IMG/VR virus record: IMGVR_UViG_2713896779_000022
DNA from: a virus
Taxonomy: Duplodnaviria; Heunggongvirae; Uroviricota; Caudoviricetes
Direction: 5' to 3' (one strand)
Length of the DNA: 35,191 bases
Shown here: piece by piece, positions 1-35,191 of the stretch
Layout of the letters: every line of letters starts with the position of its first letter
Position numbering within the stretch: the first letter of the stretch is position 1
The notes under the pieces: model-generated
Database searches by the model: none
Seen by the model: only the letters and a program-made list of their open reading frames with translations
What the model was told of the DNA's origin: nothing
Made by a program: the position numbers and the translations under genes

Positions 1-8944: not shown

Positions 8945-9508
8945 ATGCTAAATAATAGAGATATGAATATTAATGAACTTAAAGACTGTATTCACTATGA
9001 AGTAATCGGTAGCGAGCGTCCTTTCTCCTGGCGAAAGGCAATTGTTCGCGCAATAAAACATAGAAGAGTTCGTTATTTATTTTGGTGGCGCATAGCCAAA
9101 TACCTTTTTGATAAAGGCGGATACTGTCGGAAGATTGCGGGGAAAATAGAACGTTTCATTCTTGATAAATATAATGTAACAGTCCCTTTAACTGTAAATA
9201 TAGGGAAAGGCTTTGATATTTCTTATCTCAATAGTGTTGTTATCGGTCACAAAGTAACCATCGGTGAAAATTGTTCAATAAAACCAGGGGTAACTATTGG
9301 GCTACGTGGTGATTTTAATGATATGGATATTGTTATAGGACATAATGTGACCATTGGTTGTAATGCCACCATTCTTGGTGGCAAAGTGCGTATAGGAAAC
9401 AATGTCACAATAGGTGCTCATGCATTGGTATTGCATGATATTCCTGATGATTCAACATTCATCACTAAATTTCAGTCTGAAGTTATCTGCTCGTCCTCCC
9501 GCACATAA
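8945..9508 (+). CDS. hexapeptide-repeat (left-handed beta-helix) O-acetyltransferase, WcaB/CysE/LacA-like; cargo gene at the Z/fun position
   Basis: Repeated [LIV]-G-x-x-[VI]-x-I-G hexapeptides ([45 protein letters not shown]); strongly AT-rich versus flanking tail genes; convergent with G. Confidence 0.8.
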
Positions 9509-10089
9509 CCCTGATTCATCAGCTCTGGCCATACGATATCCGGAGCTGTACTGGTGTCAATTCGACTCACTAATACTCTGTATTTTCTCCAGGAATCCAG
9601 TTGTGAATTTTCCTCGTTTGTTGCTATTTCAAGATTAACTGCATCCTGCAGAATTGCGATGTTATCTGTTGCCTCCTGGATCAACCTTGCCTTTTTCTCT
9701 TCCGCTTCCCGTATCCGAAACAGTTTTTCTGCTTCCTCATCCTTCACCCAGGATACGCCGTCCCACTTCTGATACTCCCCTGCTGGCGACAACCAGGTGA
9801 CATTCTCTGGTAGCGGTCCGGGTTCAGAAATAAACAACGCGTCCCCCGAGGCCACGTCATAGACCGTTTTACCACGATGGTCTTCAACAATATTCCACGA
9901 TTCATTTTCACTGTTAAAAACTGCCACAAAGCCAGCAGGAATTTCCGGTGGGGCGATATCTGTAGAATTAGCTGGCAGCCCTGTATGAGGTGGAATATAT
10001 GCGTCACCTTCACCAATAAACTCATTAGTTCCGGCCAGCAGGTTATAAATTTTTACAGTACGTGATTGTTCACTCATTCTGAATGCCAT
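9472..10089 (-). CDS. G: tail fiber assembly protein (Tfa/gpG-like chaperone)
   Basis: 205 aa immediately downstream of H, start overlapping H stop (TAATG). Confidence 0.85.
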
Positions 10090-11957
10090 TATGCAAGCCT
10101 CACAATATAATTAAATGCGATGTTTTTAACGGTGTTTTCCGCGTTACCAGCAGCGTTAACGGTGATGGTATGTCCATGTGAACCAATCGCAACAGAGTGC
10201 GTATGAGCGCCAATACCAACTGTATGTGCATGCGCCCCTGCACTTGCAGCAGTGCCTGATACTGAGTGGGTGTGTGCACCAGAAGAAGGCACTGTTCCAT
10301 TCCCCACGACCGTGCCACTTGATGCACCATCAAGCCAGTCGAAATTCATACCTCCACTGTTTGGTCTCCTTAATGGAACGGTATGAGTATGTGCGCCAGC
10401 ACTATTTGCAGTACCAGATACATTGTGGGTATGTGCACCTGTGTTATTCGTTGATTTAGTACCGTAATCAAACGACGATGTGGTTTTCGTACCCAAATCC
10501 GTACTGGATGCGCTGGCACTGTGGGTGTGCGATTTAATGCCATCCTGTTCCTGAGACAATACGGCTCGACCACTTGCGGGCTTGCCCTTGATTGTCCAGC
10601 CACGCATATCGGGGAGTACACCAGAGGGATAAGCTGCTGCAAGCAGGGGATAGGTTGTTTTATCAAAAGTCTGCCCCTGCATAACGGCATAGCCTGTAGG
10701 CACTGAATCAGAAGGCCACGGAATCGCCGCACCTACAGGAAATGAATCCTGCGGCGTCCATGCTGTCCAGTCACCCGTTGAGTACTGGCTGCGGGTATAG
10801 CTTCTGGATGTGTTATACACATAGTAAATCTGTGTTATCCCGGCACTTTTAAGCACAACCAGTGTACCGGCAAGATTCTCTGGGTATTTCAGCGCTGCAC
10901 TTGTATTGGCATTCGCAGGCTGATGGTACAGCCCCGGCGTTTTGTAATTATCCAGATTCTGGTTTGCACCAATCTCAATACTCTGATCGTTAAAAATATC
11001 CTGTGATGTAACATTGACATCATTGGTCAGTGGTTTGCCATTAACCTTACGTCCAGAGGGCACACGCCCGTTTGCATTGTCATTAGCAGCTTTCACCGCT
11101 TTCGGAGTCGCGGCAAGCGTTTCAGACGTGCTGTTGGTTGCACTAGTAAGCTGGACTATCCCTTTTTGTGCTGTTGTTGCATCCTGTGCGGTGTATTTGC
11201 CATTAGCAAGGTCATATGCTGCCTTTACCGCCTTTGGCGTTGCCGCCAGCGTTTCAGAATCGCTATTGGTGGCGCTACTGAGCTGAACAAGGCCTTTTCG
11301 CGTCGTGCTGGCATCCTGCGCAGTATATTTCCCGTTAGCAAGGTCATACGCGTCCTTTACTGCTTTCGGCGTTGCAGCTTGTGTTTCAGACACGCTGTTA
11401 GTGGCGCTACTGAGTTGAACAAAGCCTTTTGCGGTCAGCGAGGCGTCCGGGTGACGTCGTGACTGTTCATGCTCTTTCAGTTTGTCATCCACGTAATCCA
11501 CTGTGGCCATCACCATGGTGTTATCCACGGTAAGTGCCACGGTGGCAGTGCTGGATACGGTCAGAATGGTGCGAAATGTCTGTGCACGACCGGACCCTTC
11601 GGCAACGGCTGGCTTGTAACTTTCGGCAGTATTGCCTACCGCGATTAAATCGCCGTGCTCATCAAACACACCAATTTCCCGGATCCAGAATCCGCCCGTT
11701 TCTGGAGGAATAGCCAGCTCCGCAATAATGCGGTTCTGATGTGTTGCGTCCAGGAAGACGCGATTAACGGTATGTCGCCACACCTCACGCACAAGACGGG
11801 TCTGCTTACTGTCTGGCGTGGGTAAAGTACCGCCGCCGTCACCCACGGCCATATGTGTCAGGCGGACGGGTTTACCATCTGGTGCGGCTGCCTGCGCTAA
11901 TTTTTTGGCACCCGTATCGGTGATAATGGTTTTAAATTTTCGTGTTGTGGTACTCAT
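10089..11957 (-). CDS. H: tail fiber protein H (mosaic: P2 H-like N-terminus, His-rich distal tip)
   Basis: N-terminus resembles P2 gpH ([62 protein letters not shown]); C-terminal region has repeated GAHTHxV/GAHAHTV motifs and ends [11 protein letters not shown]. Confidence 0.9.
11081..11445. repeat. ~2.75 tandem copies of a 132-bp coding repeat inside H
   Basis: Units start near 11081, 11201 and 11333; encode three ~44-aa repeats ([39 protein letters not shown]). Confidence 0.8.
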
Positions 11958-11959
11958 GC

Positions 11960-12490
11960 TTAATCGTCCGGATAGATGGTAATGACTTCACCGTCGTAAG
12001 TTGCTGCCGCTGCGAAAATATCTCCCGGGATCTCCTGAATGATATTCAGCCCTGTCATGTGGCGGCTGACCGGGCGGGCATCAGCAATCAACCGCTCCAT
12101 TTCCAGATACATTTCCTCCGTCACGCCACTGTCCAGCGTGCCGACTTCAACGGTAAATGTTCCCGGTTCTCCGCCGAACTCCCACCACTCAGACACACGA
12201 ATGAGGTATCCCAGCGGCTCAATGGCCCGGCGCAGTGCGCTGATGGTCCCTTTGTGTCGGTGTATCAGCCATGCATCACGAATAACCTGTCGCTTTGTCT
12301 CTTCCGGCCAGTTGCGATCCCAGCGGTCAACGGAAAATGCCCAGGCGAGATAAGGCAGCAGATGCACCGGGCATGTGTCCGGCGACCACAGCGTGTTGAG
12401 GTCTACCGGAATGTCTGTAATGCGCGTTCCGACGGCTTCGGCACAACGCATGAAATTGCTGGCTGATGGTGGTAACAGCGAATTACTCAT
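11960..12490 (-). CDS. I: baseplate/tail protein I
   Basis: Start at MSNSLLPP (ATGA overlap with J stop); 176 aa as P2 gpI. Confidence 0.85.
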
Positions 12491-13379
12491 TGCGCCCACC
12501 TTCGCTGATGGTGAACGACTCACAGCGCGCCGCCTGTATGTCGCTGATGGCCATATTCTGTGTGGGTTCGATTATCTCCACGCGTTGCACACCGTGCACA
12601 TGCAGTGCGGCAGCAATGGCGGACAACGCCACGTCCTGACCGATAAGCCCCTGCTCAGCCAGCCACTTCCTGAACGACGATTCCGCCGCAGCCAGAATAG
12701 GTTCGGATTCCGGGCCGGGGTAAAAGTACAGTTTTGCATTCAGCCGCCATGTCACGATTCTGGCACTCTGTACGGTCAGGCGGTCGGCCACCGGACGGGT
12801 ATCCTCTGCATTCAGAACGGCGCGAACGGTATTAAGCAACGCCTCCGTTGCTGTGCCGTCGCCTTCAGTGGACAGGATGGAAACCGTCACATTTGCCGGA
12901 GACGGGCTGATGGCCCGCGCATCACGCACCAGACCGCTGGCGCTGCGGGCAAAATACTCGTATGCACCTGACGGGCCAGCAACACTCAGGCCGTCGTACG
13001 CCCGCTGCGCCCGCAGTCTCAGTGAGGTGTCACTCTCCATCACCGCGTCGGTGGTATCCGTTGCCGGAGTGATGGTCAGGCGCTTTGTGTTCATATTGCC
13101 CGCGAGGTTGTCCAGGTCTGTCCCGGTGCTGTGGCTTAACATGCAGGCCCGTGCCCCCTCATTGACCCGCTGGCGTAACAGCATTTCACGAAACGCTGTT
13201 ATCTGGGCGATAACGTTCAGGGGTTCCGATTCCAGCTCCAGCGCGGCGGAGACGGCTTCACGCTGTTCGGCGGGATAAGCCGCAATCATCATGGCCTTTG
13301 TGTCAGCCAGAATTGCCTCAAAATCAGGCTCCGCGATAATGGCGGGGTCCGGTAACTGGGAAAGGTCAACAGCAGGCAT
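12483..13379 (-). CDS. J: baseplate assembly protein J
   Basis: 298 aa; position between W and I; P2 gpJ-like. Confidence 0.9.
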   Translation of the reverse strand: MPAVDLSQLPDPAIIAEPDFEAILADTKAMMIAAYPAEQREAVSAALELESEPLNVIAQITAFREMLLRQRVNEGARACMLSHSTGTDLDNLAGNMNTKRLTITPATDTTDAVMESDTSLRLRAQRAYDGLSVAGPSGAYEYFARSASGLVRDARAISPSPANVTVSILSTEGDGTATEALLNTVRAVLNAEDTRPVADRLTVQSARIVTWRLNAKLYFYPGPESEPILAAAESSFRKWLAEQGLIGQDVALSAIAAALHVHGVQRVEIIEPTQNMAISDIQAARCESFTISEGGRNE

Positions 13380-13382
13380 GAT

Positions 13383-13733
13383 TTACTCTCTCAGCGTGAT
13401 GGTTAATTCAACATTCTGCATGGTCTGCATGACAGTGCCCGACAGCGTCACCCCGGCGCGGCCTCCTGCCTTCCAGACAACGTCGATGGCATCCAGGGCA
13501 ATGCGGGGTTCCCATCGTGTCAGTGCAATCACGGCAGCACTCATGCATTGCAGACGCGTGGTGTTATTCATGGGTTCGTCAATCAAATCAGGCACAAGGC
13601 TGCCATATTCCCGTCGCATAACCCGGCTTGCCAGCGGGGTGGTCAGGATATCCCTGACTGACTGTTTCAGGTGCTCCATATCGTTCAGGTTTCCCGTCCC
13701 GTCCGGATTCATTCCTGTGTAGCGGGTTGTCAC
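13383..13733 (-). CDS. W: baseplate assembly protein W (gp25-like)
   Basis: 116 aa; position and size of P2 gpW. Confidence 0.9.
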   Translation of the reverse strand: MTTRYTGMNPDGTGNLNDMEHLKQSVRDILTTPLASRVMRREYGSLVPDLIDEPMNNTTRLQCMSAAVIALTRWEPRIALDAIDVVWKAGGRAGVTLSGTVMQTMQNVELTITLRE

Positions 13734-14311
13734 TGCGGGCCTCCTGTCGAATCGCTGCCGCCTTTCACGCCACCGTGTTTATGCGTATGCACGGTAATGC
13801 CGTTTGAGGTGAAGTTGCCGCCGCTGTGCGTGATATTGCCGCTCATCTTTCCTCCTTTTATGACGTCAAGCGTCGCCGTTCTCAGAAGGTTTGTGCATTC
13901 CACGACGGGCGTATCCAGTTTCACGCTGACGGATGCCTGTAAAGTGGCCGTTTTCATGCCGCTGGCGCTCAGTGCGCCTGCGTCCGCGTCGTAGCGGAAC
14001 ACCGCGCCGTCCGGCGCGCTGATCACGATTTCGTTCAGGCTTTTGCCGGGGGCCGGACTGGCATCACTCCACAGGCTGCCAATTATCATGGCGGTTTCCG
14101 GGTTGCCGCCAATGCAGGCAATTACCACCTGTTCGCCTGGTGATGGCGGCAGCCACACATTGAAGGCTCCCGCGCGCGTGGTGTTCCAGCGCAGCCAGCC
14201 TGTTTCCAGTTCGCCGCTGCGAACGCGCACGCACCAGGATTCCTCATCAACTTCAGAGATGATCCCGGTACGGATGATGTTGCTCAGCAGTCGCATGAGT
14301 TCTGCGCTCAC
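13730..14311 (-). CDS. V: baseplate spike protein V
   Basis: 193 aa; resemblance to P2 gpV (IRTGII, W..W...RAG, P..GEQV, HTHKH.G). Confidence 0.9.
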   Translation of the reverse strand: MSAELMRLLSNIIRTGIISEVDEESWCVRVRSGELETGWLRWNTTRAGAFNVWLPPSPGEQVVIACIGGNPETAMIIGSLWSDASPAPGKSLNEIVISAPDGAVFRYDADAGALSASGMKTATLQASVSVKLDTPVVECTNLLRTATLDVIKGGKMSGNITHSGGNFTSNGITVHTHKHGGVKGGSDSTGGPQ

Positions 14312-14952
14312 CGTACAGCCTCCGCAATCCGGCCCAGCACCGTGTTATAAATCAGGCGCTCATCTGCCAGGCTGATACCCAACAGCTCACGTACCGGGTA
14401 ATCGGTGAAAATGCCCGGCGCAACCTGATCGCGCTCACCGAACTGATGAACGCGGGCAATACGTGCGGCCACGCCGCTGTAACCCACCGTCACACCGGAA
14501 GCATCTGCACGGGCTTTCAGGTAGCGGGCGGTGCGCAGTTTTACGAACATGGGGACGCGCTTTGTGCTGTCCTGGTTGATGCGCCGGGTGCGTATTTCCA
14601 GAAAACGGTCGATGTCATCCCGGTAAAACGTGCGGATATTGTTTTTATCCTCATCCCACCCGGTAATGGTTCGCCCGTATTTCCCCGTGTCGTGATGCCA
14701 GTTTTTCAGCGTGCGTGCTTCGTTATTCCAGATAAAGCGAATGCGTTCCTGTATCCGGGTTACGCGGCGTCTGCGTGGTGTCCACGCGGTCCCGTCCGGC
14801 GCTTTCTGTGACCGGATACGCGCCTGCTGGGCGCGGCGTAAATCCTGTGCCAGCTTTCTGGCGATGTTATTGATGGCCTGCTGATTCAGGCTGTCGCGGA
14901 TGGCATCAAAGGTTTCATCCACGCGGGTGAATGCCTTATCCATCGCTTTCAC
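14308..14952 (-). CDS. S: tail completion / virion morphogenesis protein S-like
   Basis: Position between R and V; 214 aa, longer than P2 gpS, so assignment rests mainly on synteny. Confidence 0.7.
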   Translation of the reverse strand: MKAMDKAFTRVDETFDAIRDSLNQQAINNIARKLAQDLRRAQQARIRSQKAPDGTAWTPRRRRVTRIQERIRFIWNNEARTLKNWHHDTGKYGRTITGWDEDKNNIRTFYRDDIDRFLEIRTRRINQDSTKRVPMFVKLRTARYLKARADASGVTVGYSGVAARIARVHQFGERDQVAPGIFTDYPVRELLGISLADERLIYNTVLGRIAEAVR

Positions 14953-15403
14953 CCCACGTCACATCCTGGAATACATGCGACCAGTCGCCTTCGGAAGATG
15001 GCAGGCGGGGTTTTGGCTCAGGCAGGTGTTCTGCCTGCGGTGTGCCCTGACTGCTGCGCGTGATGCGAACGCGTTCCCGCAGGGGGAGCGTAAACAGGAG
15101 ATCGGCGCTGTCATCGTCATTGATAACGGCGGAGAATTTGATGTCCTGATTACGCTCCGGATTGAGCAACAACTGTGGCTGATTTTCGGATAACCACGCC
15201 AGTAGCGGCAGCGTGAGGTCGTCCAGCTCCCCGGCGTAATCCATGACAAACATCACCATCTGATAGCGGTAAACAAACGAGGGCGTTTCTCCGGTCGTTT
15301 CAATGTTGCCGCTTTCCACGAAAATGGTGAATTTTTCCGGGTTGGCCTGACACCATCGGCATGAACGGGTCATGGCTTCACGCAGGGAATCAGTTTTCAG
15401 CAT
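14936..15403 (-). CDS. R: tail completion protein R
   Basis: 155 aa, same size and position as P2 gpR. Confidence 0.8.
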   Translation of the reverse strand: MLKTDSLREAMTRSCRWCQANPEKFTIFVESGNIETTGETPSFVYRYQMVMFVMDYAGELDDLTLPLLAWLSENQPQLLLNPERNQDIKFSAVINDDDSADLLFTLPLRERVRITRSSQGTPQAEHLPEPKPRLPSSEGDWSHVFQDVTWGESDG

Positions 15404-15680
15404 GGTTGTTATCCTCGTTGTTCAGTCGTTGCAGCCTGCGCTGTTCCAGTAATTCAATGGCCCGTTTATCCGCGTTACAGGTTTCCAGTGCATCCAGAAG
15501 GCGGTCGCCCCATATACCGAGATTTCCCCATGTGGGAGTATCAGGGAAGGGGGGAGGCGTTACCGGTATGGTCAGCGTCTGCGGTATAAGCCGGACTGAC
15601 GGCGCTGGCAGTGGCGCGTTCTGCGTGCCTGCGCAGCCTGTCAGTAAAACGAGCGTCAGGCAAAGCGTGGGCGCATTCAT
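15390..15680 (-). CDS. lysC: o-spanin (Rz1-like outer-membrane lipoprotein) LysC
   Basis: Lipobox LTLVLLTGC then Pro-rich periplasmic segment; starts inside lysB in another frame and extends past its stop (P2 lysB/lysC architecture). Confidence 0.7.
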   Translation of the reverse strand: MNAPTLCLTLVLLTGCAGTQNAPLPAPSVRLIPQTLTIPVTPPPFPDTPTWGNLGIWGDRLLDALETCNADKRAIELLEQRRLQRLNNEDNNHAEN

Positions 15681-15948
15681 CTTTTGCAATATCGTTGCGT
15701 AGCTGTTCACGTCTTACCTCTCCGTCCTGATTGCGTTGCTGATTTTCCACGCGGAGTTGCGCCAGCACCTGCTGCATATCCTGTACCCCGGCGCTGATGA
15801 TATTCAGGGTGTCGGCGGTACTTTTCAGGGTGCTGGCCTGCGCTTCGTTTCTGGCGTTCTCCCGGCCCAGCGACCACGACAGACGCATGGATGTTCCCCA
15901 TCCGGCAATCAGAAGGAAAGCGACGCCAAGCGTGGGCCAGAGCTTCAT
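15541..15948 (-). CDS. lysB: i-spanin (Rz-like) LysB
   Basis: Start at MKLWPTLGVAFLLIAGW (N-terminal TM) with ATGA overlap on the endolysin stop; coiled-coil periplasmic domain. Confidence 0.7.
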   Translation of the reverse strand: MKLWPTLGVAFLLIAGWGTSMRLSWSLGRENARNEAQASTLKSTADTLNIISAGVQDMQQVLAQLRVENQQRNQDGEVRREQLRNDIAKDECAHALPDARFTDRLRRHAERATASAVSPAYTADADHTGNASPLP

Positions 15949-16337
15949 GCCGGATAGGCTCCGTGTGGTAACTGAAAATGCGGTCCGTCTTTCAGAGTCT
16001 TCCAGTCGCCGCCCCATTCCACCGGAATATTCAGTTCCCGGCTGGCCTGTCTGAATGCTGCTGCGATTTTTTCGTACAGCGGCCATTCCCATGACACCTG
16101 GCTGCCGATATAAGCCACAACATCCACGGCATGCCCCGTAAGGTGGCGGCTGTTCATGGTCTGGCTCTTACCCGTGGCCACCAGTTGCTTCTGGCGGTAA
16201 CGGCTGCGCAACCCTTCGGTGATACCAAAATCCACTTCCGAGATTTCCAGTGCCCGTCGGGTCACTTTCACCAGATCAGGATTTACGCCCTGCAAATTCT
16301 TTTCGCTCCGGCTGCTGAATTTAAATGTGTTGCTCAT
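15945..16337 (-). CDS. endolysin, peptidase M15-type (L-Ala-D-Glu endopeptidase-like)
   Basis: 130 aa with zinc-ligand pattern H..D..H (SRHLTGHAVDV ... DGPHFQL); occupies the P2 K position but is not a P2-type lysozyme. Confidence 0.8.
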   Translation of the reverse strand: MSNTFKFSSRSEKNLQGVNPDLVKVTRRALEISEVDFGITEGLRSRYRQKQLVATGKSQTMNSRHLTGHAVDVVAYIGSQVSWEWPLYEKIAAAFRQASRELNIPVEWGGDWKTLKDGPHFQLPHGAYPA

Positions 16338-16672
16338 TCGTCCTTCTCCTTCACCCTGCGATTAAAGGCCGCAATAACCTTGTCGCGTGCTTTCTCTGCA
16401 CCCATAAAACCGATTGATGCGCCGATAAACGTCACGGCATCTTCAGGAAACCCGAAGAAGCGCAACGACCCGGCCACGGCCATGGCAAGAACGCCGCACG
16501 CCAGCGATCCCGTTACGGTCTGAACCAGTGTTCGTCCGTCATAAAGACTCATCAGCGCGGAAATGCTGACCGCCGCGCCTGCTGCATACACCGTTGGCAG
16601 GTGGTCAAAGAGCCACGCAATAACCTGCTCTGTGATCCCTGTTTGAATGGTGCTCACTGCTACTCCCCCCAC
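16334..16672 (-). CDS. holin (gene Y position)
   Basis: Small protein with hydrophobic TM segments and charged C-terminus (RRVKEKDE) directly upstream of endolysin; start uncertain (GTG at 16672 or GTG at 16657 preceded by GGGGGGAG). Confidence 0.65.
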   Translation of the reverse strand: MGGVAVSTIQTGITEQVIAWLFDHLPTVYAAGAAVSISALMSLYDGRTLVQTVTGSLACGVLAMAVAGSLRFFGFPEDAVTFIGASIGFMGAEKARDKVIAAFNRRVKEKDE

Positions 16673-16860
16673 AACTGAATCATTTCTCGTTTCTTCTTCT
16701 CCGGCTCCGGCATCTCAACTTCCTGCCCGGCGTCCAGAAATACCTGCTGACAGAGTCCGGGGTTGGCATCCAGCACCTTTTCGGTGACGCCCTGCGTCGT
16801 GCCGTAGTACCGGAAACAGAGCGAATCCACGGTGTCGCCTTCCAGTGCCTTCACTTTCAT
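16660..16860 (-). CDS. X: tail protein X
   Basis: 66 aa from MKVKALEGDTVDSL; start overlaps L stop; size and position of P2 gpX. Confidence 0.75.
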   Translation of the reverse strand: MKVKALEGDTVDSLCFRYYGTTQGVTEKVLDANPGLCQQVFLDAGQEVEMPEPEKKKREMIQLWGE

Positions 16861-17363
16861 CAGCACAACTCCGCAAACATTCGCGGGCGGCACAGAATGT
16901 CAGAGATGGCCCAGCTCACATCACGCCACAAATCCGATGTCTGTATATCCAGAGCGTCCGCCCGGCGGTCGCCCTTGTCCGTTGTGTCTGCATCACGATA
17001 ACGCTCCAGAATCAGGGCGCGCGTGGCGGTATAAACAGCATTGCGCCAGTGCCAGAGATTGACGCTTTCTCCGTTAATTACGGGTGCCGGAACATCGGCC
17101 AGCGTCTGATGGCCAGCTGCCTGCTGTTCCTGCTGCCATGCTTCCAGCTCGCGGGTAACGTGTGCCACAGCCCCGGTGGCAGTATGCAGCAGGCGGGAGG
17201 TGGTCACGTGGCCCGGCAGTCGTACCGCCAGACGCAGCTCGCGCAGCACAATATCCGGCCAGAATGCACCCGCTGAAATGCGGGTATCACCATCATCGGT
17301 ATCGGTGATGTCGTCCTCTGCGGGTCTGGGTTCAGTTCTGGCAACCATACTCATGGGGTTCAC
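16860..17363 (-). CDS. L: capsid completion protein L
   Basis: 167 aa, position after M; P2 gpL-like. Confidence 0.85.
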   Translation of the reverse strand: MNPMSMVARTEPRPAEDDITDTDDGDTRISAGAFWPDIVLRELRLAVRLPGHVTTSRLLHTATGAVAHVTRELEAWQQEQQAAGHQTLADVPAPVINGESVNLWHWRNAVYTATRALILERYRDADTTDKGDRRADALDIQTSDLWRDVSWAISDILCRPRMFAELC

Positions 17364-17456
17364 TCCTGAAAAAAATCGGGCGGTGGGTGCGCGGTGTAAA
17401 CGGTCACGGAGTCAAACCGGAACACCGCGCACGCCGCCCGCTGACGGGGTCAGTCG

Positions 17457-18257
17457 TTAACCGCGCTTCGCCTTCTGCGTCGCGGTGGTTTTTCGTGTTG
17501 CAGGCTTCCACGTTGTCTTTTTACTTTTGCTGCTTTCGTCCTGCGCCTGCTGTGCGCTGGCGTCTTCTGGTTCGGCTGCGGAATCGGCTTTTTTCAGGGC
17601 GCGGGAAAGGGTTGCAATCTCGCGTTTCACACCTGCGTTCGGGTTCAGGTGCATCGCTTCGCGCAGCAGCTTCAGTGATAAGGCCATGTTGTCTGCATCG
17701 GTCAGACCACGACGGGCAAAGGCGCACGCCTTGCATAATTTGGCGCGTACTTCGTCCGGCATGTCCTGGTCGGTGACAATCTTCCGGAGGGTGTCCAGTG
17801 GTTCGATAAAGGCGGACAAATCCGCGTCGGCATCCGCCCCGGCCTGCGTCAGTACCGAGTTGCAGATTTCTTCGGTCAGCACTGTGGCAGCAGTACGGCC
17901 AAAGTTATCCGGCATAATGAGGTTATGACGGACCACATACGCACCAATACGCAACGCCAGCGGAAGATCGCCGCAGTCAATCGCCCACACCATCAGCGTG
18001 GCAATCACTTCATCCTGCTGCCCGCCGTCAGCCTCCAGCGTTCCCTCAATCCAGCCGGAAAAATCCGGCAACAACTCTTTTTTGATGGCGGCTTTCGCGC
18101 TTCTGGCCTGTACGCCCTTAAGCCGGGCCTGTGCCAGACGCAGACGATACAGCACCTCTTCATGCGCGGTACGCGCGGCGTGGTCCACGCCTTCATTCGC
18201 CCGGCCTGCGCGCTGTGCCATCACGTTCTGCCAGTGTTGCTGTGCAGGAGTAATCAT
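17457..18257 (-). CDS. M: terminase small (endonuclease) subunit M
   Basis: 266 aa between N and L with basic Lys/Thr-rich C-terminal tail. Confidence 0.85.
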   Translation of the reverse strand: MITPAQQHWQNVMAQRAGRANEGVDHAARTAHEEVLYRLRLAQARLKGVQARSAKAAIKKELLPDFSGWIEGTLEADGGQQDEVIATLMVWAIDCGDLPLALRIGAYVVRHNLIMPDNFGRTAATVLTEEICNSVLTQAGADADADLSAFIEPLDTLRKIVTDQDMPDEVRAKLCKACAFARRGLTDADNMALSLKLLREAMHLNPNAGVKREIATLSRALKKADSAAEPEDASAQQAQDESSKSKKTTWKPATRKTTATQKAKRG

Positions 18258-18302
18258 TTGTTCTCTCCGTTACTGGCGGGCATGATGCCCGCCGTGAGTT
18301 GA

Positions 18303-19355
18303 TTAGCTGTCGGCGAACTTCAGGCCAGTGACCATCGCGCACTTGCCATAGTCTTCAACGACATAAGCGTCATTGATGGACTGGTAGGTGGCGATGCGGT
18401 TGTATTCCGGCTCGTCTTTCATCAGGCGACGCATTGAACCTTTCTGCCAGTAAATCGACAGGTTGTTGAACGAGGTGATCAGCATCGTTGCATCCGGGAA
18501 GAACGGCGCAAGGAACACGCCCAGCCCGCCAATGGTGCGCGATGACAGGATGAGCTGCCCGGCGAGTAATTCCGCATTGGGATTCTGGCCGCTGATGCTG
18601 TTCAGCACGGGCAGACGCAGCGAGTTAAACAGGTTGCGCCCCATAATCACCACGAGGTCGTCAGCTTCCTTGTGCCATTCATCCAGCAGGGATGAACGCG
18701 CGTCCTGTACCAGTGCATCAGCGTTCGCATACTTACCCGCGTGCGCCACGGTGTTGTCCATGTTGCGGGAGGTCAGCGTCACGTCATTCATAACGCGTTC
18801 GCTGGCGTCGGTTCTGATGTGCTCCAGCCAGCCCACGTTAACGTCCTGAAGCAGCTTGTTGGTGCTGAAGTTGGACTCATCCGCGTGAGACGTGCCGTTG
18901 AAACCGATCATGATGCGGTCAAGCGCCACCTGTCGGGCAATCTGTGCGCTGATGCGGGACTGAAAATCAGGGTGTGCCGACCAGGCATCAAGCTGCGGAT
19001 ACGAAATAAACGTGTCGTAGTTCACCTGTTCGCACTGGTATTTGCGGTTTTTCAGATCAACCACGTTATTCGGGTTACGGCGTTTTGTGCCGTCATAACT
19101 GGTATTCGTGCGCGCAATCGGCCCGGTGGTATCCAGGAGGATTTTTTCGCCTTTCTGGTCGGTCACGCCGATCACGTTAATTCTTTTTGTAAATTCGGTG
19201 CTTTCCTTTGAGGCGTTTTCAAAACGCTGCTGTACCGAGGGTTCCACGGTAAATCGCGATACCAGTGCGGAAACCGGGATATTGTTAAGCGACGCCTGCT
19301 GCGCCATATAGCAACCCAGCTTGTTGCGGGTAATATCTGACATCACCAGATTCAT
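18303..19355 (-). CDS. N: major capsid protein N
   Basis: 350 aa; resemblance to P2 gpN (KFTVEPSV, ML.DV.VGWL, IGFNG); RBS AAGGAG upstream of ATG at 19355. Confidence 0.9.
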   Translation of the reverse strand: MNLVMSDITRNKLGCYMAQQASLNNIPVSALVSRFTVEPSVQQRFENASKESTEFTKRINVIGVTDQKGEKILLDTTGPIARTNTSYDGTKRRNPNNVVDLKNRKYQCEQVNYDTFISYPQLDAWSAHPDFQSRISAQIARQVALDRIMIGFNGTSHADESNFSTNKLLQDVNVGWLEHIRTDASERVMNDVTLTSRNMDNTVAHAGKYANADALVQDARSSLLDEWHKEADDLVVIMGRNLFNSLRLPVLNSISGQNPNAELLAGQLILSSRTIGGLGVFLAPFFPDATMLITSFNNLSIYWQKGSMRRLMKDEPEYNRIATYQSINDAYVVEDYGKCAMVTGLKFADS

Positions 19356-19378
19356 AAAAAATTTGCTCCTTTGTCTTA

Positions 19379-20215
19379 TCAGAAGTCAGCCAGCTGGTCG
19401 GAGGCTGCGCCCGTTGCGGTGAACCGATTCTGCGGATCGCCGTCCTGCGTGCGCAGTTTTTCCTTCAGTGCTGCCAGCTCTGTGGTCAGTAAAGTGATTT
19501 TCTGGCTGTCCTGCTGATGGCGGGTTTCCAGCACATTAAAACGGTCGATAATGTCGGCCTGTGACGTTGCAACGCCTTCCACCGCTTCCTGAATACGGGA
19601 GAAACTGGCGTCATCCGCTTTGCGGCCACGACCAATAATCCCCATTACGCGGTTAAACCACTGGGTGCCTTCTTCCTGGCGTTGTTCTGCCATTTCGATG
19701 ATTTCAGACTCGATGGCTTCGGAGATAAGCGGTGCTTCACCCTGGATACTGTTGAACGTCATCACCGCCTGACGCTGCTGTGCCGTGAATTTCAGGCGCT
19801 CAGTGCCCAGGCTTGCCGGGGTGTCGGTCATCGCCAGCCCGACCAGATAGGCACGCCCGTTAACGGAGAACTGCGGGTGCAGTTCGATACTGGAATAGAT
19901 TTTCTTGCCGTCAGCGACAAGCTGCTTCATGCGCTCGGTCGGTTCGATTTCTGCATACAGCGCAGTACGTCCGGCCAGCGGGCCTTCCGTAATATCTTCC
20001 GTACTTAGCGCGGTGACATCGCCCATTGCGGAAAATTCGCTTGACGGGCATGGCGAGAGATAGTGCTCAACGTTCACGCGGGCAGCGTAAACATCCGGGT
20101 TGAAGTTCTCGGCGGCTTCACGCAGATGTACCGGGCTGATTTCGCGGCCATCAACAGTTGATCCGGAGACAGCCACGCGAAACTTTTTGCGGGATGTCTT
20201 TTTTTCATTAGCCAT
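19379..20215 (-). CDS. O: capsid scaffolding protein O
   Basis: Start at MANEKKTSRKKFRVA (RBS AGAGGGG); resemblance to P2 gpO (FR.GV.G.T.DGR.IS, YLVGLA.TD.PASLGTE). Confidence 0.85.
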   Translation of the reverse strand: MANEKKTSRKKFRVAVSGSTVDGREISPVHLREAAENFNPDVYAARVNVEHYLSPCPSSEFSAMGDVTALSTEDITEGPLAGRTALYAEIEPTERMKQLVADGKKIYSSIELHPQFSVNGRAYLVGLAMTDTPASLGTERLKFTAQQRQAVMTFNSIQGEAPLISEAIESEIIEMAEQRQEEGTQWFNRVMGIIGRGRKADDASFSRIQEAVEGVATSQADIIDRFNVLETRHQQDSQKITLLTTELAALKEKLRTQDGDPQNRFTATGAASDQLADF

Positions 20216-20369
20216 AGTTTTTGCCCCTCTGACTGGTTCTTCAGTCATGATGGCAAAGCGTAACAGGCTGATACAAAGGGCTTTTGTTGTAAGAAAACGG
20301 CCAGAACAGGGGGTTAAGGAGAACAGTTTCGCGCGCGGGTAATCTTCCTGTAATTACTCAGGGGGAGCA
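20216..20369. promoter_or_regulatory. divergent late promoter region between O (minus) and P (plus)
   Basis: Only non-coding gap between the two divergent late operons; no exact TGT-N12-ACA Ogr-site was found by eye. Confidence 0.4.
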
Positions 20370-22121
20370 ATGATTCAGGACGCTTTTGTGCGCCAGCGTG
20401 CGCGGCAACTTTACTGGCAGGGTTATCCGCCCGCAGAAATATCACGTCTGATGGGAATAAACCCGAACACGATTTATGCGTGGAAAAAACGCGACCAGTG
20501 GGATGAAACGCCACCCGTGCAGCGTGTCACGCAGTCCATCGATGCGCGCCTCATCCAGCTTACTGAAAAACAGAATAAAACAGGCGGTGACTTTAAGGAA
20601 ATAGACCTGCTGACCCGGCAGCTTAAAAAACTGCATGATGGCCAGCCGGATGCGACGGTCACAGGAAAGAAAGGCCGGGCGAAAAAACTCAAAAATCATT
20701 TCACGCCGGAACAGATTGCCGCACTGCGGGAAAAAATCATCAGCAGGCTGGAGTGGCATCAGCGGGGCTGGTTTGATTCCCTGACCCTTTGCAGGGAAGC
20801 CGGGATACGTAACAGGATGATCCTGAAATCCCGACAGATTGGGGCGACCTGGTATTTTGCACAGGAAGCTCTGCTGATGGCGCTGCGTGACGATGTGGCG
20901 CAACCTTACCAGCGTAACCAGATTTTTTTGTCTGCGTCGCGTCGTCAGGCGTTCCAGTTTAAAAGCATTATTCAGAAGGCCGCGGCTGAAGTTGATGTGG
21001 AGCTGAAAGGGGGCGATAAAATCATCCTCTCCAACGGCGCAGAGCTGCATTTTCTCGGCACTTCTGCTGCGTCGGCACAGTCCTATACGGGCAATTTTTA
21101 TTTTGATGAATTTTTCTGGGTCAGTCGCTTTGCTGAACTGCGCAAGGTAGCTGGCGCTATGGCAACCCTCAGCGGACTGCGGCGCACCTACTTCTCCACG
21201 CCATCCACCGAAACGCACGAGGCATACGCCTACTGGAACGGCGACCGCTGGAACGAGAAAAAGGCCTCGCATAAACGCCAGCGTTTTTCTGTGGACTGGA
21301 AAACGCTGCATAACGGGCTTATCTGCCCTGACCGGACGTGGCGACAAATTGTCACGCTGGAAGATGTGGTTAATCACGGCTGGAAACACACCGATATTGA
21401 CGAAATCCGTGATGAAAACACCGAAGGCGAGTTCCTCAATCTCTATATGTGTGAGTTTGTTCGCGAAGGGGAATCGGCATTTAACCTGAATATCCTGATT
21501 GGCTGCGGTGTTGACGGATACGACGACTGGAAAGACTGGAAACCTTTTGCTCCCCGACCGATGGGGAATCGTCCGGTATGGATTGGGTATGACGCAAACG
21601 GCAGCAGTGGCAACGGCGACAGCGGCGCTGTGTCCGTGGTGGTTCCTCCGGCTGTTCCTGGTGGCCGTTTTCGAACGGTGGAGACGCGACGCGTTCAGGG
21701 GCTGGAGTTTGAAGAACAGGCCAGAGTCATTGAAGAGTTCACGTATCGCTACAACGTGGAACACATCGGCATTGATGTGACGGGCGGGAACGGGGAGGCT
21801 GTTTATCAGATAGTGAAACGGTTTTTCCCTGCTGCTATTCCGTACACCTTCACGCTGTCATCAAAACGGTCGCTGGTACTGAAAATGCTGCAAATAATGC
21901 GTGCCGGGCGGTGGGAATACGATCGCGCCGAACGCGAGCTGGTCGCGGCCTTTAACGCCGTGCGTAAGGTGAAAACACCGGGCGGCTTTATCACTTACGA
22001 AACGGACCGCGCGAGGGGGATCAGCCACGGCGACCTTGCGTGGGCAACCATGCTTGCTGTCATTAACGAACCGATTGGCGGCGAAGGAGAAAACGAGCGT
22101 TTCACGGTTATGGAGTTCTGA
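20370..22121 (+). CDS. P: terminase large (ATPase) subunit P
   Basis: 583 aa, P2 gpP-like size, divergent from O. Confidence 0.95.
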   Translation: MIQDAFVRQRARQLYWQGYPPAEISRLMGINPNTIYAWKKRDQWDETPPVQRVTQSIDARLIQLTEKQNKTGGDFKEIDLLTRQLKKLHDGQPDATVTGKKGRAKKLKNHFTPEQIAALREKIISRLEWHQRGWFDSLTLCREAGIRNRMILKSRQIGATWYFAQEALLMALRDDVAQPYQRNQIFLSASRRQAFQFKSIIQKAAAEVDVELKGGDKIILSNGAELHFLGTSAASAQSYTGNFYFDEFFWVSRFAELRKVAGAMATLSGLRRTYFSTPSTETHEAYAYWNGDRWNEKKASHKRQRFSVDWKTLHNGLICPDRTWRQIVTLEDVVNHGWKHTDIDEIRDENTEGEFLNLYMCEFVREGESAFNLNILIGCGVDGYDDWKDWKPFAPRPMGNRPVWIGYDANGSSGNGDSGAVSVVVPPAVPGGRFRTVETRRVQGLEFEEQARVIEEFTYRYNVEHIGIDVTGGNGEAVYQIVKRFFPAAIPYTFTLSSKRSLVLKMLQIMRAGRWEYDRAERELVAAFNAVRKVKTPGGFITYETDRARGISHGDLAWATMLAVINEPIGGEGENERFTVMEF

Positions 22122-23167
22122 TGAGCAGAAAAAATAAAAAAGTGCGCATGAGTTCACGCATTGATCTCGCTGATGCGCTCAGGAAAGAATCATCGCTCAG
22201 TGCATTCACATTTGATGGTCCTTATCGCCTGACCGGGCATGACCTGCTGGACAATATGTACTGTGCTGATAACGGGCGGTGGTATGAAACCCCGGTGGAC
22301 TGGTACGGTCTGGCAAGAGCTGCCCGGCAAACGTCCTGGCATCAGTCTGCGCTTTACTTTAAGCGCAATGTATTACTCGGTTGCTACATCCCGCACCCGC
22401 TGCTTTCCCGGCAGGATTTCTCGGCGCTGGCGCTGGACTGGTTTGTGTTCGGTAACGCATTCCTTGAGCTTCGAAGCAATATGCTCGGCGAACCGCTTAA
22501 ATTACGGCACGCACTGGCGAAATACATGCGACGCGGAAGCGATCTTGAATCATGGTGGTATGTGCAGGATGGCAAGGACGCGTTTCAGTTTCGCCCTGGC
22601 AAAGTGTGCCACCTGATGAATCCGGACATTAACCAGGAAATTTACGGCATGCCGGAATATCTTGGCGCATTACTCTCGGCCAGCCTGTCTCATTCGGCGG
22701 ACATGTTCAGAAAACTGTATTACGACAATGGATCCCACGCCGGGTGCATCATCTACATCGGTGCAGCGCAGGTAAACCGCGAAAGCATGGACTCCCTGAA
22801 AGAAACGTTACAGGGTGCGCGTGGTGGTGGTGCGTTTAAAAACGTGCTCATCCATGCTCCCAACGGGGGCAAAGAGGGGGGGCAAATTTTGCCGTTCCAG
22901 CAGATCACCGCAAAGGATGAGTTCATGAATGTTAAGGCGGCATCCCGTGATGATGTGCTGGCTGCGCACCTCGTTCCGCCGCAACTGATGGGGGCGATGC
23001 CGGGCGAAAAAAGTGCGTTTGGTGATGTGGAGAAGGCCGCGCGGGTTTACGCAATTAACGAGCTGATGCCCGTCATGGAGGCCATGAAGCACATCAATGA
23101 CTGGCTTGGCGAAGAGGTGATCCGCTTTAACCCTTACGCACTGTTAGACACCCAGCCCACATCCTGA
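22121..23167 (+). CDS. Q: portal vertex protein Q
   Basis: 348 aa, start overlapping P stop (TGATG); P2 gpQ size and position next to the cos region. Confidence 0.9.
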   Translation: MSRKNKKVRMSSRIDLADALRKESSLSAFTFDGPYRLTGHDLLDNMYCADNGRWYETPVDWYGLARAARQTSWHQSALYFKRNVLLGCYIPHPLLSRQDFSALALDWFVFGNAFLELRSNMLGEPLKLRHALAKYMRRGSDLESWWYVQDGKDAFQFRPGKVCHLMNPDINQEIYGMPEYLGALLSASLSHSADMFRKLYYDNGSHAGCIIYIGAAQVNRESMDSLKETLQGARGGGAFKNVLIHAPNGGKEGGQILPFQQITAKDEFMNVKAASRDDVLAAHLVPPQLMGAMPGEKSAFGDVEKAARVYAINELMPVMEAMKHINDWLGEEVIRFNPYALLDTQPTS

Positions 23168-23194
23168 CGCGCTTCGCTTGTCTGCTGCTTCGCC

Positions 23195-23217
23195 GGGGCA
23201 TAAAAAATTTATGCCCC
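23195..23217 (+). other. strong hairpin downstream of Q (possible terminator or cos-associated structure)
   Basis: GGGGCATAAA-aaa-TTTATGCCCC, 10-bp stem and 3-nt loop; no U-tract follows. Confidence 0.4.
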
Positions 23218-23590
23218 GACTCTCCAGCTCCTGTATCAGTCAGATAATTTCACGACGCCTTCCAGTTTATCGCCACCATCGACAGTCAGACTCTTACGCA
23301 ATCCCACCGCGTTGACTGCATGTTCTCGCCGTCTCAGTGCGATTTTGACGGCCTTACCTTTCACCCCATAAATCAAAAGCCCTCACGTCTTTTTCACGCT
23401 CAGCGTGAGAAATACAGCCATTCTGTTGTATCTCTGCGACATCGTTCAGGGAATGCTATTTACCCCCTGAAACGCGGGCTGTTCCCCCGTCACCTGCGCG
23501 CAGAAAAAACGCGTTTTTTTGTGCACGCACGGATCCTTGACGGATCCAGCCGCCATGCGGGCCGGAAGGGTAAAAAGTCGTTCAAAAAAA

Positions 23591-23631
23591 TTGTGCAAAT
23601 TTGTGCACTATCGTGCAGTGTGCATCGTGCT
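23591..23631. repeat. array of GTGCA iterons with ~10-bp periodicity
   Basis: TTGTGCA at 23591 and 23601, then GTGCA at 23613 and 23620 and GTGCT at 23627; ~60 bp upstream of the membrane-protein ORF, inside the Q-to-cargo non-coding region. Confidence 0.45.
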
Positions 23632-23696
23632 GTTTTCTGCGCAAAAAACGGATGGTAAATTTGTTCGTAGCAGGGAAATTTTAATGAGCGCAAGAC

Positions 23697-24227
23697 ATGA
23701 AGAAAGATTCATATCCTTATTTGATTTGCATGACTGTTTCAGTGCTAGGGATTATTTTCCTCTTTTACTGGTGGAGGGCAGATATCTACAGGATTACATA
23801 TCTTAATTCGCGTATATCCAATTATTACATCTTGTGTAGTATGGGTATATCCTTTTTCTTCTCCTTGTTTCTGGTGAAGAGGGGGGTAGTGAAGCAAAGT
23901 GGCTGGAAAGGACTGTCGGAATACCTGAAGGTTTATGCTGGCTCTTGCATTCTTACAGGGATATTCCTGATTATCCCTCTTATGATGGTGACTTATTTTT
24001 TACCAGGAGTAACATCATCATATGTTGCACCGTATGAGTATACATCCGGTAGTTCAAGAAGCTGTTCCGGAGCGTTTGTTGATGATCCCGATCTGCATAA
24101 AAATATTCTTATTTGCTATCCGTATGGTAACTATGAATATGACAATATTATCTATGTTGAAAAGAAAACTAATGCATTGGGCGTTGTTGTGACGTATGCA
24201 CAGACTGCACGAGACGATGCTGAATAA
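23697..24227 (+). CDS. AT-rich cargo gene: polytopic membrane protein of unknown function
   Basis: 176 aa with three predicted TM helices and a Tyr/Ser-rich C-terminal domain; markedly lower GC than the phage backbone. Confidence 0.6.
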   Translation: MKKDSYPYLICMTVSVLGIIFLFYWWRADIYRITYLNSRISNYYILCSMGISFFFSLFLVKRGVVKQSGWKGLSEYLKVYAGSCILTGIFLIIPLMMVTYFLPGVTSSYVAPYEYTSGSSRSCSGAFVDDPDLHKNILICYPYGNYEYDNIIYVEKKTNALGVVVTYAQTARDDAE

Positions 24228-24318
24228 GATACTACAGAGATAGTCCACTTTTTTTGTTTATTTGTCGGGATAAAAACAAATTACCCCGACTCACCATGTA
24301 TTAATCTTCCGCTTTAAG

Positions 24319-24702
24319 TTAGTCTTGTAGCTGCGCTGTCCTGCTATGCAGCAAAGCGGCGTACTTTAATGCGTCCTGTGCTTTCTGTAATTTAAGTGCA
24401 TAGTCAGTGGCGATTTTTTCCAGTTCAGCGATTCGGTTGTCTTTGGTTTCCAGCCAATCAAGTAGCGCCAATACTTCAGGATCCCCGACATCCAACACTG
24501 TTACGCGTGATTTTTCATAATGTTCGTCGGCAAGAGTTCGGCCAATTTTGAAATCTCCATCATCACCATAACCGGAGCAGGCATAAACAACCTGTGCTCC
24601 AGATATTCGCTGAATTGACATTTCCTCGCCGCAAATAGGGCATTTCGGTACTGGCACAGGTGAATAACGTTCACGTAATGCCTGATAGTTGATTTCGCTC
24701 AT
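24319..24702 (-). CDS. hypothetical protein with N-terminal Cys cluster (zinc-ribbon-like) and C-terminal coiled coil
   Basis: 127 aa; CPICGEE...YACSG then heptad-rich helix (IAELEKIATDYALKLQKAQDALKYAALL); downstream of parR on the same strand. Confidence 0.55.
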   Translation of the reverse strand: MSEINYQALRERYSPVPVPKCPICGEEMSIQRISGAQVVYACSGYGDDGDFKIGRTLADEHYEKSRVTVLDVGDPEVLALLDWLETKDNRIAELEKIATDYALKLQKAQDALKYAALLHSRTAQLQD

Positions 24703-24765
24703 TAAGTCGTTCTCTTTGTTTATGTTCTGAGGTGGAGAGCAGGGCGAACTCGCCCTGATGTTGTG

Positions 24766-25077
24766 TTATTCAGGAAATAACGCCCGGATATTTCCGGCCA
24801 TCTGACTGGTTATCTGTGCGGTTGATACTGGCTGTGATGCGGGGCGTTCTGTCCTGGTTTGTGTCAGGGATAACGCTTCATCGTCAGCCCATGCAGCCAG
24901 TCGGTAAGCCTCTGCCGGATTAATTTTCATAAGTGCCAGTCCGGCCAGAAAAGCCACGCGTTGACCACTTTTGCGGGCTTCTGGTGTAAGGCTGTCCAGC
25001 CAGGCGCATGCTTCGCCTTCGTTCTTGACGGCGGCGGGCTTCAGATAGAAACTTATCCGTCTGGTTGGTGTCGTCAT
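24766..25077 (-). CDS. parR: ParR/StbB-like centromere-binding adaptor
   Basis: Start at MTTPTRRISFYLKP with RBS AAGGAG 7 nt upstream, 4 nt after parM stop; resembles R1 ParR N-terminus (RRTIAFKL...LTAGLALY vs RRISFYL...FLAGLALM). Confidence 0.7.
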   Translation of the reverse strand: MTTPTRRISFYLKPAAVKNEGEACAWLDSLTPEARKSGQRVAFLAGLALMKINPAEAYRLAAWADDEALSLTQTRTERPASQPVSTAQITSQMAGNIRALFPE

Positions 25078-25081
25078 TGGT

Positions 25082-26041
25082 TTACTCCTTGTCCATTGCG
25101 TACAGCCCATTAACCAGAGCAAACTGTGGCACCCCGTCCGCGATGAAAGTCGCATTAACTCCGCAGGCTTCGCGGATAGCGGGTGCCACAATCTCCGCCC
25201 CGCCACCGACAACCATCACCCGCCCGTAACCCGAAAAGCCCGCCAGCGCGCGGATCACGCGTTGTTTCAGTGTTTCTTCCTTTTCACGAATAACCGCCAT
25301 CAGGCTGGCGTAATGCGCGTCATTGTGGATGTGCTGGCGCAACCAGGCTTCATCATGGCGATGTTCGATAATGGTATTGGCGATGTGGTGACTGGTACGC
25401 ATACCGTTAGTGGCCATCACCGACAGTACGGCATCGGCCATCAGGGAAACGCCTACGTGTGGATCGCAAAACACCTGGCTGATACCTGCCAGTTGCCCCT
25501 GAACCTTTGCCACATCCAGTGTGGTTCCGCCTAAATCCACAATCAGCAGGGATTCAAACGGACTCATGTCAGCCAGTGCTTTAAAGCCAGCCGGAATGGA
25601 TTCAGGCATAACCCGTACGTTACGGATAGTGAATGCTTCGCCGTTCTGGTACTCCACCGGGCGCATAACGTTCGATTTTTTGCGGCTGATGTTGGCCATA
25701 TCCGGCTGTGCGTTTGTGTCGAAATACTCGCTCAGTGGCAGGGTGACAACCACATCCACCTCCTGTGGCGTGATGCCTGATTTGACCAGTGCGTGATGAA
25801 TGGCAATGACATTCACATCGCTGTACTGGTATTGCGTGTCGGTCGTCTGGACAAAGCGATCGCTGACCGGATCAAAACCATAGCGCACGCCATCAAGCAT
25901 GTAGTTCGCGGGCTGCGTGCCACCGAACGGCGCAGACCATTCCGACTTGAAGCTGTTCGGGCTGATGGCGTTGCGGCGTTCGCCGTTCTCAGCCCATGCC
26001 AGCTTGATGTTGGTGGAGCCGTCGTCGATACAAATTTTCAT
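25082..26041 (-). CDS. parM: ParM/StbA actin-like plasmid segregation ATPase
   Basis: 319 aa; collinear resemblance to R1 ParM along the whole length (IDDGSTNIKL.W, ISPNSFK.EW, YSDVNV.A.HHAL, IRNV.VMPESIPAG, DLGGTTLD, GGGAE, LVNG.Y). Confidence 0.9.
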   Translation of the reverse strand: MKICIDDGSTNIKLAWAENGERRNAISPNSFKSEWSAPFGGTQPANYMLDGVRYGFDPVSDRFVQTTDTQYQYSDVNVIAIHHALVKSGITPQEVDVVVTLPLSEYFDTNAQPDMANISRKKSNVMRPVEYQNGEAFTIRNVRVMPESIPAGFKALADMSPFESLLIVDLGGTTLDVAKVQGQLAGISQVFCDPHVGVSLMADAVLSVMATNGMRTSHHIANTIIEHRHDEAWLRQHIHNDAHYASLMAVIREKEETLKQRVIRALAGFSGYGRVMVVGGGAEIVAPAIREACGVNATFIADGVPQFALVNGLYAMDKE

Positions 26042-26072
26042 GTCGCTTTTCCTTATGTTGATTAATTAATCG

Positions 26073-26181
26073 TTTACAGGATTTTTAAATCCCGCTTTTG
26101 CCTGTTTTGTGCGCGCCTCATATATCGCGGCACGTTTTTTGCTCATTTACGGGATTTGTGAATCCCGTTTCTGTCTGTTTT
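26073..26181. repeat. parC-like centromere/operator: two ~36-bp direct repeats each with a GGATTT(n2-4)AAATCC palindrome, flanking the parM promoter
   Basis: TTTACAGGATTTTTAAATCCCGCTTTTGCCTGTTTT (26073-26108) and TTTACGGGATTTGTGAATCCCGTTTCTGTCTGTTTT (26146-26181); the second copy overlaps the last 12 codons of gene A. Confidence 0.6.
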
Positions 26182-28959
26182 TTTGTTTCCACTGGTCAGG
26201 CTACCCCGCAGCAGGTCTGCTTTGCGGTGGGCGCGTTCAGTGGTTTCACTGATTCTCTGTGCGTGCTCTGCGTCACGGATGGCGCGCAGCATGTCAGAAA
26301 GCACGGTAACGGGGGTGGGCATGGTGTTCTGGTCCTGCTGAAGTGTGGATACCAGACGTGCGGCGGCTTCGGGGTCTGATGCCCCCAGCTGTTCCAGATA
26401 GCTGGCGACCGGGTTATGGCGGATCTCCGTGCTGCTTACGCCGTGATTACGGCTCAGGCGCTGCCAGAGCTGCGTGATTTGGCTGTCCGGGCGGGTATCC
26501 GGTTTGCGTACAATTTCAAATCCCTGCGGTGCAATGATGCTGCCGTCAACGTACAGGCTGCCGCCCCGTAACAGGTGCTGCATCTGCTGTTCACCAATAT
26601 GCAGGCCGAGAGATTCAGCAGACTCCCGCCATTCTTTAGCGAGTAACTCGTGGTTATCAGGCAAAGGCTGTGGCTGTTTGCGGCTCTGTGTCCAGTTCTG
26701 CATTTCATCGCTGCTGTTTTTTGCCTGTTTGTCACGAAGCGAACGCATCAGCGCCCGGCGTTCGTGCCGTTTCAGTGAATGCATCCATTCGTTCACTTCA
26801 ACGCCGTCAGGAAGCTGCGGCCACGGTGCTGGCCGTTCTTCCGGCTGTTCTGTCCCGTTGTTGTCCGTTTCCTGTACACGGGGACAGTTATTGCCACGAG
26901 TCCAAGGGGCGGCAGGGCCGCCCTGAAGGTCAAAACCATTTTCGTGGGCGTTGTCTTCCGGTTCTGGTTTACGTCTTACCAGCTTCCAGTTATCCGGATG
27001 CGTGCACACACGGGAGGATTCCCCGATGAGTGGTGACCAGATCCCGTAAATCTGTACGCTCTGTTCGCCGTAATCGTTCAGCTCATCTGCGAGGTCGTAG
27101 GCGGTGCGAATCAGGTAGTCCTTGCGTGGAACAAGCACGCCACCCTGTTTTTCAATGTAGGTGGCAAAACACCCGGCATCGGCGGCAGCGAGTACCGCAT
27201 CCATTGCATCATCTTTCAGCCGTTGCGGGCCTTCCGGATTGCGTGCCATCTGGCTGGCAAGGCGGCGCAGTTCACGCCACACCTGACGGGAGGGGATGCC
27301 AAAGAACTGGAACTGACGGACCCGGTGAAGGCGCGCCCAGCCGATGGCGCGCTCCACGCTCTCGGCCATTGATTTACCTGTTTCGTGGTCAACGCGTGGC
27401 TTGCCCGTTTTCGGGTCGATGCCATCCACGGCGCGGCTGTCCAGGTTCTTTCCGATGTAGGTGGCGATGTAGCTGGTTGGCGTGCCTTTTGAGCCGTCGA
27501 CGTACTCCGCCTTAAAACGCGGAGTTATGTCATTGCCCTGCTCGTGGCGGTCTTCCTGAATGGCAATATCGCAGACGTGGGACACGATGGTTACAATCTC
27601 GTCAGGATGAGCAAAAACCATCATGTGCCAGTGCACCGTGCCGTCATGATGAGGCTCCACCGTGCGGATGCCATACCAGCGCAGGCCGTCGCGGTTCAGT
27701 TTTTTGCGGACCGCCGCAAAAAACGTGTTAACCAGGTAATCGCTGGAGTCGTGCATAGTGGCCCCGTTCCATTTGGGATTCGGATGACCGTTCTCCGTTG
27801 TTGCGTGGTATTTTGACGGGCAGGTGACAGTCAGAAACACCGCTCTGTCGCCACGGGCTTCGGCCAGAAGTTCCAGCCCCTTCATGGTGGCCATCATTTC
27901 TGCCTTACGGTGAACCGGGTTACTTACTCCCGCGTAATACACTGTCTCGAGATCAATCGTGAACCCGTCTTCATTTTCCAGCATGAAACTTTTCAGGAAA
28001 TCGCGTGTTTTCTCGCGCTGTGCGCGAAACTCGCTTAACGCGTCCTGGCTCAGATAGGGTGATGTTTTTCTGGAAACCAGACAGGCGGCGCGGAGTTGTT
28101 CTTCTCTCCACTCGCAACGTAACAGCCACAGTTTGCGTTTCCACCATTCCGCACAGGTCAGGCGAAGGATTGCGCCCGGCAGCAGCTCCGTGTCCGGTTC
28201 GTTCCTCCGGTCTTTGTCTGTTGTCAGTGCGTCATAATGTGGAGGCATGGCGTGCAGGTGTAACGCCATGCGGGCCAGCATCTGATACGCCTTCAGCGTT
28301 ACATCCATGGTCAGTTCGCCATCAGTCGCGCCAAAGCCATCGCAGAGTTTTTCGAAGGTGCTGCTGAACATCGCCGCCGTCATGGTGGCCAGCGTCTGTA
28401 TCTGGTGTTTGTTGAGCTGCGGCAGGTAAAGCAAATCGTCCAGGCGTTCGCGTCCGGCAAGGGAGCGATAACCCGGTGTCAGCCAGCGGTGATCGGTGCG
28501 GTCCAGACGTTCGAATATTTTGCGCAGGGTTCCGCGCGCGTAGCGTTCAGCCTGCCAGCTCTTTTTGCCTTTCTGGCGATCGGCTTCCTGTTTTTTGCGC
28601 AGGAAAGAGAGGTGGCGGCTCAGAGGTTCACGCAGATAAACGGGAAGCACCTTCAGTGTGGCAAAAGCACGGGCCACCGGGTCTTGTTCTGTTGCCTGAC
28701 GCTTGCTGATGATGCTTTGTGCCAGCTTTTCACGCTGTCCGGCTTCCTCAAGGGATGCCATGAGTTTTTTACCCACGGTGGATTGTGCGAAAAAGGCTTC
28801 CTCCTTCGCTTCCTGTTCTTCCAGAGCCTTTTTGTCTGCCTCAAGGTAGTAACGGATGGCGCGTTGCAGGTCGGTTTCAGTTTCCTGCCTGTGCTCCGTA
28901 AATCTGGCCGGATCAATGGCTGGCCGTGGTTCATTCCAGCTCCATGCAAACTCATTCAT
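26143..28959 (-). CDS. A: replication initiation protein A (rolling-circle endonuclease)
   Basis: Start at MNEFAWSW (ATGA overlap with upstream ORF); contains HUH-type motif TVHWHMMVF and catalytic Tyr pair in YIATYIGK; ~938 aa, longer than P2 gpA. Confidence 0.9.
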   Translation of the reverse strand: MNEFAWSWNEPRPAIDPARFTEHRQETETDLQRAIRYYLEADKKALEEQEAKEEAFFAQSTVGKKLMASLEEAGQREKLAQSIISKRQATEQDPVARAFATLKVLPVYLREPLSRHLSFLRKKQEADRQKGKKSWQAERYARGTLRKIFERLDRTDHRWLTPGYRSLAGRERLDDLLYLPQLNKHQIQTLATMTAAMFSSTFEKLCDGFGATDGELTMDVTLKAYQMLARMALHLHAMPPHYDALTTDKDRRNEPDTELLPGAILRLTCAEWWKRKLWLLRCEWREEQLRAACLVSRKTSPYLSQDALSEFRAQREKTRDFLKSFMLENEDGFTIDLETVYYAGVSNPVHRKAEMMATMKGLELLAEARGDRAVFLTVTCPSKYHATTENGHPNPKWNGATMHDSSDYLVNTFFAAVRKKLNRDGLRWYGIRTVEPHHDGTVHWHMMVFAHPDEIVTIVSHVCDIAIQEDRHEQGNDITPRFKAEYVDGSKGTPTSYIATYIGKNLDSRAVDGIDPKTGKPRVDHETGKSMAESVERAIGWARLHRVRQFQFFGIPSRQVWRELRRLASQMARNPEGPQRLKDDAMDAVLAAADAGCFATYIEKQGGVLVPRKDYLIRTAYDLADELNDYGEQSVQIYGIWSPLIGESSRVCTHPDNWKLVRRKPEPEDNAHENGFDLQGGPAAPWTRGNNCPRVQETDNNGTEQPEERPAPWPQLPDGVEVNEWMHSLKRHERRALMRSLRDKQAKNSSDEMQNWTQSRKQPQPLPDNHELLAKEWRESAESLGLHIGEQQMQHLLRGGSLYVDGSIIAPQGFEIVRKPDTRPDSQITQLWQRLSRNHGVSSTEIRHNPVASYLEQLGASDPEAAARLVSTLQQDQNTMPTPVTVLSDMLRAIRDAEHAQRISETTERAHRKADLLRGSLTSGNKKTDRNGIHKSRK

Positions 28960-29345
28960 GGCTGGTATCCCGTCACGCGCTGCCACTCCTGCGAGAAGAG
29001 GGCAGAAAGGCGGTTAAATTCAGCGGTGTATTCACTCAGCGAGGCACACCCGCCAGCAGTGCGATGCGCCAGCATTGCCGCAAATACGGAGGCCGGGGAG
29101 TCGTAATACGCCAGCAGTGATTCTCCGTGTGGTGTCAGGCAGTGCAACGCCAGCCCGTGTGGTGTGAAGTCCACGCGGTAGCAGTCGTCTACTGTGAAAT
29201 AAAGGGTGTCTGCATTCTCCGGTTTTGTGGTGCGTGCTCTGTTGTCACGACCACGGATGTAGAGATCAAATAATCCCTGAAGAACGGGAGCCAGACGGGT
29301 GTCCTGTGTGCGCACCCATCTTGTGAAGTCATGAGCGTCAATCAT
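28956..29345 (-). CDS. hypothetical early protein, translationally coupled to A
   Basis: 129-aa ORF whose stop overlaps the A start (ATGA). Confidence 0.6.
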   Translation of the reverse strand: MIDAHDFTRWVRTQDTRLAPVLQGLFDLYIRGRDNRARTTKPENADTLYFTVDDCYRVDFTPHGLALHCLTPHGESLLAYYDSPASVFAAMLAHRTAGGCASLSEYTAEFNRLSALFSQEWQRVTGYQP

Positions 29346-29417
29346 GCTGCAATTCTCTTTACTACAGATGTGCGAAGGCCTCCCGCCGCAAGGTGCAGGA
29401 AAGGCCCGGAACAGGAA

Positions 29418-29648
29418 TTAATGGAGTTTGTTTTGCTGCTGGAAGAGTTGTTGCAGCTCGCGCAGATCATCCGCCAGATAGCTGAAAACAGAGGCGGAAT
29501 AGATGTTCGATAGCGCGTGGCTGCGCTCATGCAGCATATTGATGTGCATGATTTGCGCGACGCGTGATGCGCGGAAAAGTCTACGGTTGATTTCAGTCTG
29601 GATGTGACGACGCGCAGCGTATGCGCGCTGTTGTTTGCGGTTTGCCAT
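29418..29648 (-). CDS. hypothetical small basic protein
   Basis: 76-aa ORF with RBS AAAGAGG 8 nt upstream of the ATG. Confidence 0.5.
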   Translation of the reverse strand: MANRKQQRAYAARRHIQTEINRRLFRASRVAQIMHINMLHERSHALSNIYSASVFSYLADDLRELQQLFQQQNKLH

Positions 29649-29823
29649 GGTGTGGCCTCTTTGCTCGGTGATAGAAATAGCTCACCATCCAGAGTTGAGA
29701 ATCTCGGGGTGGCGAGACGTACAGGGTTCTCAACACCGGAGAGCAAAGAATCCGGCCCGACCGAAGTCGGCCCCGTACGCCCCGCCATAATTCTGACGCG
29801 AAAAAGACGTGGCAATACAGTAC

Positions 29824-29848
29824 GCACAAAAAAACCGCTGGCGCGGTT
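29824..29848 (-). terminator. candidate intrinsic terminator inside the early region
   Basis: Minus strand: stem AACCGC / GCGGTT with 4-nt loop followed by TTTTTTT (plus-strand A-run 29828-29834). Confidence 0.4.
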
Positions 29849-29920
29849 ATGCGCTTTGCTCTGTATCGGGTTGAGAATCCCGGCACCCGTTTTATGAGGT
29901 GCAGCGGAAATGTAACCTGA

Positions 29921-29949
29921 CCGATTGCGGCATGGCAAGCGGTTTTTTT
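29921..29949 (+). terminator. candidate intrinsic terminator on the plus strand (antisense to the early operon)
   Basis: CCGATTGC-ggcatg-GCAAGCGG (one mismatch) followed by TTTTTTT at 29943-29949; no plus-strand protein gene ends here. Confidence 0.45.
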
Positions 29950-29970
29950 GTGTGTGCATGTTCTGGTTTC

Positions 29971-30270
29971 TTACTGGTTCAGAAAAAAATCAAAAACCTT
30001 GTCAATGCGTTGCAGCAGCTCTTGCTGCATTGCTTCCGGCGTTTCCGGTTCGCCAGGTGCCCCCAGCGTTGCGCAGAAATCAGCGATTTCATGATGGAGC
30101 GTCAGGCGAATGGCAGGAGCCGTGGTTTTGGCGTGCTCCAGCTGATCCAGCAGTGCCAGCACAGCAGACGGCGAGAGCATTGCGCGAAATGCCAGTAATT
30201 TTTGAGGAGTTGCCATTCGTTGCAGGGCAAATGCCAGTTCGCGTAGCTTCTGGTGGTTGGTGGTGCTCAT
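29971..30270 (-). CDS. hypothetical early protein
   Basis: 99-aa ORF, stop/start coupled with the neighbouring ORF. Confidence 0.55.
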   Translation of the reverse strand: MSTTNHQKLRELAFALQRMATPQKLLAFRAMLSPSAVLALLDQLEHAKTTAPAIRLTLHHEIADFCATLGAPGEPETPEAMQQELLQRIDKVFDFFLNQ

Positions 30271-30533
30271 GTTCTGGCTTCCTTCAGTAGCTGGTTAAAC
30301 ATGTGAGTAAGTGGATTGCTACACCCGAACGGCATCGGGTTTACGTGGTAAGAAGCCTGGCCTCCAGTTTTGCGAGCGCGACCACCTGTGCTGCGGTTTG
30401 TTCTGATGACTAAGCCGCCGCGCCAAAGTCGGCGTAACTCAGCATTAATAGCTGTGGTTGGGGTGTTCAGTGCTGCGGCGATTTCTCCGCCGCTACAACC
30501 CGGATGTGTAGTGATGTAGTCCAGAATGGTCAT
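30267..30533 (-). CDS. hypothetical early protein, possible winged-helix DNA-binding protein
   Basis: 88-aa ORF, translationally coupled to both neighbours. Confidence 0.55.
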   Translation of the reverse strand: MTILDYITTHPGCSGGEIAAALNTPTTAINAELRRLWRGGLVIRTNRSTGGRARKTGGQASYHVNPMPFGCSNPLTHMFNQLLKEART

Positions 30534-30733
30534 TTGCGTGGCTCCTGTACCTGTCGGATAAGATTCACCCGCGCCACGTTGGTGGCGCAGAAGTAAGTGC
30601 CGTCAGTGAGGTAGATGTGGTGTGCATCCTTTTCCGAACGATGTTTGTCGATAGTGGTAATCAGGCGTTCGTCGACCTCGTATTCGCGCCCTCTGGAGGT
30701 AAAGCGAATGACGGGAAAATGCTTAATTGCCAT
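30530..30733 (-). CDS. hypothetical early protein
   Basis: 67-aa ORF in the operon. Confidence 0.5.
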   Translation of the reverse strand: MAIKHFPVIRFTSRGREYEVDERLITTIDKHRSEKDAHHIYLTDGTYFCATNVARVNLIRQVQEPRK

Positions 30734-30756
30734 TGCGCCCCCTTTGTCCAGTAACC

Positions 30757-31131
30757 CTATGCGTTAAATACGGCACGTTGCGCGTCATCAATGAATACAG
30801 CTTGAGATCGTTCTATCAGGCGGAGATTTGTCAGAAGCTCTGACTCTTTTGTGTGGTAAGGCGTTATCAGGTATTTGCCGTGCAGTTCGGCAATAATGGT
30901 GTATTGCGTCATTATTGCCGAACCAAGAATGTAAATGCGGCGTCCAATGCTGGACGGATTCATGGCTGCAACTGTTGACTGTGTTTTAAGAGTGTCGATT
31001 TCTTTGCTCTGTTCCTCAATAATTTTGGCTGCTTCAGAGGTGGCTATTGCGATGGTCAGTGCGTAAAGCGCTGCCATATGTTGATTATCTTTCTGGGCTG
31101 CCCTGGACAGCTTGTCTTGCTCTGCTGACAC
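30757..31131 (-). CDS. hypothetical early protein
   Basis: 124-aa ORF; start uncertain (internal Met at MAALYALT; an alternative short frame with RBS GGAGAT begins at ~31178). Confidence 0.5.
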   Translation of the reverse strand: MSAEQDKLSRAAQKDNQHMAALYALTIAIATSEAAKIIEEQSKEIDTLKTQSTVAAMNPSSIGRRIYILGSAIMTQYTIIAELHGKYLITPYHTKESELLTNLRLIERSQAVFIDDAQRAVFNA

Positions 31132-31266
31132 TATTTTTAATGTATTGATAATATTTTTTTTCTTTTGCGTTCATTTTATATCTCCGTTATTTACGTGTGC
31201 GAATACCTCCGCGAATGCGGATAGTTTTCAGGTTTTCAGGTTTAATCTGGTGTTTTGTTTAAGCTG

Positions 31267-31380
31267 TTATTTGTCAGTGAAAAAGCGTTCAATCTTTTTT
31301 ACTGAATGAATAATTCGCATAATCCCAATGGCGCAGGCCACCGAAATAATCAGAACAAGCCATGAGATAAATATACTCAT
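31267..31380 (-). CDS. candidate small hydrophobic peptide (37 aa, single TM)
   Basis: MSIFISWLVLIISVACAIGIMRIIHSVKKIERFFTDK; ATG overlaps the stop of the upstream 80-aa ORF (ATGA); below the track cutoff; AT-rich. Confidence 0.3.
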   Translation of the reverse strand: MSIFISWLVLIISVACAIGIMRIIHSVKKIERFFTDK

Positions 31381-31619
31381 GCGATATTCCCCAGCTTATA
31401 CGGTTCAATGTGTTCCCCGCATTCTGCGGCACAGATCAGCTCGGAAAGTTCGTTCAGTGCATCCAGATCATCAGCGTAAAAAGCAACGTCATACAAACTC
31501 CGGATTGCCCTGGTCAATGAATCACGGGCTGCATGTTCAGCATGAGCGCCTGATGCACTTAAGCGAAAATAAAATCGTTCAAGTGCTTTGTTAATGAGAG
31601 TTTTATATTCTTTGCCCAT
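31377..31619 (-). CDS. hypothetical early protein
   Basis: 80-aa ORF. Confidence 0.5.
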   Translation of the reverse strand: MGKEYKTLINKALERFYFRLSASGAHAEHAARDSLTRAIRSLYDVAFYADDLDALNELSELICAAECGEHIEPYKLGNIA

Positions 31620-31630
31620 CGCAACGCCCT

Positions 31631-31909
31631 TTAATCTGCTTTCTGAATTTCAGCTTCTGAATCCATACAAATAATTTCGATATAGGGTTCATCGCCATTA
31701 ACCTGACGTGCCTTTTCAGCTTCGCTAATGATTTCTCGTACGGTCTGGTACGGAAGCTCCACAGTCAGGCGCGTACCGTTCAGATAAACGTAAGTAGCTG
31801 CGTTTTTTTCGGATGGAACAACTCCGTCAATGGCTGATGCGCGTAATAACAGTTCACCGCGAAAATAAATAAAACGGATAAATACACCTTGTGCATGCTC
31901 TTTGGTCAT
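31631..31909 (-). CDS. hypothetical early protein
   Basis: Track ORF 31631-31969 overlaps the upstream gene; internal Met at MTKEHAQG taken as start. Confidence 0.45.
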   Translation of the reverse strand: MTKEHAQGVFIRFIYFRGELLLRASAIDGVVPSEKNAATYVYLNGTRLTVELPYQTVREIISEAEKARQVNGDEPYIEIICMDSEAEIQKAD

Positions 31910-31919
31910 AAAGCACCTG

Positions 31920-32270
31920 TTATAAATCAGCCTGTTTAATAAAACTTTGCCCGCGAAGCAGACGATCAACCGTGCGAAGTGCTTCGTATAATGTGAAATC
32001 CTGCCCGAAGTGATTGTCGCCGCAGTTCAATGCAAAAATGCGGTTTCCGGTAAATGGATTGCGTGGGCATTTGTGGACCACGATTCCAGCTTTCTCAATC
32101 AGCCAGGCATGCTCGCCGATTTGTTTTACAGCGTGGCCATCCGGTGTTGCGTGCGTCTCGTTCAGGTTATAGCGACTGTTACTACGTGATGCACTGGTAG
32201 CGACGTGGTGTACATGGCGTTCTACGCCATTACGAAATTTGGAGTATGGATTATTAGCGTTTTTTTTCAT
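31920..32270 (-). CDS. hypothetical early protein
   Basis: 116-aa ORF. Confidence 0.5.
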   Translation of the reverse strand: MKKNANNPYSKFRNGVERHVHHVATSASRSNSRYNLNETHATPDGHAVKQIGEHAWLIEKAGIVVHKCPRNPFTGNRIFALNCGDNHFGQDFTLYEALRTVDRLLRGQSFIKQADL

Positions 32271-32291
32271 GATGGTGCTCTGTTCATTGTT

Positions 32292-32495
32292 TTAGCTGTT
32301 AGCCAAAGCGTCTTTTAACATCGCCACAAGGTTTACTTCAGGCTTTTCCATTTTGGCGCGTTTGGGGCGGATAATAATTCGACCGTCAGCCAACATCTTT
32401 TTGCATGTATTAAGAGGGATACCTGTTATCTCTGCATATTTCTGCAGGGATACATAGGGGGCATTCACATTGATATTGATGGTTATACCTGACAT
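32292..32495 (-). CDS. Cox/Apl-like small HTH regulator (putative excision/switch protein)
   Basis: 67 aa; segment YVSLQKYAEITGIPLNTCKKMLADGRIII matches the pattern of P2 Cox (YQEFAKLIGKSTGAVRRMIDKGKLPVI); second gene of the early operon. Confidence 0.55.
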   Translation of the reverse strand: MSGITININVNAPYVSLQKYAEITGIPLNTCKKMLADGRIIIRPKRAKMEKPEVNLVAMLKDALANS

Positions 32496-32511
32496 CCCAC
32501 TAGCCTCCTGA

Positions 32512-32718
32512 TCAGGAAGATTTGTTTTGTTCTTTCTGGGTTAGCTCTAGGCCGCGAAGGAAGATCATGCGCGCCATGTTAGAGGATGAGCGTTGTTCTT
32601 TAGCTGCCATTTCATCAATGACGGCTCGCTCCTCGAGGGACAGCCGAAGTGCCAGTCTTGGACCTGTGGCGGTGTTACGCGGAATGCGTGATCTGGTATC
32701 GTGAAGAACTTGTTTCAT
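32512..32718 (-). CDS. ribbon-helix-helix (CopG/Arc-type) DNA-binding protein; first gene of the early operon
   Basis: 68 aa; RHH signature LSLEERAVIDEMAAKEQRSSSNMARMIFLRGL; divergent from repressor C. Confidence 0.65.
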   Translation of the reverse strand: MKQVLHDTRSRIPRNTATGPRLALRLSLEERAVIDEMAAKEQRSSSNMARMIFLRGLELTQKEQNKSS

Positions 32719-32793
32719 AGTGGTATATTGTGATCATCTAATAGCTCGTGAAATCATTTTGGTATCAAAAAAGATACCTGTCAAGGTTTTTGT
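32719..32793. promoter_or_regulatory. immunity switch region (early/repressor promoters and operators)
   Basis: 75-bp gap between divergent RHH gene and C; direct repeats TGGTAT at 32721 and 32760; palindrome GGTATC-aaaaaa-GATACC at 32761-32778. Confidence 0.5.
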
Positions 32794-33198
32794 ATGAAAA
32801 ATGATATTGGTCAGCGGTTGCGTGAGGAAAGGGAAAGATTGGGACTTAGTCAAGTTGCCATGAGCGACATTGGTGGAGTCAAAAAGCTAACTCAGCTTAG
32901 ATATGAGAAAGGAGATAGCTTTCCTGATGCTGCGTATTTGGCAGCGCTGTCTCGTTTTGGCCTTGATGTTCAGTATGTTGTGTTGGGAATTCACTCACCT
33001 GAAACTTATAACGATGATGAGCAGGAGTTGATTACTCGCTTTCGAGCAGCTTCGTTAGATGTGAAAAACGCGGTGATTGGGGCTTTAAAAGGTGCGATCA
33101 GTGAAAAGGAAACTCAGCCATCAGGACGTGAGTTAAATATTTCTGGTGGTAATAACCGTATCGCTGGTCGTGACTATAACGAAACTAAGGGTAGGTGA
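32794..33198 (+). CDS. C: immunity repressor C (HTH_XRE family)
   Basis: N-terminal XRE-type HTH (IGQRLREERERLGLSQVAMSDIGGVKKLTQLRYEKG); position divergent from the early operon and upstream of int, as for P2 C. Confidence 0.8.
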   Translation: MKNDIGQRLREERERLGLSQVAMSDIGGVKKLTQLRYEKGDSFPDAAYLAALSRFGLDVQYVVLGIHSPETYNDDEQELITRFRAASLDVKNAVIGALKGAISEKETQPSGRELNISGGNNRIAGRDYNETKGR

Positions 33199-33213
33199 TA
33201 GTAGGGAGGTGAC

Positions 33214-33537
33214 ATGGCCGTCAACTCAAACGGTTCAAACAATCGCGTTGCTGGGCGTGATTTTCACGAAAAGAATATTCAGATAGAGCGATATGATGGT
33301 TCTCATACCGTCAATATCGCAATCCCTTCGAATAATGATGATGACGATCGCCCTTTGCTTAAGGCTCAGCGTAAGGAGCTAAATAGCTTGGTTGCTGCTA
33401 TTGCAGAAGCTAGCAATACTGAAGCGTTTATTATTTGGCAAAAAGTACATGCGGAGATTGGTGTAGCTGGTATTGATGATATGATAGTAAATCAATATAA
33501 AACAGCGGAGAGTTTTCTGCATGCAATGCTTGAGTGA
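33214..33537 (+). CDS. hypothetical lysogenic-operon protein sharing an N-terminal motif with the repressor tail
   Basis: 107-aa ORF with strong RBS GGGAGG; N-terminus SNGSNNRVAGRDFHEK repeats the repressor C-terminus SGGNNRIAGRDYNET; ends at TGA 33535-33537. Confidence 0.6.
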   Translation: MAVNSNGSNNRVAGRDFHEKNIQIERYDGSHTVNIAIPSNNDDDDRPLLKAQRKELNSLVAAIAEASNTEAFIIWQKVHAEIGVAGIDDMIVNQYKTAESFLHAMLE

Positions 33538-33864
33538 TGTAAAGATCATGATGCCTGTAAGGCTCTTGTAAGTTTATTACTACGTAACAGTGAAGACTGT
33601 GGACTTCGACAAAAACTTCTGCGGTATTGCCATATCAATTTCGGTACAGGACGTTTAAACGATCTTACTCGTTCTCAGTTACAGTCTGCATTGTCGTGGT
33701 TAGAGCAACAATCGGCATCAAGCCACACAGAGAGTTCGACCTTACCAGAAGTCCGACTTCGTGCTTCAGAATTAATCCGACTTTATCCAAAAGAAATAAT
33801 ATTCTTTATCTGCGTAGGGGTTTTGGTAGGCGGTGTCATTTCTAGGGCGTTTTTTAATTTGTAA
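33538..33864 (+). other. in-frame continuation of the preceding ORF beyond a single TGA, encoding a C-terminal transmembrane segment
   Basis: 108 sense codons in the same frame as 33214-33537, no ATG, ending ...LYPKEIIFFICVGVLVGGVISRAFFNL*; either the broken 3' half of one gene or readthrough extension. Confidence 0.35.
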
Positions 33865-33893
33865 TCTTACTTGAGCTAAATTGAGGTAATGAT

Positions 33894-34241
33894 ATGAAAG
33901 TAAAAAATGTTCAACTATTAGTTACTTTTTTATCTATGTTTTCTTTTTCCGCCGTCGCAATGCCTTTTAAAACTATTGAACGTGAGAGTTTTAATGGGGT
34001 ATGGCCATTTAATACTGATGAGGTTCAATTACAGTGTCTTGATGGTAATCCTTATGTGATGAATTTTGACGATAATAAGTTATATGCACTTACAGGTTTG
34101 GCTCGAATAAAAGGTAAAACATTTGGTGCGTTACCGTTAGATAACAATAATCCATTTTGGCTAGATAATGATGCCGCCCCAGGGTTAAAAAAGAGTCTGG
34201 GGGATGTCACTAAGGCTGCATTTGATTTATGTGATAAGTAA
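33894..34241 (+). CDS. small secreted/periplasmic protein of unknown function (cargo gene)
   Basis: 115 aa with Sec-type signal peptide (MKVKNVQLLVTFLSMFSFSAVA) and two Cys; AT-rich; between C and int. Confidence 0.65.
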   Translation: MKVKNVQLLVTFLSMFSFSAVAMPFKTIERESFNGVWPFNTDEVQLQCLDGNPYVMNFDDNKLYALTGLARIKGKTFGALPLDNNNPFWLDNDAAPGLKKSLGDVTKAAFDLCDK

Positions 34242-34246
34242 CTAAA

Positions 34247-34358
34247 ATGTCGGTTCGTAAGATTCCATCAGGTAAATGGCTTTGCGAATGTTATCCCTAC
34301 GGGGCATCGGGAAAACGCATTCGTAAACAGTTTGCGACAAAAAGTGAGGCGCTTGAGG
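34247..34358 (+). pseudogene. int: P2-type tyrosine integrase, N-terminal ~37 codons only; truncated by IS insertion
   Basis: MSVRKIPSGKWLCECYPYGASGKRIRKQFATKSEALE resembles the P2 Int N-terminus (...GRNGKRIRRKFDKKSEAVAFEKY); frame runs into IS end TGTACTGG at 34359 and stops at TAG 34370-34372. Confidence 0.7.
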
Positions 34359-35191
34359 TGTACTGGCAATAGCGGACACTACCATTTGTTCTTTTTTTAA
34401 GCAGCCATCTGATGATATTTTTCCCTGAAGGCTGCCGGGGAGATATTCCCCAGACGAGAGTGACGACGCTGACGATTGTAGAAAATCTCAATGTATTCCC
34501 GTATTACTGAGATGGCTTCATCCCGGTTATTAAAACGATAGTGGCTCAGGCTCTCATTTTTCAGCGTTCCCCAGAAGCTTTCCATCGGAGCGTTGTCGTA
34601 ACAGTTACCTTTACGCGACATTGATGTTTTCAGACCAAACTGCTCCTGTATGACCCGGTAATCGTATGCGCAGTACTGTGAACCTCGATCAGAGTGGTGG
34701 ATTAGCCCGGCAGGTGGGCGCTGGCTCCTGAGCGCCATAAACAGAGCTTTACCTGTCAGCTCTTTTGTCATGCGCTCTCCCATGGCGTAGCCGACAATTT
34801 CGCACGTATAAACATCTTTGATGCCAGCGAGGTACAACCATCCCTCCTGTGTGGCAACATACGTCAGGTCCGCCACCCAGACCTGATTTGGTGCTGTAGG
34901 AGCGAACGTCTGGTTCAGCAGATTTGGCGCAACTGGCAGATTGTGGTTCGAGTTCGTAGTCGCTCTGAACTTGCGTTTCTGCTTACAGCGTAGCCTTAGC
35001 TCCTTACGAAGACGTGCCAGTCGGTCACGACCAACGATGATGCCATTCTCTGCCAGCTCCGTCTGGAGCCGCCGGGTTCCATATGTTTCGCGAGTGCGGA
35101 TATGTGCCACCTTAATCTCCAGTTTTAGCCGCTCATCACTTTGTTTTCTGTCTGAGGGTTCATGCTGTACCCAGTTGTAATAACCGCTCCT
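34359..35191 (-). mobile_element. IS3-family insertion sequence (distinct from the left-edge IS), inserted in int; continues beyond window
   Basis: Terminus begins TGTACTG at 34359 (IS3/IS150-type end); OrfB-like transposase on the minus strand stays open to the window edge. Confidence 0.8.
34397..35191 (-). CDS. IS3-family transposase OrfB (partial, N-terminal part and OrfA outside window)
   Basis: DDE-domain blocks (VWVADLTYV, HHSDRGSQY, CYDNAPMESFWGTLK); frame remains open upstream of the track start to position 35191. Confidence 0.85.
   Translation of the reverse strand, partial: RSGYYNWVQHEPSDRKQSDERLKLEIKVAHIRTRETYGTRRLQTELAENGIIVGRDRLARLRKELRLRCKQKRKFRATTNSNHNLPVAPNLLNQTFAPTAPNQVWVADLTYVATQEGWLYLAGIKDVYTCEIVGYAMGERMTKELTGKALFMALRSQRPPAGLIHHSDRGSQYCAYDYRVIQEQFGLKTSMSRKGNCYDNAPMESFWGTLKNESLSHYRFNNRDEAISVIREYIEIFYNRQRRHSRLGNISPAAFREKYHQMAA

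Follow-up and report, generated by a model that had tools for sequence, protein, structure and literature searches.

The stretch of DNA that was analysed (35,191 nt, referred to here as the window) carries one intact open reading frame that coincides exactly with the coordinates 10089-11957 given to a mosaic tail fibre in the first-pass annotation, where no strand had been indicated; the gene lies on the minus strand. Five modules were recognised in its product, namely a gpH-type N-terminus, three PF03406 units, a pyocin-type knob, a gp37-type collar and a gp37-type needle. The limits of the gp37 subdomains were taken from PMC6957217 and those of Knob2 from PMC6116203, the region matched by our profile corresponding to Knob2. 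The features of the gene and of its downstream neighbours are the following:

10089..11957, minus strand: tail-fibre gene, 622 aa, ATG start (ORF list; Pfam PF12571, three times PF03406, PF07484 and PF03335)
11499..11942, minus strand: predicted N-terminal baseplate-attachment domain of the P2 gpH type, aa 6-153 (PF12571, E 2.5e-53)
11307..11438, minus strand: repeat unit 1, aa 174-217 (PF03406 stretch 173-213)
11175..11306, minus strand: repeat unit 2, aa 218-261 (chimeric, combining units 2 and 3 from the four-copy O121 allele)
11203..11265, minus strand: 63-nt stretch identical in O121 units 2 and 3, gene nt 693-755 (the loss of a unit can be placed anywhere inside it)
11043..11174, minus strand: repeat unit 3, aa 262-305 (DNA homology to P88 stops here, at about aa 292)
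10752..10976, minus strand: knob domain, aa ~328-402, homologue of Knob2 of the R1/R2 pyocin fibres (profile, model and Foldseek)
10533..10748, minus strand: collar, first part of T4 gp37 D10, aa 404-475 (PF07484 at aa 409-456; 75% identity to gp37 811-881)
10383..10532, minus strand: needle stem, descending half, aa 476-525 (72% identity to gp37 882-931; HxH at aa 477, 509 and 523)
10293..10382, minus strand: tip subdomain, predicted receptor-contacting end, aa 526-555 (3 of 30 columns identical to gp37 932-959)
10143..10292, minus strand: needle stem, ascending half, aa 556-605 (64% identity to gp37 960-1009; HxH at aa 562, 576, 585 and 594)
10092..10142, minus strand: C-terminal strand running back to the collar, aa 606-622 (16 of 17 residues, 94%, as in gp37 1010-1026)
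9472..10089, minus strand: Tfa, putative tail-fibre assembly chaperone, 205 aa (PF02413, E 1.6e-39; PHROG 105)
8945..9508, plus strand: hexapeptide-repeat acetyltransferase, convergent with tfa (Pfam Hexapep)

The gene order gpV-gpW-gpJ-gpI-fibre-tfa, established from the ORFs and from the Pfam families Tail_P2_I and Caudo_TAP, is that of P2 and P88, and the annotations of phage P88 and of numerous E. coli prophages show the same baseplate-fibre-tfa arrangement. As for P2 gpH, the fibre gene is located 3' of the baseplate genes V-W-J-I and 5' of the tail-fibre assembly gene, whose start overlaps the fibre stop codon by 1 nt. An identical 622-aa protein from E. coli, named 'phage tail protein', was already present in NCBI and occurs on 14-17 contigs. 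The Tfa protein shared 28% identity with T4 gp38 (E 3e-19) and 99% amino acid identity with the Tfa of phage vB_EcoM-613R2, which places a chaperone of the gp38/Tfa type directly downstream of a needle-bearing fibre gene. The acetyltransferase gene had a G+C content of 0.36-0.38, compared with about 0.5-0.59 in its flanks, and is part of a 2059-bp block (window 8684-10742) comprising collar, needle, the same tip, tfa and acetyltransferase, which is common to vB_EcoM-613R2 (Stf, Tfa and acetyltransferase; ON470591) at 95% identity.

Searches against NCBIfam returned no family for the fibre and Tfa, and every match of the acetyltransferase remained under its cut-off. A promoter and terminator scan of positions 8700-12600 gave counts at the level of shuffled sequence, and the search for tRNA genes in the window was negative. 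ORFs of IS3-family transposases lie at both of its ends. A possible duplication, suggested by two ORFs of 947 aa each (5441..8284 and 26143..28986), was rejected, as no repeat exists between them: the tape measure is encoded by one and the replication protein (P2 gene A) by the other, and their equal length is a coincidence.

With regard to the N-terminal part, PF12571 ('Phage tail-collar fibre protein, N-terminal') was matched over aa 6-153 with 180.5 bits against a Pfam cut-off of 23. A P2-like gpH was 75% identical over fibre aa 7-298, and the fibre of phage P88 (AIZ95147; Xuanwuvirus, Peduoviridae) was 92-94% identical over aa 1-300/311. The P2 H-like N-terminus reported in the first-pass annotation was thus recovered, but its extent was not: the likeness had been assigned to the first ~170 aa, whereas it also takes in the repeats and ends at about aa 292-298. 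On this basis, the protein is predicted to act as a baseplate-attached trimer, in the manner of gpH-type fibres. The P88 fibre resembles that of the window in its N-terminal domain, its three PF03406 units and the baseplate gene order, but beyond aa ~292 it continues into a Gp34_trimer-type C-terminus instead of a knob and a needle. Members of the P2 gpH family (PF12571 plus PF03406) likewise share the N-terminal domain, the repeats and the gene position V-W-J-I-H-G, whereas the P2-like H that was compared carries four repeats and a gp37_C/Gp34_trimer C-terminus. In addition, P88 possesses an invertible alternative fibre end together with a DNA invertase, while the fibre end in the window is fixed; an invertible host-range fibre of the Mu Gin, P1 Cin or P88 type was rejected, as downstream of the gene we found tfa, the acetyltransferase and gpU, without an invertase, and a repeat search detected no long inverted repeats in the window.

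The central part of the fibre matched PF03406 in three stretches (204 bits in total) spaced by 44 aa, as in phage tail fibre repeats built of tandem units of about 42-44 aa, and one of these units could be aligned to the solved Mu gpS fibre (5YVQ/8JU3). The tandem 44-aa repeats proposed earlier are therefore three units of 44 aa (132 nt) that belong to a curated Pfam family, and the span given for them, 11081-11445, was about right in view of the unit coordinates (11043-11438). Their description as near-identical, in contrast, proved wrong, since identity at the DNA level was only 58-78%. Specifically, units 1 and 2 shared 78% DNA and 84% protein identity, whereas unit 3 shared 58-61% DNA and 59-66% protein identity with the other two, and its last ~10 residues depart from the repeat consensus. 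Tandem Repeats Finder accordingly reported only 1.9 copies with 82% matches, and a second repeat search retrieved three copies at 100, 71 and 61%.

Between the repeats and the needle lies a further module that had been overlooked in the first-pass annotation, whose count of modules was to this extent incomplete. Pfam assigned no family to this middle segment alone, and the match of the single sequence to R-pyocin fibres was marginal (E 0.02). In a library of representatives at 50% identity, 1140 clusters matched the segment, often with several copies per protein, and a profile built from 35 diverse homologues retrieved the pyocin structures 6CL6 (E 2.8e-18), 6CT8 (3.5e-17) and 6CL5 (9.7e-14) from the PDB. 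An AlphaFold2 model of aa 296-406 based on a shallow alignment, in which the E. coli homologues were almost identical, was unusable (pLDDT 45.5) and was set aside; that obtained from the 35 diverse segments reached a pLDDT of 88.4, and its top Foldseek matches in the PDB were again 6CT8, 6CL5 and 6CL6 (TM 0.65-0.68, rmsd 2.2-2.3 A). Both sequence and fold thus match Knob2 of the R1/R2 pyocin fibres. These fibres differ from that of the window in having two knobs instead of one, and in that the knob is followed by the pyocin shaft and a lectin domain, while in the window it is followed by a gp37-type needle. Pyocin Knob2 has been argued to bind sugar (PMC6116203), and by analogy the knob of the window fibre may add a sugar-binding site.

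The C-terminal 220 residues (aa 403-622) matched the crystallised tip of T4 gp37 (PDB 2XGF, chain 26-242) with an E value of 1.7e-82, with 64.7% identity over 218 aa to gp37 residues 812-1026, so that the homology spans the whole crystallised region (811-1026). Like the matches to PF12571 and PF03406, this one lies well outside what chance would produce. The seven HxH motifs were all in register with those of gp37, at residues 883, 915, 929, 966, 980, 989 and 998. At this level of identity, and with all seven iron-site motifs aligned, the earlier notion of a His-rich tip as in the distal fibres of T-even phages holds well, and the HxH motifs of the window fibre would be expected to bind iron. 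The resemblance to T4 gp37 (2XGF; D10-D11) therefore includes the collar, the stem, the seven HxH iron sites and the gp38-type chaperone downstream; the differences are that the tip subdomain is replaced and that D3-D9 are missing from the window fibre.

In order to delimit the modules, the relatives of each segment were compared, and DNA breakpoints were located near aa 292, 406, 500 and 578. Homology to P88 stops at gene nt 877, and that to vB_EcoM-613R2 begins at gene nt 1216. In E. coli TUM2820, only nt 1-891 and 1234-1869 matched, with a different middle module in between, and in Chuche the match covered nt 1-1502 and resumed from nt 1732, the two parts being separated by a tip of another kind. 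At the protein level, aa 1-300 were 94% identical to P88-type phages (Xuanwuvirus), while aa 403-622 shared 92% identity with vB_EcoM-613R2, about 81% with side tail fibres of lambdoid phages, 75% with a T-even phage (Mosigvirus) and 66% with lambda Stf. This C-terminal module was found in P2-like, lambdoid, T-even and other phages; conversely, in P88 and the P2-like H that was compared, the same N-terminus and repeats lead into other C-terminal modules. In the alignment of relatives, one and the same scaffold carried no fewer than two alternative middle modules and several different tip cassettes.

Among these relatives, the fibre of vB_EcoM-613R2 differs from that of the window in its length (948 aa), in lacking PF12571 and in having another proximal part. 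Lambda Stf/Tfa and the lambdoid Stf proteins (2H10, mEp332 and PhiR29) share with the window the PF03406 repeats, a needle of the same family (66-81% over aa 403-622) and a downstream Tfa, but have another N-terminus, on a siphovirus tail, and other tip cassettes; lambda Stf moreover contains an extra HxH insertion. As the best relatives of the different segments belong to different phage groups (P88/P2, R-pyocin, lambdoid and T-even) and the DNA breakpoints are sharp, the recombinational exchange of the receptor-binding region put forward in the first-pass annotation is well founded, with the amendment that several junctions exist in addition, among them those that bound a small tip cassette within the needle. 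Annotated prophage fibres of E. coli could be aligned to the protein over its entire length, but the number of repeats does vary, which leaves the first-pass reading standing.

Altogether, the gene product is very probably the tail fibre with which a P88/P2-like temperate myovirus, integrated in E. coli, binds its receptor; it is made up of exchangeable modules whose functions are assigned by homology. By comparison with solved relatives, three chains would form one fibre (a homotrimer), which the N-terminal PF12571 domain would anchor to the baseplate beside gpI and gpJ. The three 44-residue PF03406 units would make up a segment of the shaft, the length of which would be set by their number, with the pyocin-type knob following next. 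The gp37-type collar would then carry a six-stranded needle stapled by the seven HxH sites, which bind iron in T4, and the chain would turn at a 30-residue tip, presumed to contact the receptor, before running back to the collar. The downstream Tfa, a homologue of gp38 and lambda Tfa, would serve as the folding chaperone.

A separate matter is whether the strain makes use of this fibre. The gpU-like tail gene at window 8291..8774 is frameshifted by an 11-bp deletion, and because of this lesion the window prophage may be unable to build tails, in which case this copy of the fibre would never be assembled into a particle. That the fibre gene, although intact, survives only as a relic in a defective prophage and no longer has a role in host recognition in the strain, is a serious possibility that we nevertheless consider somewhat less probable than its opposite. 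It agrees with the annotation of E. coli O121 RM8352, where the same gpU pseudogene is accompanied by further frameshifted prophage genes. On the other hand, the frames of the fibre, tfa, gpI, gpJ, gpW and gpV are all intact, as is the replication gene A in the window, and the identical fibre protein occurs beside an intact gpU of 162 aa in three assemblies (L009, L012 and L014). In any case, such a defect would bear on the use of the gene in the strain and not on its identity as a modular P88/P2-like fibre.

The number of repeat units was subsequently compared among related genes. In closed E. coli genomes, two units were counted in strain 08_3323, four in O121 RM8352, 14EC020 and TUM2820, and five in GTEN_23, and the fibres of phages Chuche and P88 have three each. 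Among the 121 closest proteins of a large collection, motif counts ranged from two to six units, and lengths stepped by 44 residues (578, 622, 666 and 710 aa for this C-terminal type, and 652 and 696 aa for another one). The four-unit protein was present on at least 1000 contigs and the five-unit protein on 308. That the copy number could vary, as had been anticipated, is borne out by close relatives with 2, 3, 4, 5 or 6 units.

The closest gene was that of the O121 RM8352 prophage (WP_000108489.1, 666 aa; NZ_CP028110), which has four units. When the comparison was kept in register across the repeats, the window gene had exactly one 132-nt unit fewer and otherwise not a single mismatch; the identity extended over about 10 kb of flanking DNA, and tfa, the acetyltransferase and the frameshifted gpU are shared by both. 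The allele of the window equals that of O121 with one of its four units taken away. Unit 2 of the window was 95.5 and 94.7% identical to O121 units 2 and 3, respectively, which themselves differ at 13 of 132 positions, and the 63-nt stretch common to both is the predicted site of the crossover or slippage by which the unit was lost. At locus L011, which encodes the same 622-aa protein, the junction was found at gene nt 672-683, within a 12-nt identity; because it differs from that of the window, it points to a separate unit-loss event. The gene family evolves by gain and loss of whole 132-nt units together with recombination at module borders.

We also considered that the strain truly carries the four-unit gene of the O121 type and that one unit was skipped by a short-read assembler. 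The IS3-family ORFs at the window ends are typical of the points where short-read contigs break, the nearest matches in closed genomes (eight O121 strains and one O103 strain) are all of 2001 bp, that is, four units, the remaining locus is identical to that of O121 RM8352, and the four-unit protein far outnumbers the exact three-unit protein, with its 14-17 contigs. Such an artefact is nevertheless improbable in our judgement. With 13 differences in 132 positions and a shared stretch of only 63 nt between O121 units 2 and 3, k-mers longer than 63 resolve the units, and a de Bruijn graph would not jump inside the 12-nt identity at the L011 junction. Furthermore, the same protein recurs together with an intact gpU gene and extra SNPs, as well as in k141 metagenome contigs, and further three-unit alleles of 622 aa (96-97% identical) reside on contigs of 1.1 and 5.1 Mb.

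A different question is posed by the tip. In T4 gp37, residues 932-959 bear the residues that contact LPS and OmpC (PMC6957217). The corresponding subdomain of the window fibre does not conform to it, with three of 30 columns identical and a different length. The same tip was present in vB_EcoM-613R2 and in E. coli prophage fibres, while T4, lambda, 2H10, G2285 and Chuche have other tips. As judged from these alignments, the scaffold is gp37-like but its predicted receptor-contacting end is a different cassette, and the protein is not an adhesin of T4 specificity. A fibre with a gp37-like needle might be thought to bind the receptors of T4, OmpC and the terminal glucose of the LPS core, given the high identity to gp37 across collar and stem and the fact that the related needles of lambda Stf and the T-even phages constitute one family. 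We regard T4 receptors as unlikely for the window fibre because the very tip that makes the LPS and OmpC contacts is replaced; in addition, this scaffold is combined in relatives with four or more tip cassettes unrelated to one another. Since the tip of the window differs from that of T4, the receptor is not predictable from T4.

The mosaicism described here is of a long-established kind: that P2, Mu, P1, lambda and T-even phages swap parts of their fibres has reportedly been recognised since Haggard-Ljungquist et al. in 1992. None of the modules falls outside described families; structural descriptions exist for the PF03406 repeat, the pyocin knob and the HxH needle alike, a recent atlas of fibres counts the 'pyocin knob' among the mobile domains, and the exact protein had been catalogued. 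The case is therefore a clean and well-resolved example of tail-fibre modularity, with little new biology. Its practical interest lies in the breakpoints near aa 292, 406, 500 and 578, which, together with the natural series of two to six units, represent junctions tolerant of exchange and could guide the engineering of P2- or pyocin-type fibres, and in the tip cassette, which defines a specificity class of its own.

A far-reaching and, in our estimation, very doubtful extension would be that the 2-kb block of needle with tip, Tfa and acetyltransferase is a self-contained mobile host-range cassette, in which the acetyltransferase would modify the surface polysaccharide recognised by the tip or knob and so shield lysogens and released phage from re-adsorption, while the number of 44-aa units would be selected to fit the reach of the fibre to the thickness of the O-antigen or capsule. 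The occurrence of the block at 95% identity in two different fibre backbones and the polymorphic repeat number are compatible with this notion. Finally, the 132-nt units are a site at which closely related STEC assemblies can differ, either truly or artefactually.

In the locus of assembly GCA_921293105.1 (L011), the 622-aa fibre was the same as that encoded in the window, with a unit-loss junction located elsewhere, at L011 3672-3683 (gene nt 672-683). Since this junction falls in a 12-nt identity stretch distinct from that of the window fibre, the L011 allele probably arose by a deletion of its own, or from another parent allele.

In phage P88 (L005 6855-8900), the region 3' of the fibre gene holds a second tail-fibre assembly gene (tfa) in inverted orientation, together with an alternative fibre end and a gene for a DNA invertase, whereas the window prophage harbors, in place of this switch, a fixed tip, tfa and an acetyltransferase:

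8945..9508 (+), hexapeptide-repeat acetyltransferase, convergent with tfa and overlapping its 3' end

The needle (the T4 gp37-type C-terminal part of the fibre), tfa and the acetyltransferase gene are contained in a 2059-bp block (window 8684..10742) with 95% identity to phage vB_EcoM-613R2. The acetyltransferase gene showed a low G+C content (0.36-0.38), and its product was assigned to PHROG 2154, a family without known function; in the NCBIfam comparison, the top matches (EpsC, CysE and WcaB) did not reach the cut-off. This gene, whose position is presumably that occupied by Z/fun in P2, may represent a moron modifying surface polysaccharide.

The following genes are described with reference to the prophage of E. 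coli O121 RM8352, a close relative which carries a four-unit fibre allele:

1943..3184 (-), gpD-like gene, full length (413 aa), compared with L020 4150-4950 of O121 RM8352
8291..8774 (+), gpU-like tail gene, split in two frames by an 11-bp deletion
25082..26041 (-), ParM/StbA actin-like segregation gene, within the P2-like prophage

The two prophages are thus not identical beyond the fibre region, given that only in O121 RM8352 is gpD truncated, in contrast to the full-length window gene, and gene A, intact in the window, frameshifted. In relatives, the intact gpU-like gene measures 489 nt; the window gene lacks 11 bp of it, just past position ~8551, and the same pseudogene is annotated in O121 RM8352; tail assembly is probably defective in the window prophage. 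The ParM/StbA-like gene, adjoined by a partitioning-family gene in O121 RM8352, resembles segregation machinery of the plasmid type, here carried by an integrated phage.

Finally, transposase genes were found at both window ends:

61..951 (+), IS3-family transposase ORF (rve + HTH_21)
34397..35110 (-), IS3-family transposase ORF (rve + HTH_21)

This arrangement suggests that the contig is delimited by IS copies. Separately, an IS3-family transposase splits the homologous four-unit fibre gene of E. coli 2014C-3599 (NZ_CP027435.1 3278905-3282219).

Follow-up and report, generated by a model that had tools for sequence, protein, structure and literature searches.

Within the window, by which we mean the whole 35,191-nucleotide stretch of viral DNA analysed, positions 23697–24227 hold a genuine accessory gene (the target gene), carried by a P2-family, P88-like (Xuanwuvirus) prophage of E. 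coli. By sequence comparison, the gene is cargo of the P2-like, cos-proximal hotspot between Q and A. Its product is predicted, with good support from modelling, to be an inner-membrane protein with three transmembrane (TM) helices, a cytoplasmic N-terminus and a compact β domain of ~70 residues in the periplasm. Our leading guess, to which we give a probability of about 35%, is that this protein mediates superinfection exclusion at the envelope by way of a host factor. The target gene is an ordinary but clean hotspot orphan.

The gene lies between the portal gene Q and the replication gene A (Table 1), reading away from cos and against the replication operon. The Q-to-A locus of P2 is a published hotspot and an established reservoir of anti-phage genes (Rousset et al., PMC9122126), as the original prediction had recognized, and its cargo also includes non-defence functions, namely partition systems and the CDT toxin (PMC9122126). 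Related P88-like phages fill the same slot with other genes; P88, Chuche, 503458, 705R2 and Shae_phiSM are 94–97% identical to the window up to about 23617–23620 and then diverge. On the far side, homology with the phage 434/EC9 lineage stops at ~24231–24234, and homology to the P88-like backbone is back from ~24332. The GC content of the gene is 0.386, against 0.526 for the whole window and 0.54–0.57 for the flanking phage genes (P, Q, parM, A), which bears out the much lower GC first claimed for it. In three different phage contexts the gene is antiparallel to its neighbours. Low GC, opposed orientation and exchange of the slot among relatives together give the gene, as far as sequence can tell, a moron-like character. 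In the Citrobacter phage Shae_phiSM, the identical slot holds memP, which encodes a putative promembrane protein of 172 aa on the same strand, directly after the same TTGTGCAG junction. Kinship between the two proteins was rejected (BLASTP E = 0.24; memP falls in PHROG 2284 and the target protein in PHROG 1416). The presence of an unrelated membrane protein in the identical slot shows that the slot exchanges small membrane-protein cassettes.

Table 1. Features of the Q-to-A region, with positions in the window.
Feature	Position	Strand	Remarks
Portal gene Q	22121–23167		
Hairpin after Q	23194–23218	+	Perfect 11-bp stem; just after portal gene Q
Palindrome TGCGCGCAGAAAAAA/TTTTTTGTGCACGCA	23495–23529		Imperfect, 15+15; 35 bp; candidate cos cleavage region
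GTGCA repeats	23591–23624	+	Three TTGTGCA/TCGTGCA repeats in 10-bp phase and a fourth GTGCA; backbone/cargo junction
Dyad GTTTT-N8-AAAAC (GTTTTCTGCGCAAAAAAC)	23632–23649		Over the −35 region; candidate operator/activator site
Extended −10, TGgTAAATT	23653–23661	+	Predicted; hexamer 23656–23661; expected transcript start near 23668
Target gene	23697–24227	+	Intact protein-coding ORF, 176 aa; exact coordinates
Hairpin GTCGGG...CCCCGAC	24264–24290		From folding; AT-rich spacer between target gene and convergent Ea22-like fragment
Ea22-like fragment	24319–24702	−	Pfam and RefSeq annotation of identical O121 locus
StbB/ParR-like	24766–25077	−	Pfam and RefSeq annotation of identical O121 locus
ParM	25082–26041	−	Pfam and RefSeq annotation of identical O121 locus
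Replication gene A	26143–28986		

We found no evidence for a functional link between the target gene and the cargo at 24319–26041. Homologues occur without Ea22-like, StbB or ParM neighbours in Salmonella, Enterobacter and lambdoid contexts, and a scan of the Salmonella and Enterobacter loci for partner genes found none that was consistent. The hairpin in the spacer before the Ea22-like fragment is followed by no U-run on either strand and was not flagged by the terminator scan.

The gene had been described as lying next to cos and behind an array of GTGCA iterons. The first of these statements is supported by gene order and by a conserved 35-bp palindrome, which sits between Q and the cargo at the position matching P2's cos and which we infer to be a candidate cos region; the P2 cos 19-mer itself is absent from the window. 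All aligned P88-like phages share the palindrome, which falls inside a stretch, 23471–23556, that is absent from the phage 434 copy. The cos regions of P2 and the window do not align, and the P88 paper makes no mention of cos. The hairpin just after Q is the positional equivalent of the P2 tQ terminator, which is annotated directly after that gene.

The GTGCA array is real, with four copies on the + strand within 32 bp (23593, 23603, 23613 and 23620), a number reached in 0 of 2000 first-order Markov random sequences. It is not, however, tied to the target gene. The repeats are kept up to ...GTGCAG in Shae_phiSM, P88, Chuche, 503458 and 705R2, all of which diverge right after it, and they recur in Salmonella and Enterobacter P2-like loci; in the phage 434 copy they have largely degenerated, with a single exact GTGCA left. 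Because they are conserved in P88-like phages with quite different, unrelated cargo, the repeats are not gene-specific, and comparison of these loci identifies them as a cos-proximal backbone element of P2-like phages rather than part of the target-gene cassette. As a backbone feature beside cos, they may be relevant to packaging.

We predict instead that the gene's own upstream elements, which are conserved throughout the phage-associated clade, are an extended −10 and a dyad. The extended −10, in the form TG(G/A)TAA(A/T/G)TT, is found at −44 to −48 relative to the ATG in the copies from phage 434, EC9, Salmonella, Enterobacter P2-like loci, Citrobacter and Cedecea, and is conserved despite saturated synonymous sites in the coding region. 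The dyad, a 12-nt palindrome with 92% self-complementarity, keeps its arms while the spacer sequence varies in the same copies except that from Cedecea, and its sequence is lacking in other P88-like phages that carry different cargo. A generic promoter and terminator scan reported no + strand sigma-70 promoter and no intrinsic terminator; the extended −10 fell under its threshold because the −35 is weak. Failure in a standard sigma-70 scan counts against transcription of the gene from its own promoter. An Rfam scan of 23100–24400 found nothing.

The layout recalls that of old-tin in P2, which occupies the same cos-to-A slot, reads away from cos and is antiparallel to A. The mapped old-tin start lies ~150 bp from cosR, and the predicted start of the target gene lies ~150 bp from the cos-like palindrome; in P2, too, short xTGCA repeats lie in phase between cos and the old-tin promoter. 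Both old and tin are annotated as lysogenic-conversion genes that block other phages. The resemblance does not extend to sequence or to the proteins: the intergenic sequences of P2 and the window do not align, and Old, a soluble ATPase/nuclease, and Tin, which is also soluble, have no sequence or architectural similarity to the target protein.

The target protein has three hydrophobic segments, at residues ~6–29, 38–61 and 71–101, on which Kyte–Doolittle windows and AlphaFold helices agree, so that the exact ORF and the three TM helices of the original prediction both stand. An AlphaFold model of the 176-aa protein has a pLDDT of 91.8 and a pTM of 0.78. The predicted layout runs from the cytoplasmic N-terminus through TM1 (6–29), a short periplasmic loop with a strand at 34–36, TM2 (38–61), a basic cytoplasmic loop (62–70) and TM3 (71–101) to a periplasmic β domain (105–171) that contains C123 and C140. 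The C-terminal 74 residues, which had been noted as Tyr/Gly/Ser-rich, indeed contain 9 Y, 7 S and 5 G; the AlphaFold model and the family alignment indicate that this region is a folded five-strand β domain with two invariant Cys, and not a low-complexity tail. In a positive-inside analysis of 32 homologues, the cytoplasmic loop averaged 4.4 K+R against 0.75 D+E. Nearly every C-domain of the 32 has exactly two Cys, and the invariant alignment columns are C123, C140 and G162. We place the C-domain in the periplasm because of this charge bias and the two invariant Cys. The domain is probably held by a predicted C123–C140 disulfide and docked to the short strand of the TM1–TM2 loop.

The predicted fold found no structural neighbour in Foldseek; the first model gave weak OB-fold-like matches only (SSB, ExoVII, CusF), at E ≥ 0.1. 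A PDB sequence-profile search returned TM noise only. A lipoprotein reading was rejected, as a valid lipobox is lacking and conservation does not extend to C11. Short NfeD-like proteins also combine a few N-terminal TM helices with a following small β-barrel (OB-fold) of ~70 residues. NfeD has its OB domain in the cytoplasm and is partnered by SPFH/stomatin genes, none of which was seen beside family members in the contexts examined. An NfeD-like reading was discarded, as none of 32 members has a Pfam NfeD match and no structural match was found.

The expectation that the protein would fall in no recognizable family was confirmed. Pfam and NCBIfam gave no match, PADLOC-DB 2.0 models gave 0 families at E up to 0.1, and none of the annotated PHROGs, including any labelled superinfection exclusion, was matched; the only PHROG match was to phrog_1416, of ‘unknown function’ (E = 1.6e-45, residues 90–175). 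Searching 1.84 billion proteins with a profile gave 56 cluster representatives, the full-length ones mostly about 166–190 aa long and aligned end to end. A 3074-aa repeat protein that matched the C-domain profile was taken as repeat-amplified weak similarity. Scanned against Pfam, the 32 family members gave nothing useful, and none matched NfeD or an immunity family. These searches identify the target protein as a member of a small uncharacterized γ-proteobacterial family, PHROG 1416. No functional study was found in the literature under the accessions WP_000711110 and WP_000711111 or under mEp332.

Homologues in P2-like prophages are 57–99% identical and lie directly after Q, on Q's strand, while the Q proteins of these prophages are 44–99% identical. 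Such divergence points to long residence of the family in the Q-to-A slot of P2-like prophages. The alignments further indicate that one lineage moved into lambdoid phages (434, mEp332), bringing cos-flank DNA along. More distant members lie at ordinary non-phage chromosomal loci in Enterobacter, Citrobacter, Klebsiella, Cedecea, Serratia, Pantoea and Pseudomonas, and also in Phytobacter. Four Enterobacter species have it flanked by GGDEF, LysR, AI-2E-transporter and permease genes, in conserved synteny and at a host-like GC of 0.50–0.53; in Serratia, Pantoea, Citrobacter and Cedecea it is often found in variable low-GC islets. Plasmid copies are on Pantoea megaplasmids or on a record resembling a chromosome fragment, and none is on a bacteriocin plasmid. 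A midpoint-rooted neighbour-joining tree places the chromosomal members basal to the phage clade. The periplasmic domain and its motifs are strongly conserved across genera, from Pseudomonas to E. coli. The original prediction was to count as refuted if the gene proved widespread in unrelated non-phage contexts with a housekeeping role. This is partly the case, as more distant members do lie at chromosomal loci in several genera, but the family is sporadic and missing from most strains, and is therefore not housekeeping.

Comparison with the phage 434 copy indicates that the target gene is under purifying selection: dN/dS is 0.10, with dS about 1.1 and synonymous sites saturated, and in the C-domain dN/dS is 0.076. 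The phage 434 and EC9-remnant copies differ by seven synonymous changes and at none of 176 amino acids. In the EC9 remnant the genes adjoining the intact copy are pseudogenes; this decayed remnant of a prophage, with the gene still intact, is present in 83 of 5426 complete E. coli genomes. RefSeq nevertheless calls this intact, selected gene a pseudogene in some genomes. PGAP labels 23652–24227 ‘frameshifted’ in O121 RM8352, 14EC020, H3 and S87, N-truncated 112-aa versions occur on >1000 contigs, and codons 61–63 include a G6 run, all of which might point to a decaying pseudogene or a spurious ORF in AT-rich cargo DNA. The identical 531-nt frame, however, is annotated as a normal CDS (WP_000711113) in O45:H2 and O103:H2 genomes, and all six complete-genome copies examined are intact, each with G6, so that frameshift or phase variation at the run was rejected. 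The upstream ‘extension’ of the RefSeq frame is closed in this locus by an in-frame TAA-TGA, and distant homologues have N-termini that align with its MKK(D/Y)SY start. With the dN/dS of about 0.1 and the confident predicted fold, this makes a decayed or spurious gene scarcely credible; we regard the label ‘frameshifted pseudogene’ as an artefact and that explanation as effectively refuted.

The protein probably alters the cell envelope of the lysogen, and possibly keeps other phages out. Antiviral activity is predicted for 15–32% of the unknown proteins of P2-like phages (PMC13586616). Under exclusion, the lysogen would transcribe the gene from its own predicted extended −10 promoter, whose −35 is overlapped by the dyad (Table 1). 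The conserved periplasmic domain would then bind some conserved component of the host envelope on the periplasmic side of the inner membrane, and the lysogen would benefit from a block, through this host factor, of genome entry by superinfecting phages; cell killing is less likely. A more specific and more tentative proposal is that the family is a new single-gene exclusion family, in which a periplasmic, disulfide-bonded β domain without detectable structural relatives occupies a host envelope factor, and which P2-like phages captured from a cellular gene, long kept beside cos and then passed to lambdoids such as 434.

Among known exclusion proteins, SieA of P22 is likewise the product of a single small prophage gene and is near the target protein in size and TM count: it is an inner-membrane protein of 162–164 aa with three predicted TM helices, and is alone sufficient to block DNA injection (PMC10883804). 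Homology was rejected, with an hhalign probability of 0.2% for the family profile against SieA and the FxRYPxEAxxFNK motif absent from the target protein. This conserved motif of SieA is predicted to be cytoplasmic, whereas the conserved part of the target family is the periplasmic two-Cys β domain. SieA types are <30% identical to one another (PMC10883804) and diverge fast, in contrast to the strongly conserved target family. For the family as a whole, SieA hhalign, annotated PHROGs and PADLOC detected no homology to any exclusion protein. HK97 gp15, T4 Imm/Sp and Cor/Llp are small envelope proteins of phages or prophages; their site of action is the membrane or periplasm, and they are either lipoproteins or proteins with one or two TM helices. 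To our knowledge, none of them has the architecture of three TM helices and a β domain, and a PHROG search detected no sequence relation between them and the target protein. Some of these exclusion proteins reportedly target a host factor used for DNA entry (Cumby et al. 2012 and 2015).

A non-defence role is nearly as likely as exclusion, although still doubtful on its own account. The protein would then be a captured cellular inner-membrane protein serving lysogenic conversion or host physiology. Its aromatic-rich periplasmic β domain would attach to some part of the envelope, for example peptidoglycan, a lipid-linked glycan or a periplasmic protein, with effects on envelope homeostasis, stress tolerance or host colonization. 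The basal position of chromosomal members in ordinary contexts is consistent with this; such members, at stable non-mobile loci with host-like GC, suggest an original cellular role and count against exclusion. So does the strong conservation of the periplasmic domain, which is unlike that of proteins in an arms race with phage proteins and which, together with purifying selection and the C-domain motifs kept across genera, fits a physiological function. Retention of the intact gene in the decayed remnant and the partition and CDT cargo of the P2 hotspot (PMC9122126) point the same way. Against it, the neighbours, which differ between genera, give no functional clue, the phage slots that the gene occupies are enriched for exclusion genes, and the family is sporadic. 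It is unlikely that prophages and chromosomes carry the gene for orphan immunity to a toxin that attacks the envelope, such as a T6SS/CDI effector or a bacteriocin that forms pores or targets peptidoglycan. Membrane-anchored immunity proteins broadly resemble the target protein in architecture. Small size, an inner-membrane location and a conserved periplasmic domain would suit that role, as would a sporadic gene that is always single and often lies in variable low-GC islets; but ~20 contexts examined held no adjacent toxin, bacteriocin, lysis or secretion gene, no Pfam immunity family was found in 32 members, and bacteriocin plasmids held 0 copies.

Superinfection exclusion and abortive infection had both been put forward as candidates; the former remains plausible, whereas the latter has become weaker. 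An abortive-infection effector would depolarize or permeabilize the inner membrane once infection is sensed, and the gene does lie in a defence hotspot; transmembrane proteins are often suicide effectors in defence systems (PMC9122126), and oligomers of a protein with three TM helices could make a pore. In every context examined, however, the gene is alone, with no sensor partner. The periplasmic domain, and not the TM or cytoplasmic parts, is where conservation is concentrated and dN/dS is lowest; sensing of phage would be cytoplasmic, where the protein has short loops only. Stable chromosomal orthologues with host-like GC would be unexpected for a latent toxin, and no PADLOC model was matched. 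We consider this mode of action unlikely.

If the target gene does exclude phages, it would add a compact one-protein system to the P2-hotspot catalogue, present in STEC O121, O103 and O45 prophages, in the classical phage 434 and, as a remnant, in 83 of 5426 complete E. coli genomes, and would be a tractable case in which to study how genome entry is stopped by a domain that faces the periplasm. Otherwise, the family would be a case of phages borrowing a cellular envelope protein, and the cargo of a ‘defence hotspot’ would not always be defence.

The window is a P88-like prophage (Xuanwuvirus, P2 family), in which the target ORF lies in the cos-proximal slot between Q and A, a hotspot of P2-like phages known for many validated systems (Rousset et al., 2022; PMC9122126). 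In kind it is thus already known: an uncharacterised cargo gene in a published P2 hotspot. The reading frame, its length and its low GC content are as first predicted (0.386 vs. 0.526 for the window and 0.54–0.57 for neighbouring phage genes). The surrounding locus is 100% identical to that of E. coli O121 RM8352, and is found at ≥ 99% identity in 76 of 5426 complete E. coli genomes. The hotspot also has, at 24319–26041, a ParM/StbB actin-type partition pair beside the Ea22-like ORF; Rousset et al. put the share of P2-like phages with such a system at about a quarter, which hints at plasmid-like maintenance. Our analysis identifies the target as an accessory gene under selection, with conserved upstream signals of its own, in a slot whose contents are exchanged.

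Features of the target locus (window coordinates)
Feature	Position	Strand	Remarks
Terminase P	20370–22121	+	
Portal Q	22121–23167	+	
Q-to-target-ORF intergenic region			529 bp
Palindrome	23495–23529		TGCGCGCAGAAAAAACG/CGTTTTTTTGTGCACGCA; conserved, 15+15 imperfect, between Q and cargo
TTGTGCA repeats	23591–23617	+	three in 10-bp phase; plus GTGCA at 23620
Dyad GTTTT-N8-AAAAC	23632–23649		conserved, phage-associated clade
Predicted extended −10, TG(G/A)TAA(A/T/G)TT	23653–23661		conserved, phage-associated clade
Target ORF	23697–24227	+	
Ea22-like fragment	24319–24702	−	truncated ORF, N-terminal CxxC...C zinc-ribbon-like motif
StbB	24766–25077	−	
ParM	25082–26041	−	
Replication gene A	26143–28986	−	

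Comparison with the 80%-identical copy in phage 434 gave dN = 0.116 and dS = 1.17 (omega ∼0.10), and an omega of 0.076 in the C-terminal domain. The gene is also kept intact in a decayed prophage remnant that adjoins torI and dsdC in 83 E. coli genomes, where its neighbours are pseudogenes; seven synonymous and no amino-acid differences separate this copy from that of phage 434. We conclude that this is a real, selected gene, and a non-functional one is effectively excluded. RefSeq/PGAP labels 23652–24227 a ‘frameshifted’ pseudogene in O121 RM8352, 14EC020, H3 and S87, and annotates the same 531-nt frame as an ordinary CDS (WP_000711113) in O45:H2 and O103:H2. The pseudogene call is an artefact, made because the lambdoid-lineage reference proteins (191–223 aa) are over-extended at the N-terminus: their extension is unconserved and is closed in the window by an in-frame TAA-TGA, and the MKKDSY start lines up with the N-termini of distant homologues. 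All six copies examined in complete genomes are intact, and all keep a G6 homopolymer (23880–23885) within codons 61–63. N-truncated 112-aa versions, starting at the GTG of V65, occur on > 1000 contigs in the protein collection and may stem from slippage, sequencing error or gene-caller choice.

Hydropathy and an AlphaFold model (32-sequence alignment; pLDDT 91.8, pTM 0.78) both recover the three hydrophobic segments proposed originally, the model with long helices at residues 6–29, 38–61 and 71–101. The model adds a short strand (34–36) in the TM1–TM2 loop and five strands at 105–116, 125–130, 135–140, 151–158 and 162–171. Because basic charge across the family is limited to the N-terminus and the TM2–TM3 loop (1.6 and 4.4 K+R), the TM1–TM2 loop and C-domain not being basic, the topology should be N-in, C-out, and the product is predicted to sit in the inner membrane and expose a conserved domain to the periplasm. 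Most of the conserved sequence falls in the periplasmic parts (TFL strand, LPG, SxYxAxYxY, SCSGAxVxDPxL, IxICxPxG and KRxNxLGxVV), which makes the periplasmic domain the probable functional end. The only invariant columns of the family alignment are C123, C140 and G162; nearly every member has exactly two C-domain cysteines, which would fit a periplasmic disulfide. As predicted, the protein belongs to no named family: Pfam, NCBIfam and PADLOC gave no match, and the sole hit was PHROG 1416 (‘unknown function’, residues 90–175). The family itself has no Pfam entry, no detectable structural neighbour and no functional characterisation that we could find. A giant repeat protein in the representative library (P0103, 3074 aa) matches C-domain profile positions 122–163 eleven times (overall E = 1.2e-10), which is probably weak similarity amplified by repeats.

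The GTGCA array originally noted ahead of the gene does exist, with four copies in 32 bp (23593–23624), a number reached by 0 of 2000 Markov-1 random sequences, but it is not the gene's own. The TTGTGCA repeats are conserved in P88, Chuche, 503458, 705R2 and Shae_phiSM, and divergence into unrelated cargo starts right after ...GTGCAG, exactly where the cassettes have been swapped. Since phages with unrelated cargo share the repeats, these are a backbone element marking the backbone/cargo junction. GTGCA repeats are found in Salmonella and Enterobacter P2-like loci too, and the phage 434 copy keeps only one exact GTGCA. At its right end (L049/L048), P2 carries three ATGCA repeats, spaced 10–12 bp, in the equivalent position before the old-tin start, so that xTGCA repeats in ∼10-bp phase recur in P2-like backbones between cos and the cargo promoter. 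They may form an array bound by terminase or by an architectural protein, and by analogy with lambda cosB a role in packaging recognition is possible. The palindrome, 65–95 bp from the repeats, is a candidate cos core for P88-like phages; the window has no copy of the P2 cos 19-mer.

The spacing of the dyad and extended −10 from the ATG is constant across the phage-associated clade, which includes Citrobacter and Cedecea chromosomal copies, and both elements have been kept even though synonymous sites are saturated. The implied transcript start (∼23668) is ∼150 bp from the palindrome, just as the mapped P2 old-tin start is ∼150 bp from cosR; old-tin and the target gene are also oriented alike with respect to cos and A. 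A generic sigma-70 scan did not flag the extended −10 site because the −35 is weak, and no clean intrinsic terminator was seen downstream of the gene. In distant homologues an ACAAGGA Shine-Dalgarno-like motif takes the place of the promoter. The conserved −10 region (23653–23662; (G)GTAAATTT / GATAAATT) is similar to TCGATAAATT, reported as a high-affinity H-NS motif; given this likeness and the 39% GC, H-NS may silence the cassette under laboratory conditions.

Only 56 clusters emerged when 1.84 billion representative proteins were searched with a profile; full-length members are mostly ∼166–190 aa and share the same architecture. Homologues 55–66% identical occupy P2-like prophages of Salmonella and Enterobacter, directly after Q, on its strand and antiparallel to A. 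Fourteen P2-like loci in IMG/VR carry the gene at 57–99% identity beside Q proteins that are 44–99% identical, so its association with the slot is old. The lambdoid loci in IMG/VR number a further 64 and form a single 79–80% lineage; phages 434, mEp332 and 2B8 have the gene in the xis–exo interval, antisense to the pL operon. Three phage contexts have it oriented against its neighbours.

The lambdoid copies appear to derive from the P2-like ones. Besides the upstream region of the gene itself, phage 434 (locus L008, 5800–6000) shares two P88-like backbone blocks with the window (23420–23470 and 23557–23620), and it lacks the stretch between them (23471–23556), within which the palindrome falls. 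Likewise, mEp332, 2B8 and the 64 IMG/VR lambdoid contigs have the gene with two P2-like cos-flank blocks, the cos core being deleted between them. A neighbour-joining tree nests the lambdoid copy within the P2-like clade, as sister to the window copy. One transfer from a P2-like phage into the lambdoid xis–exo region, with loss of the cos core, would explain this most simply.

More distant members (27–56% identity) have no adjacent phage genes. Four Enterobacter species share a conserved locus with GGDEF, LysR, AI-2E-transporter and permease genes and host-like GC; other chromosomal copies occupy differing spots in Citrobacter, Pantoea, Pseudescherichia, Klebsiella, Phytobacter, Cedecea, Serratia and Pseudomonas, and Pantoea megaplasmids also carry homologues. 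Non-phage housekeeping contexts, which the original prediction had named as evidence against it, were thus found in part: chromosomal members occur, but they are sporadic and not housekeeping. Non-phage members are basal in the midpoint-rooted neighbour-joining tree, and the phage clade seems to have arisen when a cellular gene was captured. The homologue follows a co-oriented LysR-family regulator gene after a gap of 17 bp in two Enterobacter species (L031, L037; 6085–7510); in two others a different gene takes that position. In both Serratia loci examined (L129, 4333–6510; L038, 4877–7510), ptsG immediately precedes the chromosomal homologue, which has the same orientation and sits in a low-GC islet; the ptsG annotation exists in L129, and in L038 a 477-aa ORF was taken as ptsG by size only. 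Phage HK97 depends on PtsG, an inner-membrane protein, for DNA entry, and the proximity may be coincidence.

Of the two functions suggested originally, superinfection exclusion and abortive infection, we rank first exclusion by blocking genome entry, at a probability of roughly 35%. This ranking rests on the slot, which holds old/tin in P2 and many validated systems, on the periplasmic functional end, and on the precedent for small single-gene inner-membrane excluders, of which P22 SieA has 162–164 aa and three TM helices (PMC10883804). The gene would be expressed in the lysogen, and its product would act on a conserved component of the host at the periplasmic face. Sequence comparison ruled out homology of the family with P22 SieA, and no known defence model matched the protein (PADLOC; PHROG hit of unknown function only). 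Nearly as likely is a non-defence envelope or lysogenic-conversion role, which would suit the strong cross-genus conservation, unlike that of arms-race proteins, and the presence of orthologues in stable chromosomal loci of host-like GC.

Orphan immunity to an envelope toxin is improbable, no adjacent toxin being present in about 20 contexts. An abortive-infection effector is disfavoured, in that the gene stands alone, its conserved parts are periplasmic, and a latent toxin would not be expected to be carried stably on chromosomes.

Set beside the known hotspot, the additions are modest: the RefSeq pseudogene artefact, a conserved predicted promoter and dyad placed like the P2 old promoter, the return of the GTGCA repeats to the backbone, and evidence for a P2-like to lambdoid transfer that carried cos-flank DNA.

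Follow-up and report, generated by a model that had tools for sequence, protein, structure and literature searches.

The ParMRC system of plasmids R1 and NR1 (the parA/stbAB locus) is the archetypal type II partition system. Its hosts are low-copy plasmids, and the parC of R1-type loci comprises ten A/C-rich iterons on either side of a strong TTGACA promoter. Actin-type systems have also been described on elements that normally reside in a chromosome. The type II system SrpMRC is carried by the SXT/R391 ICEs, where it reduces loss of a transient, rolling-circle-replicating plasmid-like form and is paired with a toxin-antitoxin system (Carraro et al. 2015, PMC4489591). Prophage CGP3 of C. glutamicum encodes the AlpA/AlpC pair, an actin-like ATPase with its adaptor; the adaptor binds sites 5' of its own operon. 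The pair is induced early after excision, and without it the circular phage DNA is not replicated efficiently (Donovan et al. 2015, PMC4446434). Burkholderia phage KS14 combines P2-type virion genes with a partition function, in this case a type I ParA alongside RepB and without gpA, and its prophage is proven to be an extrachromosomal plasmid (Lynch et al. 2010, PMC3091744).

Partition genes have also been remarked on in print for E. coli phages. A 'putative plasmid partitioning system' has been noted in approximately one in four P2-like phages of E. coli, with plasmid maintenance voiced as a conjecture (Rousset et al. 2022, PMC9122126), and P88 was flagged as a possible phage-plasmid (Pfeifer et al. 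2021, PMC7969092). The literature on this phage group only lists the partition system or conjectures about it. The cassette described here is therefore already known, and PGAP/RefSeq annotation names both of its genes correctly.

The cassette lies in a 35,191-nucleotide stretch of tailed-phage DNA (IMG/VR record IMGVR_UViG_2713896779_000022; hereafter the window). Its features and their neighbours are as follows.

23168-24765, no strand assigned: variable AT-rich cargo and cos interval, 3' of parR and outside the cassette, where relatives diverge.
23697-24227, plus strand: membrane open reading frame of 176 aa (Pfam/PHROGs).
24319-24702, minus strand: ead/Ea22-like gene (Pfam/PHROGs).
24766-25077, minus strand: parR, predicted adaptor and centromere-binding protein of 103 aa (PF10784, PHROG 2515).
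25082-26041, minus strand: parM, actin-fold ATPase of 319 aa (Pfam, R1 ParM structure, PHROG 691).
26042-26069, minus strand: parM leader, with a ATTAATCAA box at 26058-26066 and a Shine-Dalgarno sequence, AAGGA, at 26050-26054.
26070-26108, minus strand: proximal 39-nt repeat, a putative ParR site; palindrome at 26076-26094, centred 44.5 nt 5' of the parM ATG.
26109-26142, minus strand: inter-repeat spacer of 34 nt, which holds the usual gpA stop of relatives (26118-26120) and no promoter consensus.
26143-26181, minus strand: distal 39-nt repeat, a putative ParR site; palindrome at 26149-26168, with perfect 8-nt arms.
26143-28959, minus strand: gpA, rolling-circle replication initiator (Pfam Phage_GPA, E = 1.4e-127), co-oriented with and directly 5' of the cassette.

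An earlier sequence-only reading had proposed a full-length parM homologue followed by a parR-like gene with a strong ribosome-binding site, placed between gpA and the cos region, and searches with both proteins bear this out. Pfam assigns residues 1-157 of the 319-aa product to StbA_N (E = 1.6e-81) and residues 159-316 to the ParM C-terminal domain (E = 1.3e-68). The R1 ParM structure 1mwk aligns with it end to end over residues 2-316 (E = 2.5e-92), and no nucleotide-binding motif is disrupted. The PHROGs match is to PHROG 691, 'partition protein'; the NCBIfam search returned ParM matches below threshold only. Over its full length the protein is approximately 46-52% identical to ParMs of PLSDB plasmids (approximately 46% for the R1-type IncFII protein), keeping all nucleotide-binding motifs, and residues D6-D7-G8-S9-T10-K13, E147, D169-G171-G172-T173-T174-D176 and G279-G281 are invariant across the phage clade. 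Among phage records the only further ParM homologue is the StbA-type protein of D6 (47.5% identity); D6 is P1-like, a bona fide phage-plasmid of 91 kb with no relationship to Peduoviridae. SrpM and SrpR, by contrast, are distant from R1 ParM and ParR, to which the phage proteins are close relatives, and AlpAC belongs to another actin-like family in a Gram-positive host.

The second gene product matches Plasmid_stab_B (PF10784, E = 1.9e-25) and PHROG 2515. The open reading frame list placed its start at a TTG at 25212; we rejected this in favour of the ATG at 25077, which gives a protein of 103 aa. With a GGAG 9 nt upstream of this ATG and only 4 nt separating it from the parM stop, tight translational coupling is plausible. 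The protein consists of an N-terminal RRISFYLKP strand, also kept in plasmid ParRs, a variable linker and a C-terminal NIRALFPE tip, of which N96 and F101 are invariant among the phage and plasmid ParRs compared. It is predicted to adopt an RHH fold and to bind ParM, although a PDB sequence search with ParR returned no matches. As in R1/NR1, the gene order is sites-parM-parR, and ParR is a PF10784 protein whose N-terminus is predicted to be of the RHH type and whose C-terminal tip follows the pattern N-x-x-x-L/F, whereas the R1-type protein ends in ..KKNAMKLIN. Judged by its sequence, the cassette is an intact and complete type II (actin-type) system of ParM, ParR and centromere-like repeats.

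The centromere-like region differs from that of R1-type plasmids: two palindromic 39-nt repeats and no recognisable promoter take the place of ten iterons around a strong one. The repeats are direct, 82% identical and 73 nt apart from start to start, and each contains a GGGAT..ATCC palindrome of 18-20 nt with the consensus GGGW-N8-WCCC. The sequence-only reading had put their length at about 36 bp, short of the 39 nt found, and was right as to their number, orientation and palindromic content. Within the whole 35 kb the palindromes occur only in these two repeats, and 0 of 100 shuffles reached an equal match count. In the window the proximal palindrome departs by one base from the lineage consensus (..AATCCT for ..AATCCC, a C-to-T change). 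The distal palindrome is centred 117.5 nt 5' of the parM ATG, and its repeat falls within the 3' end of gpA.

That the repeats flank a promoter, as had also been suggested, is not borne out. A sigma-70 promoter scan of 24200-26500 found no site, and the distal repeat, like most of the spacer, belongs to the gpA reading frame. The best candidate picked out by eye in the window, over the proximal palindrome (TTTAAA-N17-ATTAAT), is not claimed as a promoter, the -35 of the majority allele being TTTCAG. The ATTAATCAA box of the leader is shared by the loci from E. coli, Plesiomonas and Hafnia and might represent a -10 element. The terminator scan found no minus-strand terminator-like sites between gpA and parM, the only ones on that strand lying within parM and parR. 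Since the cassette follows gpA directly, without a terminator or a recognisable promoter of its own, parMR is probably expressed together with the early replication operon.

The junction with gpA carries a small variant. In the window gpA ends at 26143-26145 rather than at the 26118-26120 of relatives, with an A7 homopolymer near the gene's end (26178-26184) where relatives have A6. Alignment to P88 and L004 shows that the single extra A alters only the last 13-20 or so residues of gpA. PGAP flags this gpA as frameshifted, but we dropped the interpretation as a dead replication gene: the extra A falls 13 codons short of the end, and A7 also occurs in Chuche, an isolated phage. The annotated parM/parR of P88/Xuanwuvirus are the same locus, from which the window copy departs in nothing essential; it has the A7 run and the C-to-T change in the proximal palindrome.

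The two-site layout recurs across genera. In E. coli, Plesiomonas and Hafnia phages two GGGW-N8-WCCC sites stand 73, 72 and 73 bp apart, respectively, and are centred 44-52 and 117-124 nt 5' of the parM ATG, among loci whose ParRs are 37-42% identical and retain the RRISFYL strand. The nucleotides of the distal repeat are conserved despite two reading frames being used across them. This putative minimal centromere of two palindromes is present in three of the four lineages, and the motif was not found 5' of parM in the plasmid-type loci compared, namely the R1-type locus and two others. Within E. coli, diversity showed no contrast between repeats and flanks, the repeats being no better conserved than the DNA around them, so that site-specific constraint rests solely on the cross-genus comparison. 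New here is the conserved layout of two centromere-like sites 72-73 bp apart, of which the distal one falls within the upstream gene.

The cassette itself is also conserved. Xuanwuvirus records (P88/P884B11) share the gene order of the window with 94-97.5% nucleotide identity in parMR and 93-97% in gpA, and their ParM, likewise at the junction of gpA and cargo, is 98-99% identical. All 14 phage records of this gpA type contain parMR, and P2-like prophages of Plesiomonas, Hafnia, Serratia and Enterobacter carry the cassette between gpA and variable cargo with ParM 54-63% identical, so that the synteny gpA-parM-parR-cargo-portal extends over five genera. In a neighbour-joining tree of 106 leaves the phage ParMs form one clade of 16, which leaves out both checked sequences from plasmid-like and conjugative-element contexts. 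The comparison across genomes places the cassette in the conserved backbone of P88-like phages and their P2-like temperate relatives, not among sporadic hotspot cargo. A Hok/Gef-family gene is also present in the P88-like lineage.

We regard it as highly improbable that the cassette is a neutral hitch-hiker or a decaying relic of an ancestral plasmid-phage fusion, without current function. Some decay is visible: the O121 prophage bears several PGAP pseudogene flags, including a frameshifted gpU-like tail gene, the proximal site is degenerate, and parM is broken in phage record 503458 (a tblastn match in four pieces) and at 1 of 79 IMG/VR loci. Against a relic, dN/dS is 0.06-0.16 for parM and 0.12-0.34 for parR, far enough below 1 to indicate purifying selection on both, and synteny persists between genera at the ParM identities given above. 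Intactness is near-universal among IMG/VR loci, with parM intact at 78 of 79 and parR at all 71 readable ones, in a scan that returned only 98-99% identical loci to the clade alignment and so serves as a population sample, not as a set of divergent relatives.

A role beyond segregation of the phage's own DNA is also unlikely, in our estimate distinctly so; ParR might serve mainly to regulate transcription where gpA meets parM, or the cassette might mediate exclusion or incompatibility towards plasmids or rival phages. The cassette borders a known P2 anti-phage hotspot (PMC9122126), the putative ParR sites overlap the gpA end and the parM leader, and ParR is highly polymorphic in its hypervariable linker and helix region (42 distinct proteins at 71 IMG/VR loci). 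The true hotspot, however, is the 23168-24765 cargo interval and not parMR: cargo GC is 44% against 55% for parM, and the cassette matches the phage backbone in GC and GC3. No PADLOC defence model matched either cassette protein, the ead-like protein or the 176-aa open reading frame, leaving a defence role without database support. ParM, moreover, is intact and strongly constrained with all its ATPase motifs, which a pure regulator would not need, and the mismatch between the phage sites and both R1-type iterons and the sequence 5' of plasmid-type parM makes cross-incompatibility unlikely.

The surrounding element is an ordinary chromosomally integrated P88-like (Xuanwuvirus) prophage of Shiga-toxigenic-type E. 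coli. Positions 24200-26400 are 100% identical to E. coli O121/O103 chromosomes, and in strain RM8352 the same prophage sits between tRNA-Leu and yecA with a tyrosine integrase. The left end of the window is an IS3 element that matches only strain 2014C-3655, and the window and RM8352 differ by about 132 nt in length; to the left of about 24 kb, coordinates were therefore re-derived from the window itself. Matches occur in 1,414 of 5,426 complete E. coli genomes (about a quarter), and a phage-specific query places 2,040 of 2,042 copies in chromosomes and 2 in plasmids, with up to four places per genome. A broader query had given 43 'plasmid' places, which we dropped as evidence of extrachromosomal copies in view of these 2; most of them are probably the ead/Ea22 part alone, as sub-90% matches in PLSDB span just ead/Ea22 on plasmids of about 100 kb.

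These counts bear on the idea that the P88-like phage is a facultative phage-plasmid, persisting as a low-copy plasmid when, for example, attB is absent, with parMRC as its partition system. The idea has been published as conjecture (Rousset 2022, PMC9122126; Pfeifer 2021, PMC7969092) and has KS14 as a P2-like precedent (PMC3091744); the Hok/Gef-family gene of the lineage favours it too, as does PLSDB record NZ_CP148288.1, a circular 34,461-bp 'plasmid' that is an entire P88-like genome. We nevertheless consider it unlikely. The phage has a tyrosine integrase and a tRNA-adjacent insertion, and its sole initiator is the rolling-circle gpA of the lytic early operon, whereas KS14 has RepB and ParA and no gpA. 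Pfam and PGAP annotation of the early region, which falls short of an exhaustive HMM screen of every open reading frame, shows gpA only and no Rep protein. Neither extrachromosomal lysogens nor a plasmid-type initiator, the marks of a phage-plasmid, are thus observed. Copies residing in one genome would, as plasmids, be mutually incompatible, given that their centromere-like sites were the same where upstream sequence was compared. NZ_CP148288.1 itself could be an excised, induced form, and a sister strain carries a 99.9% identical copy of the queried 2.4-kb portal-cargo-parR segment in its chromosome.

The sequence-only reading had taken the cassette for an insertion that implied a plasmid lifestyle, and chromosomal placement, integrase and backbone status all speak against this. 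It had also envisaged a conventional prophage with a non-functional cassette; half of this holds, the prophage being conventional, whereas both cassette genes are intact and show purifying selection.

The best reading of the locus, to which we assign a probability of about 0.5, is a working segrosome that acts on a transient extrachromosomal phage circle. A transient substrate is proposed because the phage is integrated in virtually all genomes; it would be the circle that exists between infection and integration, or the one present once the phage has excised and gpA drives its replication. ParR dimers would bind the two GGGAT-N-ATCCC palindromes 5' of parM through the N-terminal RRISFYL strand, the 73-bp spacing corresponding to seven helical turns, and the C-terminal tip (..NIRALFPE) would capture the ends of ParM-ATP filaments. 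Filaments growing between two ParR-bound copies would then drive these apart, so that phage copies may be spread or positioned and escape loss at division, or be replicated and packaged efficiently. Precedents for actin-type systems serving the circular form of an integrative element are SrpMRC (PMC4489591) and AlpAC (PMC4446434).

Several observations weigh against the segrosome. There are two sites only, compared with ten R1-type iterons, and filament capture is therefore not assured. P2-type replication normally ends in lysis, which leaves the benefit of partition less than obvious. The window copy may be idle in view of its off-consensus proximal site, frameshifted gpU-like gene and altered gpA tail.

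More tentatively, the phage loci could constitute a phage-specific branch of type II systems, a distinct possibility in which a long-kept ParMR core uses its own two-site centromere, in three of the four lineages. Its substrate would be the short-lived, rolling-circle-replicating phage circle, either while lysogeny is being established or in the lytic cycle, and not a plasmid prophage. Such a branch would span integrating P2-like phages of Escherichia/Citrobacter, Plesiomonas, Hafnia, Serratia and Enterobacter.

Approximately one in four complete E. coli genomes has a prophage with this cassette. If the two-site layout does function as proposed, it would offer a very small centromere for mechanistic studies of ParR-ParM capture. 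If transient phage circles are what the system segregates, the blurred line between integrated and plasmid states known from SXT/R391 ICEs would reach into tailed phages as well.

The sequence-only reading had described a complete plasmid-type ParM/ParR segrosome with upstream repeats, lying between gpA and the cos/portal end of the phage genome; Pfam matches, the R1 structure and the repeats themselves bear out its parts, and its location is likewise as described. The features concerned are:

24766-25077, minus strand: parR, 103 aa, ATG at 25077; PF10784 (StbB/ParR family), 1.9e-25
25082-26041, minus strand: parM, 319 aa; both ParM Pfam domains matched over the whole length
26070-26108: proximal direct repeat, 39 nt, GGGAT..ATCC palindrome
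26143-26181: distal direct repeat, 39 nt, GGGAT..ATCC palindrome
26178-26184: homopolymer run at the gpA 3' end, A7 in the window

The phage ParM gives Pfam E-values of 1.6e-81 (StbA_N) and 1.3e-68 (C-terminal domain), and the R1 ParM crystal structure aligns with its residues 2 to 316 (E=2.5e-92). The parR ATG follows 4 bases past the parM stop codon, with GGAG ahead of it, and both genes are intact in this O121 copy. Compared pairwise with eight relatives, parM has dN/dS values of 0.06-0.16 and parR of 0.12-0.34, and in an IMG/VR sample of 80 loci parM is full length in 78/79 and parR in 71/71 readable cases. Across these loci ParR is clearly modular, with a nearly invariant N-terminus, MTTPTRRISFYLKP, a hypervariable linker (42 distinct proteins) and a conserved C-terminal tip, ..NI(R/Q)xxFPE, in which N96 and F101 are invariant even in comparison with plasmid ParRs. 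In R1 ParR the C-terminal tip is the part that binds ParM; an R1-type ParR has the ending ..KKNAMKLIN. ParR alleles in loci L018-L097 of the sample comprise one type of 103 aa and three or more of 104 aa, the latter diverging from residue ~18 on, with hypervariable linkers, while ParM remains 98-99% identical. Within the phage clade, every phosphate-binding and adenosine motif in ParM is invariant. A role outside segregation, in regulation, exclusion or incompatibility, is quite unlikely, as it finds no database support and would leave this strong ATPase constraint unexplained.

The two repeats are 82% identical to each other and 73 nt apart, and their palindromes, of which the proximal one is one base off consensus in this copy, are unique within 35 kb (0/100 shuffles reached an equal match number). 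The promoter that they had been proposed to flank was not recovered, no sigma-70-type site being detectable between or around them. The gpA coding sequence takes in the distal repeat as well as most of the spacer; its stop codon is at 26118-26120 in relatives versus 26143-26145 in the window. Within E. coli the repeats are conserved no better than their flanks, so the functional evidence comes from comparison across genera. Upstream of parM, the motif GGGW-N8-WCCC is present in exactly two copies in the E. coli, Plesiomonas and Hafnia lineages, spaced 73, 72 and 73 bp apart, respectively, with at most one further copy in 13 kb of flanking DNA. Distal and proximal site centres lie 117.5 and 44.5 nt from the ATG in E. 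coli (typical allele), 123.5 and 51.5 nt in Plesiomonas, and 120.5 and 47.5 nt in Hafnia. All three lineages place the distal site inside the preceding coding sequence, and in all three a shared box, ATTAATCAA, a candidate -10 element, follows the proximal site and precedes the Shine-Dalgarno sequence. Serratia and Enterobacter phages differ, having inverted arms of 14-20 nt placed 26-28 nt apart, as do R1-type plasmids, in which A/C-rich iterons surround a TTGACA promoter.

The homopolymer run is polymorphic: among 75 scorable relatives (86 loci examined) it is A6 in 70, A7 in 3 and A5 in 2, and the isolated phage Chuche also has A7. A change in run length swaps the last ~13-20 gpA residues and leaves the overlapping palindrome intact. 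The distal-site nucleotides in E. coli are conserved despite the two or three reading frames that cross them, which points to constraint acting on the DNA itself. The gpA protein, encoded at 26143-28959 on the minus strand, is a rolling-circle initiator (Phage_GPA, 1.4e-127) of 940-947 aa in this lineage; the domain covers residues 194-518 only, leaving a C-terminal extension of ~430 aa unmatched in Pfam.

Several lines of evidence agree that the cassette is a core module of the phage backbone and not cargo. ParM homologues in the phage collection are confined to 14 P88-like records and the P1-like phage-plasmid D6 (47.5% identity), and exactly those same 14 records carry this gpA type. The best plasmid ParM in PLSDB, prophage-bearing records aside, is 52% identical, and ParMs from Plesiomonas, Hafnia, Serratia and Enterobacter (54-63% identity) all reside in P2-like prophages with the order gpA, parM, parR, variable genes, portal. 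In a neighbour-joining tree of 106 leaves, built without bootstrap support values, phage-context ParMs form one clade of 16 that excludes two ParMs at 49-50% identity, one from a plasmid-like and one from a conjugative-element context. A neutral relic is highly improbable, being contradicted by the selection on both genes and by this deep synteny. The GC and GC3 of parM (55% and 65%) equal phage backbone values, and the genes that follow parR are AT-rich, at 39-46% GC, and vary between relatives. The 'old/tin' hotspot of P2, into which the cassette had been thought inserted, therefore starts only after parR. Its cargo here consists of two AT-rich genes with no defence-model matches:

23697-24227: predicted membrane ORF, 176 aa, PHROG 1416
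24319-24702: ead/Ea22-like protein, PF13935 3.9e-29, truncated according to PGAP

The phage is one of the P88 group (Peduoviridae, genus Xuanwuvirus), with which it shares nucleotide identities of 94-97.5% over parMR and 93-97% over gpA. Positions 24200-26400 are 100% identical to E. coli O121:H19 and O103 chromosomes, and the prophage of strain RM8352 has the glyW-cysT-leuZ tRNA cluster on one side, yecA on the other and a tyrosine integrase at its end. Matches occur in 1414/5426 complete E. coli genomes, in which a phage-specific query found 2040 chromosomal places versus 2 on plasmids. The element is therefore a conventional integrating prophage, neither plasmid-borne nor visibly episomal, contrary to the lifestyle that the sequence-only reading had raised. 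A facultative plasmid state of P88-like phages, a conjecture already in print (Rousset 2022, Pfeifer 2021) with a precedent in KS14 (PMC3091744), is unlikely: chromosomal places outnumber plasmid ones 2040:2, the phage has an integrase and lacks a plasmid-type initiator, and genomes have up to four chromosomal places each, whose upstream sites are alike where compared. One circular record speaks for it, the 34,461-bp PLSDB 'plasmid' NZ_CP148288.1, a complete P88-like genome including the integrase; a sister strain carries a 99.9% identical copy of the queried 2.4-kb portal-cargo-parR segment in its chromosome. A 272-kb Salmonella plasmid, NZ_CP110658.1, encodes a P88-like ParM (99.1%) plus a second ParM locus.

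PGAP flags six pseudogenes in the O121 prophage. The gpU-like tail gene (8297-8771, plus strand) is split over two frames, 8297-8593 and 8553-8771, and the frameshift called by PGAP was confirmed at about 8553-8593. Together these suggest that the prophage may be defective, perhaps no longer making infectious particles. At some point between ~8.8 kb and 24.2 kb, the window is ~132-133 nt shorter than the RefSeq O121 chromosomes, to which it is otherwise identical. Its start falls inside an IS3-family element (1-~991); positions 1-3300 match at 100% only the E. coli 2014C-3655 chromosome, other O121 genomes matching from 992 on. Two adjoining Rfam matches above gathering score occupy an early-region intergenic stretch. 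These features are:

19-135: ALIL frameshift pseudoknot, in the IS3-family element
61-951: rve-domain transposase, in the IS3-family element
29705-29792, minus strand: C4 antisense RNA, 78.5 bits
29828-29902, minus strand: isrK Hfq-binding sRNA, 62.8 bits

Given near-universal integration, and parMR following gpA with no terminator-like site on the minus strand of the gpA-parM interval and no promoter consensus, the likely substrate would be a transient circle, before integration or after excision, with parMR expressed together with the early replication operon. ParR would bind the two sites, its tips would capture ParM filaments, and filament growth would drive paired copies apart. We give a working segrosome on the transient phage circle a probability of roughly 50%, with DNA binding, expression timing and benefit all inferred. 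Two systems studied by experiment are precedents: SrpMRC makes the integrative element R391 less prone to loss while it is excised and replicating by rolling circle (PMC4489591), and in prophage CGP3 AlpAC is induced early and required for efficient circular phage DNA replication (PMC4446434). The att-proximal prophage end carries:

1309-1449, minus strand: Hok/Gef-family toxin ORF, 46 aa, Pfam HOK_GEF 3.7e-07
1640-1900, minus strand: ogr, adjoining the Hok/Gef-family ORF

The Hok/Gef segment is also found in P88, P884B11, Chuche, phiSM and PhiR44_2, and no Sok-like RNA scored above the Rfam threshold. Its co-occurrence with partition genes parallels the toxin-antitoxin and partition pairing of R391, although hok homologues are common in lambdoid phages too. 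On plasmid R1, too, parMRC and hok/sok occur together.

Neither the observation of the cassette nor the hypothesis about it is new: PGAP names parM and parR correctly, both fall in PHROGs 'partition protein' families, Rousset et al. 2022 (PMC9122126) noted a putative partition system in about a quarter of E. coli P2-like phages, Pfeifer et al. 2021 (PMC7969092) flagged P88 as possibly episomal and integrative, and Magaziner et al. 2019 listed the gene of phiSM among 'fitness' cargo. We found no functional study of this phage cassette in the literature. What is added here is its status as a core module of the lineage, a two-site architecture kept across genera, and a quantitative case against a plasmid lifestyle.

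Follow-up and report, generated by a model that had tools for sequence, protein, structure and literature searches.

A duplicated palindrome at the junction of replication gene A and a ParM-ParR cassette in P88-like prophages: a candidate split centromere into which the upstream gene is read

The stretch of viral DNA analysed in this work (hereafter the window; 35,191 nucleotides, IMG/VR record IMGVR_UViG_2713896779_000022) carries on its minus strand a replication gene followed by a partition cassette. Gene A, which encodes a rolling-circle replication endonuclease, occupies positions 26143 to 28959 (stop included) and is 938 amino acids long in this allele (Pfam Phage_GPA, E=1.4e-127); it starts with the ATG at 28959, in an ATGA overlap with the upstream open reading frame (ORF), and PGAP gives it the same start. 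Downstream of it lie, on the same strand, parM (25082 to 26041), encoding an actin-like segregation ATPase of 319 amino acids (StbA_N, E=1.6e-81; ParM C-terminal domain, E=1.3e-68) and preceded by the ribosome-binding site AAGGAAAAG (26054 to 26046), and parR (24766 to 25077), which starts 4 nt past parM and encodes a small adaptor of the StbB/ParR family with 103 amino acids (Pfam Plasmid_stab_B, PF10784, E=4.7e-25). The same 103-amino acid gene is annotated in phage P88, and ParR/StbB proteins from plasmids (R1-type, IncI and IncL/M) can be aligned to its product. Partly within the end of A and partly in the leader of parM, a direct-repeat search detects two parC-like repeats on the minus strand, both of them kept in a prophage of Hafnia: a distal one (26143 to 26181), which in this allele makes up the last 12 codons and the stop of A, and a proximal one (26070 to 26108), in the A-parM intergenic leader.

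The prophage in the window can be assigned to the P88-like phages (genus Xuanwuvirus, Peduoviridae) of the P2 family, as its A-parM-parR DNA is 93–97% identical to that of P88, P884B11, 520873, Chuche, PhiR44_2 and Shae_phiSM; a 301-nt query taken at the junction matches the chromosome of E. coli O121 str. RM8352 with 100% identity. The A-parM junction was found in 1356 of 5426 complete E. coli genomes, in three copies or fewer each, and is chromosomal in 1511 of its 1513 places in these genomes. The strains bearing it include O157:H7, O121, O145 and O111, and it is among the commoner prophage modules of E. coli. One 34,461-bp circular E. coli record deposited as a 'plasmid' (NZ_CP148288.1) holds an entire P88-like phage genome, in which integrase, cox, A, parM and parR are all present, and could be either an excised or induced form caught by the assembly or a true episomal state. 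We considered a plasmid-prophage lifestyle as the reason for the presence of parMR and rejected it as a general state, given the chromosomal location of the junction and the integrase on the circular record, a gene that is present in P88 as well. P88-like phages are integrating prophages, yet they retain an intact plasmid-type partition cassette. As for the copy in the window, IS-type transposase ORFs (rve integrase core) lie close to both its ends (61 to 951 and 34397 to 35110), no P2-type tyrosine integrase was found among the ORFs scanned at its regulatory end, and two genes adjoining parR are incomplete or frameshifted according to RefSeq; this copy may be partly decayed.

With its Phage_GPA domain and a nick-site sequence within its own gene, the A protein belongs with the replication proteins A of the P2 family. 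It is 31% identical to P2 A over residues 98–750 (P2 A 53–687; BLASTP, 9e-79) and 35% identical to 186 A over residues 179–745 (186 A 133–649; BLASTP, 1e-92). The homologue of the ori nick-site region, aligned to the annotated origins of P2 and 186, is at 26884 to 26913 on the minus strand, with the nick equivalent at about 26903; it reads GCCGCCCCTTGGACTCGTGGCAATAACTGT in the window versus GCCGCGCCTCGGAGTCCTGTCAATAACTGT in P2, and TG-CAATAACTGT is invariant across the four aligned sequences. Domain and nick-site region are what this A has in common with those of P2 and 186, whereas an extra N-terminal stretch, an SI7-like C-terminal domain and a lineage-specific tail of ~76 amino acids set it apart from P2 A, and neither P2 nor 186 has parMR downstream of the gene.

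An initial annotation of this DNA pointed out that A is ~180 amino acids longer than P2 gpA, which is numerically right (938 versus 761 amino acids, i.e., 177 more), and attributed the difference to fusion of the par module onto the 3′ end of A. This attribution stands for the extreme C-terminus, made by reading into the repeat, but not for the ~180 extra residues. Going by the BLASTP boundaries, the excess over P2 and 186 consists of ~45 amino acids at the N-terminal side and ~115 at the C-terminal side. Much of the latter is a conserved C-terminal domain (amino acids ~770–862; 26374 to 26652, minus strand) which matches no Pfam family, is missing from P2 and 186 A, and is common to the A of phages that carry no parMR. 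The A of Salmonella phage SI7 (Irrigatiovirus; 878 amino acids) aligns to residues 4–862 of the window's protein and ends six residues further on, with no parMR downstream, and HMMER, run exhaustively with the 198 C-terminal amino acids of A as query, identifies residues ~779–866 as the C-terminal domain of P0021 (841 amino acids), P0023 and P0034; a locus encoding an 840-amino acid A near-identical to P0021 (L301) also has no parMR. Both SI7 and P0021-type A proteins end 6–15 amino acids past the equivalent of residue ~862. Similarity search with the same 198-amino acid tail returned almost solely fragments of the same protein, the exhaustive HMMER search and tblastn on phages being the informative ones. 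More broadly, the domain is common to SI7-like and other P2-family replicases. Past it, residues 863–926 (26182 to 26373, minus strand) form a lineage-specific tail seen only in parMR-carrying relatives (E. coli Xuanwuvirus and Hafnia), the alignment of the Hafnia A to that of the window extending through residue 931. Comparison with homologues lacking parMR thus splits the extension: most of it is common to SI7- and L301-type A, and at most the last ~76 amino acids (863–938), together with the repeat, which itself holds only 12–20 codons, are confined to parMR lineages. Most of the extra length of A does not, by this comparison, come from a par fusion.

The two repeats are 39 nt each, 82% identical, and 73 nt apart from start to start, and they are the one outstanding repeat family upstream of parM. 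Their ungapped score of 18 was reached by none of the shuffles made, whether of the 2.4-kb region (200, dinucleotide-preserving; mean 10.9, maximum 14) or of the 159-nt leader (1000); the pair is real and non-random. Each repeat contains A-tracts in phase with the helix and, after them, one 20-bp palindrome with the consensus ACGGGATT-N4-AATCCCGT. The distal palindrome (26149 to 26168), ACGGGATT-CACA-AATCCCGT, is a perfect 8+4+8 on the gene strand, and across relatives its arms are kept and its centre is variable; the proximal one (26076 to 26095), GCGGGATT-TAAA-AATCCTGT, is imperfect in the window and perfect in P88-type haplotypes, where it reads ACGGGATT-TCAG-AATCCCGT. With up to two mismatches allowed, CGGGATT-N4-AATCCCG has two matches in 35 kb, both in the repeats, versus 0.15 expected by chance. 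The palindrome centres are 73 bp apart, or about seven helical turns, which would put the two candidate sites on the same face of the DNA.

The same arrangement is seen in the Hafnia prophage, whose repeat is 42 nt long and whose palindromes, GGGATTCATGAATCCC and GGGATTTGAAAATCCC, are spaced by exactly 73 nt. Retention of both palindromes and of their exact spacing at this distance argues against a neutral duplication. Within E. coli, we had expected lower polymorphism in the palindrome arms than at synonymous sites, and this expectation failed (pi of 0.058 in the arms versus ~0.06 at third codon positions, with a higher value, 0.165, in the palindrome centres), so that the constraint is visible only at Hafnia depth. 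Contigs were also scanned for GGATT-N4-AATCC-N54-64-GGATT-N4-AATCC, where ParM was found at 1 of 120 among the matches listed, which include unrelated repeat families from Desulfobacterales, Uruburuella and others. The 34-bp spacer between the repeats (26109 to 26142, minus strand) includes the stop codon used by P88-type A genes and a weak promoter candidate. On its plus strand one can pick out by eye a hairpin, GTGCGCGCC…GGCAC, imperfect and rich in G+C, with T6 after it; it is terminator-like and antisense to parM, is not called by the terminator scan, and is partially conserved in Hafnia.

That a repeat overlaps the last 12 codons of A, as the initial annotation had it, is borne out by the sequence (codons 927–938, at 26181 to 26146, read KTDRNGIHKSRK, followed by the TGA at 26145 to 26143), but the C-terminus quoted there is not the general ending of the gene. 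Where the par module has its left edge, a homopolymer (26178 to 26184, minus strand) counts seven A in the window and six in most relatives: A6 was found in 82 of the 87 sequences surveyed and A7 in the other 5, and the extra A shifts the A frame through the distal repeat. The C-terminus of A in the window is best described as a minority +1 frameshift allele, and RefSeq (PGAP) labels the gene 'frameshifted'. In the window the distal palindrome is read as AAC GGG ATT CAC AAA TCC CGT AAA TGA; in P88 and most relatives, with one A fewer, it is read as ACG GGA CTC ACG AAT CCC … and the stop comes 24 nt later (window equivalent 26120 to 26118); in L104, an IMG/VR contig discussed below, and in Hafnia it is read as CGG GAT TCA …, with the stop inside or just past the palindrome. 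In a set of 100 distinct haplotypes, the stop of the upstream ORF was found at seven different positions (89 haplotypes are P88-type and 5 window-type), and in all 100 this ORF enters the distal repeat. The isolated phage Chuche has the frame allele of the window and P88 the other, and since Chuche is an isolated phage the window's allele is probably harmless.

The reason why ORFs read into the repeat is a simple one. Its first half, AAAACAGACAGAAAC, is T-free, so any ORF entering it must read on; the upstream ORF, be it A or the unrelated zinc-ribbon ORF of some relatives, has no stop of its own ahead of the border and continues through this A-tract part until the first in-frame stop is reached. 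The use of all three frames and seven stops among the relatives means that the encoded peptide is not conserved, and the constraint on the junction is on DNA, not on protein. Even the identity of the overlapping gene is not fixed. In the IMG/VR contig L103 an 871-amino acid A ends after the conserved domain and is followed by a 155-amino acid zinc-ribbon-like ORF and then by parM; the last ~20 codons of this ORF (…KQTKTGFTNPVNEQKTRSDI*) are the same as those of P88 A, and its DNA becomes similar to that of the window and P88 precisely where the distal repeat begins on its 5′ side, nothing further upstream being similar; this breakpoint coincides with the homopolymer at 26178 to 26184. L104 carries the same zinc-ribbon-like ORF (145 amino acids) with a different ending, also inside the par leader. 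In both contigs (L103, 4516 to 4983; L104, 394 to 831) the stretch from A residue ~745 to the par leader has been replaced in mosaic fashion: A has another C-terminal domain there, 36% identical to that of the window, and is followed by the separate Cys-rich, zinc-ribbon-like ORF of 145–155 amino acids, in which no Pfam family scores above threshold. A second A homopolymer in the par leader (26135 to 26140) is also length-variable among relatives, and in L051, L150 and L005 indels in the spacer, some of them at this homopolymer, allow the upstream ORF to extend into the proximal repeat or past it, be it by slippage or by sequencing error.

Between the window and Hafnia, DNA identity steps up across the border, from 59% in the A tail to 77% in the par leader and 87–89% in parM. 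The left border of the par cassette coincides with that of the distal repeat, which belongs to the par module, and the overlap between A and the repeat is a by-product of the module junction, tolerated in all three frames: a different upstream ORF takes the place of A in L103 and L104, all three frames are used, and identity changes at the border. The initial annotation had proposed instead that a ParR site inside the coding sequence of A couples replication and partition control, the overlap itself being selected. The upstream ORF does extend into the distal repeat in every haplotype, and origin and par site are adjacent, but the overlapping ORF need not be A, no peptide is conserved across the frames and stop positions, the phages Chuche and P88 differ in frame, and the T-free first half of the repeat explains the read-in with no selection at all. 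We found no support for such coupling and hold it to be hardly credible.

What the repeats themselves are for is suggested by the company they keep. They form a repeated cis site just upstream of parM, as a parC would, and the pair accompanies parMR even where the upstream gene differs, as in L103 and L104. We therefore regard as probable that the two 39-nt repeats are a split centromere/operator (parC-like) of a type II ParM-ParR cassette, placed directly downstream of A. From its position and from what is known of the family, ParR, a presumed ribbon-helix-helix adaptor, would bind each palindrome as a dimer of dimers, and the bound sites, on one face of the DNA, would bracket the 34-bp spacer in the way known from plasmid R1 with its split parC. 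ParM filaments would then be captured by the complex of ParR and DNA, so that excised or replicating phage circles are pushed apart, and ParR may in addition repress transcription of parMR. The rolling-circle origin is ~0.75 kb away from this candidate par site.

The ParR alleles fit this picture in part. They are 43–87% identical, with an invariant N-terminus (RRISFYLKP, presumably the strand by which DNA is read), invariant N, I, F and P in the tail (NIRALFPE in the window) and a hypervariable linker in between; an invariant N-terminus and tail around a variable linker match the known layout of ParR, which has a ribbon-helix-helix at its N-terminus and, at the other end, the tail that binds ParM (PMC5016525). 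Among near-identical phages the ParR alleles differ by up to 57%, almost wholly in the linker (residues ~63–95), with ParM 98% identical, a pattern suggestive of alleles having been replaced, or of diversification, in the linker only. An allele 52% identical to that of the window has an identical N-terminus, and its repeats are the same, which leaves no co-variation of ParR and repeat to be read. ParR has no sequence match in the PDB, and its AlphaFold monomer, a low-confidence model (pLDDT 56.7), has helices at 20–29, 32–52, 54–61 and 86–100 and an unstructured N-terminus. In Hafnia (L098) A is 59% identical to that of the window at the amino acid level and ParR 73%. At the DNA level parM of E. 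coli and of this prophage are 87–89% identical and the adjacent A genes 59–68%, which suggests that the par cassette was swapped between the lineages more recently than A, or else is much more constrained.

The palindromes could, in principle, be bound by something other than ParR, such as a phage or host regulator controlling parMR or A. Two copies of a 20-bp palindrome on one face of the helix would suit operators in general, several HTH proteins are encoded in the window, and recognition of the palindromes by ParR is itself inferred. Such a regulator seems quite improbable to us, however, since the sites are always found with parMR, whichever the upstream gene, occur nowhere else in the 35-kb window, and have invariant arms to match the invariant N-terminus of ParR.

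Two further explanations place the function of the palindromes in RNA. In the first, which we find unlikely, they are intrinsic terminators on the plus strand, antisense to parM, which halt convergent transcription of the late operon or of cargo genes before it reaches A and the origin. The plus-strand terminase-portal genes do converge on parR and parM, a T-rich tract follows each palindrome on that strand and is kept in Hafnia, and the scan calls terminator-like sites at 26149 to 26168 in the window and at each of the two copies in Hafnia. The stems are weak, however (8 bp with four G-C pairs; −10.2 kcal/mol, z = −1.8), the proximal copy does no better than shuffles and has two mismatches in its plus-strand stem in the window-type haplotype, and the sites are ~1.8 kb past the end of the convergent genes, with other terminator-like sites nearer to it. 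Nor would termination explain the exact 73-nt spacing of the pair or its co-travel with parMR. In the second, hairpins in the sense mRNA would act as processing or stability elements separating the messages of A and parMR. The RNA around the distal copy does fold at −11 kcal/mol (z = −3.0), and read-through is likely, as the scan finds no sense-strand terminator between A and parM; but the proximal copy (z = −0.8) is again no better than shuffles, the common T-to-C change at 26162 (21 of 64 haplotypes) puts an uncompensated C-A mismatch into the stem, and Rfam gives no match, all of which makes sense-strand elements very improbable. We rejected RNA-structure readings as a class on account of the wobble pairs, which lie on opposite strands at the distal and the proximal copy, neither strand being consistently supported.

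If the repeats are a parC, as we favor, the comparison with the ParMRC of plasmids R1 and R100 is the obvious one to make. The two ParM proteins are homologous (the window's matches the R1 structure 1mwk over residues 2–316 with a phmmer E=2.5e-92, which identifies it as an actin-like ATPase, and is 46–52% identical at the amino acid level to plasmid ParMs), the ParR proteins are of the same Pfam family, the order site-parM-parR is the same, and upstream of parM there are in both cases blocks split by a short spacer, A-rich on the coding strand and phased by ~10.5 nt. The A-tract periodicity of the leader is 10.75 nt, a modest signal given that 51–77 of 2000 shuffles (~2.5–4%) reach it; by the same measure the parC regions extracted from an R1-type and an IncI plasmid have 10.5 nt and 10.25 nt, respectively. 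In R1 itself, five plus five tandem 11-bp iterons surround a clear −35/−10 promoter, which is looped out in the middle of the split parC, and one ParR dimer binds per ~10-bp iteron (PMC5016525). The window, in contrast, has two 39-nt blocks with one 20-bp palindrome each, clear tandem iterons of the R1 kind are not evident in its leader, where just the two long repeats are detected, and scanning for the consensus detects no promoter of sigma-70 type between the repeats, be it in the window or in the Hafnia leader. The autoregulated-promoter part of the analogy is for this reason unsupported, the one weak candidate, TGAGCA (26145 to 26140) and TATATG (26124 to 26119) with 15 nt in between, having been picked by eye only; parMR may instead be transcribed by read-through from the early operon. 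The setting differs too, the cassette of the window lying in an integrating P2-like prophage and abutting a coding sequence.

Where the characterised parC sites are arrays of 4–10 tandem iterons, the window has two palindromes. Should they prove to be a centromere, its layout, with one 20-bp palindrome seven helical turns away from the other, would be unlike that of any parC characterised so far. Units of this length may have a parallel, as Schumacher et al. (2007) are said to have found a 20-bp repeat to be the binding unit of the pSK41 ParR. The repeats of that Gram-positive plasmid are contiguous and in tandem (PMC5016525), unlike the two separated palindromes of the window.

The closest functional precedents, by analogy, are srpMRC of the SXT/R391 integrative and conjugative elements (ICEs) and AlpAC of the Corynebacterium prophage CGP3. 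Like the cassette described here, srpMRC is a type II partition cassette in a normally chromosomal element, which replicates by rolling circle once excised, and its srpC centromere, located in the leader of the ParM-like gene, is made of no more than four short repeats, direct and inverted (PMC4489591). It differs in that SrpR has no recognisable similarity to ParR (PMC4489591), that of the window being a PF10784 member, in that its host is an ICE and not a phage, and in that srpC was validated by EMSA and plasmid stabilisation, whereas the site in the window is predicted from sequence. AlpAC and alpS are likewise a prophage-encoded actin-like filament and a DNA-binding adaptor acting on phage DNA after induction (PMC4446434, PMC5539076); the actin-like family is a distant one, and both adaptor and sites are different. 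For the P88-type cassette, our literature search returned no description of its par cis site or of its role, and the P88 genome paper is silent on partition.

Two things follow for the reading of such loci. Modular recombination in phages can strip an upstream gene of its own stop, which is then borrowed from the regulatory DNA of the neighboring module, and such borrowed tails can flip frame, probably with no consequence; the 'frameshifted' pseudogene call on A probably concerns a dispensable C-terminal tail only. The overlap is an ordinary module-junction effect, and the candidate centromere is of a known kind with an unusual layout. Beside the replication origin of an integrating P2-like prophage found in ~25% of complete E. 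coli genomes lies a ParM/ParR cassette which is complete and conserved and has a compact candidate centromere, and the coordinates given above, together with the consensus, present twice 73 bp apart, make this candidate par site directly testable. By analogy, it is conceivable, and we advance it tentatively, that P88-like prophages use a minimal two-palindrome ParMRC centromere to segregate their excised or replicating circles. If so, these prophages would have a transient plasmid-like phase, as was shown for the SXT/R391 elements and suggested for AlpAC of CGP3.

Follow-up and report, generated by a model that had tools for sequence, protein, structure and literature searches.

An isrK-C4 RNA cassette ahead of an epsilon-like gene in the early operon of a P88-like Escherichia coli prophage, and its probable role in RNA-based immunity

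What is the function of a gap that carries no credible protein gene and yet lies inside an otherwise tightly packed phage operon? This question is raised by positions 29649-29970 of the window analysed here, by which we mean the whole stretch of viral DNA of 35,191 nucleotides to which all coordinates refer unless another genome or locus is named. A sequence-only reading of the window had described the gap as a structured, non-coding island within a minus-strand operon, and had proposed a small antisense or regulatory RNA, a regulated terminator upstream of the replication genes, or an iteron-like site. The gene layout of the window bears out the packed minus-strand operon. When the 601 bases around the gap were used as a query, many complete E. 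coli chromosomes, O121 and O157:H7 among them, proved to have 100% identical copies, 1,153 of the 5,426 complete E. coli genomes contained 80% or more of the query, and the records of P88-type phages (genus Xuanwuvirus, in the P2-like family Peduoviridae) showed about 90% identity to it. The window carries a P88-like, P2-family E. coli prophage, and the gap lies inside its early operon. In an annotated identical copy (L001), the gene order is integrase, HTH repressor and then the divergent early operon. The last genes of this operon encode, in order, a MarR-like protein and a 99-aa protein and, beyond the gap, proteins of 76 and 129 aa, the gpA replication endonuclease, ParM and a partition protein; the window counterparts of these early-operon genes are all on the minus strand.

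The whole window was scanned against Rfam at curated thresholds, a check which the sequence-only reading had suggested. Besides an IS3-family pseudoknot at 19-135, exactly two hits were obtained, C4 and isrK, which stand in tandem on the operon strand inside the gap and are both full-length and above threshold. The two RNAs, together with the terminator of the leader, are located as follows.

29705..29792, minus strand: C4/CI-type antisense RNA of 88 nt, in which a long outer stem surrounds the b' hairpin and a UUCG hairpin (29770-29757) (Rfam RF01695)
29828..29902, minus strand: leader RNA of 75 nt from the isrK family, homologous to the P4 seqA leader; two hairpins at the 5' end, then an intrinsic terminator (Rfam RF01394)
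29826..29848, minus strand: intrinsic terminator of the leader, with stem AACCGC/GCGGTT, loop GCCA and U7 (terminator scan; the same element is the 3' hairpin of the isrK model)

The C4 match scored 78.5 bits in comparison to a gathering threshold of 45, covering model positions 1-87 of 87 with an E value of 6e-14 over the whole window, and the isrK match (29902-29828, minus strand) scored 62.8 bits in comparison to 50, covering model positions 1-77 of 77. A match to c4-a1b1 overlapping the leader was below threshold (15.9 bits in comparison to 46.7) and fits the same reading; the CRISPR-DR33 (21.7 bits in comparison to 39) and Hrs13 (15.7 in comparison to 52) matches were also sub-threshold and were dismissed as chance. 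With the P4 genome as positive control, the same models recovered C4 with 74.9 bits at 8507-8420 of that genome, which is the CI RNA inside the obsolete 'cI' ORF, and isrK with 60.8 bits at 8692-8615, which is the PLE leader. The same pair was present in all 16 other loci that were fetched, which comprise P88-like prophages, Stx, Rac-like and other lambdoid prophages in which it stands upstream of Rha-type anti-repressors, and one plasmid. By Rfam criteria the cassette therefore belongs to the known C4/CI and isrK/seqA families, and is as such ordinary, widespread and already known. As for the pseudoknot, this is an ALIL element (RF01497, 121.5 bits, plus strand), recorded together with an ORF at 61-951 (plus strand), and represents the programmed-frameshift signal of an IS3-family transposase; its position at the left edge of the window indicates that an insertion sequence abuts or interrupts the prophage end.

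Folding and a covariance check across relatives, which had been suggested as well, gave the family-consensus fold, with compensatory changes both in the stems and in the a/b pairs considered below. The minimum-free-energy fold of C4 (-47.6 kcal/mol, z -4.9) is the Rfam consensus, and is predicted to consist of a 17-bp closing stem and two hairpins, the UUCG hairpin and one with a 12-nt loop, together with a single-stranded junction of 8 nt. The CGAA-loop hairpin of the sequence-only reading is real, at 29757-29770, and on the minus strand it is the UUCG tetraloop hairpin inside C4. The leader, which is separated from C4 by a spacer of 35 nt, also folds better than expected (z -3.1), and its hairpin 1 has compensatory changes in 5 of 6 pairs. 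For the stems of C4 and leader hairpin 1 taken together, 99.8% of cells were paired and 18 of the 37 pairs carried double-sided, compensatory changes. The minus-strand terminator, which had likewise been noticed earlier, was found independently by the terminator scan, as a stem at 29848-29833 followed by a U-run, and by the isrK model.

The gap had further been credited with two repeated motifs, and most of the features listed in that reading are indeed present, although their positions had been off by 1 to 7 nt. The motif GTTGAGAATC(T/C)CGG occurs on the plus strand at 29694-29707 and 29870-29883, with an inverted copy, GTTGAGAACC, at 29725-29734. The 10-mer GTTGAGAAYC has 3 copies in the 35-kb window, all inside the gap, in comparison to 0.08 expected, and at least 3 copies were seen in 0 of 100 shuffles. 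For the second motif, the core CTTTGCTC recurs, at 29659-29666, at 29854-29861 and inverted at 29741-29748, but the full 10-mer CTCTTTGCTC is single, at 29657; together with an additional unrelated copy of the core at 31002, there are 4 copies in comparison to 1.25 expected, which is less exceptional than GTTGAGAAYC. The repeated motifs are the recognition elements (a and b) of the C4 antisense system, with one set in the leader, one in C4 and one downstream of C4.

29870..29877, minus strand: a1 target UUCUCAAC, loop and 3' arm of leader hairpin 2 (perfect complement of a')
29854..29862, minus strand: b1 target AGAGCAAAG, between hairpin 2 and the terminator (9 of 9 positions complementary to b')
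29740..29748, minus strand: b' recognition loop CUUUGCUCU, C4 nt 45-53, within the second inner hairpin, in its 12-nt loop (pairs with b1 and b2)
29727..29734, minus strand: a' recognition segment GUUGAGAA, at C4 nt 59-66 within the single-stranded junction (pairs with a1 and a2)
29694..29701, minus strand: a2 target UUCUCAAC, directly 3' of C4 (complementary to a')
29656..29666, minus strand: b2 target GAGCAAAGAG at 29666-29657, overlapping the Shine-Dalgarno sequence AAGAGG at 29661-29656, with the ATG at 29648 (pairing with b')

The duplexes are short (8 nt for a, 9 to 10 nt for b), and their complementarity is kept across relatives. In the alignment of 17 loci, the a1-a' pairs were 99% paired, with 5 of 6 changed on both sides, and the b1-b' pairs were 98.7% paired, with 8 of 9 changed on both sides, which makes 98.8% paired and 13 of 15 compensatory for the two segments together. 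As controls, none of 500 shuffles came close to these values, and registers slid by 1 to 3 columns were at most 49% paired. On the downstream side, a' and a2 form 8 of 8 pairs, and b' and b2 form 10 contiguous pairs, one of them G-U, over the Shine-Dalgarno AAGAGG. The b2 segment overlaps this Shine-Dalgarno 7 nt upstream of the ATG of the 76-aa gene, and in the relatives it always ends 9 to 12 nt before the ATG. When the full read-through RNA is folded, b' is predicted to pair with b2, which sequesters the ribosome-binding site, and a' with a2, both in cis.

To extend the comparison, a pattern scan of viral contigs gave about 120 further loci, and 86 distinct modules were assembled from E. 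coli genomes, phages and viral contigs. The results showed that the 7-nt core of a' is a perfect complement of both a1 and a2 in 86 of 86 modules. The 9-nt core of b' has no mismatch to b2 in 61 modules, one in 19 and two in 6 (at most one in 80 of the 86), and no mismatch to b1 in 46, one in 24 and two or three in 16. These modules comprise 12 a-types, 29 b-types and 38 combinations, and close relatives may share one segment type and differ in the other, as do L004, L011 and L013, which have the same b and different a. Judged from the sequences, this pattern is expected of segments that determine which RNAs interact, as known from P1/P7 heteroimmunity, and is unlike that of protein-binding repeats.

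The same data bear on the earlier proposal that the repeats are iteron-like, or operator, DNA sites for a replication or regulatory protein. Two motifs, each present three times within 230 bp and adjoining a replication gene, would suit such sites; however, the copy in the middle belongs to a structured RNA gene and is inverted in every case, and other tandem direct repeats were not seen. Same-orientation repeats conserved among relatives that share an initiator would be expected at an iteron or origin, whereas the repeats here vary freely among relatives with near-identical gpA, always as complementary sets. The three copies change jointly, keeping RNA complementarity including G-U pairs over the 12 a-types and 29 b-types, which is unlike sites for a conserved protein. 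As the repeats co-vary as complementary RNA pairs, DNA sites of this kind were rejected, and we give them almost no credence.

Upstream of the leader, the promoter scan and the positional conservation of the hexamers located the following element.

29909..29950, minus strand: predicted leader promoter, equivalent to the P4 PLE and Gifsy-1 isrK promoters (promoter scan; positional conservation of hexamers)
Parts of the leader promoter, minus strand: A-tract 29949-29943; -35 TTGCCA 29938-29933; -10 TACATT 29914-29909; predicted start about 29902

The -10 of this sigma-70-like promoter ends 7 nt before leader model position 1 (29902), and the -35 and -10 hexamers stand in constant register to this position in every relative group, while the spacer between them, and hence the hairpin discussed next, varies. 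The promoter overlaps a plus-strand hairpin and T7 run which the sequence-only reading had taken as a convergent, plus-strand terminator, and which could accordingly mark the end of a plus-strand small RNA or antisense transcript at 29920-29949. The pattern is present (hairpin 29920-29943, T7 29943-29949), as a 9-bp stem with one mismatch followed by T7, and the Hrs13 match, far below its gathering threshold, might be counted in favour of a small RNA. Terminator function did not hold up, however: the hairpin fold (-11.7 kcal/mol, z -0.28) is no better than that of shuffles, 69 of 200 of which were equally good, and the stem is not kept in relatives. In the epsilon-linked group, 23 distinct upstream variants were compared; the A-tract, CCGCTTGCC (-35) and GGTTACATT (-10) stand out as conserved blocks, whereas the spacer with the 3' arm of the hairpin is unrelated sequence in several variants, where the A/T-run drops to 5. 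In addition, most close relatives have CAATCAGT in place of the window's CAATCGGT, which brings an extra mismatch into the stem, and the lambdoid copies have different -35 and -10 hexamers that are equally placed. The promoter scan showed no plus-strand promoter-like site in 29649-29920, and the window layout agrees with the earlier remark that there is no plus-strand gene for the hairpin to terminate. A stable, conserved GC-rich hairpin with a U-run and a transcript to end, as is expected of a plus-strand intrinsic terminator, was thus not found here. Since the stem is replaced while the -35 and -10 stay fixed, the feature is better read as the leader promoter and not as a terminator, and a plus-strand RNA ending there is highly improbable.

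Another promoter-like site, TTGCCA-N17-AATTAT at 29787-29815 (minus strand), lies in the spacer before C4, with its -10 overlapping C4 nt 1-6, and is partly conserved in P88-like relatives. This candidate was rejected: a start from it would truncate the closing stem of C4, its -35 is lost in some relatives, and chance alone would give 2.2 sites of this kind in the stretch that was scanned, so that it is probably a chance occurrence. With the leader promoter and both RNAs on the minus strand, the earlier suggestion of a small antisense or regulatory RNA was right in kind and wrong in its strand logic, as all functional RNAs are on the minus (operon) strand; the 'antisense' RNA would act in trans or in cis on complementary sites of its own transcript, without an opposite-strand origin. 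The suggestion of a regulated terminator upstream of the replication genes was also right in kind, as the locus corresponds to a control point of regulated termination and translation before the replication gene.

The genes that follow the gap on the same strand are given below.

29418..29648, minus strand: first regulated gene, whose 76-aa product is homologous to P4 epsilon, the anti-repressor for derepression of the helper (Pfam; pairwise alignment)
26143..29345, minus strand: distal genes of this transcription unit, namely a 129-aa ORF at 28956-29345 and gpA at 26143-28986 (gene order; gpA by PF05840)

The 76-aa protein matched Pfam PF25738 'Derepression' with 31.5 bits in comparison to a cutoff of 27, and was 33% identical to P4 epsilon over 51 aa with a pairwise E value of 4e-9; its RefSeq name is 'derepression protein'. 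An epsilon gene thus follows directly on the cassette, as is expected of a P4-type cassette. The gpA replication endonuclease matched PF05840 Phage_GPA with an E value of 1.4e-127. In this 947-aa protein, the Phage_GPA domain covers residues 194-518 only, and the approximately 430 C-terminal residues have no Pfam match. The genes after gpA (25082-26041 and 24766-25212, both minus strand) correspond, by synteny with L001, to a ParM-type segregation ATPase and a plasmid partition/stability protein, which are unusual cargo for an integrated P2-like phage and hint at a plasmid-like maintenance option. For the small proteins, an NCBIfam search gave no matches, and a PHROGs search gave families of unknown function only. 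The markers of a P4-like satellite (alpha primase, sid, delta, psu) do not describe the surroundings, which are those of a Peduoviridae phage with gpA and structural genes, and this means that a homologous cassette resides in a different kind of element and that the element is no P4-like satellite.

The gap was described earlier as lacking a credible ORF, and this holds even though a 205-aa minus-strand ORF at 29342-29959 spans it. In RefSeq, the gap is either left empty or overlaid with an 'ash family protein' pseudogene, and it could be argued that an Ash family protein is encoded there: the 205-aa ORF has a weak match to PF10554 (19.3 bits in comparison to a cutoff of 26), and 'ash family protein' features lie over the homologous region in other genomes. 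Against this, the ORF crosses the intrinsic terminator and shares part of its length, in a different frame, with the epsilon-like gene; indels of 1, 2 and 11 nt among relatives, in the leader, the spacer and the ribosome-binding region, leave no frame intact; and the substitutions are compensatory at the RNA level. PF10554 'Phage_ASH' also matches the obsolete P4 cI ORF (59.7 bits), which lies over the CI RNA, as well as the RefSeq 'ash family' pseudogenes over isrK and C4. With the frame-shifting indels and the mapping of PF10554 onto the P4 CI RNA, a coding Ash ORF was rejected, and we consider it barely conceivable. PF10554 regions were noted at 29342-29959 (minus strand) of the window, 8168-8584 of L003, 1501-1770 of L004 and 1452-1886 of L017. 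It seems that PF10554 is the non-coding isrK-C4 region captured as a protein profile, the true P4 epsilon being covered by PF25738. A survey of P4-like satellites took PF10554 as its 'epsilon' marker (PMC8628076); as PF10554 matches isrK-C4, this marker detects the RNA locus and not epsilon itself. In lambdoid prophages, the RefSeq coding sequences for 'Rha family phage regulatory protein' begin upstream of isrK and C4 and cross both (L008 1452-2300; L009 1339-2304), with isrK at 1503-1579 and C4 at 1604-1691 in L008. The real Rha start is probably the ATG 9 to 12 nt after b2, and the annotated N-termini are probably over-extended.

In P1/P7 and P4, the small RNA is excised from a precursor by RNase P, is stable and represses in trans, and in P4 a leader element is needed for establishing immunity. 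We regard it as very likely that the gap is an RNA-based (secondary) immunity cassette, homologous to P4 PLE-seqA-cI-seqC-epsilon, P1/P7 c4 (immI) and Gifsy-1 isrK/STnc1160. In the proposed mechanism, the sigma-70 promoter (-35 at 29938, -10 at 29914) would initiate a minus-strand RNA at about 29902, and most transcripts would end at the intrinsic terminator (29848-29826), giving the 75-nt leader which carries a1 and b1. The 88-nt C4 would be carried by read-through transcripts and by transcripts from the upstream early promoter; as C4 lies downstream of the intrinsic terminator, its supply would depend on read-through. By analogy with P1 and P4, C4 would then be excised as a stable small RNA, with RNase P acting at its 5' end. 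Its exposed segments, b' in the hairpin loop and a' in the junction, would pair with the downstream b2 and a2, and the b'-b2 duplex would cover the Shine-Dalgarno of the epsilon-like gene and block its translation; the untranslated nascent RNA could then be subject to Rho-dependent termination, again as in P1 and P4. The epsilon-like gene, orf129 and gpA would be off while C4 is abundant, with polarity presumed for the distal genes. Processing, the involvement of Rho and the shutdown are all modelled on P1/P7, P4, N15 and Gifsy-1. Since gpA is needed for lytic replication, some bypass of the silencing must exist.

The role of a1 and b1 is the least certain step of this mechanism, and the sign of their effect is drawn from analogy. 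They may bind the same C4 segments either to aid termination, as in P4, or to titrate C4, in which case the leader would be an activator, as in Gifsy-1. It is possible, if rather unlikely, that positive control of the Gifsy-1 type dominates, in which the long transcript would silence itself in cis and the short leader would serve as a trans-acting anti-antisense RNA; its a1 and b1 would bind the C4 segment, free the ribosome-binding site and turn on the epsilon-like anti-repressor, favouring induction over immunity. Such control was shown experimentally for the same architecture in Gifsy-1 (PMC4825925), the predicted full-length fold with its cis pairing would suit it, and a1 and b1 are as conserved and covarying as a2 and b2. 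On the other side, the homologous small RNA is an immunity factor in P4 and P1/P7. Immunity and activation are mutually compatible as models, and the sequence alone does not favour either.

The known systems differ in how closely they resemble the cassette. In PMC3632133, IsrK and C4 are described as structural homologues of P4 seqA and CI RNA, forming an 'IsrK-C4 immunity system'. In comparison to P4, the cassette has the same order on one strand, with a promoter, a terminated leader carrying an upstream target, a structured small RNA, a downstream target over the ribosome-binding site and an epsilon-family gene, both P4 RNAs match the same Rfam models and the downstream protein is an epsilon homologue. 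The differences are that the host here is a complete P2-like phage with gpA, tail and head genes, while P4 is a satellite; that the leader-to-C4 spacer is 35 nt in comparison to 107 nt in P4; that epsilon follows directly after b2, while a kil/eta reading frame comes first in P4; and that the a and b sequences are unlike those of P4. Comparison of the window's 88-aa MarR-like protein with P4 ORF88/Vis, and of orf129 with P4 orf151, showed no similarity, so that nothing outside the cassette and epsilon is P4-like.

For P1/P7 immI, the common features are a processed antisense RNA of about 77 to 88 nt derived from the transcript of its own target, with a'/b', upstream a1/b1 and downstream a2/b2, the position of b2 at the ribosome-binding site and an anti-repressor target (icd-ant); P1/P7 c4 is the founding member of Rfam RF01695. 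Two sources describe c4 RNA as blocking ant translation at the ribosome-binding site (PMC12197685, PMC8546580), and the first attributes the heteroimmunity of P1 and P7 to variation in the a/b sequences (PMC12197685). P1 differs, going by its known features, in being a plasmid prophage with a C1 repressor, and in that icd and ant1/2 are unrelated to the epsilon-like gene. Gifsy-1 isrK-orf45(STnc1160)-anrP of Salmonella has a leader of the same Rfam family, a rho-independent terminator, read-through into a C4-like segment, a downstream anti-repressor and pairing between leader and downstream segment that governs translation. In that locus the anti-repressor is controlled through RNA pairing and STnc1160 is processed from a read-through transcript; the homologous leader acts positively, and constitutively expressed STnc1160 did not act as a simple repressor (PMC4825925). 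Gifsy-1 differs in being a lambdoid prophage, in having an anti-repressor of Rha/AnrP type reached via a coupled small ORF, and in that the leader effect shown is activation.

The copies in lambdoid, Stx and Rac-like E. coli prophages, upstream of Rha-family anti-repressors, show both Rfam hits and follow the same a/b logic, and differ from the window in a 24-nt spacer, stronger promoters (TTGATT/TACACT and similar) and another regulated gene. In Rac/Qin-like prophages, a DicF sRNA gene lies about 230 nt upstream of isrK-C4, and ryfA is nearby in the plasmid copy (L008 1226-1276; L017 1217-1268; L018 813-1109), which indicates that several phage sRNA genes cluster in one region. In the literature searched, no description of the cassette in P88-like phages was found; an annotation based on Rfam would nevertheless pick it up, and the system itself is well characterised. 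What is new is modest, namely that the context is P2-like, that an epsilon homologue is the gene under control, and how diverse the a/b types are, and the finding opens no new question. Its main consequence is a correction of annotation, as the gap in this prophage, and in more than 1,100 complete E. coli genomes with most of the 601-bp query, would be annotated as a functional RNA immunity cassette in place of empty space, an 'ash family' pseudogene or, in other copies, the N-terminus of a Rha protein. As the probable control point of an anti-repressor-like gene and a replication nuclease, the cassette bears on the quiescence and induction of P2-family prophages in pathogenic E. coli (O121, O157, O104).

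The same a/b types recur in P2-like phages, lambdoid prophages, a plasmid and P4-type satellites. A more speculative reading, which we hold to be improbable, is that the a/b segments are a modular, fast-diversifying 'barcode', through which C4 and the leaders could act across elements in one cell. If so, silencing could run in either direction between a P88-like helper and a satellite or competing prophage that shares its type, and the epsilon homologue could derepress rival P2-like prophages, so that the cassette would serve in conflicts between helper and satellite or between phages, and not in self-immunity alone; a recent common origin of the P4 immunity-plus-epsilon module and the P2-family module would then also be suggested. 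Finally, one viral contig (L060) has two C4-pattern matches, at 7061-7109 and 7930-7978 (plus strand), about 870 nt apart, which may be tandem immunity cassettes.

What the first reader, a model, noticed from the sequence alone, without database searches (positions are those of the whole stretch)
33130..33270. Repressor C and the next gene share a duplicated peptide motif (NNR[IV]AGRD[YF][NH]E)
The C-terminal tail of the HTH repressor (GGNNRIAGRDYNETKGR) and the N-terminus of the gene 16 bp downstream (GSNNRVAGRDFHEK) are encoded by a diverged ~36-bp duplication in which most nucleotide differences keep the peptide similar, indicating selection on both copies. This is reminiscent of repressor/antagonist pairs that share an interaction segment (SinR/SinI-type logic). 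The downstream protein could modulate the immunity repressor or be tethered to it.
Basis: partly seen in the sequence, partly recalled or inferred. Interest (0 to 1): 0.65.

Follow-up and report, generated by a model that had tools for sequence, protein, structure and literature searches.

The report
Repressor and membrane neighbour share motif
The immunity repressor of this P2-like E. coli prophage ends in a short peptide that reappears at the start of the membrane protein encoded just downstream, and the two copies change together across many phages, so they probably bind each other and tie the lysogeny switch to the membrane.

Summary
The repressor tail (LNISGGNNRIAGRDYNE) and the start of the next protein (VNSNGSNNRVAGRDFHE) share 10 of 17 residues. 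No shuffle out of 20,000 reached that score. Half of the identical residues use different codons, so the peptide is under selection and this is not a recent duplication.

The pair is general. It recurs in P2-like and Mu-like prophages of many Proteobacteria, with two HTH repressor families. The downstream partners belong to at least five unrelated families, and almost all are membrane-anchored. The motif sequence differs between lineages but matches within a locus (cognate 44 vs non-cognate 27; 0 of 100,000 permutations).

Both copies sit in flexible termini that AlphaFold2 predicts with low confidence. They are rich in N, G and V and poor in L, K and P.

The most likely mechanism is direct motif-to-motif pairing that tethers the repressor to a tail-anchored Flk_N protein. 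This is inferred, not shown. The closest known logic is the amyloid-signalling motif pair (BASS, Bab/Agp). SinR/SinI is similar in logic only.

In this window the partner gene carries a nonsense codon, found in about 10 of 505 E. coli genomes, so the module is probably disabled here. I found no published description.

The parts
32794..33198 (+). Immunity repressor gene, 134 aa. The model shows an XRE-type HTH (residues 5-64), two helices (74-104) and a flexible tail (105-134).
   Evidence: ORF. Pfam HTH_31/HTH_3. PDB profile hits to P22 C2 and other phage repressors. AF2 model. It lies divergent from the Arc-like/Cox-like early genes, as in Peduoviridae.
33133..33183 (+). Repressor C-terminal motif LNISGGNNRIAGRDYNE (residues 114-130), followed by the basic end TKGR.
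   Evidence: Alignment and shuffle test. pLDDT below 50. The tail is conserved in homologues with diverged HTH domains.
33199..33213 (+). 15-nt intergenic spacer with two further in-frame stops and the Shine-Dalgarno GGGAGG (33204-33209).
   Evidence: Read directly from the sequence. Spacer length varies from -4 to 34 nt in most related loci (longer in a few), so readthrough or fusion is not conserved.
33214..33864 (+). Downstream gene for a 216-aa tail-anchored Flk_N-domain membrane protein. In this window it is a pseudogene or is truncated to 107 aa.
   Evidence: PGAP 'internal stop'. Intact 216-aa orthologues WP_000290355/WP_000290345. phrog_5825 E=7e-103. NCBIfam Flk partial hit E=8e-16. 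PF27202 Flk_N.
33220..33270 (+). Downstream N-terminal motif VNSNGSNNRVAGRDFHE (residues 3-19).
   Evidence: Alignment. Conserved in all 120 closest family members. Residues 1-40 have pLDDT below 50.
33346..33729 (+). Flk_N helical domain, residues about 45-172.
33535..33537 (+). In-frame TGA nonsense codon (codon 108; CGA/Arg in intact alleles).
   Evidence: Translations. The exact 66-mer around it occurs in only 10 of 505 E. coli genomes that carry the region.
33787..33858 (+). C-terminal transmembrane anchor (residues about 192-215). It lies downstream of the nonsense codon, so it is not made here.
   Evidence: AF2 helix 192-215. Hydropathy segment 187-205 in the intact orthologue.
32512..32718 (-). 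Arc-like ribbon-helix-helix gene, the first gene of the divergent early (lytic) operon.
   Evidence: phrog_3431 E=1e-28. Annotated as 'Arc-like repressor' in phage 520873.
32292..32495 (-). Cox-like excisionase/repressor gene.
   Evidence: phrog_575 E=1e-27.
33894..34241 (+). DUF2511 gene. By position it is the third gene of the presumed lysogenic operon, ahead of int.
   Evidence: Pfam DUF2511. phrog_2950 E=2e-39.

Best explanation
The window holds the immunity region of a P2-like (Peduoviridae, Xuanwuvirus-type) prophage.

The repressor is an XRE-type HTH protein. It has a helical middle part and a flexible C-terminal tail. The gene 15 nt downstream is apparently co-transcribed with it. When intact, it encodes a cytoplasm-facing protein held in the inner membrane by a C-terminal anchor. 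That protein consists of a flexible N-terminus, an Flk_N helical domain and a transmembrane helix.

The repressor tail and the partner's N-terminus each carry one copy of a 17-20-residue motif rich in N, G and V. I propose that the two copies pair directly, probably as a short intermolecular beta structure. Pairing would recruit the repressor to the membrane partner. In that way the amount or assembly state of active repressor, and so immunity and induction, would depend on the state of the membrane protein. These repressors show no LexA-type (S24) self-cleavage domain, so this could be their route to induction.

Shown: the motif pair exists, is selected at the peptide level, is widespread, co-varies, sits in low-confidence termini, and the partner is membrane-anchored.

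Inferred: the physical pairing, its direction (partner controls repressor), and its consequence.

In this window the partner is truncated at codon 108. It therefore lacks its anchor and half of its domain, and the module is most likely inactive here.
For: 1. The match is far beyond chance: score 62 against a shuffle mean of 20.6, 0 of 20,000.

2. Every related locus examined keeps the pair. In 13 loci from E. coli, Rosenbergiella, Mixta, Izhakiella, Enterobacter, Erwinia, Kosakonia, Symbiopectobacterium and Serratia the repressor tail ends ...GxGNR[IV]AGRD[FY]xENKK. The next protein in each starts MxVNSxGxxNRxAGRDF. Some of these have clearly diverged HTH domains.

3. The cassette also occurs in Mu-like transposable prophages of Pectobacterium, Gilliamella and Pseudomonas. 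There the motif sequence is different but again matches within each locus. Examples are QIFNGDISGQFAGNQIIN / QEFNGTAQGQFSSRDIIN and QQFNGPVGTVTSGDVVN / QQFHDRVHQVAAGDIKN.

4. Over 21 non-redundant pairs, the cognate tail/N-terminus score averages 44.3 and the non-cognate score 26.6. None of 100,000 label permutations reached the observed value. Independent drift from a common ancestor would not make cognates more alike than non-cognates.

5. At positions where the amino acid is identical, the same codon is used 44% of the time, against 37% expected from pooled codon usage. Gene conversion or recent duplication therefore does not explain the match.

6. The motif is portable. It is attached to two HTH families (HTH_3/XRE and, on a weak sub-threshold Pfam hit, Phage_CI_repr-like). 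On the partner side it is attached to Flk_N tail-anchored proteins, Flk_N plus coiled coil plus TM plus a periplasmic domain, zinc-ribbon plus TM proteins, and small 2-TM proteins.

7. Nearly all partners have a hydrophobic TM segment.

8. AlphaFold2 gives both motif regions pLDDT below 50, next to confident globular parts. This fits a segment that folds only on binding.

9. There are only two copies in the window. An exact-pattern scan of 2.9 million viral contigs found the motif almost only in these two positions.
Against: No interaction was measured or modelled.

Co-variation would also arise if both copies bound a third, phage-specific partner.

The two genes are expressed together, so the partner cannot be a classical lytic-phase antirepressor.

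The partner gene is dispensable for keeping the prophage: it is a pseudogene in this lineage.

Three of the 21 representative loci show no convincing match (L116, L156, L091).

Confidence: 0.5

Rival explanations
1. Reverse direction: the membrane protein is the effector and the repressor is its keeper or trigger. The module would then be a toxin-antitoxin-like or abortive-infection unit. The repressor tail would cap, or alternatively template, the partner's N-terminal motif. When repressor is titrated, degraded or re-assembled, the partner would oligomerise in the membrane and stop or kill the cell. This is comparable to cI-rexA-rexB of lambda, or to the Bab/Agp sensor-effector pair.
For: The gene order is an HTH protein followed by a small membrane protein in one apparent operon. 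Partners are diverse, and almost all are membrane proteins. Bab/Agp shows that a motif shared by adjacent prophage genes can control a membrane-targeting death effector in E. coli. Loss-of-function alleles of the partner are tolerated, as expected for a toxin.
Against: There are no PADLOC hits for the partner. The Flk_N domain is not a known pore or toxin fold. In amyloid-signalling pairs the effector carries the motif at its C-terminus and the sensor at its N-terminus; here the membrane protein has the sensor-side position. The nonsense allele is rare, 10 of 505 genomes, so there is no sign of strong counter-selection.
Confidence: 0.2
2. Both copies are recognised by a common third factor rather than by each other. 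That factor could be a protease or adaptor (ClpXP, Lon or FtsH type degron), a chaperone, or a phage antirepressor. Repressor and membrane protein would then be degraded or titrated in parallel.
For: Terminal, flexible, short motifs are typical degrons, and both copies lie in low-confidence termini. Repressor tails end in a basic cluster such as NENKK, NKKNK or RRRKTK; from my own knowledge this resembles basic C-terminal ClpX signals. The prophage also encodes a 'derepression protein'.
Against: A host protease signal should not differ between phages of the same host. Yet two Gilliamella phage types carry different matched motifs (L019 vs L020). Within enterobacteria several matched variants coexist. 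No third motif copy or obvious reader of the motif is present in the window. The composition is that of beta-arch-forming signalling motifs.
Confidence: 0.15
3. The similarity has no present function. It would be a relic of a gene fission or tandem duplication at the gene boundary, or a conserved 'linker' used for modular recombination between phages.
For: The two genes are in the same frame in this window and are separated by only 15 nt. Phage immunity regions are mosaic.
Against: Synonymous sites are randomised while the peptide is kept. The motif co-varies between lineages. Spacer length and frame are not conserved. No fused HTH-Flk_N protein appeared among 120 repressor homologues (lengths 77-227 aa) or 258 listed Flk_N relatives. 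A nucleotide-level recombination linker would conserve DNA, not peptide.
Confidence: 0.04

Closest known systems
Amyloid signalling motif pairs: fungal HET-S/NWD2, bacterial BASS1-10, and E. coli Bab/Agp (BASS11)
   Same: Two adjacent genes share a motif of about 20 residues, at the C-terminus of one product and the N-terminus of the next. The composition is similar: here N, G and V are enriched and L, K and P depleted, against Q, N, G, V and I enriched and K, P and L depleted for BASS. The motifs flank globular domains and vary by family while matching within a pair. Some repressor tails carry two pseudo-repeats against a single copy in the partner (L099 and L229: MKIEG..NxQ ... MEIKGDNNVQ vs MKITGNGNTQ), as in HET-s and BASS1/6. 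Bab/Agp also lies in an E. coli prophage.
   Different: Neither protein is an NLR/STAND sensor or a Bell/HeLo death domain. The C-terminal bearer is a DNA-binding repressor, and the N-terminal bearer is a membrane-anchored Flk_N protein. The motif is shorter (about 17-20 aa) and rich in charged R, D and E in the enterobacterial version. No fibril, prion or templating data exist. I could not compare sequences with BASS11 because its sequence is not in the accessible text.
SinR/SinI of Bacillus subtilis (from my own knowledge)
   Same: An XRE-type HTH repressor and the product of a neighbouring gene share a homologous interaction segment, so the neighbour could form a heteromer with the repressor.
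   Different: In SinR/SinI the shared segment is a helical multimerisation domain and SinI is a small soluble antagonist with its own regulation. Here the segment is a non-helical N/G-rich terminal stretch of low model confidence. The partner is a co-transcribed membrane protein, and no SinI-type Pfam domain was reported.
Flk, the flagellar export regulator of Salmonella and E. coli
   Same: The partner shares the Flk_N domain (NCBIfam NF007987, E=8e-16, residues 35-166 vs Flk 18-149; PF27202). It also shares the C-terminal membrane anchor with a cytoplasmic body.
   Different: The score of 58 bits is far below the equivalog cut-off of 353. The phage protein is 216 aa, against about 330-430 aa. 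Sequences that look like chromosomal Flk (MQP..., 2 domain copies; judged by length and sequence, as that library carries no names) lack the N-terminal motif. No link to flagella was tested.
Transcription factors held at the membrane: anti-sigma/sigma pairs and Mlc-PtsG (from my own knowledge); also the aggregating antirepressor Qtip of vibriophage VP882 (title seen; its aggregating action is from my own knowledge)
   Same: A membrane-anchored or aggregating partner controls how much of a DNA-binding regulator is free.
   Different: Those systems use folded domain-domain contacts, not a matched terminal motif, and none is a co-transcribed repressor/partner cassette of this architecture.
Lambda cI-rexA-rexB lysogenic operon (from my own knowledge)
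   Same: The immunity repressor is co-transcribed in the lysogen with a membrane-protein gene that is not needed for repression.
   Different: Rex proteins share no motif with cI, and there is no homology to the proteins here.

Membership tests
Amyloid signalling motif pair (FASS/BASS type) | A short motif (about 20-25 aa) is shared between the C-terminus of one protein and the N-terminus of the product of the adjacent gene. | tested here: met
   for the window. for many other loci.
Amyloid signalling motif pair (FASS/BASS type) | Composition bias: enriched in N, Q, G, V and I; depleted in K, P and L; alternating hydrophobic pattern. | tested here: met
   N x4.5, G x2.3, V x1.6; L x0.1, K x0.45, P x0.49. 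Q (x1.1) and I (x1.1) are not enriched. Criterion taken.
Amyloid signalling motif pair (FASS/BASS type) | The motif lies outside the globular domains, in a flexible terminal extension. | tested here: met
   pLDDT below 50 for repressor residues 105-134 and partner residues 1-40.
Amyloid signalling motif pair (FASS/BASS type) | The N-terminal bearer is an NLR/STAND or other oligomerising sensor, and the C-terminal bearer is a cell-death or immune effector (Bell, HeLo, TIR, CHAT and similar). | tested here: not met
   The C-terminal bearer is an HTH repressor. The N-terminal bearer is an Flk_N membrane protein. There are no PADLOC hits for the partner.
Amyloid signalling motif pair (FASS/BASS type) | The peptides form amyloid fibrils and template each other in a prion-like way. 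| not testable with these tools
   This needs ThT/EM/ssNMR or foci assays as.
SinR/SinI-type repressor/antagonist pair | A shared helical multimerisation domain (SinI/SinR C-terminal hooks). | tested here: not met
   No SinI-type domain appeared in the Pfam scans. The shared segment is modelled as coil in the repressor and with low confidence in both proteins, not as a confident helix.
SinR/SinI-type repressor/antagonist pair | The antagonist binds the repressor and relieves repression. | not testable with these tools
   Needs binding and reporter assays.
Flk (flagella biosynthesis regulator) family | An Flk_N domain plus a C-terminal membrane anchor. | tested here: met
   PF27202 precomputed. 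NF007987 partial match. TM helix.
Flk (flagella biosynthesis regulator) family | A full-length equivalog score against NF007987 (cut-off 353 bits) and the two-domain architecture of about 330 aa. | tested here: not met
   58.3 bits and 216 aa. Presumed chromosomal Flk sequences have two matched stretches and no N-terminal motif.
Peduoviridae (P2-like) immunity repressor | An HTH gene transcribed divergently from the cox-type early operon and on the same side as int. | tested here: met
   Gene order Cox-like (-), Arc-like (-), repressor (+), partner, DUF2511, int. The nearest phage record is Xuanwuvirus, Peduoviridae.
LexA/CI-type self-cleaving repressor | A C-terminal S24 peptidase domain. | tested here: not met
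   Only HTH families were hit in the five motif-bearing repressors scanned.

The most novel reading that the evidence does not exclude
The matched motif is a true amyloid-type signalling sequence. On some envelope or infection cue the membrane-anchored partner clusters. Its N-terminal motifs then form a beta-arch template that converts the repressor tails into the same fold. This removes the repressor from its operators, or locks it on them. The result would be a prion-like, self-propagating, RecA-independent lysogeny switch, used by P2-like and Mu-like phages across Proteobacteria.
Probability: 0.2. Interest if true: 0.92.

Novelty: new variant of a known kind. Interest (0 to 1): 0.72.

Why it matters
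P2-like and Mu-like prophages are common in enterobacteria and pseudomonads. From my own knowledge, most of their repressors are not cleaved in the SOS response, and what induces them is a long-standing gap.

A portable, co-evolving peptide pair that links the repressor to a membrane protein gives a concrete and testable candidate for that missing input. It would also be a new way to wire a transcription factor to the envelope.

If the pairing is amyloid-like, amyloid signalling would extend from cell-death immunity (NLR/Bell, Bab/Agp) to the control of a viral genetic switch. It would also extend from filamentous bacteria to ordinary Proteobacteria.

The motif is a simple search handle. A matching C-terminal tail and N-terminus in adjacent genes could be used to find such modules, and lineage-specific variants offer orthogonal interaction tags.

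For annotation, it shows that the 'hypothetical/membrane protein' next to these repressors is part of the immunity module.

Tried and rejected
- Translational readthrough or fusion of the two genes. Rejected: three consecutive in-frame stops here, spacer length and frame vary between loci, and no fused proteins were found among the homologues.
- Recent duplication or gene conversion. Rejected on codon usage.
- Common low-complexity peptide. Rejected by the exact-pattern scan of viral contigs and the six-frame scan of the window.
- Complex prediction by feeding the concatenated translation to the aligner or structure tool.
- Local Pfam scans of the partner. Only sub-threshold noise (zf-P11, ELYS). 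The relevant family, PF27202 Flk_N, is absent from the local copy and was seen only in precomputed annotations.
- PADLOC. Nothing for the partner.
- PDB sequence search with the partner profile. Nothing useful, E=0.61.
- The genome-contig scan returned only 10 loci. Repeated viral scans mostly returned the same contigs.
- Literature searches for a described repressor/membrane-protein motif pair found none. The BASS11 peptide sequence could not be retrieved for direct comparison.

Full report
**1. What is in the window**

The region 32.3-34.4 kb is the immunity and integration end of a P2-like prophage inserted next to yecA/tyrP in E. coli. It is identical to O121 strains. The nearest phage record is Escherichia phage 520873, Peduoviridae, Xuanwuvirus.

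Reading rightwards, the genes are:
- Cox-like gene, 32292-32495 (-)
- Arc-like gene, 32512-32718 (-)
- repressor, 32794-33198 (+)
- a second gene, 33214-33864 (+)
- a DUF2511 gene, 33894-34241 (+)
- the first 41 codons of the integrase, after which a transposase gene with rve domains follows

**2. Checking the observation**

The repressor is 134 aa with an XRE-type HTH. Its profile matches P22 C2 and other phage repressors in the PDB.

It is LNISGGNNRIAGRDYNE (residues 114-130) against VNSNGSNNRVAGRDFHE (residues 3-19). Identity is 10/17 and the score is 62. Shuffling the N-terminus 20,000 times gave a mean of 20.6 and never reached 62.

Over the 45-nt core, 30 bases are identical. Of the 9 identical residues, 5 are encoded by different synonymous codons. 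The peptide is therefore conserved while the DNA has drifted. No third copy exists in the window.

Two corrections are needed:
- The spacer is 15 nt. It contains two more in-frame stops and a GGGAGG ribosome-binding site.
- The downstream gene is really 216 codons long. In this window a CGA-to-TGA change at 33535-33537 cuts it at codon 108, and PGAP calls it a pseudogene. The exact 66-mer around the TGA is present in only 10 of the 505 E. coli genomes that carry this region. The intact gene is therefore the norm, and the break is recent and lineage-specific.

**3. What the partner is**

The intact protein belongs to phrog_5825 (E=7e-103) and carries the Pfam family PF27202, 'Flk_N'. Residues 35-166 match the N-terminal part of the flagellar regulator Flk (NCBIfam NF007987, E=8e-16). 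The score is far below the equivalog cut-off.

AlphaFold2 with a 23-sequence alignment gives three parts:
- a confident helical domain, residues 45-172, pLDDT 84-94
- a C-terminal transmembrane helix, 192-215
- a low-confidence N-terminus, residues 1-40, pLDDT about 45

The repressor model shows the HTH (5-64), two further helices (74-104) and a low-confidence tail, 105-134, that contains the motif. Both motif copies therefore sit on low-confidence, probably flexible ends that face each other across the gene boundary.

**4. The pair is general and co-varies**

All 120 closest relatives of the partner start with the motif. In 13 loci from nine genera, the upstream HTH protein always ends ...GxGNR[IV]AGRD[FY]xENKK. 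This holds even where the HTH domain has clearly diverged.

Among 120 repressor homologues, the conserved plan is an HTH, then a helix of the type 'ExELxxxFRxAPLAVKAAALAALTAG', then a variable N/Q/G-rich tail, then a basic end.

Members with other tails come from Mu-like transposable prophages of Pectobacterium, Gilliamella and Pseudomonas. In these the next gene again encodes a membrane protein whose N-terminus matches that lineage's tail:
- QIFNGDISGQFAGNQIIN / QEFNGTAQGQFSSRDIIN
- GQIAGGNIY / EQIAGRDIY
- QQFNGPVGTVTSGDVVN / QQFHDRVHQVAAGDIKN

Scans of viral contigs added many more pairs. Examples are QVFHGAVSGGVAARDIINN / QEFQGNVDGGVAGRDIVNQ and KQTFHGSVGQSVAGNVTNKSGVTFNVGD / SQDFHGDVGQAAAGDINNYGVSISLVD.

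After clustering to 21 non-redundant pairs, the cognate tail/N-terminus score averages 44.3 and the non-cognate score 26.6. None of 100,000 permutations of the pairing reached the observed mean. Seventeen of the 21 representatives have a clear match (score 33 or more), a fourth weaker one (L065) still looks similar by eye, and three do not match.

If the two copies had simply drifted independently from a common ancestor, cognates would be no more alike than non-cognates. The two copies therefore evolve in concert.

Concerted evolution by gene conversion is unlikely. At identical-residue positions the same codon is used in 44% of cases, against 37% expected from pooled codon usage.

**5. The motif is a portable module with a constant context**

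I scanned 2.9 million viral contigs for an exact degenerate DNA pattern encoding NR[IVM]AGRD[FY]. It found 108 stretches. Of the 68 distinct proteins read from the 80 loci returned, nearly all carry the motif in one of two places. Either it is in the last 25 residues of an HTH repressor, or it lies within about 12 residues of the likely start of another protein. Where I looked upstream of those, most lay directly after a repressor with a matching tail. Only two looked like unrelated chance hits.

The repressors include a second HTH family, on a weak Phage_CI_repr-like hit, and a 215-aa HTH_3 protein.

The partners include:
- Flk_N tail-anchored proteins
- longer proteins with an Flk_N-like start, a coiled coil, a TM helix and a Cys/Trp-containing C-terminal domain beyond the TM segment, presumably periplasmic
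- zinc-ribbon plus TM proteins
- small two-TM proteins

Nearly all have a hydrophobic TM segment. The five motif-bearing repressors scanned showed no S24 self-cleavage domain.

**6. Mechanism**

The simplest reading of a matched, co-evolving, terminal, flexible peptide pair is that the two copies bind each other. The repressor would then be tied to a membrane-anchored partner made from the same transcript.

I commit to this with confidence 0.5. I add the further inference that the partner governs how much repressor is free or how it is assembled. That would give these non-SOS repressors an input from the membrane.

The rivals are:
- The reverse direction, in which the repressor restrains or triggers a membrane effector (toxin-antitoxin or abortive-infection logic): 0.2.
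- Recognition of both copies by a third factor such as a protease or antirepressor: 0.15. This is weakened because different matched variants coexist in phages of the same host genus.
- A functionless relic: 0.04.

In this window the partner lacks its anchor and half its domain, so whatever the module does is probably lost here. The repressor itself remains intact.

**7. Comparison with known systems**

The architecture is the one used to define amyloid signalling motifs. Adjacent genes share a motif of about 20 residues, at the C-terminus of one product and the N-terminus of the other. The motif is rich in N, Q, G, V and I and poor in K, P and L. One such pair, Bab/Agp, works in an E. coli prophage defence island.

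The composition here fits: N x4.5, G x2.3, V x1.6, L x0.1, K x0.45, P x0.49. Some repressor tails even carry two pseudo-repeats against one in the partner, as in HET-s and BASS1/6.

The proteins, however, are not NLR-type sensors or death domains, and no fibril or templating evidence exists. I therefore file this as 'works like, membership unproven'.

SinR/SinI shares only the logic of a repressor and a neighbour with a common interaction segment. The shared helical domain that defines that pair is absent.

The partner is a relative of Flk, not a member of the Flk equivalog family.

Literature searches found no description of this repressor/membrane-protein motif pair. The library is incomplete, so the novelty claim is provisional.

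**8. Verdict**

- The finding is a new variant of a known kind (matched-motif gene pairs), in a new biological setting (phage immunity).
- Interest is 0.72.
- The most novel reading not excluded is a prion-like amyloid switch for lysogeny: probability 0.2, interest if true 0.92.

Noticed in passing
window 32512-32718 (-) versus 32568-32705 (+): RefSeq/PGAP annotates a 45-aa hypothetical ORF on the + strand (WP_001673482). The overlapping 68-aa ORF on the - strand matches PHROG 3431 'Arc-like repressor' at E=1e-28 and is the gene annotated in phage 520873. The PGAP call is probably wrong.
   Followed up: partly
window 33535-33537: An in-frame TGA (CGA in relatives) truncates the Flk_N membrane protein at codon 108. 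The exact surrounding 66-mer is present in only 10 of 505 E. coli genomes with this region (the O121 strains and, probably, the O103 strain ML775, which also carries the internal stop).
   Followed up: yes
window 34247-34372 and 34397-35110 (-): The prophage integrase stops after 41 codons; intact orthologues are 333 aa. A transposase ORF with rve, rve_2, rve_3 and HTH_21 domains follows on the opposite strand. This looks like an IS3-family insertion that has disabled excision. The exact IS ends were not mapped.
   Followed up: partly
window 32761-32778: A perfect inverted repeat, GGTATC-AAAAAA-GATACC, lies in the 75-bp region between the divergent repressor and Arc-like genes. A further GGTATA half-site is at 32722-32727. 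These are candidate operators and were not analysed.
   Followed up: no
window 33894-34241: A DUF2511 protein (phrog_2950) with an N-terminal signal-like hydrophobic segment sits between the membrane partner and int. In other loci this slot holds different cargo, for example a WYL-domain protein in L005 and a 258-nt (85-aa) hypothetical gene in L004. It looks like a variable moron position.
   Followed up: no
L099, L101, L229, L240 (viral contigs), repressor tails: These repressor tails contain two pseudo-repeats of the motif (MKIEGxxNxQ ... MEIKGDNNVQ). The downstream membrane protein has one (MKITGNGNTQ / MTIQGNNNTQ). This is the same 2:1 arrangement described for HET-s and for BASS1/6.
   Followed up: partly
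L082, L086, L089, L091 (viral contigs), downstream proteins of 269-341 aa: This partner class has the N-terminal motif, an Flk_N-like first helix pair, a long coiled-coil-like stretch, one TM helix and a conserved C-terminal domain beyond the TM segment, presumably periplasmic (C...W...basic end). The architecture suggests a trans-membrane sensor. There were no Pfam hits for the one member scanned (L086).
   Followed up: partly
L116 and L156 (viral contigs): These repressors have a typical N/G-rich tail, but the next ORF does not match it. In L116 it is a secreted or lipoprotein-like protein. In L156 it is an Flk_N protein with a different motif. They may be cases of partner loss or exchange.
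   Followed up: no
L001 1-150 (-), outside the window's focus: The same prophage type encodes a protein that PGAP names 'derepression protein' (WP_000013472). It is a possible antirepressor and therefore a candidate third party for the repressor tail. It was not examined.
   Followed up: no

Follow-up and report, generated by a model that had tools for sequence, protein, structure and literature searches.

A premature stop codon in a prophage-encoded paralogue of Flk: a probable young pseudogene in one lineage of Escherichia coli

Introduction

The flagella biosynthesis regulator Flk keeps type III export by the flagellar apparatus in the early-substrate mode; it is cytoplasmic and tethered to the membrane by one anchor at its C-terminus, and an interaction with FlhA-C, known for Salmonella Flk only, has been observed in two-hybrid assays (PMC13344023). 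The chromosomal protein comprises 331-333 residues and is encoded at the pdxB-flk locus. During our analysis of a prophage of Escherichia coli we examined a gene encoding a distant relative of Flk, which shares with it homology over the Flk_N region and, as far as prediction goes, the cytoplasmic location and the single C-terminal anchor. In contrast to chromosomal Flk, in which two stretches match this relative, the prophage protein is only 216 residues long and has one copy of the domain, bears an N-terminal motif that Flk is without, is encoded by a phage gene that adjoins the repressor gene and, in the copy studied here, is truncated. Literature mentioning CP-933T contained no functional data on the Flk-like gene, and a search for Flk together with prophage found nothing relevant.

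In-frame UGA codons that are followed by an open, protein-like frame are familiar from programmed recoding, for example SECIS-dependent selenocysteine insertion and the coat-protein readthrough that gives the A1 protein of Q-beta. They are also found in decaying prophages with IS insertions, in which one derived base change stops a conserved open reading frame and the gene is annotated by PGAP as a pseudogene with an "internal stop". The window that we analysed (the whole stretch of 35,191 nucleotides of IMG/VR record IMGVR_UViG_2713896779_000022) contains such a frame in its Flk-like gene, for which a sequence-only reading had offered two explanations: a recent nonsense mutation that has cut off a membrane anchor, or readthrough of TGA to produce soluble and membrane-anchored isoforms. 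The comparisons reported here argue for the former and against the latter. The locus differs from the programmed systems in that the stop is not conserved, no SECIS or stimulatory structure accompanies it and its context is unfavourable, whereas nothing essential distinguishes it from the "internal stop" pseudogenes of decaying prophages.

Results and Discussion

The prophage and its immunity region

The window represents almost the whole of a P2-like prophage (Peduoviridae) that is integrated next to yecA. Among named phages it is closest to Escherichia phage 520873, a Xuanwuvirus. In the immunity region the leftward Cox-like and Arc-like genes face away from a rightward series encoding a CI-type repressor, the Flk-like protein, a YebY/DUF2511-like protein and the integrase (Table 1). 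The four rightward genes are separated by 15, 29 and 5 nt, and terminator prediction gave nothing from CI to int; such close spacing (5-29 nt) on a single strand, with a variable gene before int, is consistent with the lysogenic operon in which the sequence-only reading had placed the Flk-like gene. The loci from other genera that were compared are all arranged as Cox, Arc, CI, Flk-like, (variable gene), Int. The yebY-like gene itself has a GC content of 34-35%, and its slot holds different DNA or none in other genera, a yebY-like gene being found only in locus L008; from these comparisons the slot looks like a variable cargo position.

The integrase gene, which is intact (333 aa) in the O121 strain RM8352 and others, is cut in the window by a copy of IS600 after about codon 36 (about 34343-34353). 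None of the 5,426 complete E. coli genomes has this IS600-int junction, not even the eight O121-type genomes that are otherwise identical. O121:H19 is known to carry about 27 copies of IS600 (PMC9397093). At the other end of the window, an IS3-family element (positions 1-991, with a 296-aa orfB at 61-951) adjoins Hok/Gef, ogr and gpD; it is not present at that site in any complete genome, and the match between the window and complete O121 genomes begins only at position 992. With IS elements at both ends, the prophage of the window is thus bounded or disrupted by them.

Other accessory genes are present elsewhere in the prophage. A plasmid-type partition pair on the minus strand, encoding ParM/StbA actin-like (25082-26041) and Plasmid_stab_B/ParR-like (24766-25212) proteins, is located with an Ead/Ea22-like gene (24319-24702, minus strand) between the packaging genes and replication gene A. 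A gene for a hexapeptide-repeat acyltransferase (8945-9508, plus strand) adjoins the tail-fibre genes and could be a lysogenic-conversion gene that functions in surface acetylation. PADLOC returned no anti-phage defence match for the partition pair, the Ead/Ea22-like gene or other accessory genes, nor for the Flk-like and YebY-like proteins.

Table 1. Features of the immunity region discussed in the text (positions in the window)
Feature	Position	Strand	Description
CI-type HTH repressor gene, 134 aa	32794..33198	+	Pfam HTH_31/HTH_3; PHROG transcriptional regulator/repressor; NCBIfam RstR/DicA-like
Repressor C-terminal tail LNISGGNNRIAGRDYNETKGR	33133..33195	+	Same motif as N-terminus of next protein
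Shine-Dalgarno sequence GGGAGG	33204..33209	+	4 nt before Flk-like ATG; read from sequence
Truncated ORF of Flk-like gene, 107 codons + TGA	33214..33537	+	Predicted disordered N-terminal region with shared motif and first 2.5 of 6 Flk_N helices
Codon 91	33484..33486	+	ATA (Ile) in window, ACA (Thr) elsewhere; Thr91 invariant in family
Premature stop TGA	33535..33537	+	CGA (Arg108) in intact E. coli alleles; AGG, CGG or CGC in other genera
Untranslated remainder, 108 codons + TAA	33538..33864	+	Second half of Flk_N, linker and predicted membrane anchor
Predicted C-terminal transmembrane tail anchor (residues 195-213)	33796..33852	+	Hydropathy 2.36; AlphaFold2 helix; conserved hydrophobic C-terminus
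YebY/DUF2511-like gene	33894..34241	+	Pfam DUF2511, PF10709 YebY, phrog_2950; signal-peptide-like N-terminus; own RBS
5' fragment of prophage tyrosine integrase gene	34247..34353	+	Cut by IS; collinearity with complete genomes ends at 34353
IS600 (IS3 family) in int	34343..35191	-	99.6-99.8% identity to annotated IS600; window ends within element

A single stop interrupts an otherwise open frame

A single frame on the plus strand extends from the ATG at 33214 to a TAA at 33862-33864, with the TGA as its one internal stop. The description given by the sequence-only reading, namely a 107-codon ORF followed in the same frame by 108 sense codons devoid of ATG, is correct, and its assertion that such a frame is improbable by chance can now be given numbers. 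The probability of 108 consecutive stop-free codons is 7e-4 when calculated from the regional base composition (41% GC, compared with 52.5% for the whole window), and this degree of openness was reached in only 21 of 20,000 mononucleotide shuffles of the part after the stop. The remaining five frames of the same region contain 8-22 stops each. The one-stop frame is therefore real and far beyond chance.

Neither ATG nor GTG occurs in frame between the TGA and the TAA, and the earliest in-frame TTG (33691) is without a Shine-Dalgarno sequence. Re-initiation was considered and rejected, since the overlapping UGAUG yields AUG-UAA, the AUGs at 33548 and 33551 are out of frame and open an ORF of 7 codons, and the first start codon in frame is this TTG.

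The transmembrane helix that had been noticed after the stop corresponds to the segment IIFFICVGVLVGGVISRAF (residues 195-213), which is the sole such hydrophobic segment in the protein (Kyte-Doolittle mean 2.36). A single C-terminal tail anchor is thus predicted for the intact allele; in the window it is encoded but would not be translated.

Relationship to Flk and extent of the truncation

Residues 35-166 of the intact protein match the NCBIfam model for the flagella biosynthesis regulator Flk (PRK10715) with an E-value of 7.8e-16, but the score of 58.3 bits lies far below the equivalog cut-off of 353. In BLASTP against Flk of E. coli K-12, residues 45-165 align with Flk residues 26-146 (28% identity, E = 1e-10) and a second, weaker match of the prophage protein covers Flk residues 151-202. 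The Pfam family Flk_N (PF27202) is assigned in precomputed annotations, on the 107-aa product too; these annotations are its only source, as our local Pfam-A search returned sub-threshold noise only (zf-P11, ELYS). A profile search of 1.84 billion representatives retrieved only 140 related clusters. Short forms of about 185-225 aa match as far as their C-terminus, and two matching stretches occur in the long forms (about 320-490 aa). By this division the prophage protein is a paralogue within the Flk_N family rather than Flk itself.

An AlphaFold2 model of the intact protein is of moderate quality (pLDDT 69.8, pTM 0.41). Residues 1-42 are predicted to be disordered and six helices are predicted between residues 50 and 173 (pLDDT about 80), followed by a linker and a terminal helix (192-214) that coincides with the hydrophobic segment. 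The first three helices are placed at residues 50-67, 71-82 and 92-110, and the stop falls inside the third of these, so that three and a half helices of what appears to be a single domain would be lost in addition to the anchor. The loss would therefore be larger than the membrane anchor identified in the sequence-only reading, as it also covers half of the Flk_N helical domain. Foldseek searches of PDB and BFVD with the model gave nothing with an E-value of 0.001 or better. A short three-helix likeness to the C-terminal domain of Red-beta/RecT (E about 0.4-2) was not counted as evidence.

Distribution of the stop allele in Escherichia coli

The region is found in about 520 of the 5,426 complete E. 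coli genomes. An uninterrupted CDS of 216 aa is present at the same place in strain 2013C-3264, in O157:H7 EDL933 and in O121 WL1277, and alignment of the window with the intact alleles places a T at 33535 where these have a C, which converts CGA (Arg108), one of the sense codons that had been guessed for this position, to TGA. We counted the two alleles with 61-nt probes centred on codon 108 in the 504 complete E. coli genomes carrying the gene. The CGA probe matches exactly in 401 genomes and the TGA probe in 9, and in the remaining 94 the CGA probe aligns with one additional mismatch; among the matches listed of those 94, the annotation is mostly an intact "membrane protein".

Identity of 100% with the window over 849 nt is found in nine genomes, and these are the nine with TGA. 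According to their labels four are O121 or O121:H19, four are CDC strains and one is O103 (ML775). The four CDC strains have record names without a serotype, and their IS600 load is equally high (18-27 places). ML775 has IS600 in only 2 places, as against 18-27 in the O121-type genomes, and is the sole TGA genome unlike the O121 clone. In this strain IS1203 cuts the same prophage short immediately past the early genes (L007, 105-1318), a case of independent decay. The exact 107-aa product is on record for 404 contigs, and all 24 of those inspected have the same prophage context.

Taken together, the frequency and context of the TGA codon indicate that the allele is real, derived and confined to essentially one clone, a polarity and restriction that we read from the distribution of alleles rather than from a formal tree. 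The interruption has also been recorded by annotation: in RefSeq the 651-nt CDS is marked by PGAP as a pseudogene with an "internal stop" both in ML775 and in RM8352, the latter being identical to the window over the Flk-like region.

Conservation beyond the stop

A search of 5.8 billion proteins found 194 relatives, and the approximately 120 that were listed are nearly all 207-216 aa in length, carry the precomputed Flk_N assignment and derive from Escherichia, Klebsiella, Enterobacter, Serratia, Erwinia, Kosakonia and others. The PHROG family phrog_5825 matches the intact protein from end to end. In an alignment of 30 sequences Arg108 is at least 90% conserved, the hydrophobic C-terminus is kept across the family and the longest invariant blocks (V119-S126, F143-Q157 and W162) are all located after the stop. 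Ortholog DNA from seven other genera has an arginine codon at position 108 in every case, although the codon itself is variable (Table 1); the orthologs named, from Rosenbergiella, Mixta, Izhakiella, Enterobacter, Ca. Erwinia dacicola and Kosakonia, are uninterrupted and 207-217 aa long.

The ratio dN/dS after codon 108 is 0.055, 0.079 and 0.34 in pairs of orthologs with unsaturated dS; values are taken from these closer pairs only, dS being saturated between E. coli and the other genera. The sequence-only reading would have been contradicted by orthologs that end at the position of the stop with an unconserved frame downstream; the orthologs instead continue past it, and what they encode beyond this point includes the family's best-conserved part and is under purifying selection. 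An independent pseudogenisation of the same module is seen in the endosymbiont Ca. Symbiopectobacterium endolongispinus, in which the Flk-like ortholog and the integrase are both frameshifted.

Age of the stop and a second substitution

Across the 1,448 nt from CI to the yebY-like gene, the window matches RM8352 and a Japanese draft genome at every position, and it differs from the intact alleles at 6-7 positions. In the part after the stop only 0-1 differences separate the window from the intact alleles, and so too little time has elapsed for decay of the untranslated sequence.

One of the other changes affects codon 91. Position 33485 is T in the window and in both O121 genomes compared, RM8352 and the Japanese draft, but C in ML775, and the resulting T91I substitution is, as judged from the family alignment, a second derived and probably damaging change, at a residue that is otherwise invariant. 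Since ML775 carries TGA yet retains Thr91, T91I is likely to have arisen after the stop. A stop followed by substitution at an invariant site matches the prediction of relaxed selection; the order fits decay, though as a single event it argues for it only weakly.

A motif common to the repressor and the Flk-like protein

The only unusual feature of the locus is a motif of approximately 18 residues, N-[VI]-[ST]-G-x-x-N-R-x-A-G-R-D-[FY]-x-E, that occurs both at the C-terminal end of the repressor (LNISGGNNRIAGRDYNE) and at the N-terminal end of the Flk-like protein (VNSNGSNNRVAGRDFHE). The repressor tail and the Flk-like N-terminus (33214-33275) are identical at 10 of 17 positions by BLASTP. The motif is kept in both proteins at all seven intact loci from other genera, where the bodies of the repressors are only 35-53% identical to that of the window. 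In the loci compared, which belong to this group of P2-like phages from across Enterobacterales, the two genes are always adjacent and 8-15 nt apart, with the Flk-like gene downstream. That both proteins conserve the motif points to a binding partner in common, to co-assembly or to a degradation signal used by both.

It is conceivable, although we consider it a long shot, that whatever binds the repressor tail, be it an antirepressor, a protease or the repressor itself, has the anchored protein as its partner or decoy, or that the prophage uses this protein to interfere with flagellar or injectisome type III secretion. The truncation in O121 would then free a soluble, motif-bearing fragment of altered activity.

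Consequences of the mutation and competing explanations

We consider it very probable that a C-to-T nonsense mutation in one E. coli lineage has generated a null allele, and that the gene in the window is an ordinary young pseudogene rather than a case of recoding. The intact gene, located between repressor and integrase in a P2-like prophage at yecA, would encode a Flk paralogue of 216 aa that is cytoplasmic, with a disordered N-terminus, a six-helix Flk_N domain and a C-terminal anchor. In the O121:H19-type STEC lineage a single transition has changed codon 108 from CGA to TGA, so that the product stops at residue 107, within the third predicted helix of Flk_N. From the position of the stop we infer loss of function, as a product without the anchor and the most conserved half of its domain most likely represents a null allele. 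Ordinary leakiness of UGA may still give traces of full-length protein with Trp at position 108 (R108W), a product that would not be programmed, and Rho-dependent polarity on the downstream yebY-like and int genes is possible. The prophage would appear to be decaying in this lineage, as seen in the substitution at an invariant residue, the IS600 insertion in int and the IS element at the other end.

A point against a null allele is that the 107-aa product retains a good ribosome binding site, the motif and two and a half helices, and hence may have residual or altered activity. A rival proposal is that the fragment is functional, either neofunctionalised or dominant-negative, and that, soluble and still bearing the motif, it would act untethered on the same partner. 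The proposal draws on the strong ribosome binding site, the conserved motif and the retained first helices, as well as on the fixation of the allele in a successful and widespread clone (the 404 contigs); clonal persistence, however, needs no selection and shows tolerance only. The model places the cut inside a helix of one compact domain, for which reason the fragment is likely to be unstable, and the later T91I substitution at an invariant residue suggests that constraint has been relaxed rather than maintained. We therefore regard a functional fragment as quite unlikely.

Functional readthrough of UGA, by tRNA-Trp or by insertion of selenocysteine, to give a soluble 107-aa isoform and an anchored 216-aa isoform, was the other explanation offered by the sequence-only reading and is more doubtful still. 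In its favour, no stop codon of E. coli is leakier than UGA, the frame downstream is completely open, and a Cys codon after the stop (U-C ... C) confers a superficial likeness to redox motifs. The openness of the frame, however, is accounted for by the youth of the mutation, and the codon is rare and derived, being confined to 9 of 504 genomes and found in no ortholog from another genus. Folding of the 91 nt that surround and follow the UGA is no more stable than that of shuffled sequences (minimum free energy -17.2 compared with -17.9 +/- 3.0 kcal/mol, z = 0.24), and an Rfam search gave no relevant family and no SECIS-like element around the UGA. A suppressor tRNA encoded by the prophage was also considered and discarded, as the window contains no tRNA gene. 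The base that follows UGA is U, and UGAU is reportedly the strongest of the UGAN termination contexts in E. coli. Finally, Trp or selenocysteine would displace a nearly invariant arginine. It is highly unlikely, on this evidence, that the stop is programmed to be read through.

A sequencing or assembly error at 33535, which would need to affect only one base relative to the common allele, has a negligible probability, since nine genomes that different laboratories finished independently, as well as a draft assembly, have the same base, and 404 contigs encode exactly the 107-aa product.

Significance for the lineage and the family

As a young nonsense pseudogene, the stop codon matters little in itself: it is at most a marker for the O121:H19-type clone and a further sign of prophage decay. 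The intact gene is of modest interest as a tail-anchored phage paralogue of Flk that is encoded beside a repressor with which it has a motif in common. The TGA allele of O121 and the CGA alleles of O157, O111 and others represent a nearly isogenic natural pair with which the function of this paralogue could be tested.

Follow-up and report, generated by a model that had tools for sequence, protein, structure and literature searches.

A conserved companion of the immunity repressor, predicted to be tail-anchored, and a variable cargo slot lie between repressor and integrase in a family of P2-like prophages

In phage P2, the immunity repressor gene C is followed directly by the integrase gene (int), with a gap of 115 bp between the two. 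In the DNA analyzed here, a window of 35,191 nucleotides from a caudoviricete virus (IMG/VR record IMGVR_UViG_2713896779_000022) that represents a P2-like prophage of E. coli, about 1 kb separates the end of a repressor gene (32794-33198) from the start of int (34247) on the same strand, which raises the question of what this additional DNA is and why it should be found at this position. The original prediction, made from the letters of the window, held that two AT-rich cargo genes had been inserted between repressor and int and would be transcribed in lysogens, genes at this position typically being of benefit to the lysogen. We arrive at a different composition: the interval consists of a companion gene of the repressor, broken in this window and here called gene A, and of one true cargo gene, called gene B, and not of two inserted genes. 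The choice of P2 as a baseline is correct insofar as its C gene adjoins int, but the phage studied here lacks a P2-type C, and the pairing of repressor and gene A is the norm for it. Its repressor is an XRE/CI-type protein of roughly 130 aa, distinct from P2-type C, with sub-threshold matches to Pfam HTH_31, HTH_19 and HTH_3 and additional matches to PHROG repressor and regulator families; it is encoded divergently from the early operon and in the same orientation as int. Genes situated between repressor and int are not discussed in a 2011 survey of P2-like regulatory regions. The features of the locus are collected in Table 1.

Table 1. Features of the repressor-int region, by position in the window.
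Feature	Position	Strand	Remarks
Promoter-like site of the leftward early operon, TTGACA-17-CAAAAT	32756..32784	-	Adjoins the repressor start, like Pe in P2
Immunity repressor, 134 aa	32794..33198	+	ORF; N-terminal XRE-type HTH; first gene of the putative lysogenic operon
Repressor C-terminal tail motif, NISGGNNRIAGRDYNE	33136..33183	+	Invariant in repressors otherwise 40-42% identical
Gene A, 216 codons, tail-anchored Flk_N-domain protein (predicted)	33214..33864	+	Pseudogene here; read-through translation
Gene A N-terminal motif, NSNGSNNRVAGRDFHE	33223..33270	+	Matches the repressor tail
In-frame TGA truncating gene A, R108* (from CGA)	33535..33537	+	Frame continues to the C-terminal anchor
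Gene A C-terminal hydrophobic anchor, residues 195-216	33796..33861	+	Beyond the reach of translation in this allele
Variable cargo slot, gene A stop to int start	33865..34246	+	Holds gene B here; unrelated contents in relatives
Gene B, 115-aa DUF2511/YebY-family protein, predicted secreted	33894..34241	+	Signal peptide encoded at ~33894-33959
Tyrosine integrase 5' stub, ~36 codons	34247..34353	+	Alignment with intact int genes extends to 34353
Partial IS3-family element	34354..35191	-	orfB transposase 34397-35110; window ends inside the element

That this interval is rich in AT was correctly recognized. With a GC content of 0.386, compared with 0.526 for the whole window, 33214-34241 is the GC minimum at this scale (just 0.3% of 1028-bp windows lie lower) and the most AT-rich kilobase of the stretch. 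Such a profile, together with the lack of genes in the corresponding interval of P2 and the presence of two extra genes in that of Vibrio phage K139, is what might be expected if both genes constituted a single foreign block of cargo, set between an ancestrally adjacent repressor and int and of benefit to the lysogen. Divided into its parts, however, the interval is not uniform. Gene B (0.348) is its sole GC outlier, whereas gene A (0.41) resembles the repressor gene (0.44) and the early region (0.435), and AT-richness as a mark of cargo consequently applies to gene B and not to gene A.

The first of the two proposed genes is itself a fragment. What had been taken for a complete gene of 107 aa (33214-33537) is merely the N-terminal half of a gene of 216 codons that is cut by an in-frame TGA; gene A is thus one gene, broken by a nonsense mutation in this window. 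The affected residue, R108, is nearly invariant in the family, and both strain C7 and O157:H7 strain EC4115 have CGA (Arg108) at this codon and an uninterrupted gene. In strain RM8352, which carries identical DNA, RefSeq calls gene A a pseudogene with an internal stop. Of the 410 complete E. coli genomes with this region, nine have the exact TGA-bearing 60-mer and 401 depart from it at one or two positions; where relatives were examined by sequence or annotation, they have either CGA or an intact 216-aa gene. Read-through or selenocysteine incorporation at the TGA was set aside on these grounds. No in-frame restart is available until a TTG 52 codons downstream. For the full-length product, AlphaFold2 predicts a helical bundle at residues 50-172 (pLDDT 80-90) and a further helix at 192-214, where Kyte-Doolittle hydropathy also reaches its maximum (3.03, residues 195-209), and a short hydrophobic C-terminus is kept across the family. 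The original prediction had left the DNA at 33538-33893 without explanation.

Is gene A cargo at all? At all loci inspected, which extend from Escherichia to Arsenophonus and include IMG/VR prophages, a member of its family (phrog_5825, E 4e-103) follows a homologous HTH repressor, and repressor homologues of 31-63% identity precede every gene A homologue. Repressor, gene A, variable DNA and int succeed one another in this order in E. coli, Klebsiella, Enterobacter, Serratia, Citrobacter, Rosenbergiella, Mixta, Izhakiella, Hafnia and degraded symbiont copies. The same succession, with the variable DNA, is seen among IMG/VR prophages, one deep group of which has a gene A that is just ~30% identical. 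The IMG/VR scan that recovered these was seeded by an alignment of 11 sequences; scans of the same collection with single distant gene A homologues as query returned nothing. Among 50,697 phage records searched by tblastn with the products of both genes, matches were limited to Escherichia phage 520873 and, for gene A, weak matches in Ralstonia phages. The prophage family as such is widespread, occurring in ~9% of complete E. coli genomes (504/5,426), among them O157:H7, O121, O103 and O111 strains, as well as in Klebsiella, Enterobacter, Serratia and Citrobacter.

The two partners also have a terminal motif in common. GxxNRxAGRD[YF]xE is found at the C-terminus of the repressor and at the N-terminus of the gene A product, in both partners of 48 of 55 distinct repressor/A pairs, and in gene A homologues it is kept down to ~25% identity. 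In the window, the repressor tail and the gene A motif are identical at 10 of 16 residues, six of which are specified by different codons. Because identical residues use different codons, the conservation is one of protein, and a DNA-level repeat or recombination scar is ruled out as the origin of the motif. The motif segment of gene A is predicted by AlphaFold2 to be disordered. This motif pair is an uncharacterized part of the module. Since gene A stands beside the repressor at all loci inspected and shares its terminal motif, we conclude that it is a companion of this repressor family and not cargo. Accordingly, of the proposal that the position holds extra cargo genes, the half that concerns gene B stands, as the content of its position differs among syntenic prophages, and the half that concerns gene A does not. 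A single inserted block is very unlikely, and for gene A it is already largely refuted: the variation among loci is confined to the DNA that follows A, the composition of A is that of the repressor and early region, the motif is conserved in both repressor and A, and the supposed 107-aa gene is a pseudogene fragment.

[quoted passage not shown] PF27202 (Flk_N) is precomputed on gene A homologues, BLASTP aligns gene A with E. coli Flk at 28% identity over 121 residues (E 2e-10), and the NCBIfam Flk model (NF007987) gives a partial match at profile positions 20-149 of 339 (58.1 bits, E 8.6e-16). Gene A shares with Flk the Flk_N helical module, a predicted C-terminal anchor and a bulk predicted to be cytoplasmic. 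Given the two-hybrid interaction between Flk and FlhA-C (PMC13344023), gene A could in principle be a phage copy of Flk that acts on the export gate (FlhA) and alters motility or flagellin display. The homology and the common tail-anchored architecture are what this idea has in its favor, but the score lies far under the equivalog cut-off of 353 bits, and the two proteins differ in build and setting: Flk is a protein of ~330 aa with two tandem modules, encoded at the chromosomal pdxB-flk locus, whereas gene A has 216 codons, a single module and a prophage location, and its N-terminal GxxNRxAGRD motif is absent from the chromosomal Flk proteins examined. Moreover, the gene A family is abundant in prophages of Klebsiella pneumoniae (754 contigs), a classically non-flagellated species, and a flagellar role would leave the strict pairing with the repressor unaccounted for. 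We consider a flagellar function of gene A highly improbable. Other searches were less informative. PADLOC had no match for gene A or gene B, the literature, searched by protein accession, yielded nothing, and a Foldseek search of the gene A model against the PDB gave nothing significant, the top entry being the SaPI2 Stl regulator over ~65 residues (E 0.9). The possibility that repressor and gene A represent the simple split of a membrane-tethered repressor is not supported, as there is no fused HTH-Flk_N protein among 135 family representatives; one N-terminally extended member that was examined (P0252) carries a Rha domain.

If gene A belongs with the repressor, the exchangeable part of the interval is the slot that runs from the stop codon of gene A to the start of int. 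This slot measures 302-2652 bp across relatives and contains at least eight unrelated types of cassette; its GC content is lower than that of int at all loci measured and, with few exceptions, lower than that of gene A as well. Among its occupants elsewhere are Abi_alpha/PDC-S47 (E 3e-63), an NsnB/AriA-like AAA_15 ATPase (E 2e-51) that is part of an AAA_15 pair, BRCT/WYL proteins, a VasI-like secreted protein and other secreted proteins. It is therefore a hotspot in the sense of a fixed site with exchanged contents, gene A forming one conserved flank, and recognized defense genes (Abi_alpha/PDC-S47 and the AAA_15 ATPase) are among what it holds. In this respect the slot itself is ordinary as a cargo site, and it resembles the hotspots described for P2-like prophages (Rousset et al., 2022, PMC9122126; PMC13586616, 2026), where a fixed site likewise carries exchanged, AT-rich content including defense genes. 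It differs from these in being narrower, in lying inside the putative lysogenic operon, and in that many of its cassettes encode small secreted proteins unseen by defense-finding tools. A swap position so confined is easy to recognize, and the small secreted proteins that defense predictors miss could hold superinfection exclusion or toxin-immunity functions. The suggestion that the interval bears cargo of benefit to the lysogen is thus consistent with gene B, whose position is occupied in relatives by abortive-infection and other defense genes and by genes for secreted proteins, and does not extend to gene A.

Gene B is the true cargo. The predicted 115-aa signal-peptide protein is indeed present, and its signal peptide is typical: K2 and K4 are followed by a hydrophobic core (residues 8-22) and then by A-V-A ahead of the predicted cleavage site. 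The protein belongs to phrog_2950 (E 1.6e-39) and matches Pfam PF10709 over profile positions 2-87 of 87 (28.3 bits, gathering score 21), a family that is precomputed on 15 of 18 related protein clusters. By sequence it matches YebY (7n0j) at E 0.0027; aligned gene B homologues show no variation at W37, C48 and C113, all of which align with YebY, and among these homologues the signal peptides vary while the mature part is conserved. In a Foldseek search with the gene B model, which is of moderate confidence (mean pLDDT 72.7), 7n0j, 6qfp and 2mvo came out on top, each with a probability of 1.00, and all other matches had E values of 0.9 or above; the structural alignment gives ~31% identity to YebY and 22% to MlbQ. 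On its profile match, predicted signal peptide, Trp and Cys residues and predicted fold, gene B is thus a member of the DUF2511/YebY family. Klebsiella, Citrobacter, Serratia and Rosenbergiella have occupants of this type in the corresponding slot, and yebY homologues of Enterobacteriaceae have been noted before to be flanked by a XerD-like recombinase and a phage CI repressor (PMC8689200).

Membership of this family might suggest that gene B works as its chromosomal relative does. YebY, the product of the E. coli yobA-yebZ-yebY operon (PDB 7N0J), has been demonstrated experimentally to be periplasmic, with a Cys48-Cys113 disulfide (PMC8689200), and it lowers YebZ-dependent copper accumulation (PMC11923076). 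Gene B would then modulate the CopD-type importer YebZ from the periplasm and be an instance of metabolic lysogenic conversion, a reading that draws on the family, fold, signal peptide and Trp/Cys pair common to both proteins. Altered copper uptake would, in that case, be expected to change the mar-dependent antibiotic tolerance of the lysogen. Against it stand the distance between the two proteins (the structural identity and sequence E value given above), the weak copper binding of YebY itself, which occurs only after reduction (PMC8689200), and the presence of yebY on the E. coli K-12 chromosome already. In addition, gene B is flanked at all of these loci by gene A and int and never by copC (yobA) or copD (yebZ), and its slot-mates are defense-type or secreted proteins. 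We regard a YebY-like role in copper import as unlikely. The other structural relative, MlbQ (PDB 2MVO), is a lantibiotic self-resistance lipoprotein of Microbispora (PMC8689200) whose fold is common to the gene B model. The three proteins differ in setting, YebY belonging to a copper operon, MlbQ to a lantibiotic cluster and gene B to a prophage, which provides a second recurrent context for DUF2511/YebY besides copper operons and may help to settle what the fold binds.

The closest parallel to the arrangement as a whole is that of Vibrio phage K139 (Peduoviridae, Longwoodvirus), the lysogenic operon of which is the subject of a paper by Nesper et al. (1999, J Bacteriol 181:2902, as cited in PMC4870250). 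There, cI-orf2-glo-int follow an annotated lysogenic promoter, and extra genes thus lie between repressor and int, as they do here. Glo is a small signal-peptide protein encoded beside int and annotated "periplasmic protein; involved in phage exclusion"; gene B likewise adjoins int, but homology between the two is not detectable and gene B was rejected as a homologue of Glo. The orf2 product (BRCT) has a homologue (36% identity, E 3e-54) among the cassettes that enterobacterial prophages carry in this slot. The K139 cI is longer, at 215 aa, and K139 appears to be without an equivalent of gene A, because no gene is annotated between cI and orf2.

The gaps between repressor and gene A, genes A and B, and gene B and int are 15, 29, and 5 bp, respectively, and Shine-Dalgarno sequences precede genes A and B. 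No terminator-like site was found within 32200-34420, and a simple scan gave no convincing rightward promoter. Gene B accordingly has neither a flanking terminator-like site nor a convincing promoter and does not conform to the classical moron that brings both of its own. Because gene spacing is tight and terminators are absent, we infer that repressor, A, B and int are co-transcribed, and that the interval is expressed, in lysogens. The promoter-like site assigned to the leftward early operon (Table 1) is weak, two such sites being found where 5.5 are expected by chance, and its arrangement parallels the annotated Pe/Pc region of P2.

Taken together, we favor a reading in which the interval has two histories, and we hold it to be reasonably probable: gene A would be a partner of the repressor, gene B an envelope-protecting occupant of the slot, and repressor, A, B and int would be read as one lysogenic transcript. 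The gene A product would comprise a disordered, motif-bearing N-terminal tail, a single helical module of the Flk_N type and, at its C-terminus, a membrane anchor, and would face the cytoplasm. Repressor and gene A product would most likely meet through the shared motif, or else compete for one binding site, and such contact may link the activity or stability of the repressor to the inner membrane; alternatively, the motif could serve as a recognition site for another protein, for example a protease. Gene B would be exported by its Sec signal peptide and fold into a disulfide-locked YebY/MlbQ fold, most likely serving as a small periplasmic binding protein that protects the envelope of the lysogen, with exclusion of incoming phage (compare K139 Glo) and neutralization of an envelope-acting toxin (compare MlbQ) as candidate roles. 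YebY, the only studied Gram-negative DUF2511 protein, acts in copper import, an observation that runs against gene B as an exclusion protein.

An analogy with amyloid motif pairs permits a more specific and more doubtful proposal. In the Bab/Agp pairs (BASS11) of E. coli prophage hotspots (bioRxiv 10.1101/2024.11.07.622273), adjacent genes share a C-/N-terminal motif, as repressor and gene A do, and one partner targets the membrane, as the anchor of gene A is predicted to do. The partners there are an NLR-, STAND- or TPR-type sensor and a pore-forming effector, whereas here an HTH repressor is paired with a tail-anchored helical protein; the motif here is also shorter and more charged than an amyloid signaling motif. 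It is conceivable, if on present evidence doubtful, that repressor and tail-anchored Flk_N protein form a two-protein switch of a large P2-like prophage family, associating through the motif in a strand-to-strand or templated manner. The membrane protein could then capture, stabilize or inactivate the repressor, and the maintenance or loss of lysogeny could be coupled to a signal at the inner membrane. Irrespective of that mechanism, the retention of gene A, with its predicted membrane anchor, beside the repressor over deep divergence, along with the shared motif, suggests an undescribed layer of lysogeny control. Were such a switch to exist, the nonsense allele of O121 would amount to a naturally occurring knock-out of that control.

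In this strain, the module is decaying. Apart from the truncation of gene A, int is disrupted: it is cut after ~36 codons by an IS3-family element at ~34354. The intact Int has 333 aa with Int_N and Phage_integrase domains. It could thus be argued that nothing in the interval functions here and that it is the decaying remnant of a grounded prophage, a view with which the nonsense codon, the IS element and the marking of another early gene as frameshifted in the identical RM8352 prophage all agree. The repressor is intact, however, as is gene B, the allele of which is identical to that of hundreds of genomes, and we find this view quite unlikely; the decay is moreover confined to a small lineage (the nine genomes above) and has no bearing on the module in general. 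The early stop in gene A might exert polarity and lower the expression of gene B. As for the IS element, its orfB carries rve, rve_2, rve_3 and HTH_21 domains, its insertion in int is absent from the best-matching complete genomes, and its terminal 50 bp are the same as those of copies in many Stx phages.

In the window, the repressor gene and the start of int lie on one strand with about 1 kb between them; in P2, as the original prediction noted, C is followed directly by int, 115 bp away. At 38.6% GC, versus 52.6% for the window, the interval 33214-34241 is the lowest among all 1028-bp windows, and the AT-richness proposed for this stretch is therefore upheld. However, the repressor (44% GC) and the whole early region (43.5% GC) are AT-rich too, and gene A, which follows the repressor, does not stand apart from them; the sole outlier against its immediate surroundings is gene B, the ORF between gene A and int (34.8% GC; GC3 25%). 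Given that the genes are separated by gaps of 15, 29, and 5 bp, that Shine-Dalgarno sites precede both gene A and gene B, and that no terminator-like site was found in 32200-34420, co-transcription with the repressor can reasonably be inferred, and repressor, gene A, slot gene, and int would form a single unit read from the lysogenic promoter. Repressor and gene A share one reading frame, and their junction (33196-33216) holds three consecutive stops and a Shine-Dalgarno site (TGA TAG TAG GGA GGT GAC ATG), an arrangement that recurs in two E. coli prophages (L007 and L026; repressor 41-44% identical); in other genera only one stop, TAA or TAG, is present, with a gap of 7-18 bp. Upstream of the repressor, a 45-aa RefSeq ORF overlaps a minus-strand 68-aa ORF that has weak ribbon-helix-helix matches and is named Arc-like repressor in phage 520873; of the two, this minus-strand ORF more plausibly opens the early operon.

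Features of the repressor-int region and of compared loci (L-numbers; positions within each locus)
Feature	Position	Strand	Remark
RefSeq 45-aa ORF	32567-32704	+	
68-aa ORF	32512-32718	-	
Repressor	32794-33198	+	134 aa; sub-threshold XRE-type HTH matches
Repressor tail motif	33136-33183	+	shared with gene A N-terminus
Gene A	33214-33864	+	frame open past TGA at 33535-33537
Gene A N-terminal motif	33223-33270	+	shared with repressor tail
Gene B	33894-34241		115 aa
int, 5' part	starts 34247	+	cut after ~36 codons by IS3-family element
IS3-family element	34354-35191	-	rve transposase orfB 34397-35110; window ends within element
Homologues of K139 orf2 (L116 2194-3099)	L051 3646-4530; L074 4912-5829; L097 3651-4529		
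Candidate two-gene system	L049 3644-4416; L052 3960-4726; L056 4274-5099; L097 4648-5497		

Two extra genes had been proposed for this interval. One of them, the 115-aa gene B, stands, together with its signal peptide, which is predicted to be of the standard Sec type. The other, of 107 aa, is half of an interrupted 216-codon gene A, whose translated frame continues beyond an internal TGA to a strongly hydrophobic C-terminus. Strain C7 and EC4115 carry CGA (Arg108) in place of the TGA and have an annotated 216-aa protein; in RM8352, whose prophage is 100% identical to the window over the compared stretch 32700-34353, RefSeq calls gene A a pseudogene with an internal stop. Because Arg108 is almost invariant across the family, and the exact TGA-bearing 60-mer occurs in just 9 of the 410 complete genomes having the region (the other 401 differ by 1-2 bases), the stop is read as a recent lineage-specific knock-out, and the apparent gap at 33538-33893 is accordingly the remainder of gene A.

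Gene A matches phrog_5825 along its whole length (E 4e-103) and belongs to a small family, for which an exhaustive profile search returned 135 representatives of two types: a short one (185-230 aa) and an Flk type (320-420 aa) with two modules. AlphaFold2 predicts for the family a disordered stretch (residues 1-40), a helical bundle (50-172; pLDDT 80-90), and a terminal helix that follows a disordered linker, and no solved structure resembling the gene A model was found. The order HTH repressor, gene A, variable DNA, and int was seen at every locus examined, including E. coli variants, Klebsiella, Enterobacter, Serratia, and Citrobacter, single genomes of Rosenbergiella, Mixta, Izhakiella, Enterobacter soli, and Hafnia, and degraded copies in Symbiopectobacterium and Arsenophonus. 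Identity to the window's proteins ranges over 31-63% for the repressor and 40-68% for gene A, with no tight correlation. Judging from this conserved order, repressor and gene A remain paired during divergence and gene A is not cargo; the view that both genes are cargo holds for gene B, which sits in the variable slot between the gene A stop and int. The original observation is thus borne out, and its interpretation supported, in part.

Homologues of gene A carry the Pfam domain PF27202 "Flk_N," and over 121 aligned residues gene A itself shows 28% identity to the first Flk module of E. coli (E 2e-10), scoring far under the cut-off of NCBIfam Flk (58 vs. 353 bits). A flagellar role of the Flk kind is nevertheless unlikely, since the repressor-gene A pair is very common in prophages of Klebsiella pneumoniae (one cluster accounts for 754 contigs), which classically has no flagella. 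What appears to be the most interesting feature of the region is a motif, GxxNRxAGRD[YF]xE, shared between the two proteins, for which gene A had already been flagged separately: the repressor ends in NISGGNNRIAGRDYNE-TKGR and gene A starts with MAV-NSNGSNNRVAGRDFHE. The repressor tail and the start of gene A agree at 10 of 16 residues, six of these 10 being encoded by different codons, which rules out a DNA repeat as the source of the likeness and points to conservation at the protein level. The tail motif is invariant among repressors just 40-42% identical overall, and its counterpart in gene A is retained in relatives down to ~25% identity. An IMG/VR scan seeded by the motif yielded 80 loci with 55 distinct repressor/A pairs, and 48 of these pairs have the motif at both termini, among them a deep group with gene A at ~30% identity and an HTH/CI-type repressor encoded upstream; the chromosomal Flk proteins checked were without it. 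That the products of two neighbouring genes retain one motif at their free, disordered ends suggests mutual binding of the tails or competition for a single site, and gene A can be read as a membrane-anchored companion of the repressor, to which the motif would link it directly at the membrane. One idea, by analogy, is that the association may be templated, as in Bab/Agp, an amyloid motif pair from prophage hotspots in E. coli, whose genomic signature matches that of repressor and gene A but whose partner types do not. The pairing and its motif appear to be uncharacterised and to merit experiment.

The slot, in turn, has by its gene content the character of a classical accessory-gene hotspot. 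Its length varies from 302 to 2652 bp among related prophages, int exceeds it in GC at every locus measured and gene A does so at nearly all, and different phages hold unrelated genes in it: DUF2511 proteins (gene B), acidic proteins of the DUF8087 type, proteins with BRCT or BRCT+WYL domains, an Abi_alpha protein matching PDC-S47 (E 3e-63), an AAA_15 ATPase that resembles NsnB/AriA and has a partner gene (E 2e-51), secreted proteins including VasI-like ones, a zinc-ribbon and tail-anchored coiled-coil pair, and degraded remnants. Klebsiella prophages at one attachment site have a BRCT/WYL or a YebY-like protein as alternatives. The slot falls inside the minor "integrase to primase" defence hotspot of P2-like prophages (PMC13586616). 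Four loci hold a candidate uncharacterised two-gene system; in its L049 copy, the sole one scanned, neither gene had a PADLOC match. The closest characterised precedent is Vibrio phage K139, in which the lysogenic promoter is annotated as serving cI, orf2 (a BRCT protein), glo, and int. K139 orf2 is homologous to a slot cassette (36% identity, E 3e-54), and the presence of its homologues in the enterobacterial P2-like slot indicates that the cassette passes from one Peduoviridae genus to another without changing place. Glo, annotated "periplasmic protein; involved in phage exclusion," is, like gene B, a small signal-peptide protein encoded immediately upstream of int; gene B as a Glo homologue was rejected, as the two are not homologous.

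Gene B passes Pfam DUF2511 (28.3 vs. a threshold of 21 bits), matches YebY (PDB 7N0J) by sequence, and keeps Trp37 and the Cys48/Cys113 pair; its structure was modelled with moderate confidence (mean pLDDT 72.7). YebY is periplasmic by experiment and its cysteines form a disulfide (PMC8689200). Homologues of gene B (59-83% identity) occupy the same position between gene A and int in Klebsiella, Citrobacter, Serratia, and Rosenbergiella prophages, and those of Scandinavium and Erwinia share contigs with gene A homologues. Gene B is thus a prophage-hotspot accessory gene from a family whose context was known before, YebY homologues between an XerD-like recombinase and a phage CI repressor having already been reported (PMC8689200). 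Its product would be exported to the periplasm, where, oxidised to the disulfide form, it would serve as a small binding protein guarding the lysogen, perhaps by stopping a superinfection step past adsorption, like Glo, or by neutralising a peptide that acts on the envelope, as has been proposed for MlbQ. The chief alternative to such a guarding role is an effect on copper import in the manner of YebY (PMC11923076), which agrees with the family of gene B but disagrees with its genomic company.

The window derives from a P2-like (Peduoviridae) E. coli prophage, which adjoins yecA/tyrP in matching genomes. Over 32700-34353 it matches O121 and O121:H19 chromosomes at 100% identity and Escherichia phage 520873 (genus Xuanwuvirus) at 97.6%; of 5,426 complete E. 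coli genomes, 504 contain at least 80% of this stretch, O157:H7 EC4115 among them. In this copy the repressor and gene B are intact, gene A is shortened, and int is disrupted. The prophage is probably grounded, and the insertion in int should block excision. In the complete O121 genomes that match best, int is intact and free of the element, so the insertion is strain-specific. Copies in many Stx2a phages have the same terminal 50 bp as this element. An early-region ORF (30757-31174) is intact in strain C7 (138 aa) and "frameshifted" according to RefSeq in RM8352 (L001 1058-1475), a lesion that, if common to the window, would be further prophage decay.

Two other AT-rich islands were noted. 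The first (~8450-9100, GC ~0.40) contains a 187-aa hexapeptide-repeat (acetyltransferase-type) ORF (8945-9508) just past the gpU tail gene, possibly a further accessory gene in a P2-like tail-gene hotspot. The second (~23450-23800, GC ~0.41) lies within 23320-25212, and its two ORFs (112 and 176 aa), which had no Pfam match, adjoin minus-strand Ead/Ea22-like and plasmid-stability-like genes. It follows large rightward ORFs ending at 23167 and precedes a 947-aa leftward ORF (26143-28986); if these large ORFs are the packaging and replication genes, it is presumably the main P2 defence hotspot.

Follow-up and report, generated by a model that had tools for sequence, protein, structure and literature searches.

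Two questions are raised by the right end of this prophage: whether its integrase gene (int) has really been broken by an insertion sequence and, if so, whether the break changes the way in which the element is maintained. The stretch of DNA analyzed here, referred to as the window, comprises 35,191 nt. The first-pass annotation had proposed that a P2-type int close to its end is truncated by an IS3-family element, and that the prophage is therefore either a locked-in element or one that relies on parMR-type maintenance.

The window is a member of the P88/Xuanwuvirus type of P2-like phages. A tblastn search with the P88 proteome recovered, in the order of P88, ogr, gpD, sheath, tube, gpE/E′, tape measure, and gpU, and likewise baseplate and fiber genes, lysis genes, head genes, portal, terminase, ParR, ParM, gpA, and early genes. 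Phage P88 (Peduoviridae, classified in Xuanwuvirus), Escherichia phage 520873, and the leuZ–yecA prophage of O121:H19 strains match the window in gene order, and their proteins are 94–100% identical to its own for gpA, ParM/ParR, and most of the late genes. At the DNA level, positions 22000–34353 are 100.0% identical in a single alignment (12.3 kb) to eight complete O121-type genomes (O121 or O121:H19 wherever a serotype is stated), and positions 992–25000 are 99.8% identical to complete O121-type genomes. Owing to these identities, the source is considered to be an O121:H19-type strain. The window copy nevertheless carries two IS3-family insertions that are missing from the complete O121 genomes at these sites. 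The integration site in the relatives is the 3′ end of the leuZ tRNA-Leu gene, with yecA as the neighboring gene. In E. coli O121 RM8352, the prophage is bounded by a 124-bp direct repeat composed of the 3′ 55 nt of leuZ and 69 nt downstream, and one copy of this repeat lies 107 nt past the int stop codon; both attachment sites are outside the window.

The int gene forms the end of an operon. Its first gene (32794–33198, plus strand) encodes an HTH repressor of the C type, i.e., the immunity repressor, with matches to Pfam HTH_31 and to PHROG transcriptional repressor families. It is followed by a Flk_N-like gene, a DUF2511/YebY-like gene (33894–34241, plus strand; Pfam PF10709), and int, all of which read rightwards, toward the attachment site. 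The DUF2511 gene lies just upstream of int; in RM8352, int directly follows it and precedes yecA, and a 333-aa integrase is encoded next to it in the ten relatives shown. On the minus strand, a Cox-like excisionase/repressor gene (32292–32495; phrog_575, E = 1.2e-27) is apparently intact.

Several features of the remaining gene content were also recorded. The replication endonuclease gpA (26118–28986) is one 947-codon ORF, to which residues 4–927 of P88 gpA align in a single frame. The identical gpA DNA of RM8352 is flagged ‘frameshifted’ by PGAP with other end coordinates, and a C-terminal frameshift relative to the reference proteins is possible. A 205-codon ORF on the minus strand (29342–29959) weakly resembles Ash/transcriptional regulators. 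It overlaps, in a different frame, a 76-codon ‘derepression protein’ gene (29421–29648; 92% identical to that of P88), and gene callers disagree as to which of them is real. The idea that the window departs from the O121 prophage, its gpA being intact and a 205-aa ORF replacing the derepression gene, was rejected, as both differences come from differing gene calls on DNA that is 100.0% identical over 22000–34353. The tail-fiber gene (10089–11957) encodes 622 aa in the window versus about 666 aa in RM8352, which may explain a length difference of ~132 nt and the two-piece alignment with O121 genomes. Resemblance of this fiber to that of P88 is confined to the first 300 residues; by tblastn of the window, the P88 DNA invertase gave no match and the fiber-assembly proteins only a weak partial one. 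A hok/gef-family toxin gene (1312–1449, minus strand), 100% identical to its P88 homologue, is located close to the left end of the prophage, between ogr and the IS there.

The junction inside int is sharply defined. The ATG at 34247 coincides with the start that RefSeq annotates for WP_001300279.1, the intact 333-aa integrase of RM8352, and the start of int is thus intact, as had been proposed. In a pairwise alignment, window positions 34247–34353 (107 nt) are identical to RM8352 int, and the identity stops exactly at 34353/34354, past which RM8352 reads CTCTTATGAGCGCC and the window reads TGAGGTGTACTGGCAATAGCGG. The first 125 nt of int in ten further relatives are the same as in RM8352, so that the 107 nt of the window match all ten. 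Likewise, in a megablast search of window positions 30000–34360 against 5426 complete E. coli genomes, the 100% matches in O121:H19 strains end at 34353. What remains is a 5′ fragment of a prophage tyrosine integrase gene (34247–34353, plus strand; 35 codons plus 2 nt), split between int nucleotides 107 and 108 by the exact terminus of IS600, TGAGG at 34354; the k-mer spanning this near junction is GAGGCGCTTGAGGTGTAC. Exact matches of this length on the two sides (107/107 and 838/838 nt) go far beyond what chance would give. The observation of an IS-truncated integrase is therefore confirmed as a real, precisely defined IS600 insertion, and the interruption of a P2-type integrase near its 5′ end by an IS3-family element was correctly recognized. 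Besides the naming of the IS3-family element as IS600, two details of the earlier description needed correction. The IS end had been placed at TGTACTGG (34359), but the true terminus lies 5 nt further left; and the truncation had been put after ~37 codons, although the native part consists of 35 complete codons plus a junction codon, in which CTC has become CTT with leucine kept.

When the region 33000–35191 was read directly and its ORFs were listed, the ORF starting at ATG 34247 was found to translate as MSVRKIPSGKWLCECYPYGASGKRIRKQFATKSEALEVYWQ and to terminate at TAG 34370–34372. This fused ORF (34247–34372, plus strand) has 41 codons and joins 36 native Int residues, MSVRKIPSGKWLCECYPYGASGKRIRKQFATKSEAL, to EVYWQ from the IS600 end. 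A look-up in the assembly collection gave no gene that encodes precisely this product.

The element itself occupies 34354–35191 on the minus strand and, being cut short by the window end, corresponds to the first 838 of 1264 bp of IS600 (IS3 family), with the terminal inverted repeat TGAGGTGTACTGGCAATAGCGGACAC. Over these 838 nt there is no mismatch to a complete 1264-bp copy, for which the PGAP annotation reads ‘IS3-like element IS600 family transposase’ with a ‘programmed frameshift’, and the segment is 99.4–99.8% identical to the top copies listed in other genomes. The window IS end starts TGAGGTGTACTGG at 34354, matching the reference copy, whose other end reads ...GGCTACCTCA. A minus-strand frame (34397–35191) with the Pfam domains rve, rve_3, rve_2, and HTH_21 is open over 265 codons to the window end and represents the orfB part of the transposase, including the rve DDE domain; its stop codon is at 34397–34399, and the transposase reads antisense to int. 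Both orfA and the site of the frameshift fall past 35191. IS600 is common in the species, with matches in 3048 of the 5426 complete E. coli genomes, and this lineage has 20–30 copies per genome according to the places found per record and the published data (PMC9397093); O121:H19 strain 51104 carries 27 IS600 and 10 IS629 copies (PMC9397093). A preference of IS600 for targets resembling its own end was considered and rejected. The idea arose from top matches that reached 6–10 nt into the flank (AGTGAGGTGTT at the locus L002 versus AGTGAGGCGCT in the window), but the apparent pattern resulted from the ranking of matches by coverage: among 103 distinct right-end flanks from IMG/VR, no base is strongly preferred at any of the 15 flanking positions, the highest count being 40/103.

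To judge what has been lost, the intact allele is informative. It contains an Int_N domain at residues 58–162 and a Phage_integrase catalytic domain, its catalytic-residue motifs (R204, H277, R280, H303, and Y312) all lie far downstream of the break, and it matches PHROG 1 and 11531, both ‘integrase’. The intact Int is 96% identical to that of Escherichia phage 520873 and 52–56% identical to those of the P2-like phages SopEPhi, PSP3, and ENT90, and for P88 and the members of Peduovirus the figure is ~39%. The immunity and int module of the window differs from that of P88. ‘P2-type’ is, on sequence grounds, a fair description of the interrupted gene. The window copy has neither a complete Int_N domain nor the catalytic domain with its R..HxxR..H..Y residues, and is a gene fragment rather than a functional member of the family. 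A second or intact int copy, which would have contradicted the proposed loss, is absent from the window: tblastn of the 333-aa Int matches only residues 1–36 (34247–34354), and the rest of the hits, with E > 2, are at chance level. Judged by its coding content, the window thus encodes no functional integrase.

Because the gene is physically split by the IS600 terminus, the locus can encode only the 41-residue peptide, and transcription of the repressor operon (C, Flk_N-like pseudogene, DUF2511 gene, and int) would now yield nothing else from int. The peptide is devoid of most of the N-terminal part, of the Int_N domain, and of the whole catalytic domain, so that no active integrase would be expected from this locus. 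P2-type site-specific excision requires Int together with Cox and the host factor IHF. From the sequence and these general requirements of P2-type recombination, we infer that self-catalyzed excision is very unlikely. The proposal that the prophage can neither excise nor integrate by its own integrase accordingly stands as far as the missing Int is concerned, and the loss of excision itself is an expectation derived from it. An intact remainder of int beyond the IS had been suggested as a possible rescue. This does not hold, since even a simple insertion would leave the catalytic part cut off from the start codon and from codons 1–36, and the transposase reads antisense to int. Loss of the prophage could still come about through homologous recombination between the 124-bp att repeats, and the Int of a related co-resident prophage could complement the defect in trans.

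The far end of IS600, the target-site duplication, the rest of int, and the adjoining att site lie beyond the window end at 35191, and the nature of the event has to be judged from the near junction and from other IS600 copies. According to our analysis, a simple insertion with a 3-bp duplication is most likely, because both fully visible IS600 insertions examined, at L002 (GTT) and L014 (GCC), are simple and flanked by 3-bp duplications. By analogy with these two, GCT at 34351–34353 is the predicted left copy of the duplication. IS600 would then have transposed into int of a P88/Xuanwuvirus-type prophage in an O121:H19-type E. coli. About 430 bp past the window end, after the GCT duplication, the other 297 codons of int would most likely follow, and with them the att site. 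The far junction predicted for a simple insertion is ...CCTCA-GCT-CTCTTATGAGCGCC, with the k-mer GCTACCTCAGCTCTCTTATG.

Neither junction was found elsewhere. The observed near junction, by exact search, and the predicted far junction, with a spacer of 0–8 nt allowed, are both absent from GTDB species-representative genomes, JGI metagenomes, and IMG/VR. A megablast search with the junction region and a synthetic far-junction query revealed no place covering both halves in the 5426 complete E. coli genomes, no record was found for the three junction-spanning ORF products, and the ten places shown by a look-up of DUF2511 neighbors all have an intact 333-aa int and no split allele. The absence of the predicted far junction, together with a window that ends inside the IS, might be taken to mean that IS600 marks the end-point of a deletion or inversion, produced by recombination between two IS600 copies or by a flanking deletion that the IS-excision enhancer (IEE) generates; in that case, the int remainder and the att site would have been lost or relocated, irreversibly. 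The lineage has the 20–30 IS600 copies per genome mentioned above, and IEE is reported to delete IS-flanking regions besides simple excision (PMC9397093). However, the near junction is likewise found nowhere, so that the negative result for the far junction says no more than that the collections lack the source genome, and the two fully visible insertions are simple ones with 3-bp duplications. A rearrangement is therefore regarded as unlikely.

The missing junction could also be explained by an assembly artefact, in which int and IS600 were mis-joined at a repeat and the real int is intact. Both window ends lie in multi-copy IS elements, which are common sites of assembly error. Yet, the switch from unique to IS sequence occurs exactly at the terminal base of IS600 (TGAGG, 34354), as transposition gives, whereas a collapsed repeat would normally be mis-joined inside the repeat and would not create a perfect terminus within a gene; the IS at the left end also stops exactly at its own terminus. 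An artefact is thus very improbable. Transposition of IS600 into int by simple insertion, with the transposase antisense to int and as part of prophage decay, is the best explanation and very probably the correct one.

Such an event would not be isolated. In E. coli 7_12_30A (NZ_CP074845.1; L014 3821–6251), the lambdoid int at argU is split by IS600; the IS is flanked by a GCC duplication and immediately followed by the 3′ part of the gene, and PGAP annotates both halves as partial integrase. As in the window, the IS has entered a prophage tyrosine integrase gene in its 5′ part, and the transposase reads antisense to int. The two cases differ in that the integrase at argU is of the lambda type and belongs to another prophage and attachment site, the break follows codon 62 rather than codon 36, and both IS ends are visible. 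Of 133 IS600 right ends in IMG/VR viral contigs, at least five distinct ones are situated at a truncated tyrosine integrase or no more than 35 nt away from it. The loci at which IS600 interrupts or ends such genes (L038, L102/L125/L081/L064, L114/L045, L048, and L067) belong to several unrelated prophages. Given the argU case and these at least five IMG/VR cases, disruption of integrases by IS600 is recurrent. It also has a counterpart in enterohemorrhagic E. coli (EHEC), in which IS elements are biased toward prophage regions and IS629 has been found within the excisionase gene of a Stx2c prophage (PMC5359411); for IS629 in O157 prophages, that paper cites Ooka et al. 2009. There too, IS3-family elements gather in prophages and hit excision and integration genes, but the element here is IS600 and the prophage is P2-like rather than lambdoid.

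With the integrase gone, the suggestion that parMR maintains the element in place of integration deserves consideration. Both genes are intact on the minus strand, parM at 25082–26041 and parR at 24769–25077 (module 24769–26041; Pfam StbA_N, ParM_N with E = 1e-81, and Plasmid_stab_B), and their presence would fit a plasmid-prophage partitioned by ParMR outside the chromosome, either already existing or emerging after the loss of Int. The products, however, are 99% (ParM) and 94% (ParR) identical to those of phage P88, and relatives with an intact int carry parMR in the same prophage; the module is thus part of the normal backbone of P88-type phages. In addition, 1539 of the 1541 matches to the int-proximal 4.4 kb (window 30000–34360) are chromosomal, and in the relatives, the prophage is located between leuZ and yecA and has an att repeat. 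The only replication gene recognized is the P2-type gpA nickase/replication endonuclease, several small early-region ORFs being without assignment, and an element without Int cannot leave the chromosome. A plasmid state is accordingly extremely improbable, and nothing suggests that partition replaces integration in this prophage. An actin-type ParM/ParR partition module in a chromosomally integrated P2-like prophage, conserved across P88-type phages, is an observation of its own; its role there is not obvious.

A more subtle question is whether the insertion is permanent. The prophage had been described as a locked-in element, which agrees with the very low likelihood of excision by its own integrase. 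The lock may not last, though: IEE excises IS600 from lacZ in O121:H19, restoring the gene (PMC9397093). The lacZ::IS600 allele of STEC O121:H19 in that study resembles the window in that the host lineage is apparently the same, a single IS copy splits the gene, and IEE could reverse the split. It differs in its target, lacZ versus a prophage integrase, and in that the window junction is in no collection searched and its far end is outside the window. In our analysis, IEE could either restore int or delete flanking DNA; this is a possibility only, and iee is not in the window. The int sequence expected after precise excision of IS600 is GAGGCGCTCTCTTATG. In an iee-positive O121:H19 host, int::IS600 might even act as a reversible lock, with rare precise excision restoring int in a subpopulation, a scenario that we consider quite unlikely. 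If it were true, restored cells could excise or lose the prophage, giving a phase-variation-like heterogeneity in prophage mobility. Since tail gene U is frameshifted, such a lock could affect only excision and curing and not virions, unless a helper phage supplied the tail.

This frameshift shows that int is not the only damaged gene. Tail gene U (8291–8771, plus strand) has an 11-bp deletion near 8551/8552 relative to P88 gpU, by which the tblastn match is split over two frames, and the gene is also annotated as ‘frameshifted’ in RM8352. The prophage was, to judge from this lesion, probably unable to make tails even before int was hit. The 216-codon Flk_N-like gene (33214–33864, plus strand) is a pseudogene as well: a CGA codon has become the nonsense codon TGA at 33535–33537 in comparison with an intact copy (L004). 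The gene is intact in most relatives, and ‘internal stop’ is noted in the RM8352 annotation. In both O121 genomes inspected, RM8352 and 16-9255, int is intact. Since RM8352, in which int is intact, carries annotations that match both lesions (the gpU deletion and the stop in the Flk_N-like gene), these most likely predate the IS600 hit, i.e., the prophage was most likely already defective before the insertion.

The second IS3-family element, at the left end of the window (1–991, plus strand; right part only), is IS1203/IS629-like, with the Pfam domains rve and HTH_21. Copies in O121 genomes share 99.9% identity with it, and places with an IS1203-family annotation about 95%; the element stops exactly at its own terminus (...CGGTTCA, 991). 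Window position 992 maps to position 9199 of the locus L013, 626 bp beyond the att repeat, which places the insertion 626 bp inside the other end of the prophage, in a hypothetical ORF that is WP_071529678.1 in RM8352. No complete genome spans the junction 991/992 in a single alignment, and the matches to complete genomes begin at 992. On the basis of these sequence comparisons, the IS600 insertion is recent and strain-specific. It would be one more lesion on a prophage that lacks an essential tail gene, and would reflect decay by way of the many IS3-family copies of the lineage rather than a change of lifestyle.

Collectively, the locus represents ordinary IS-driven prophage decay; this kind of event is well known, and the particular allele is unrecorded in the collections searched. 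Its importance beyond annotation is small: int should be labeled an IS600-disrupted integrase pseudogene, and the prophage a defective, probably non-excisable P88-type element. The junctions 991/992 and 34353/34354, which occur in no collection searched, could mark the strain or sublineage for typing, and the locus is usable as a PCR-scorable reporter of IEE-mediated IS600 excision. For the biology of these strains, it is a further example of IS3-family elements eroding the prophages of STEC.
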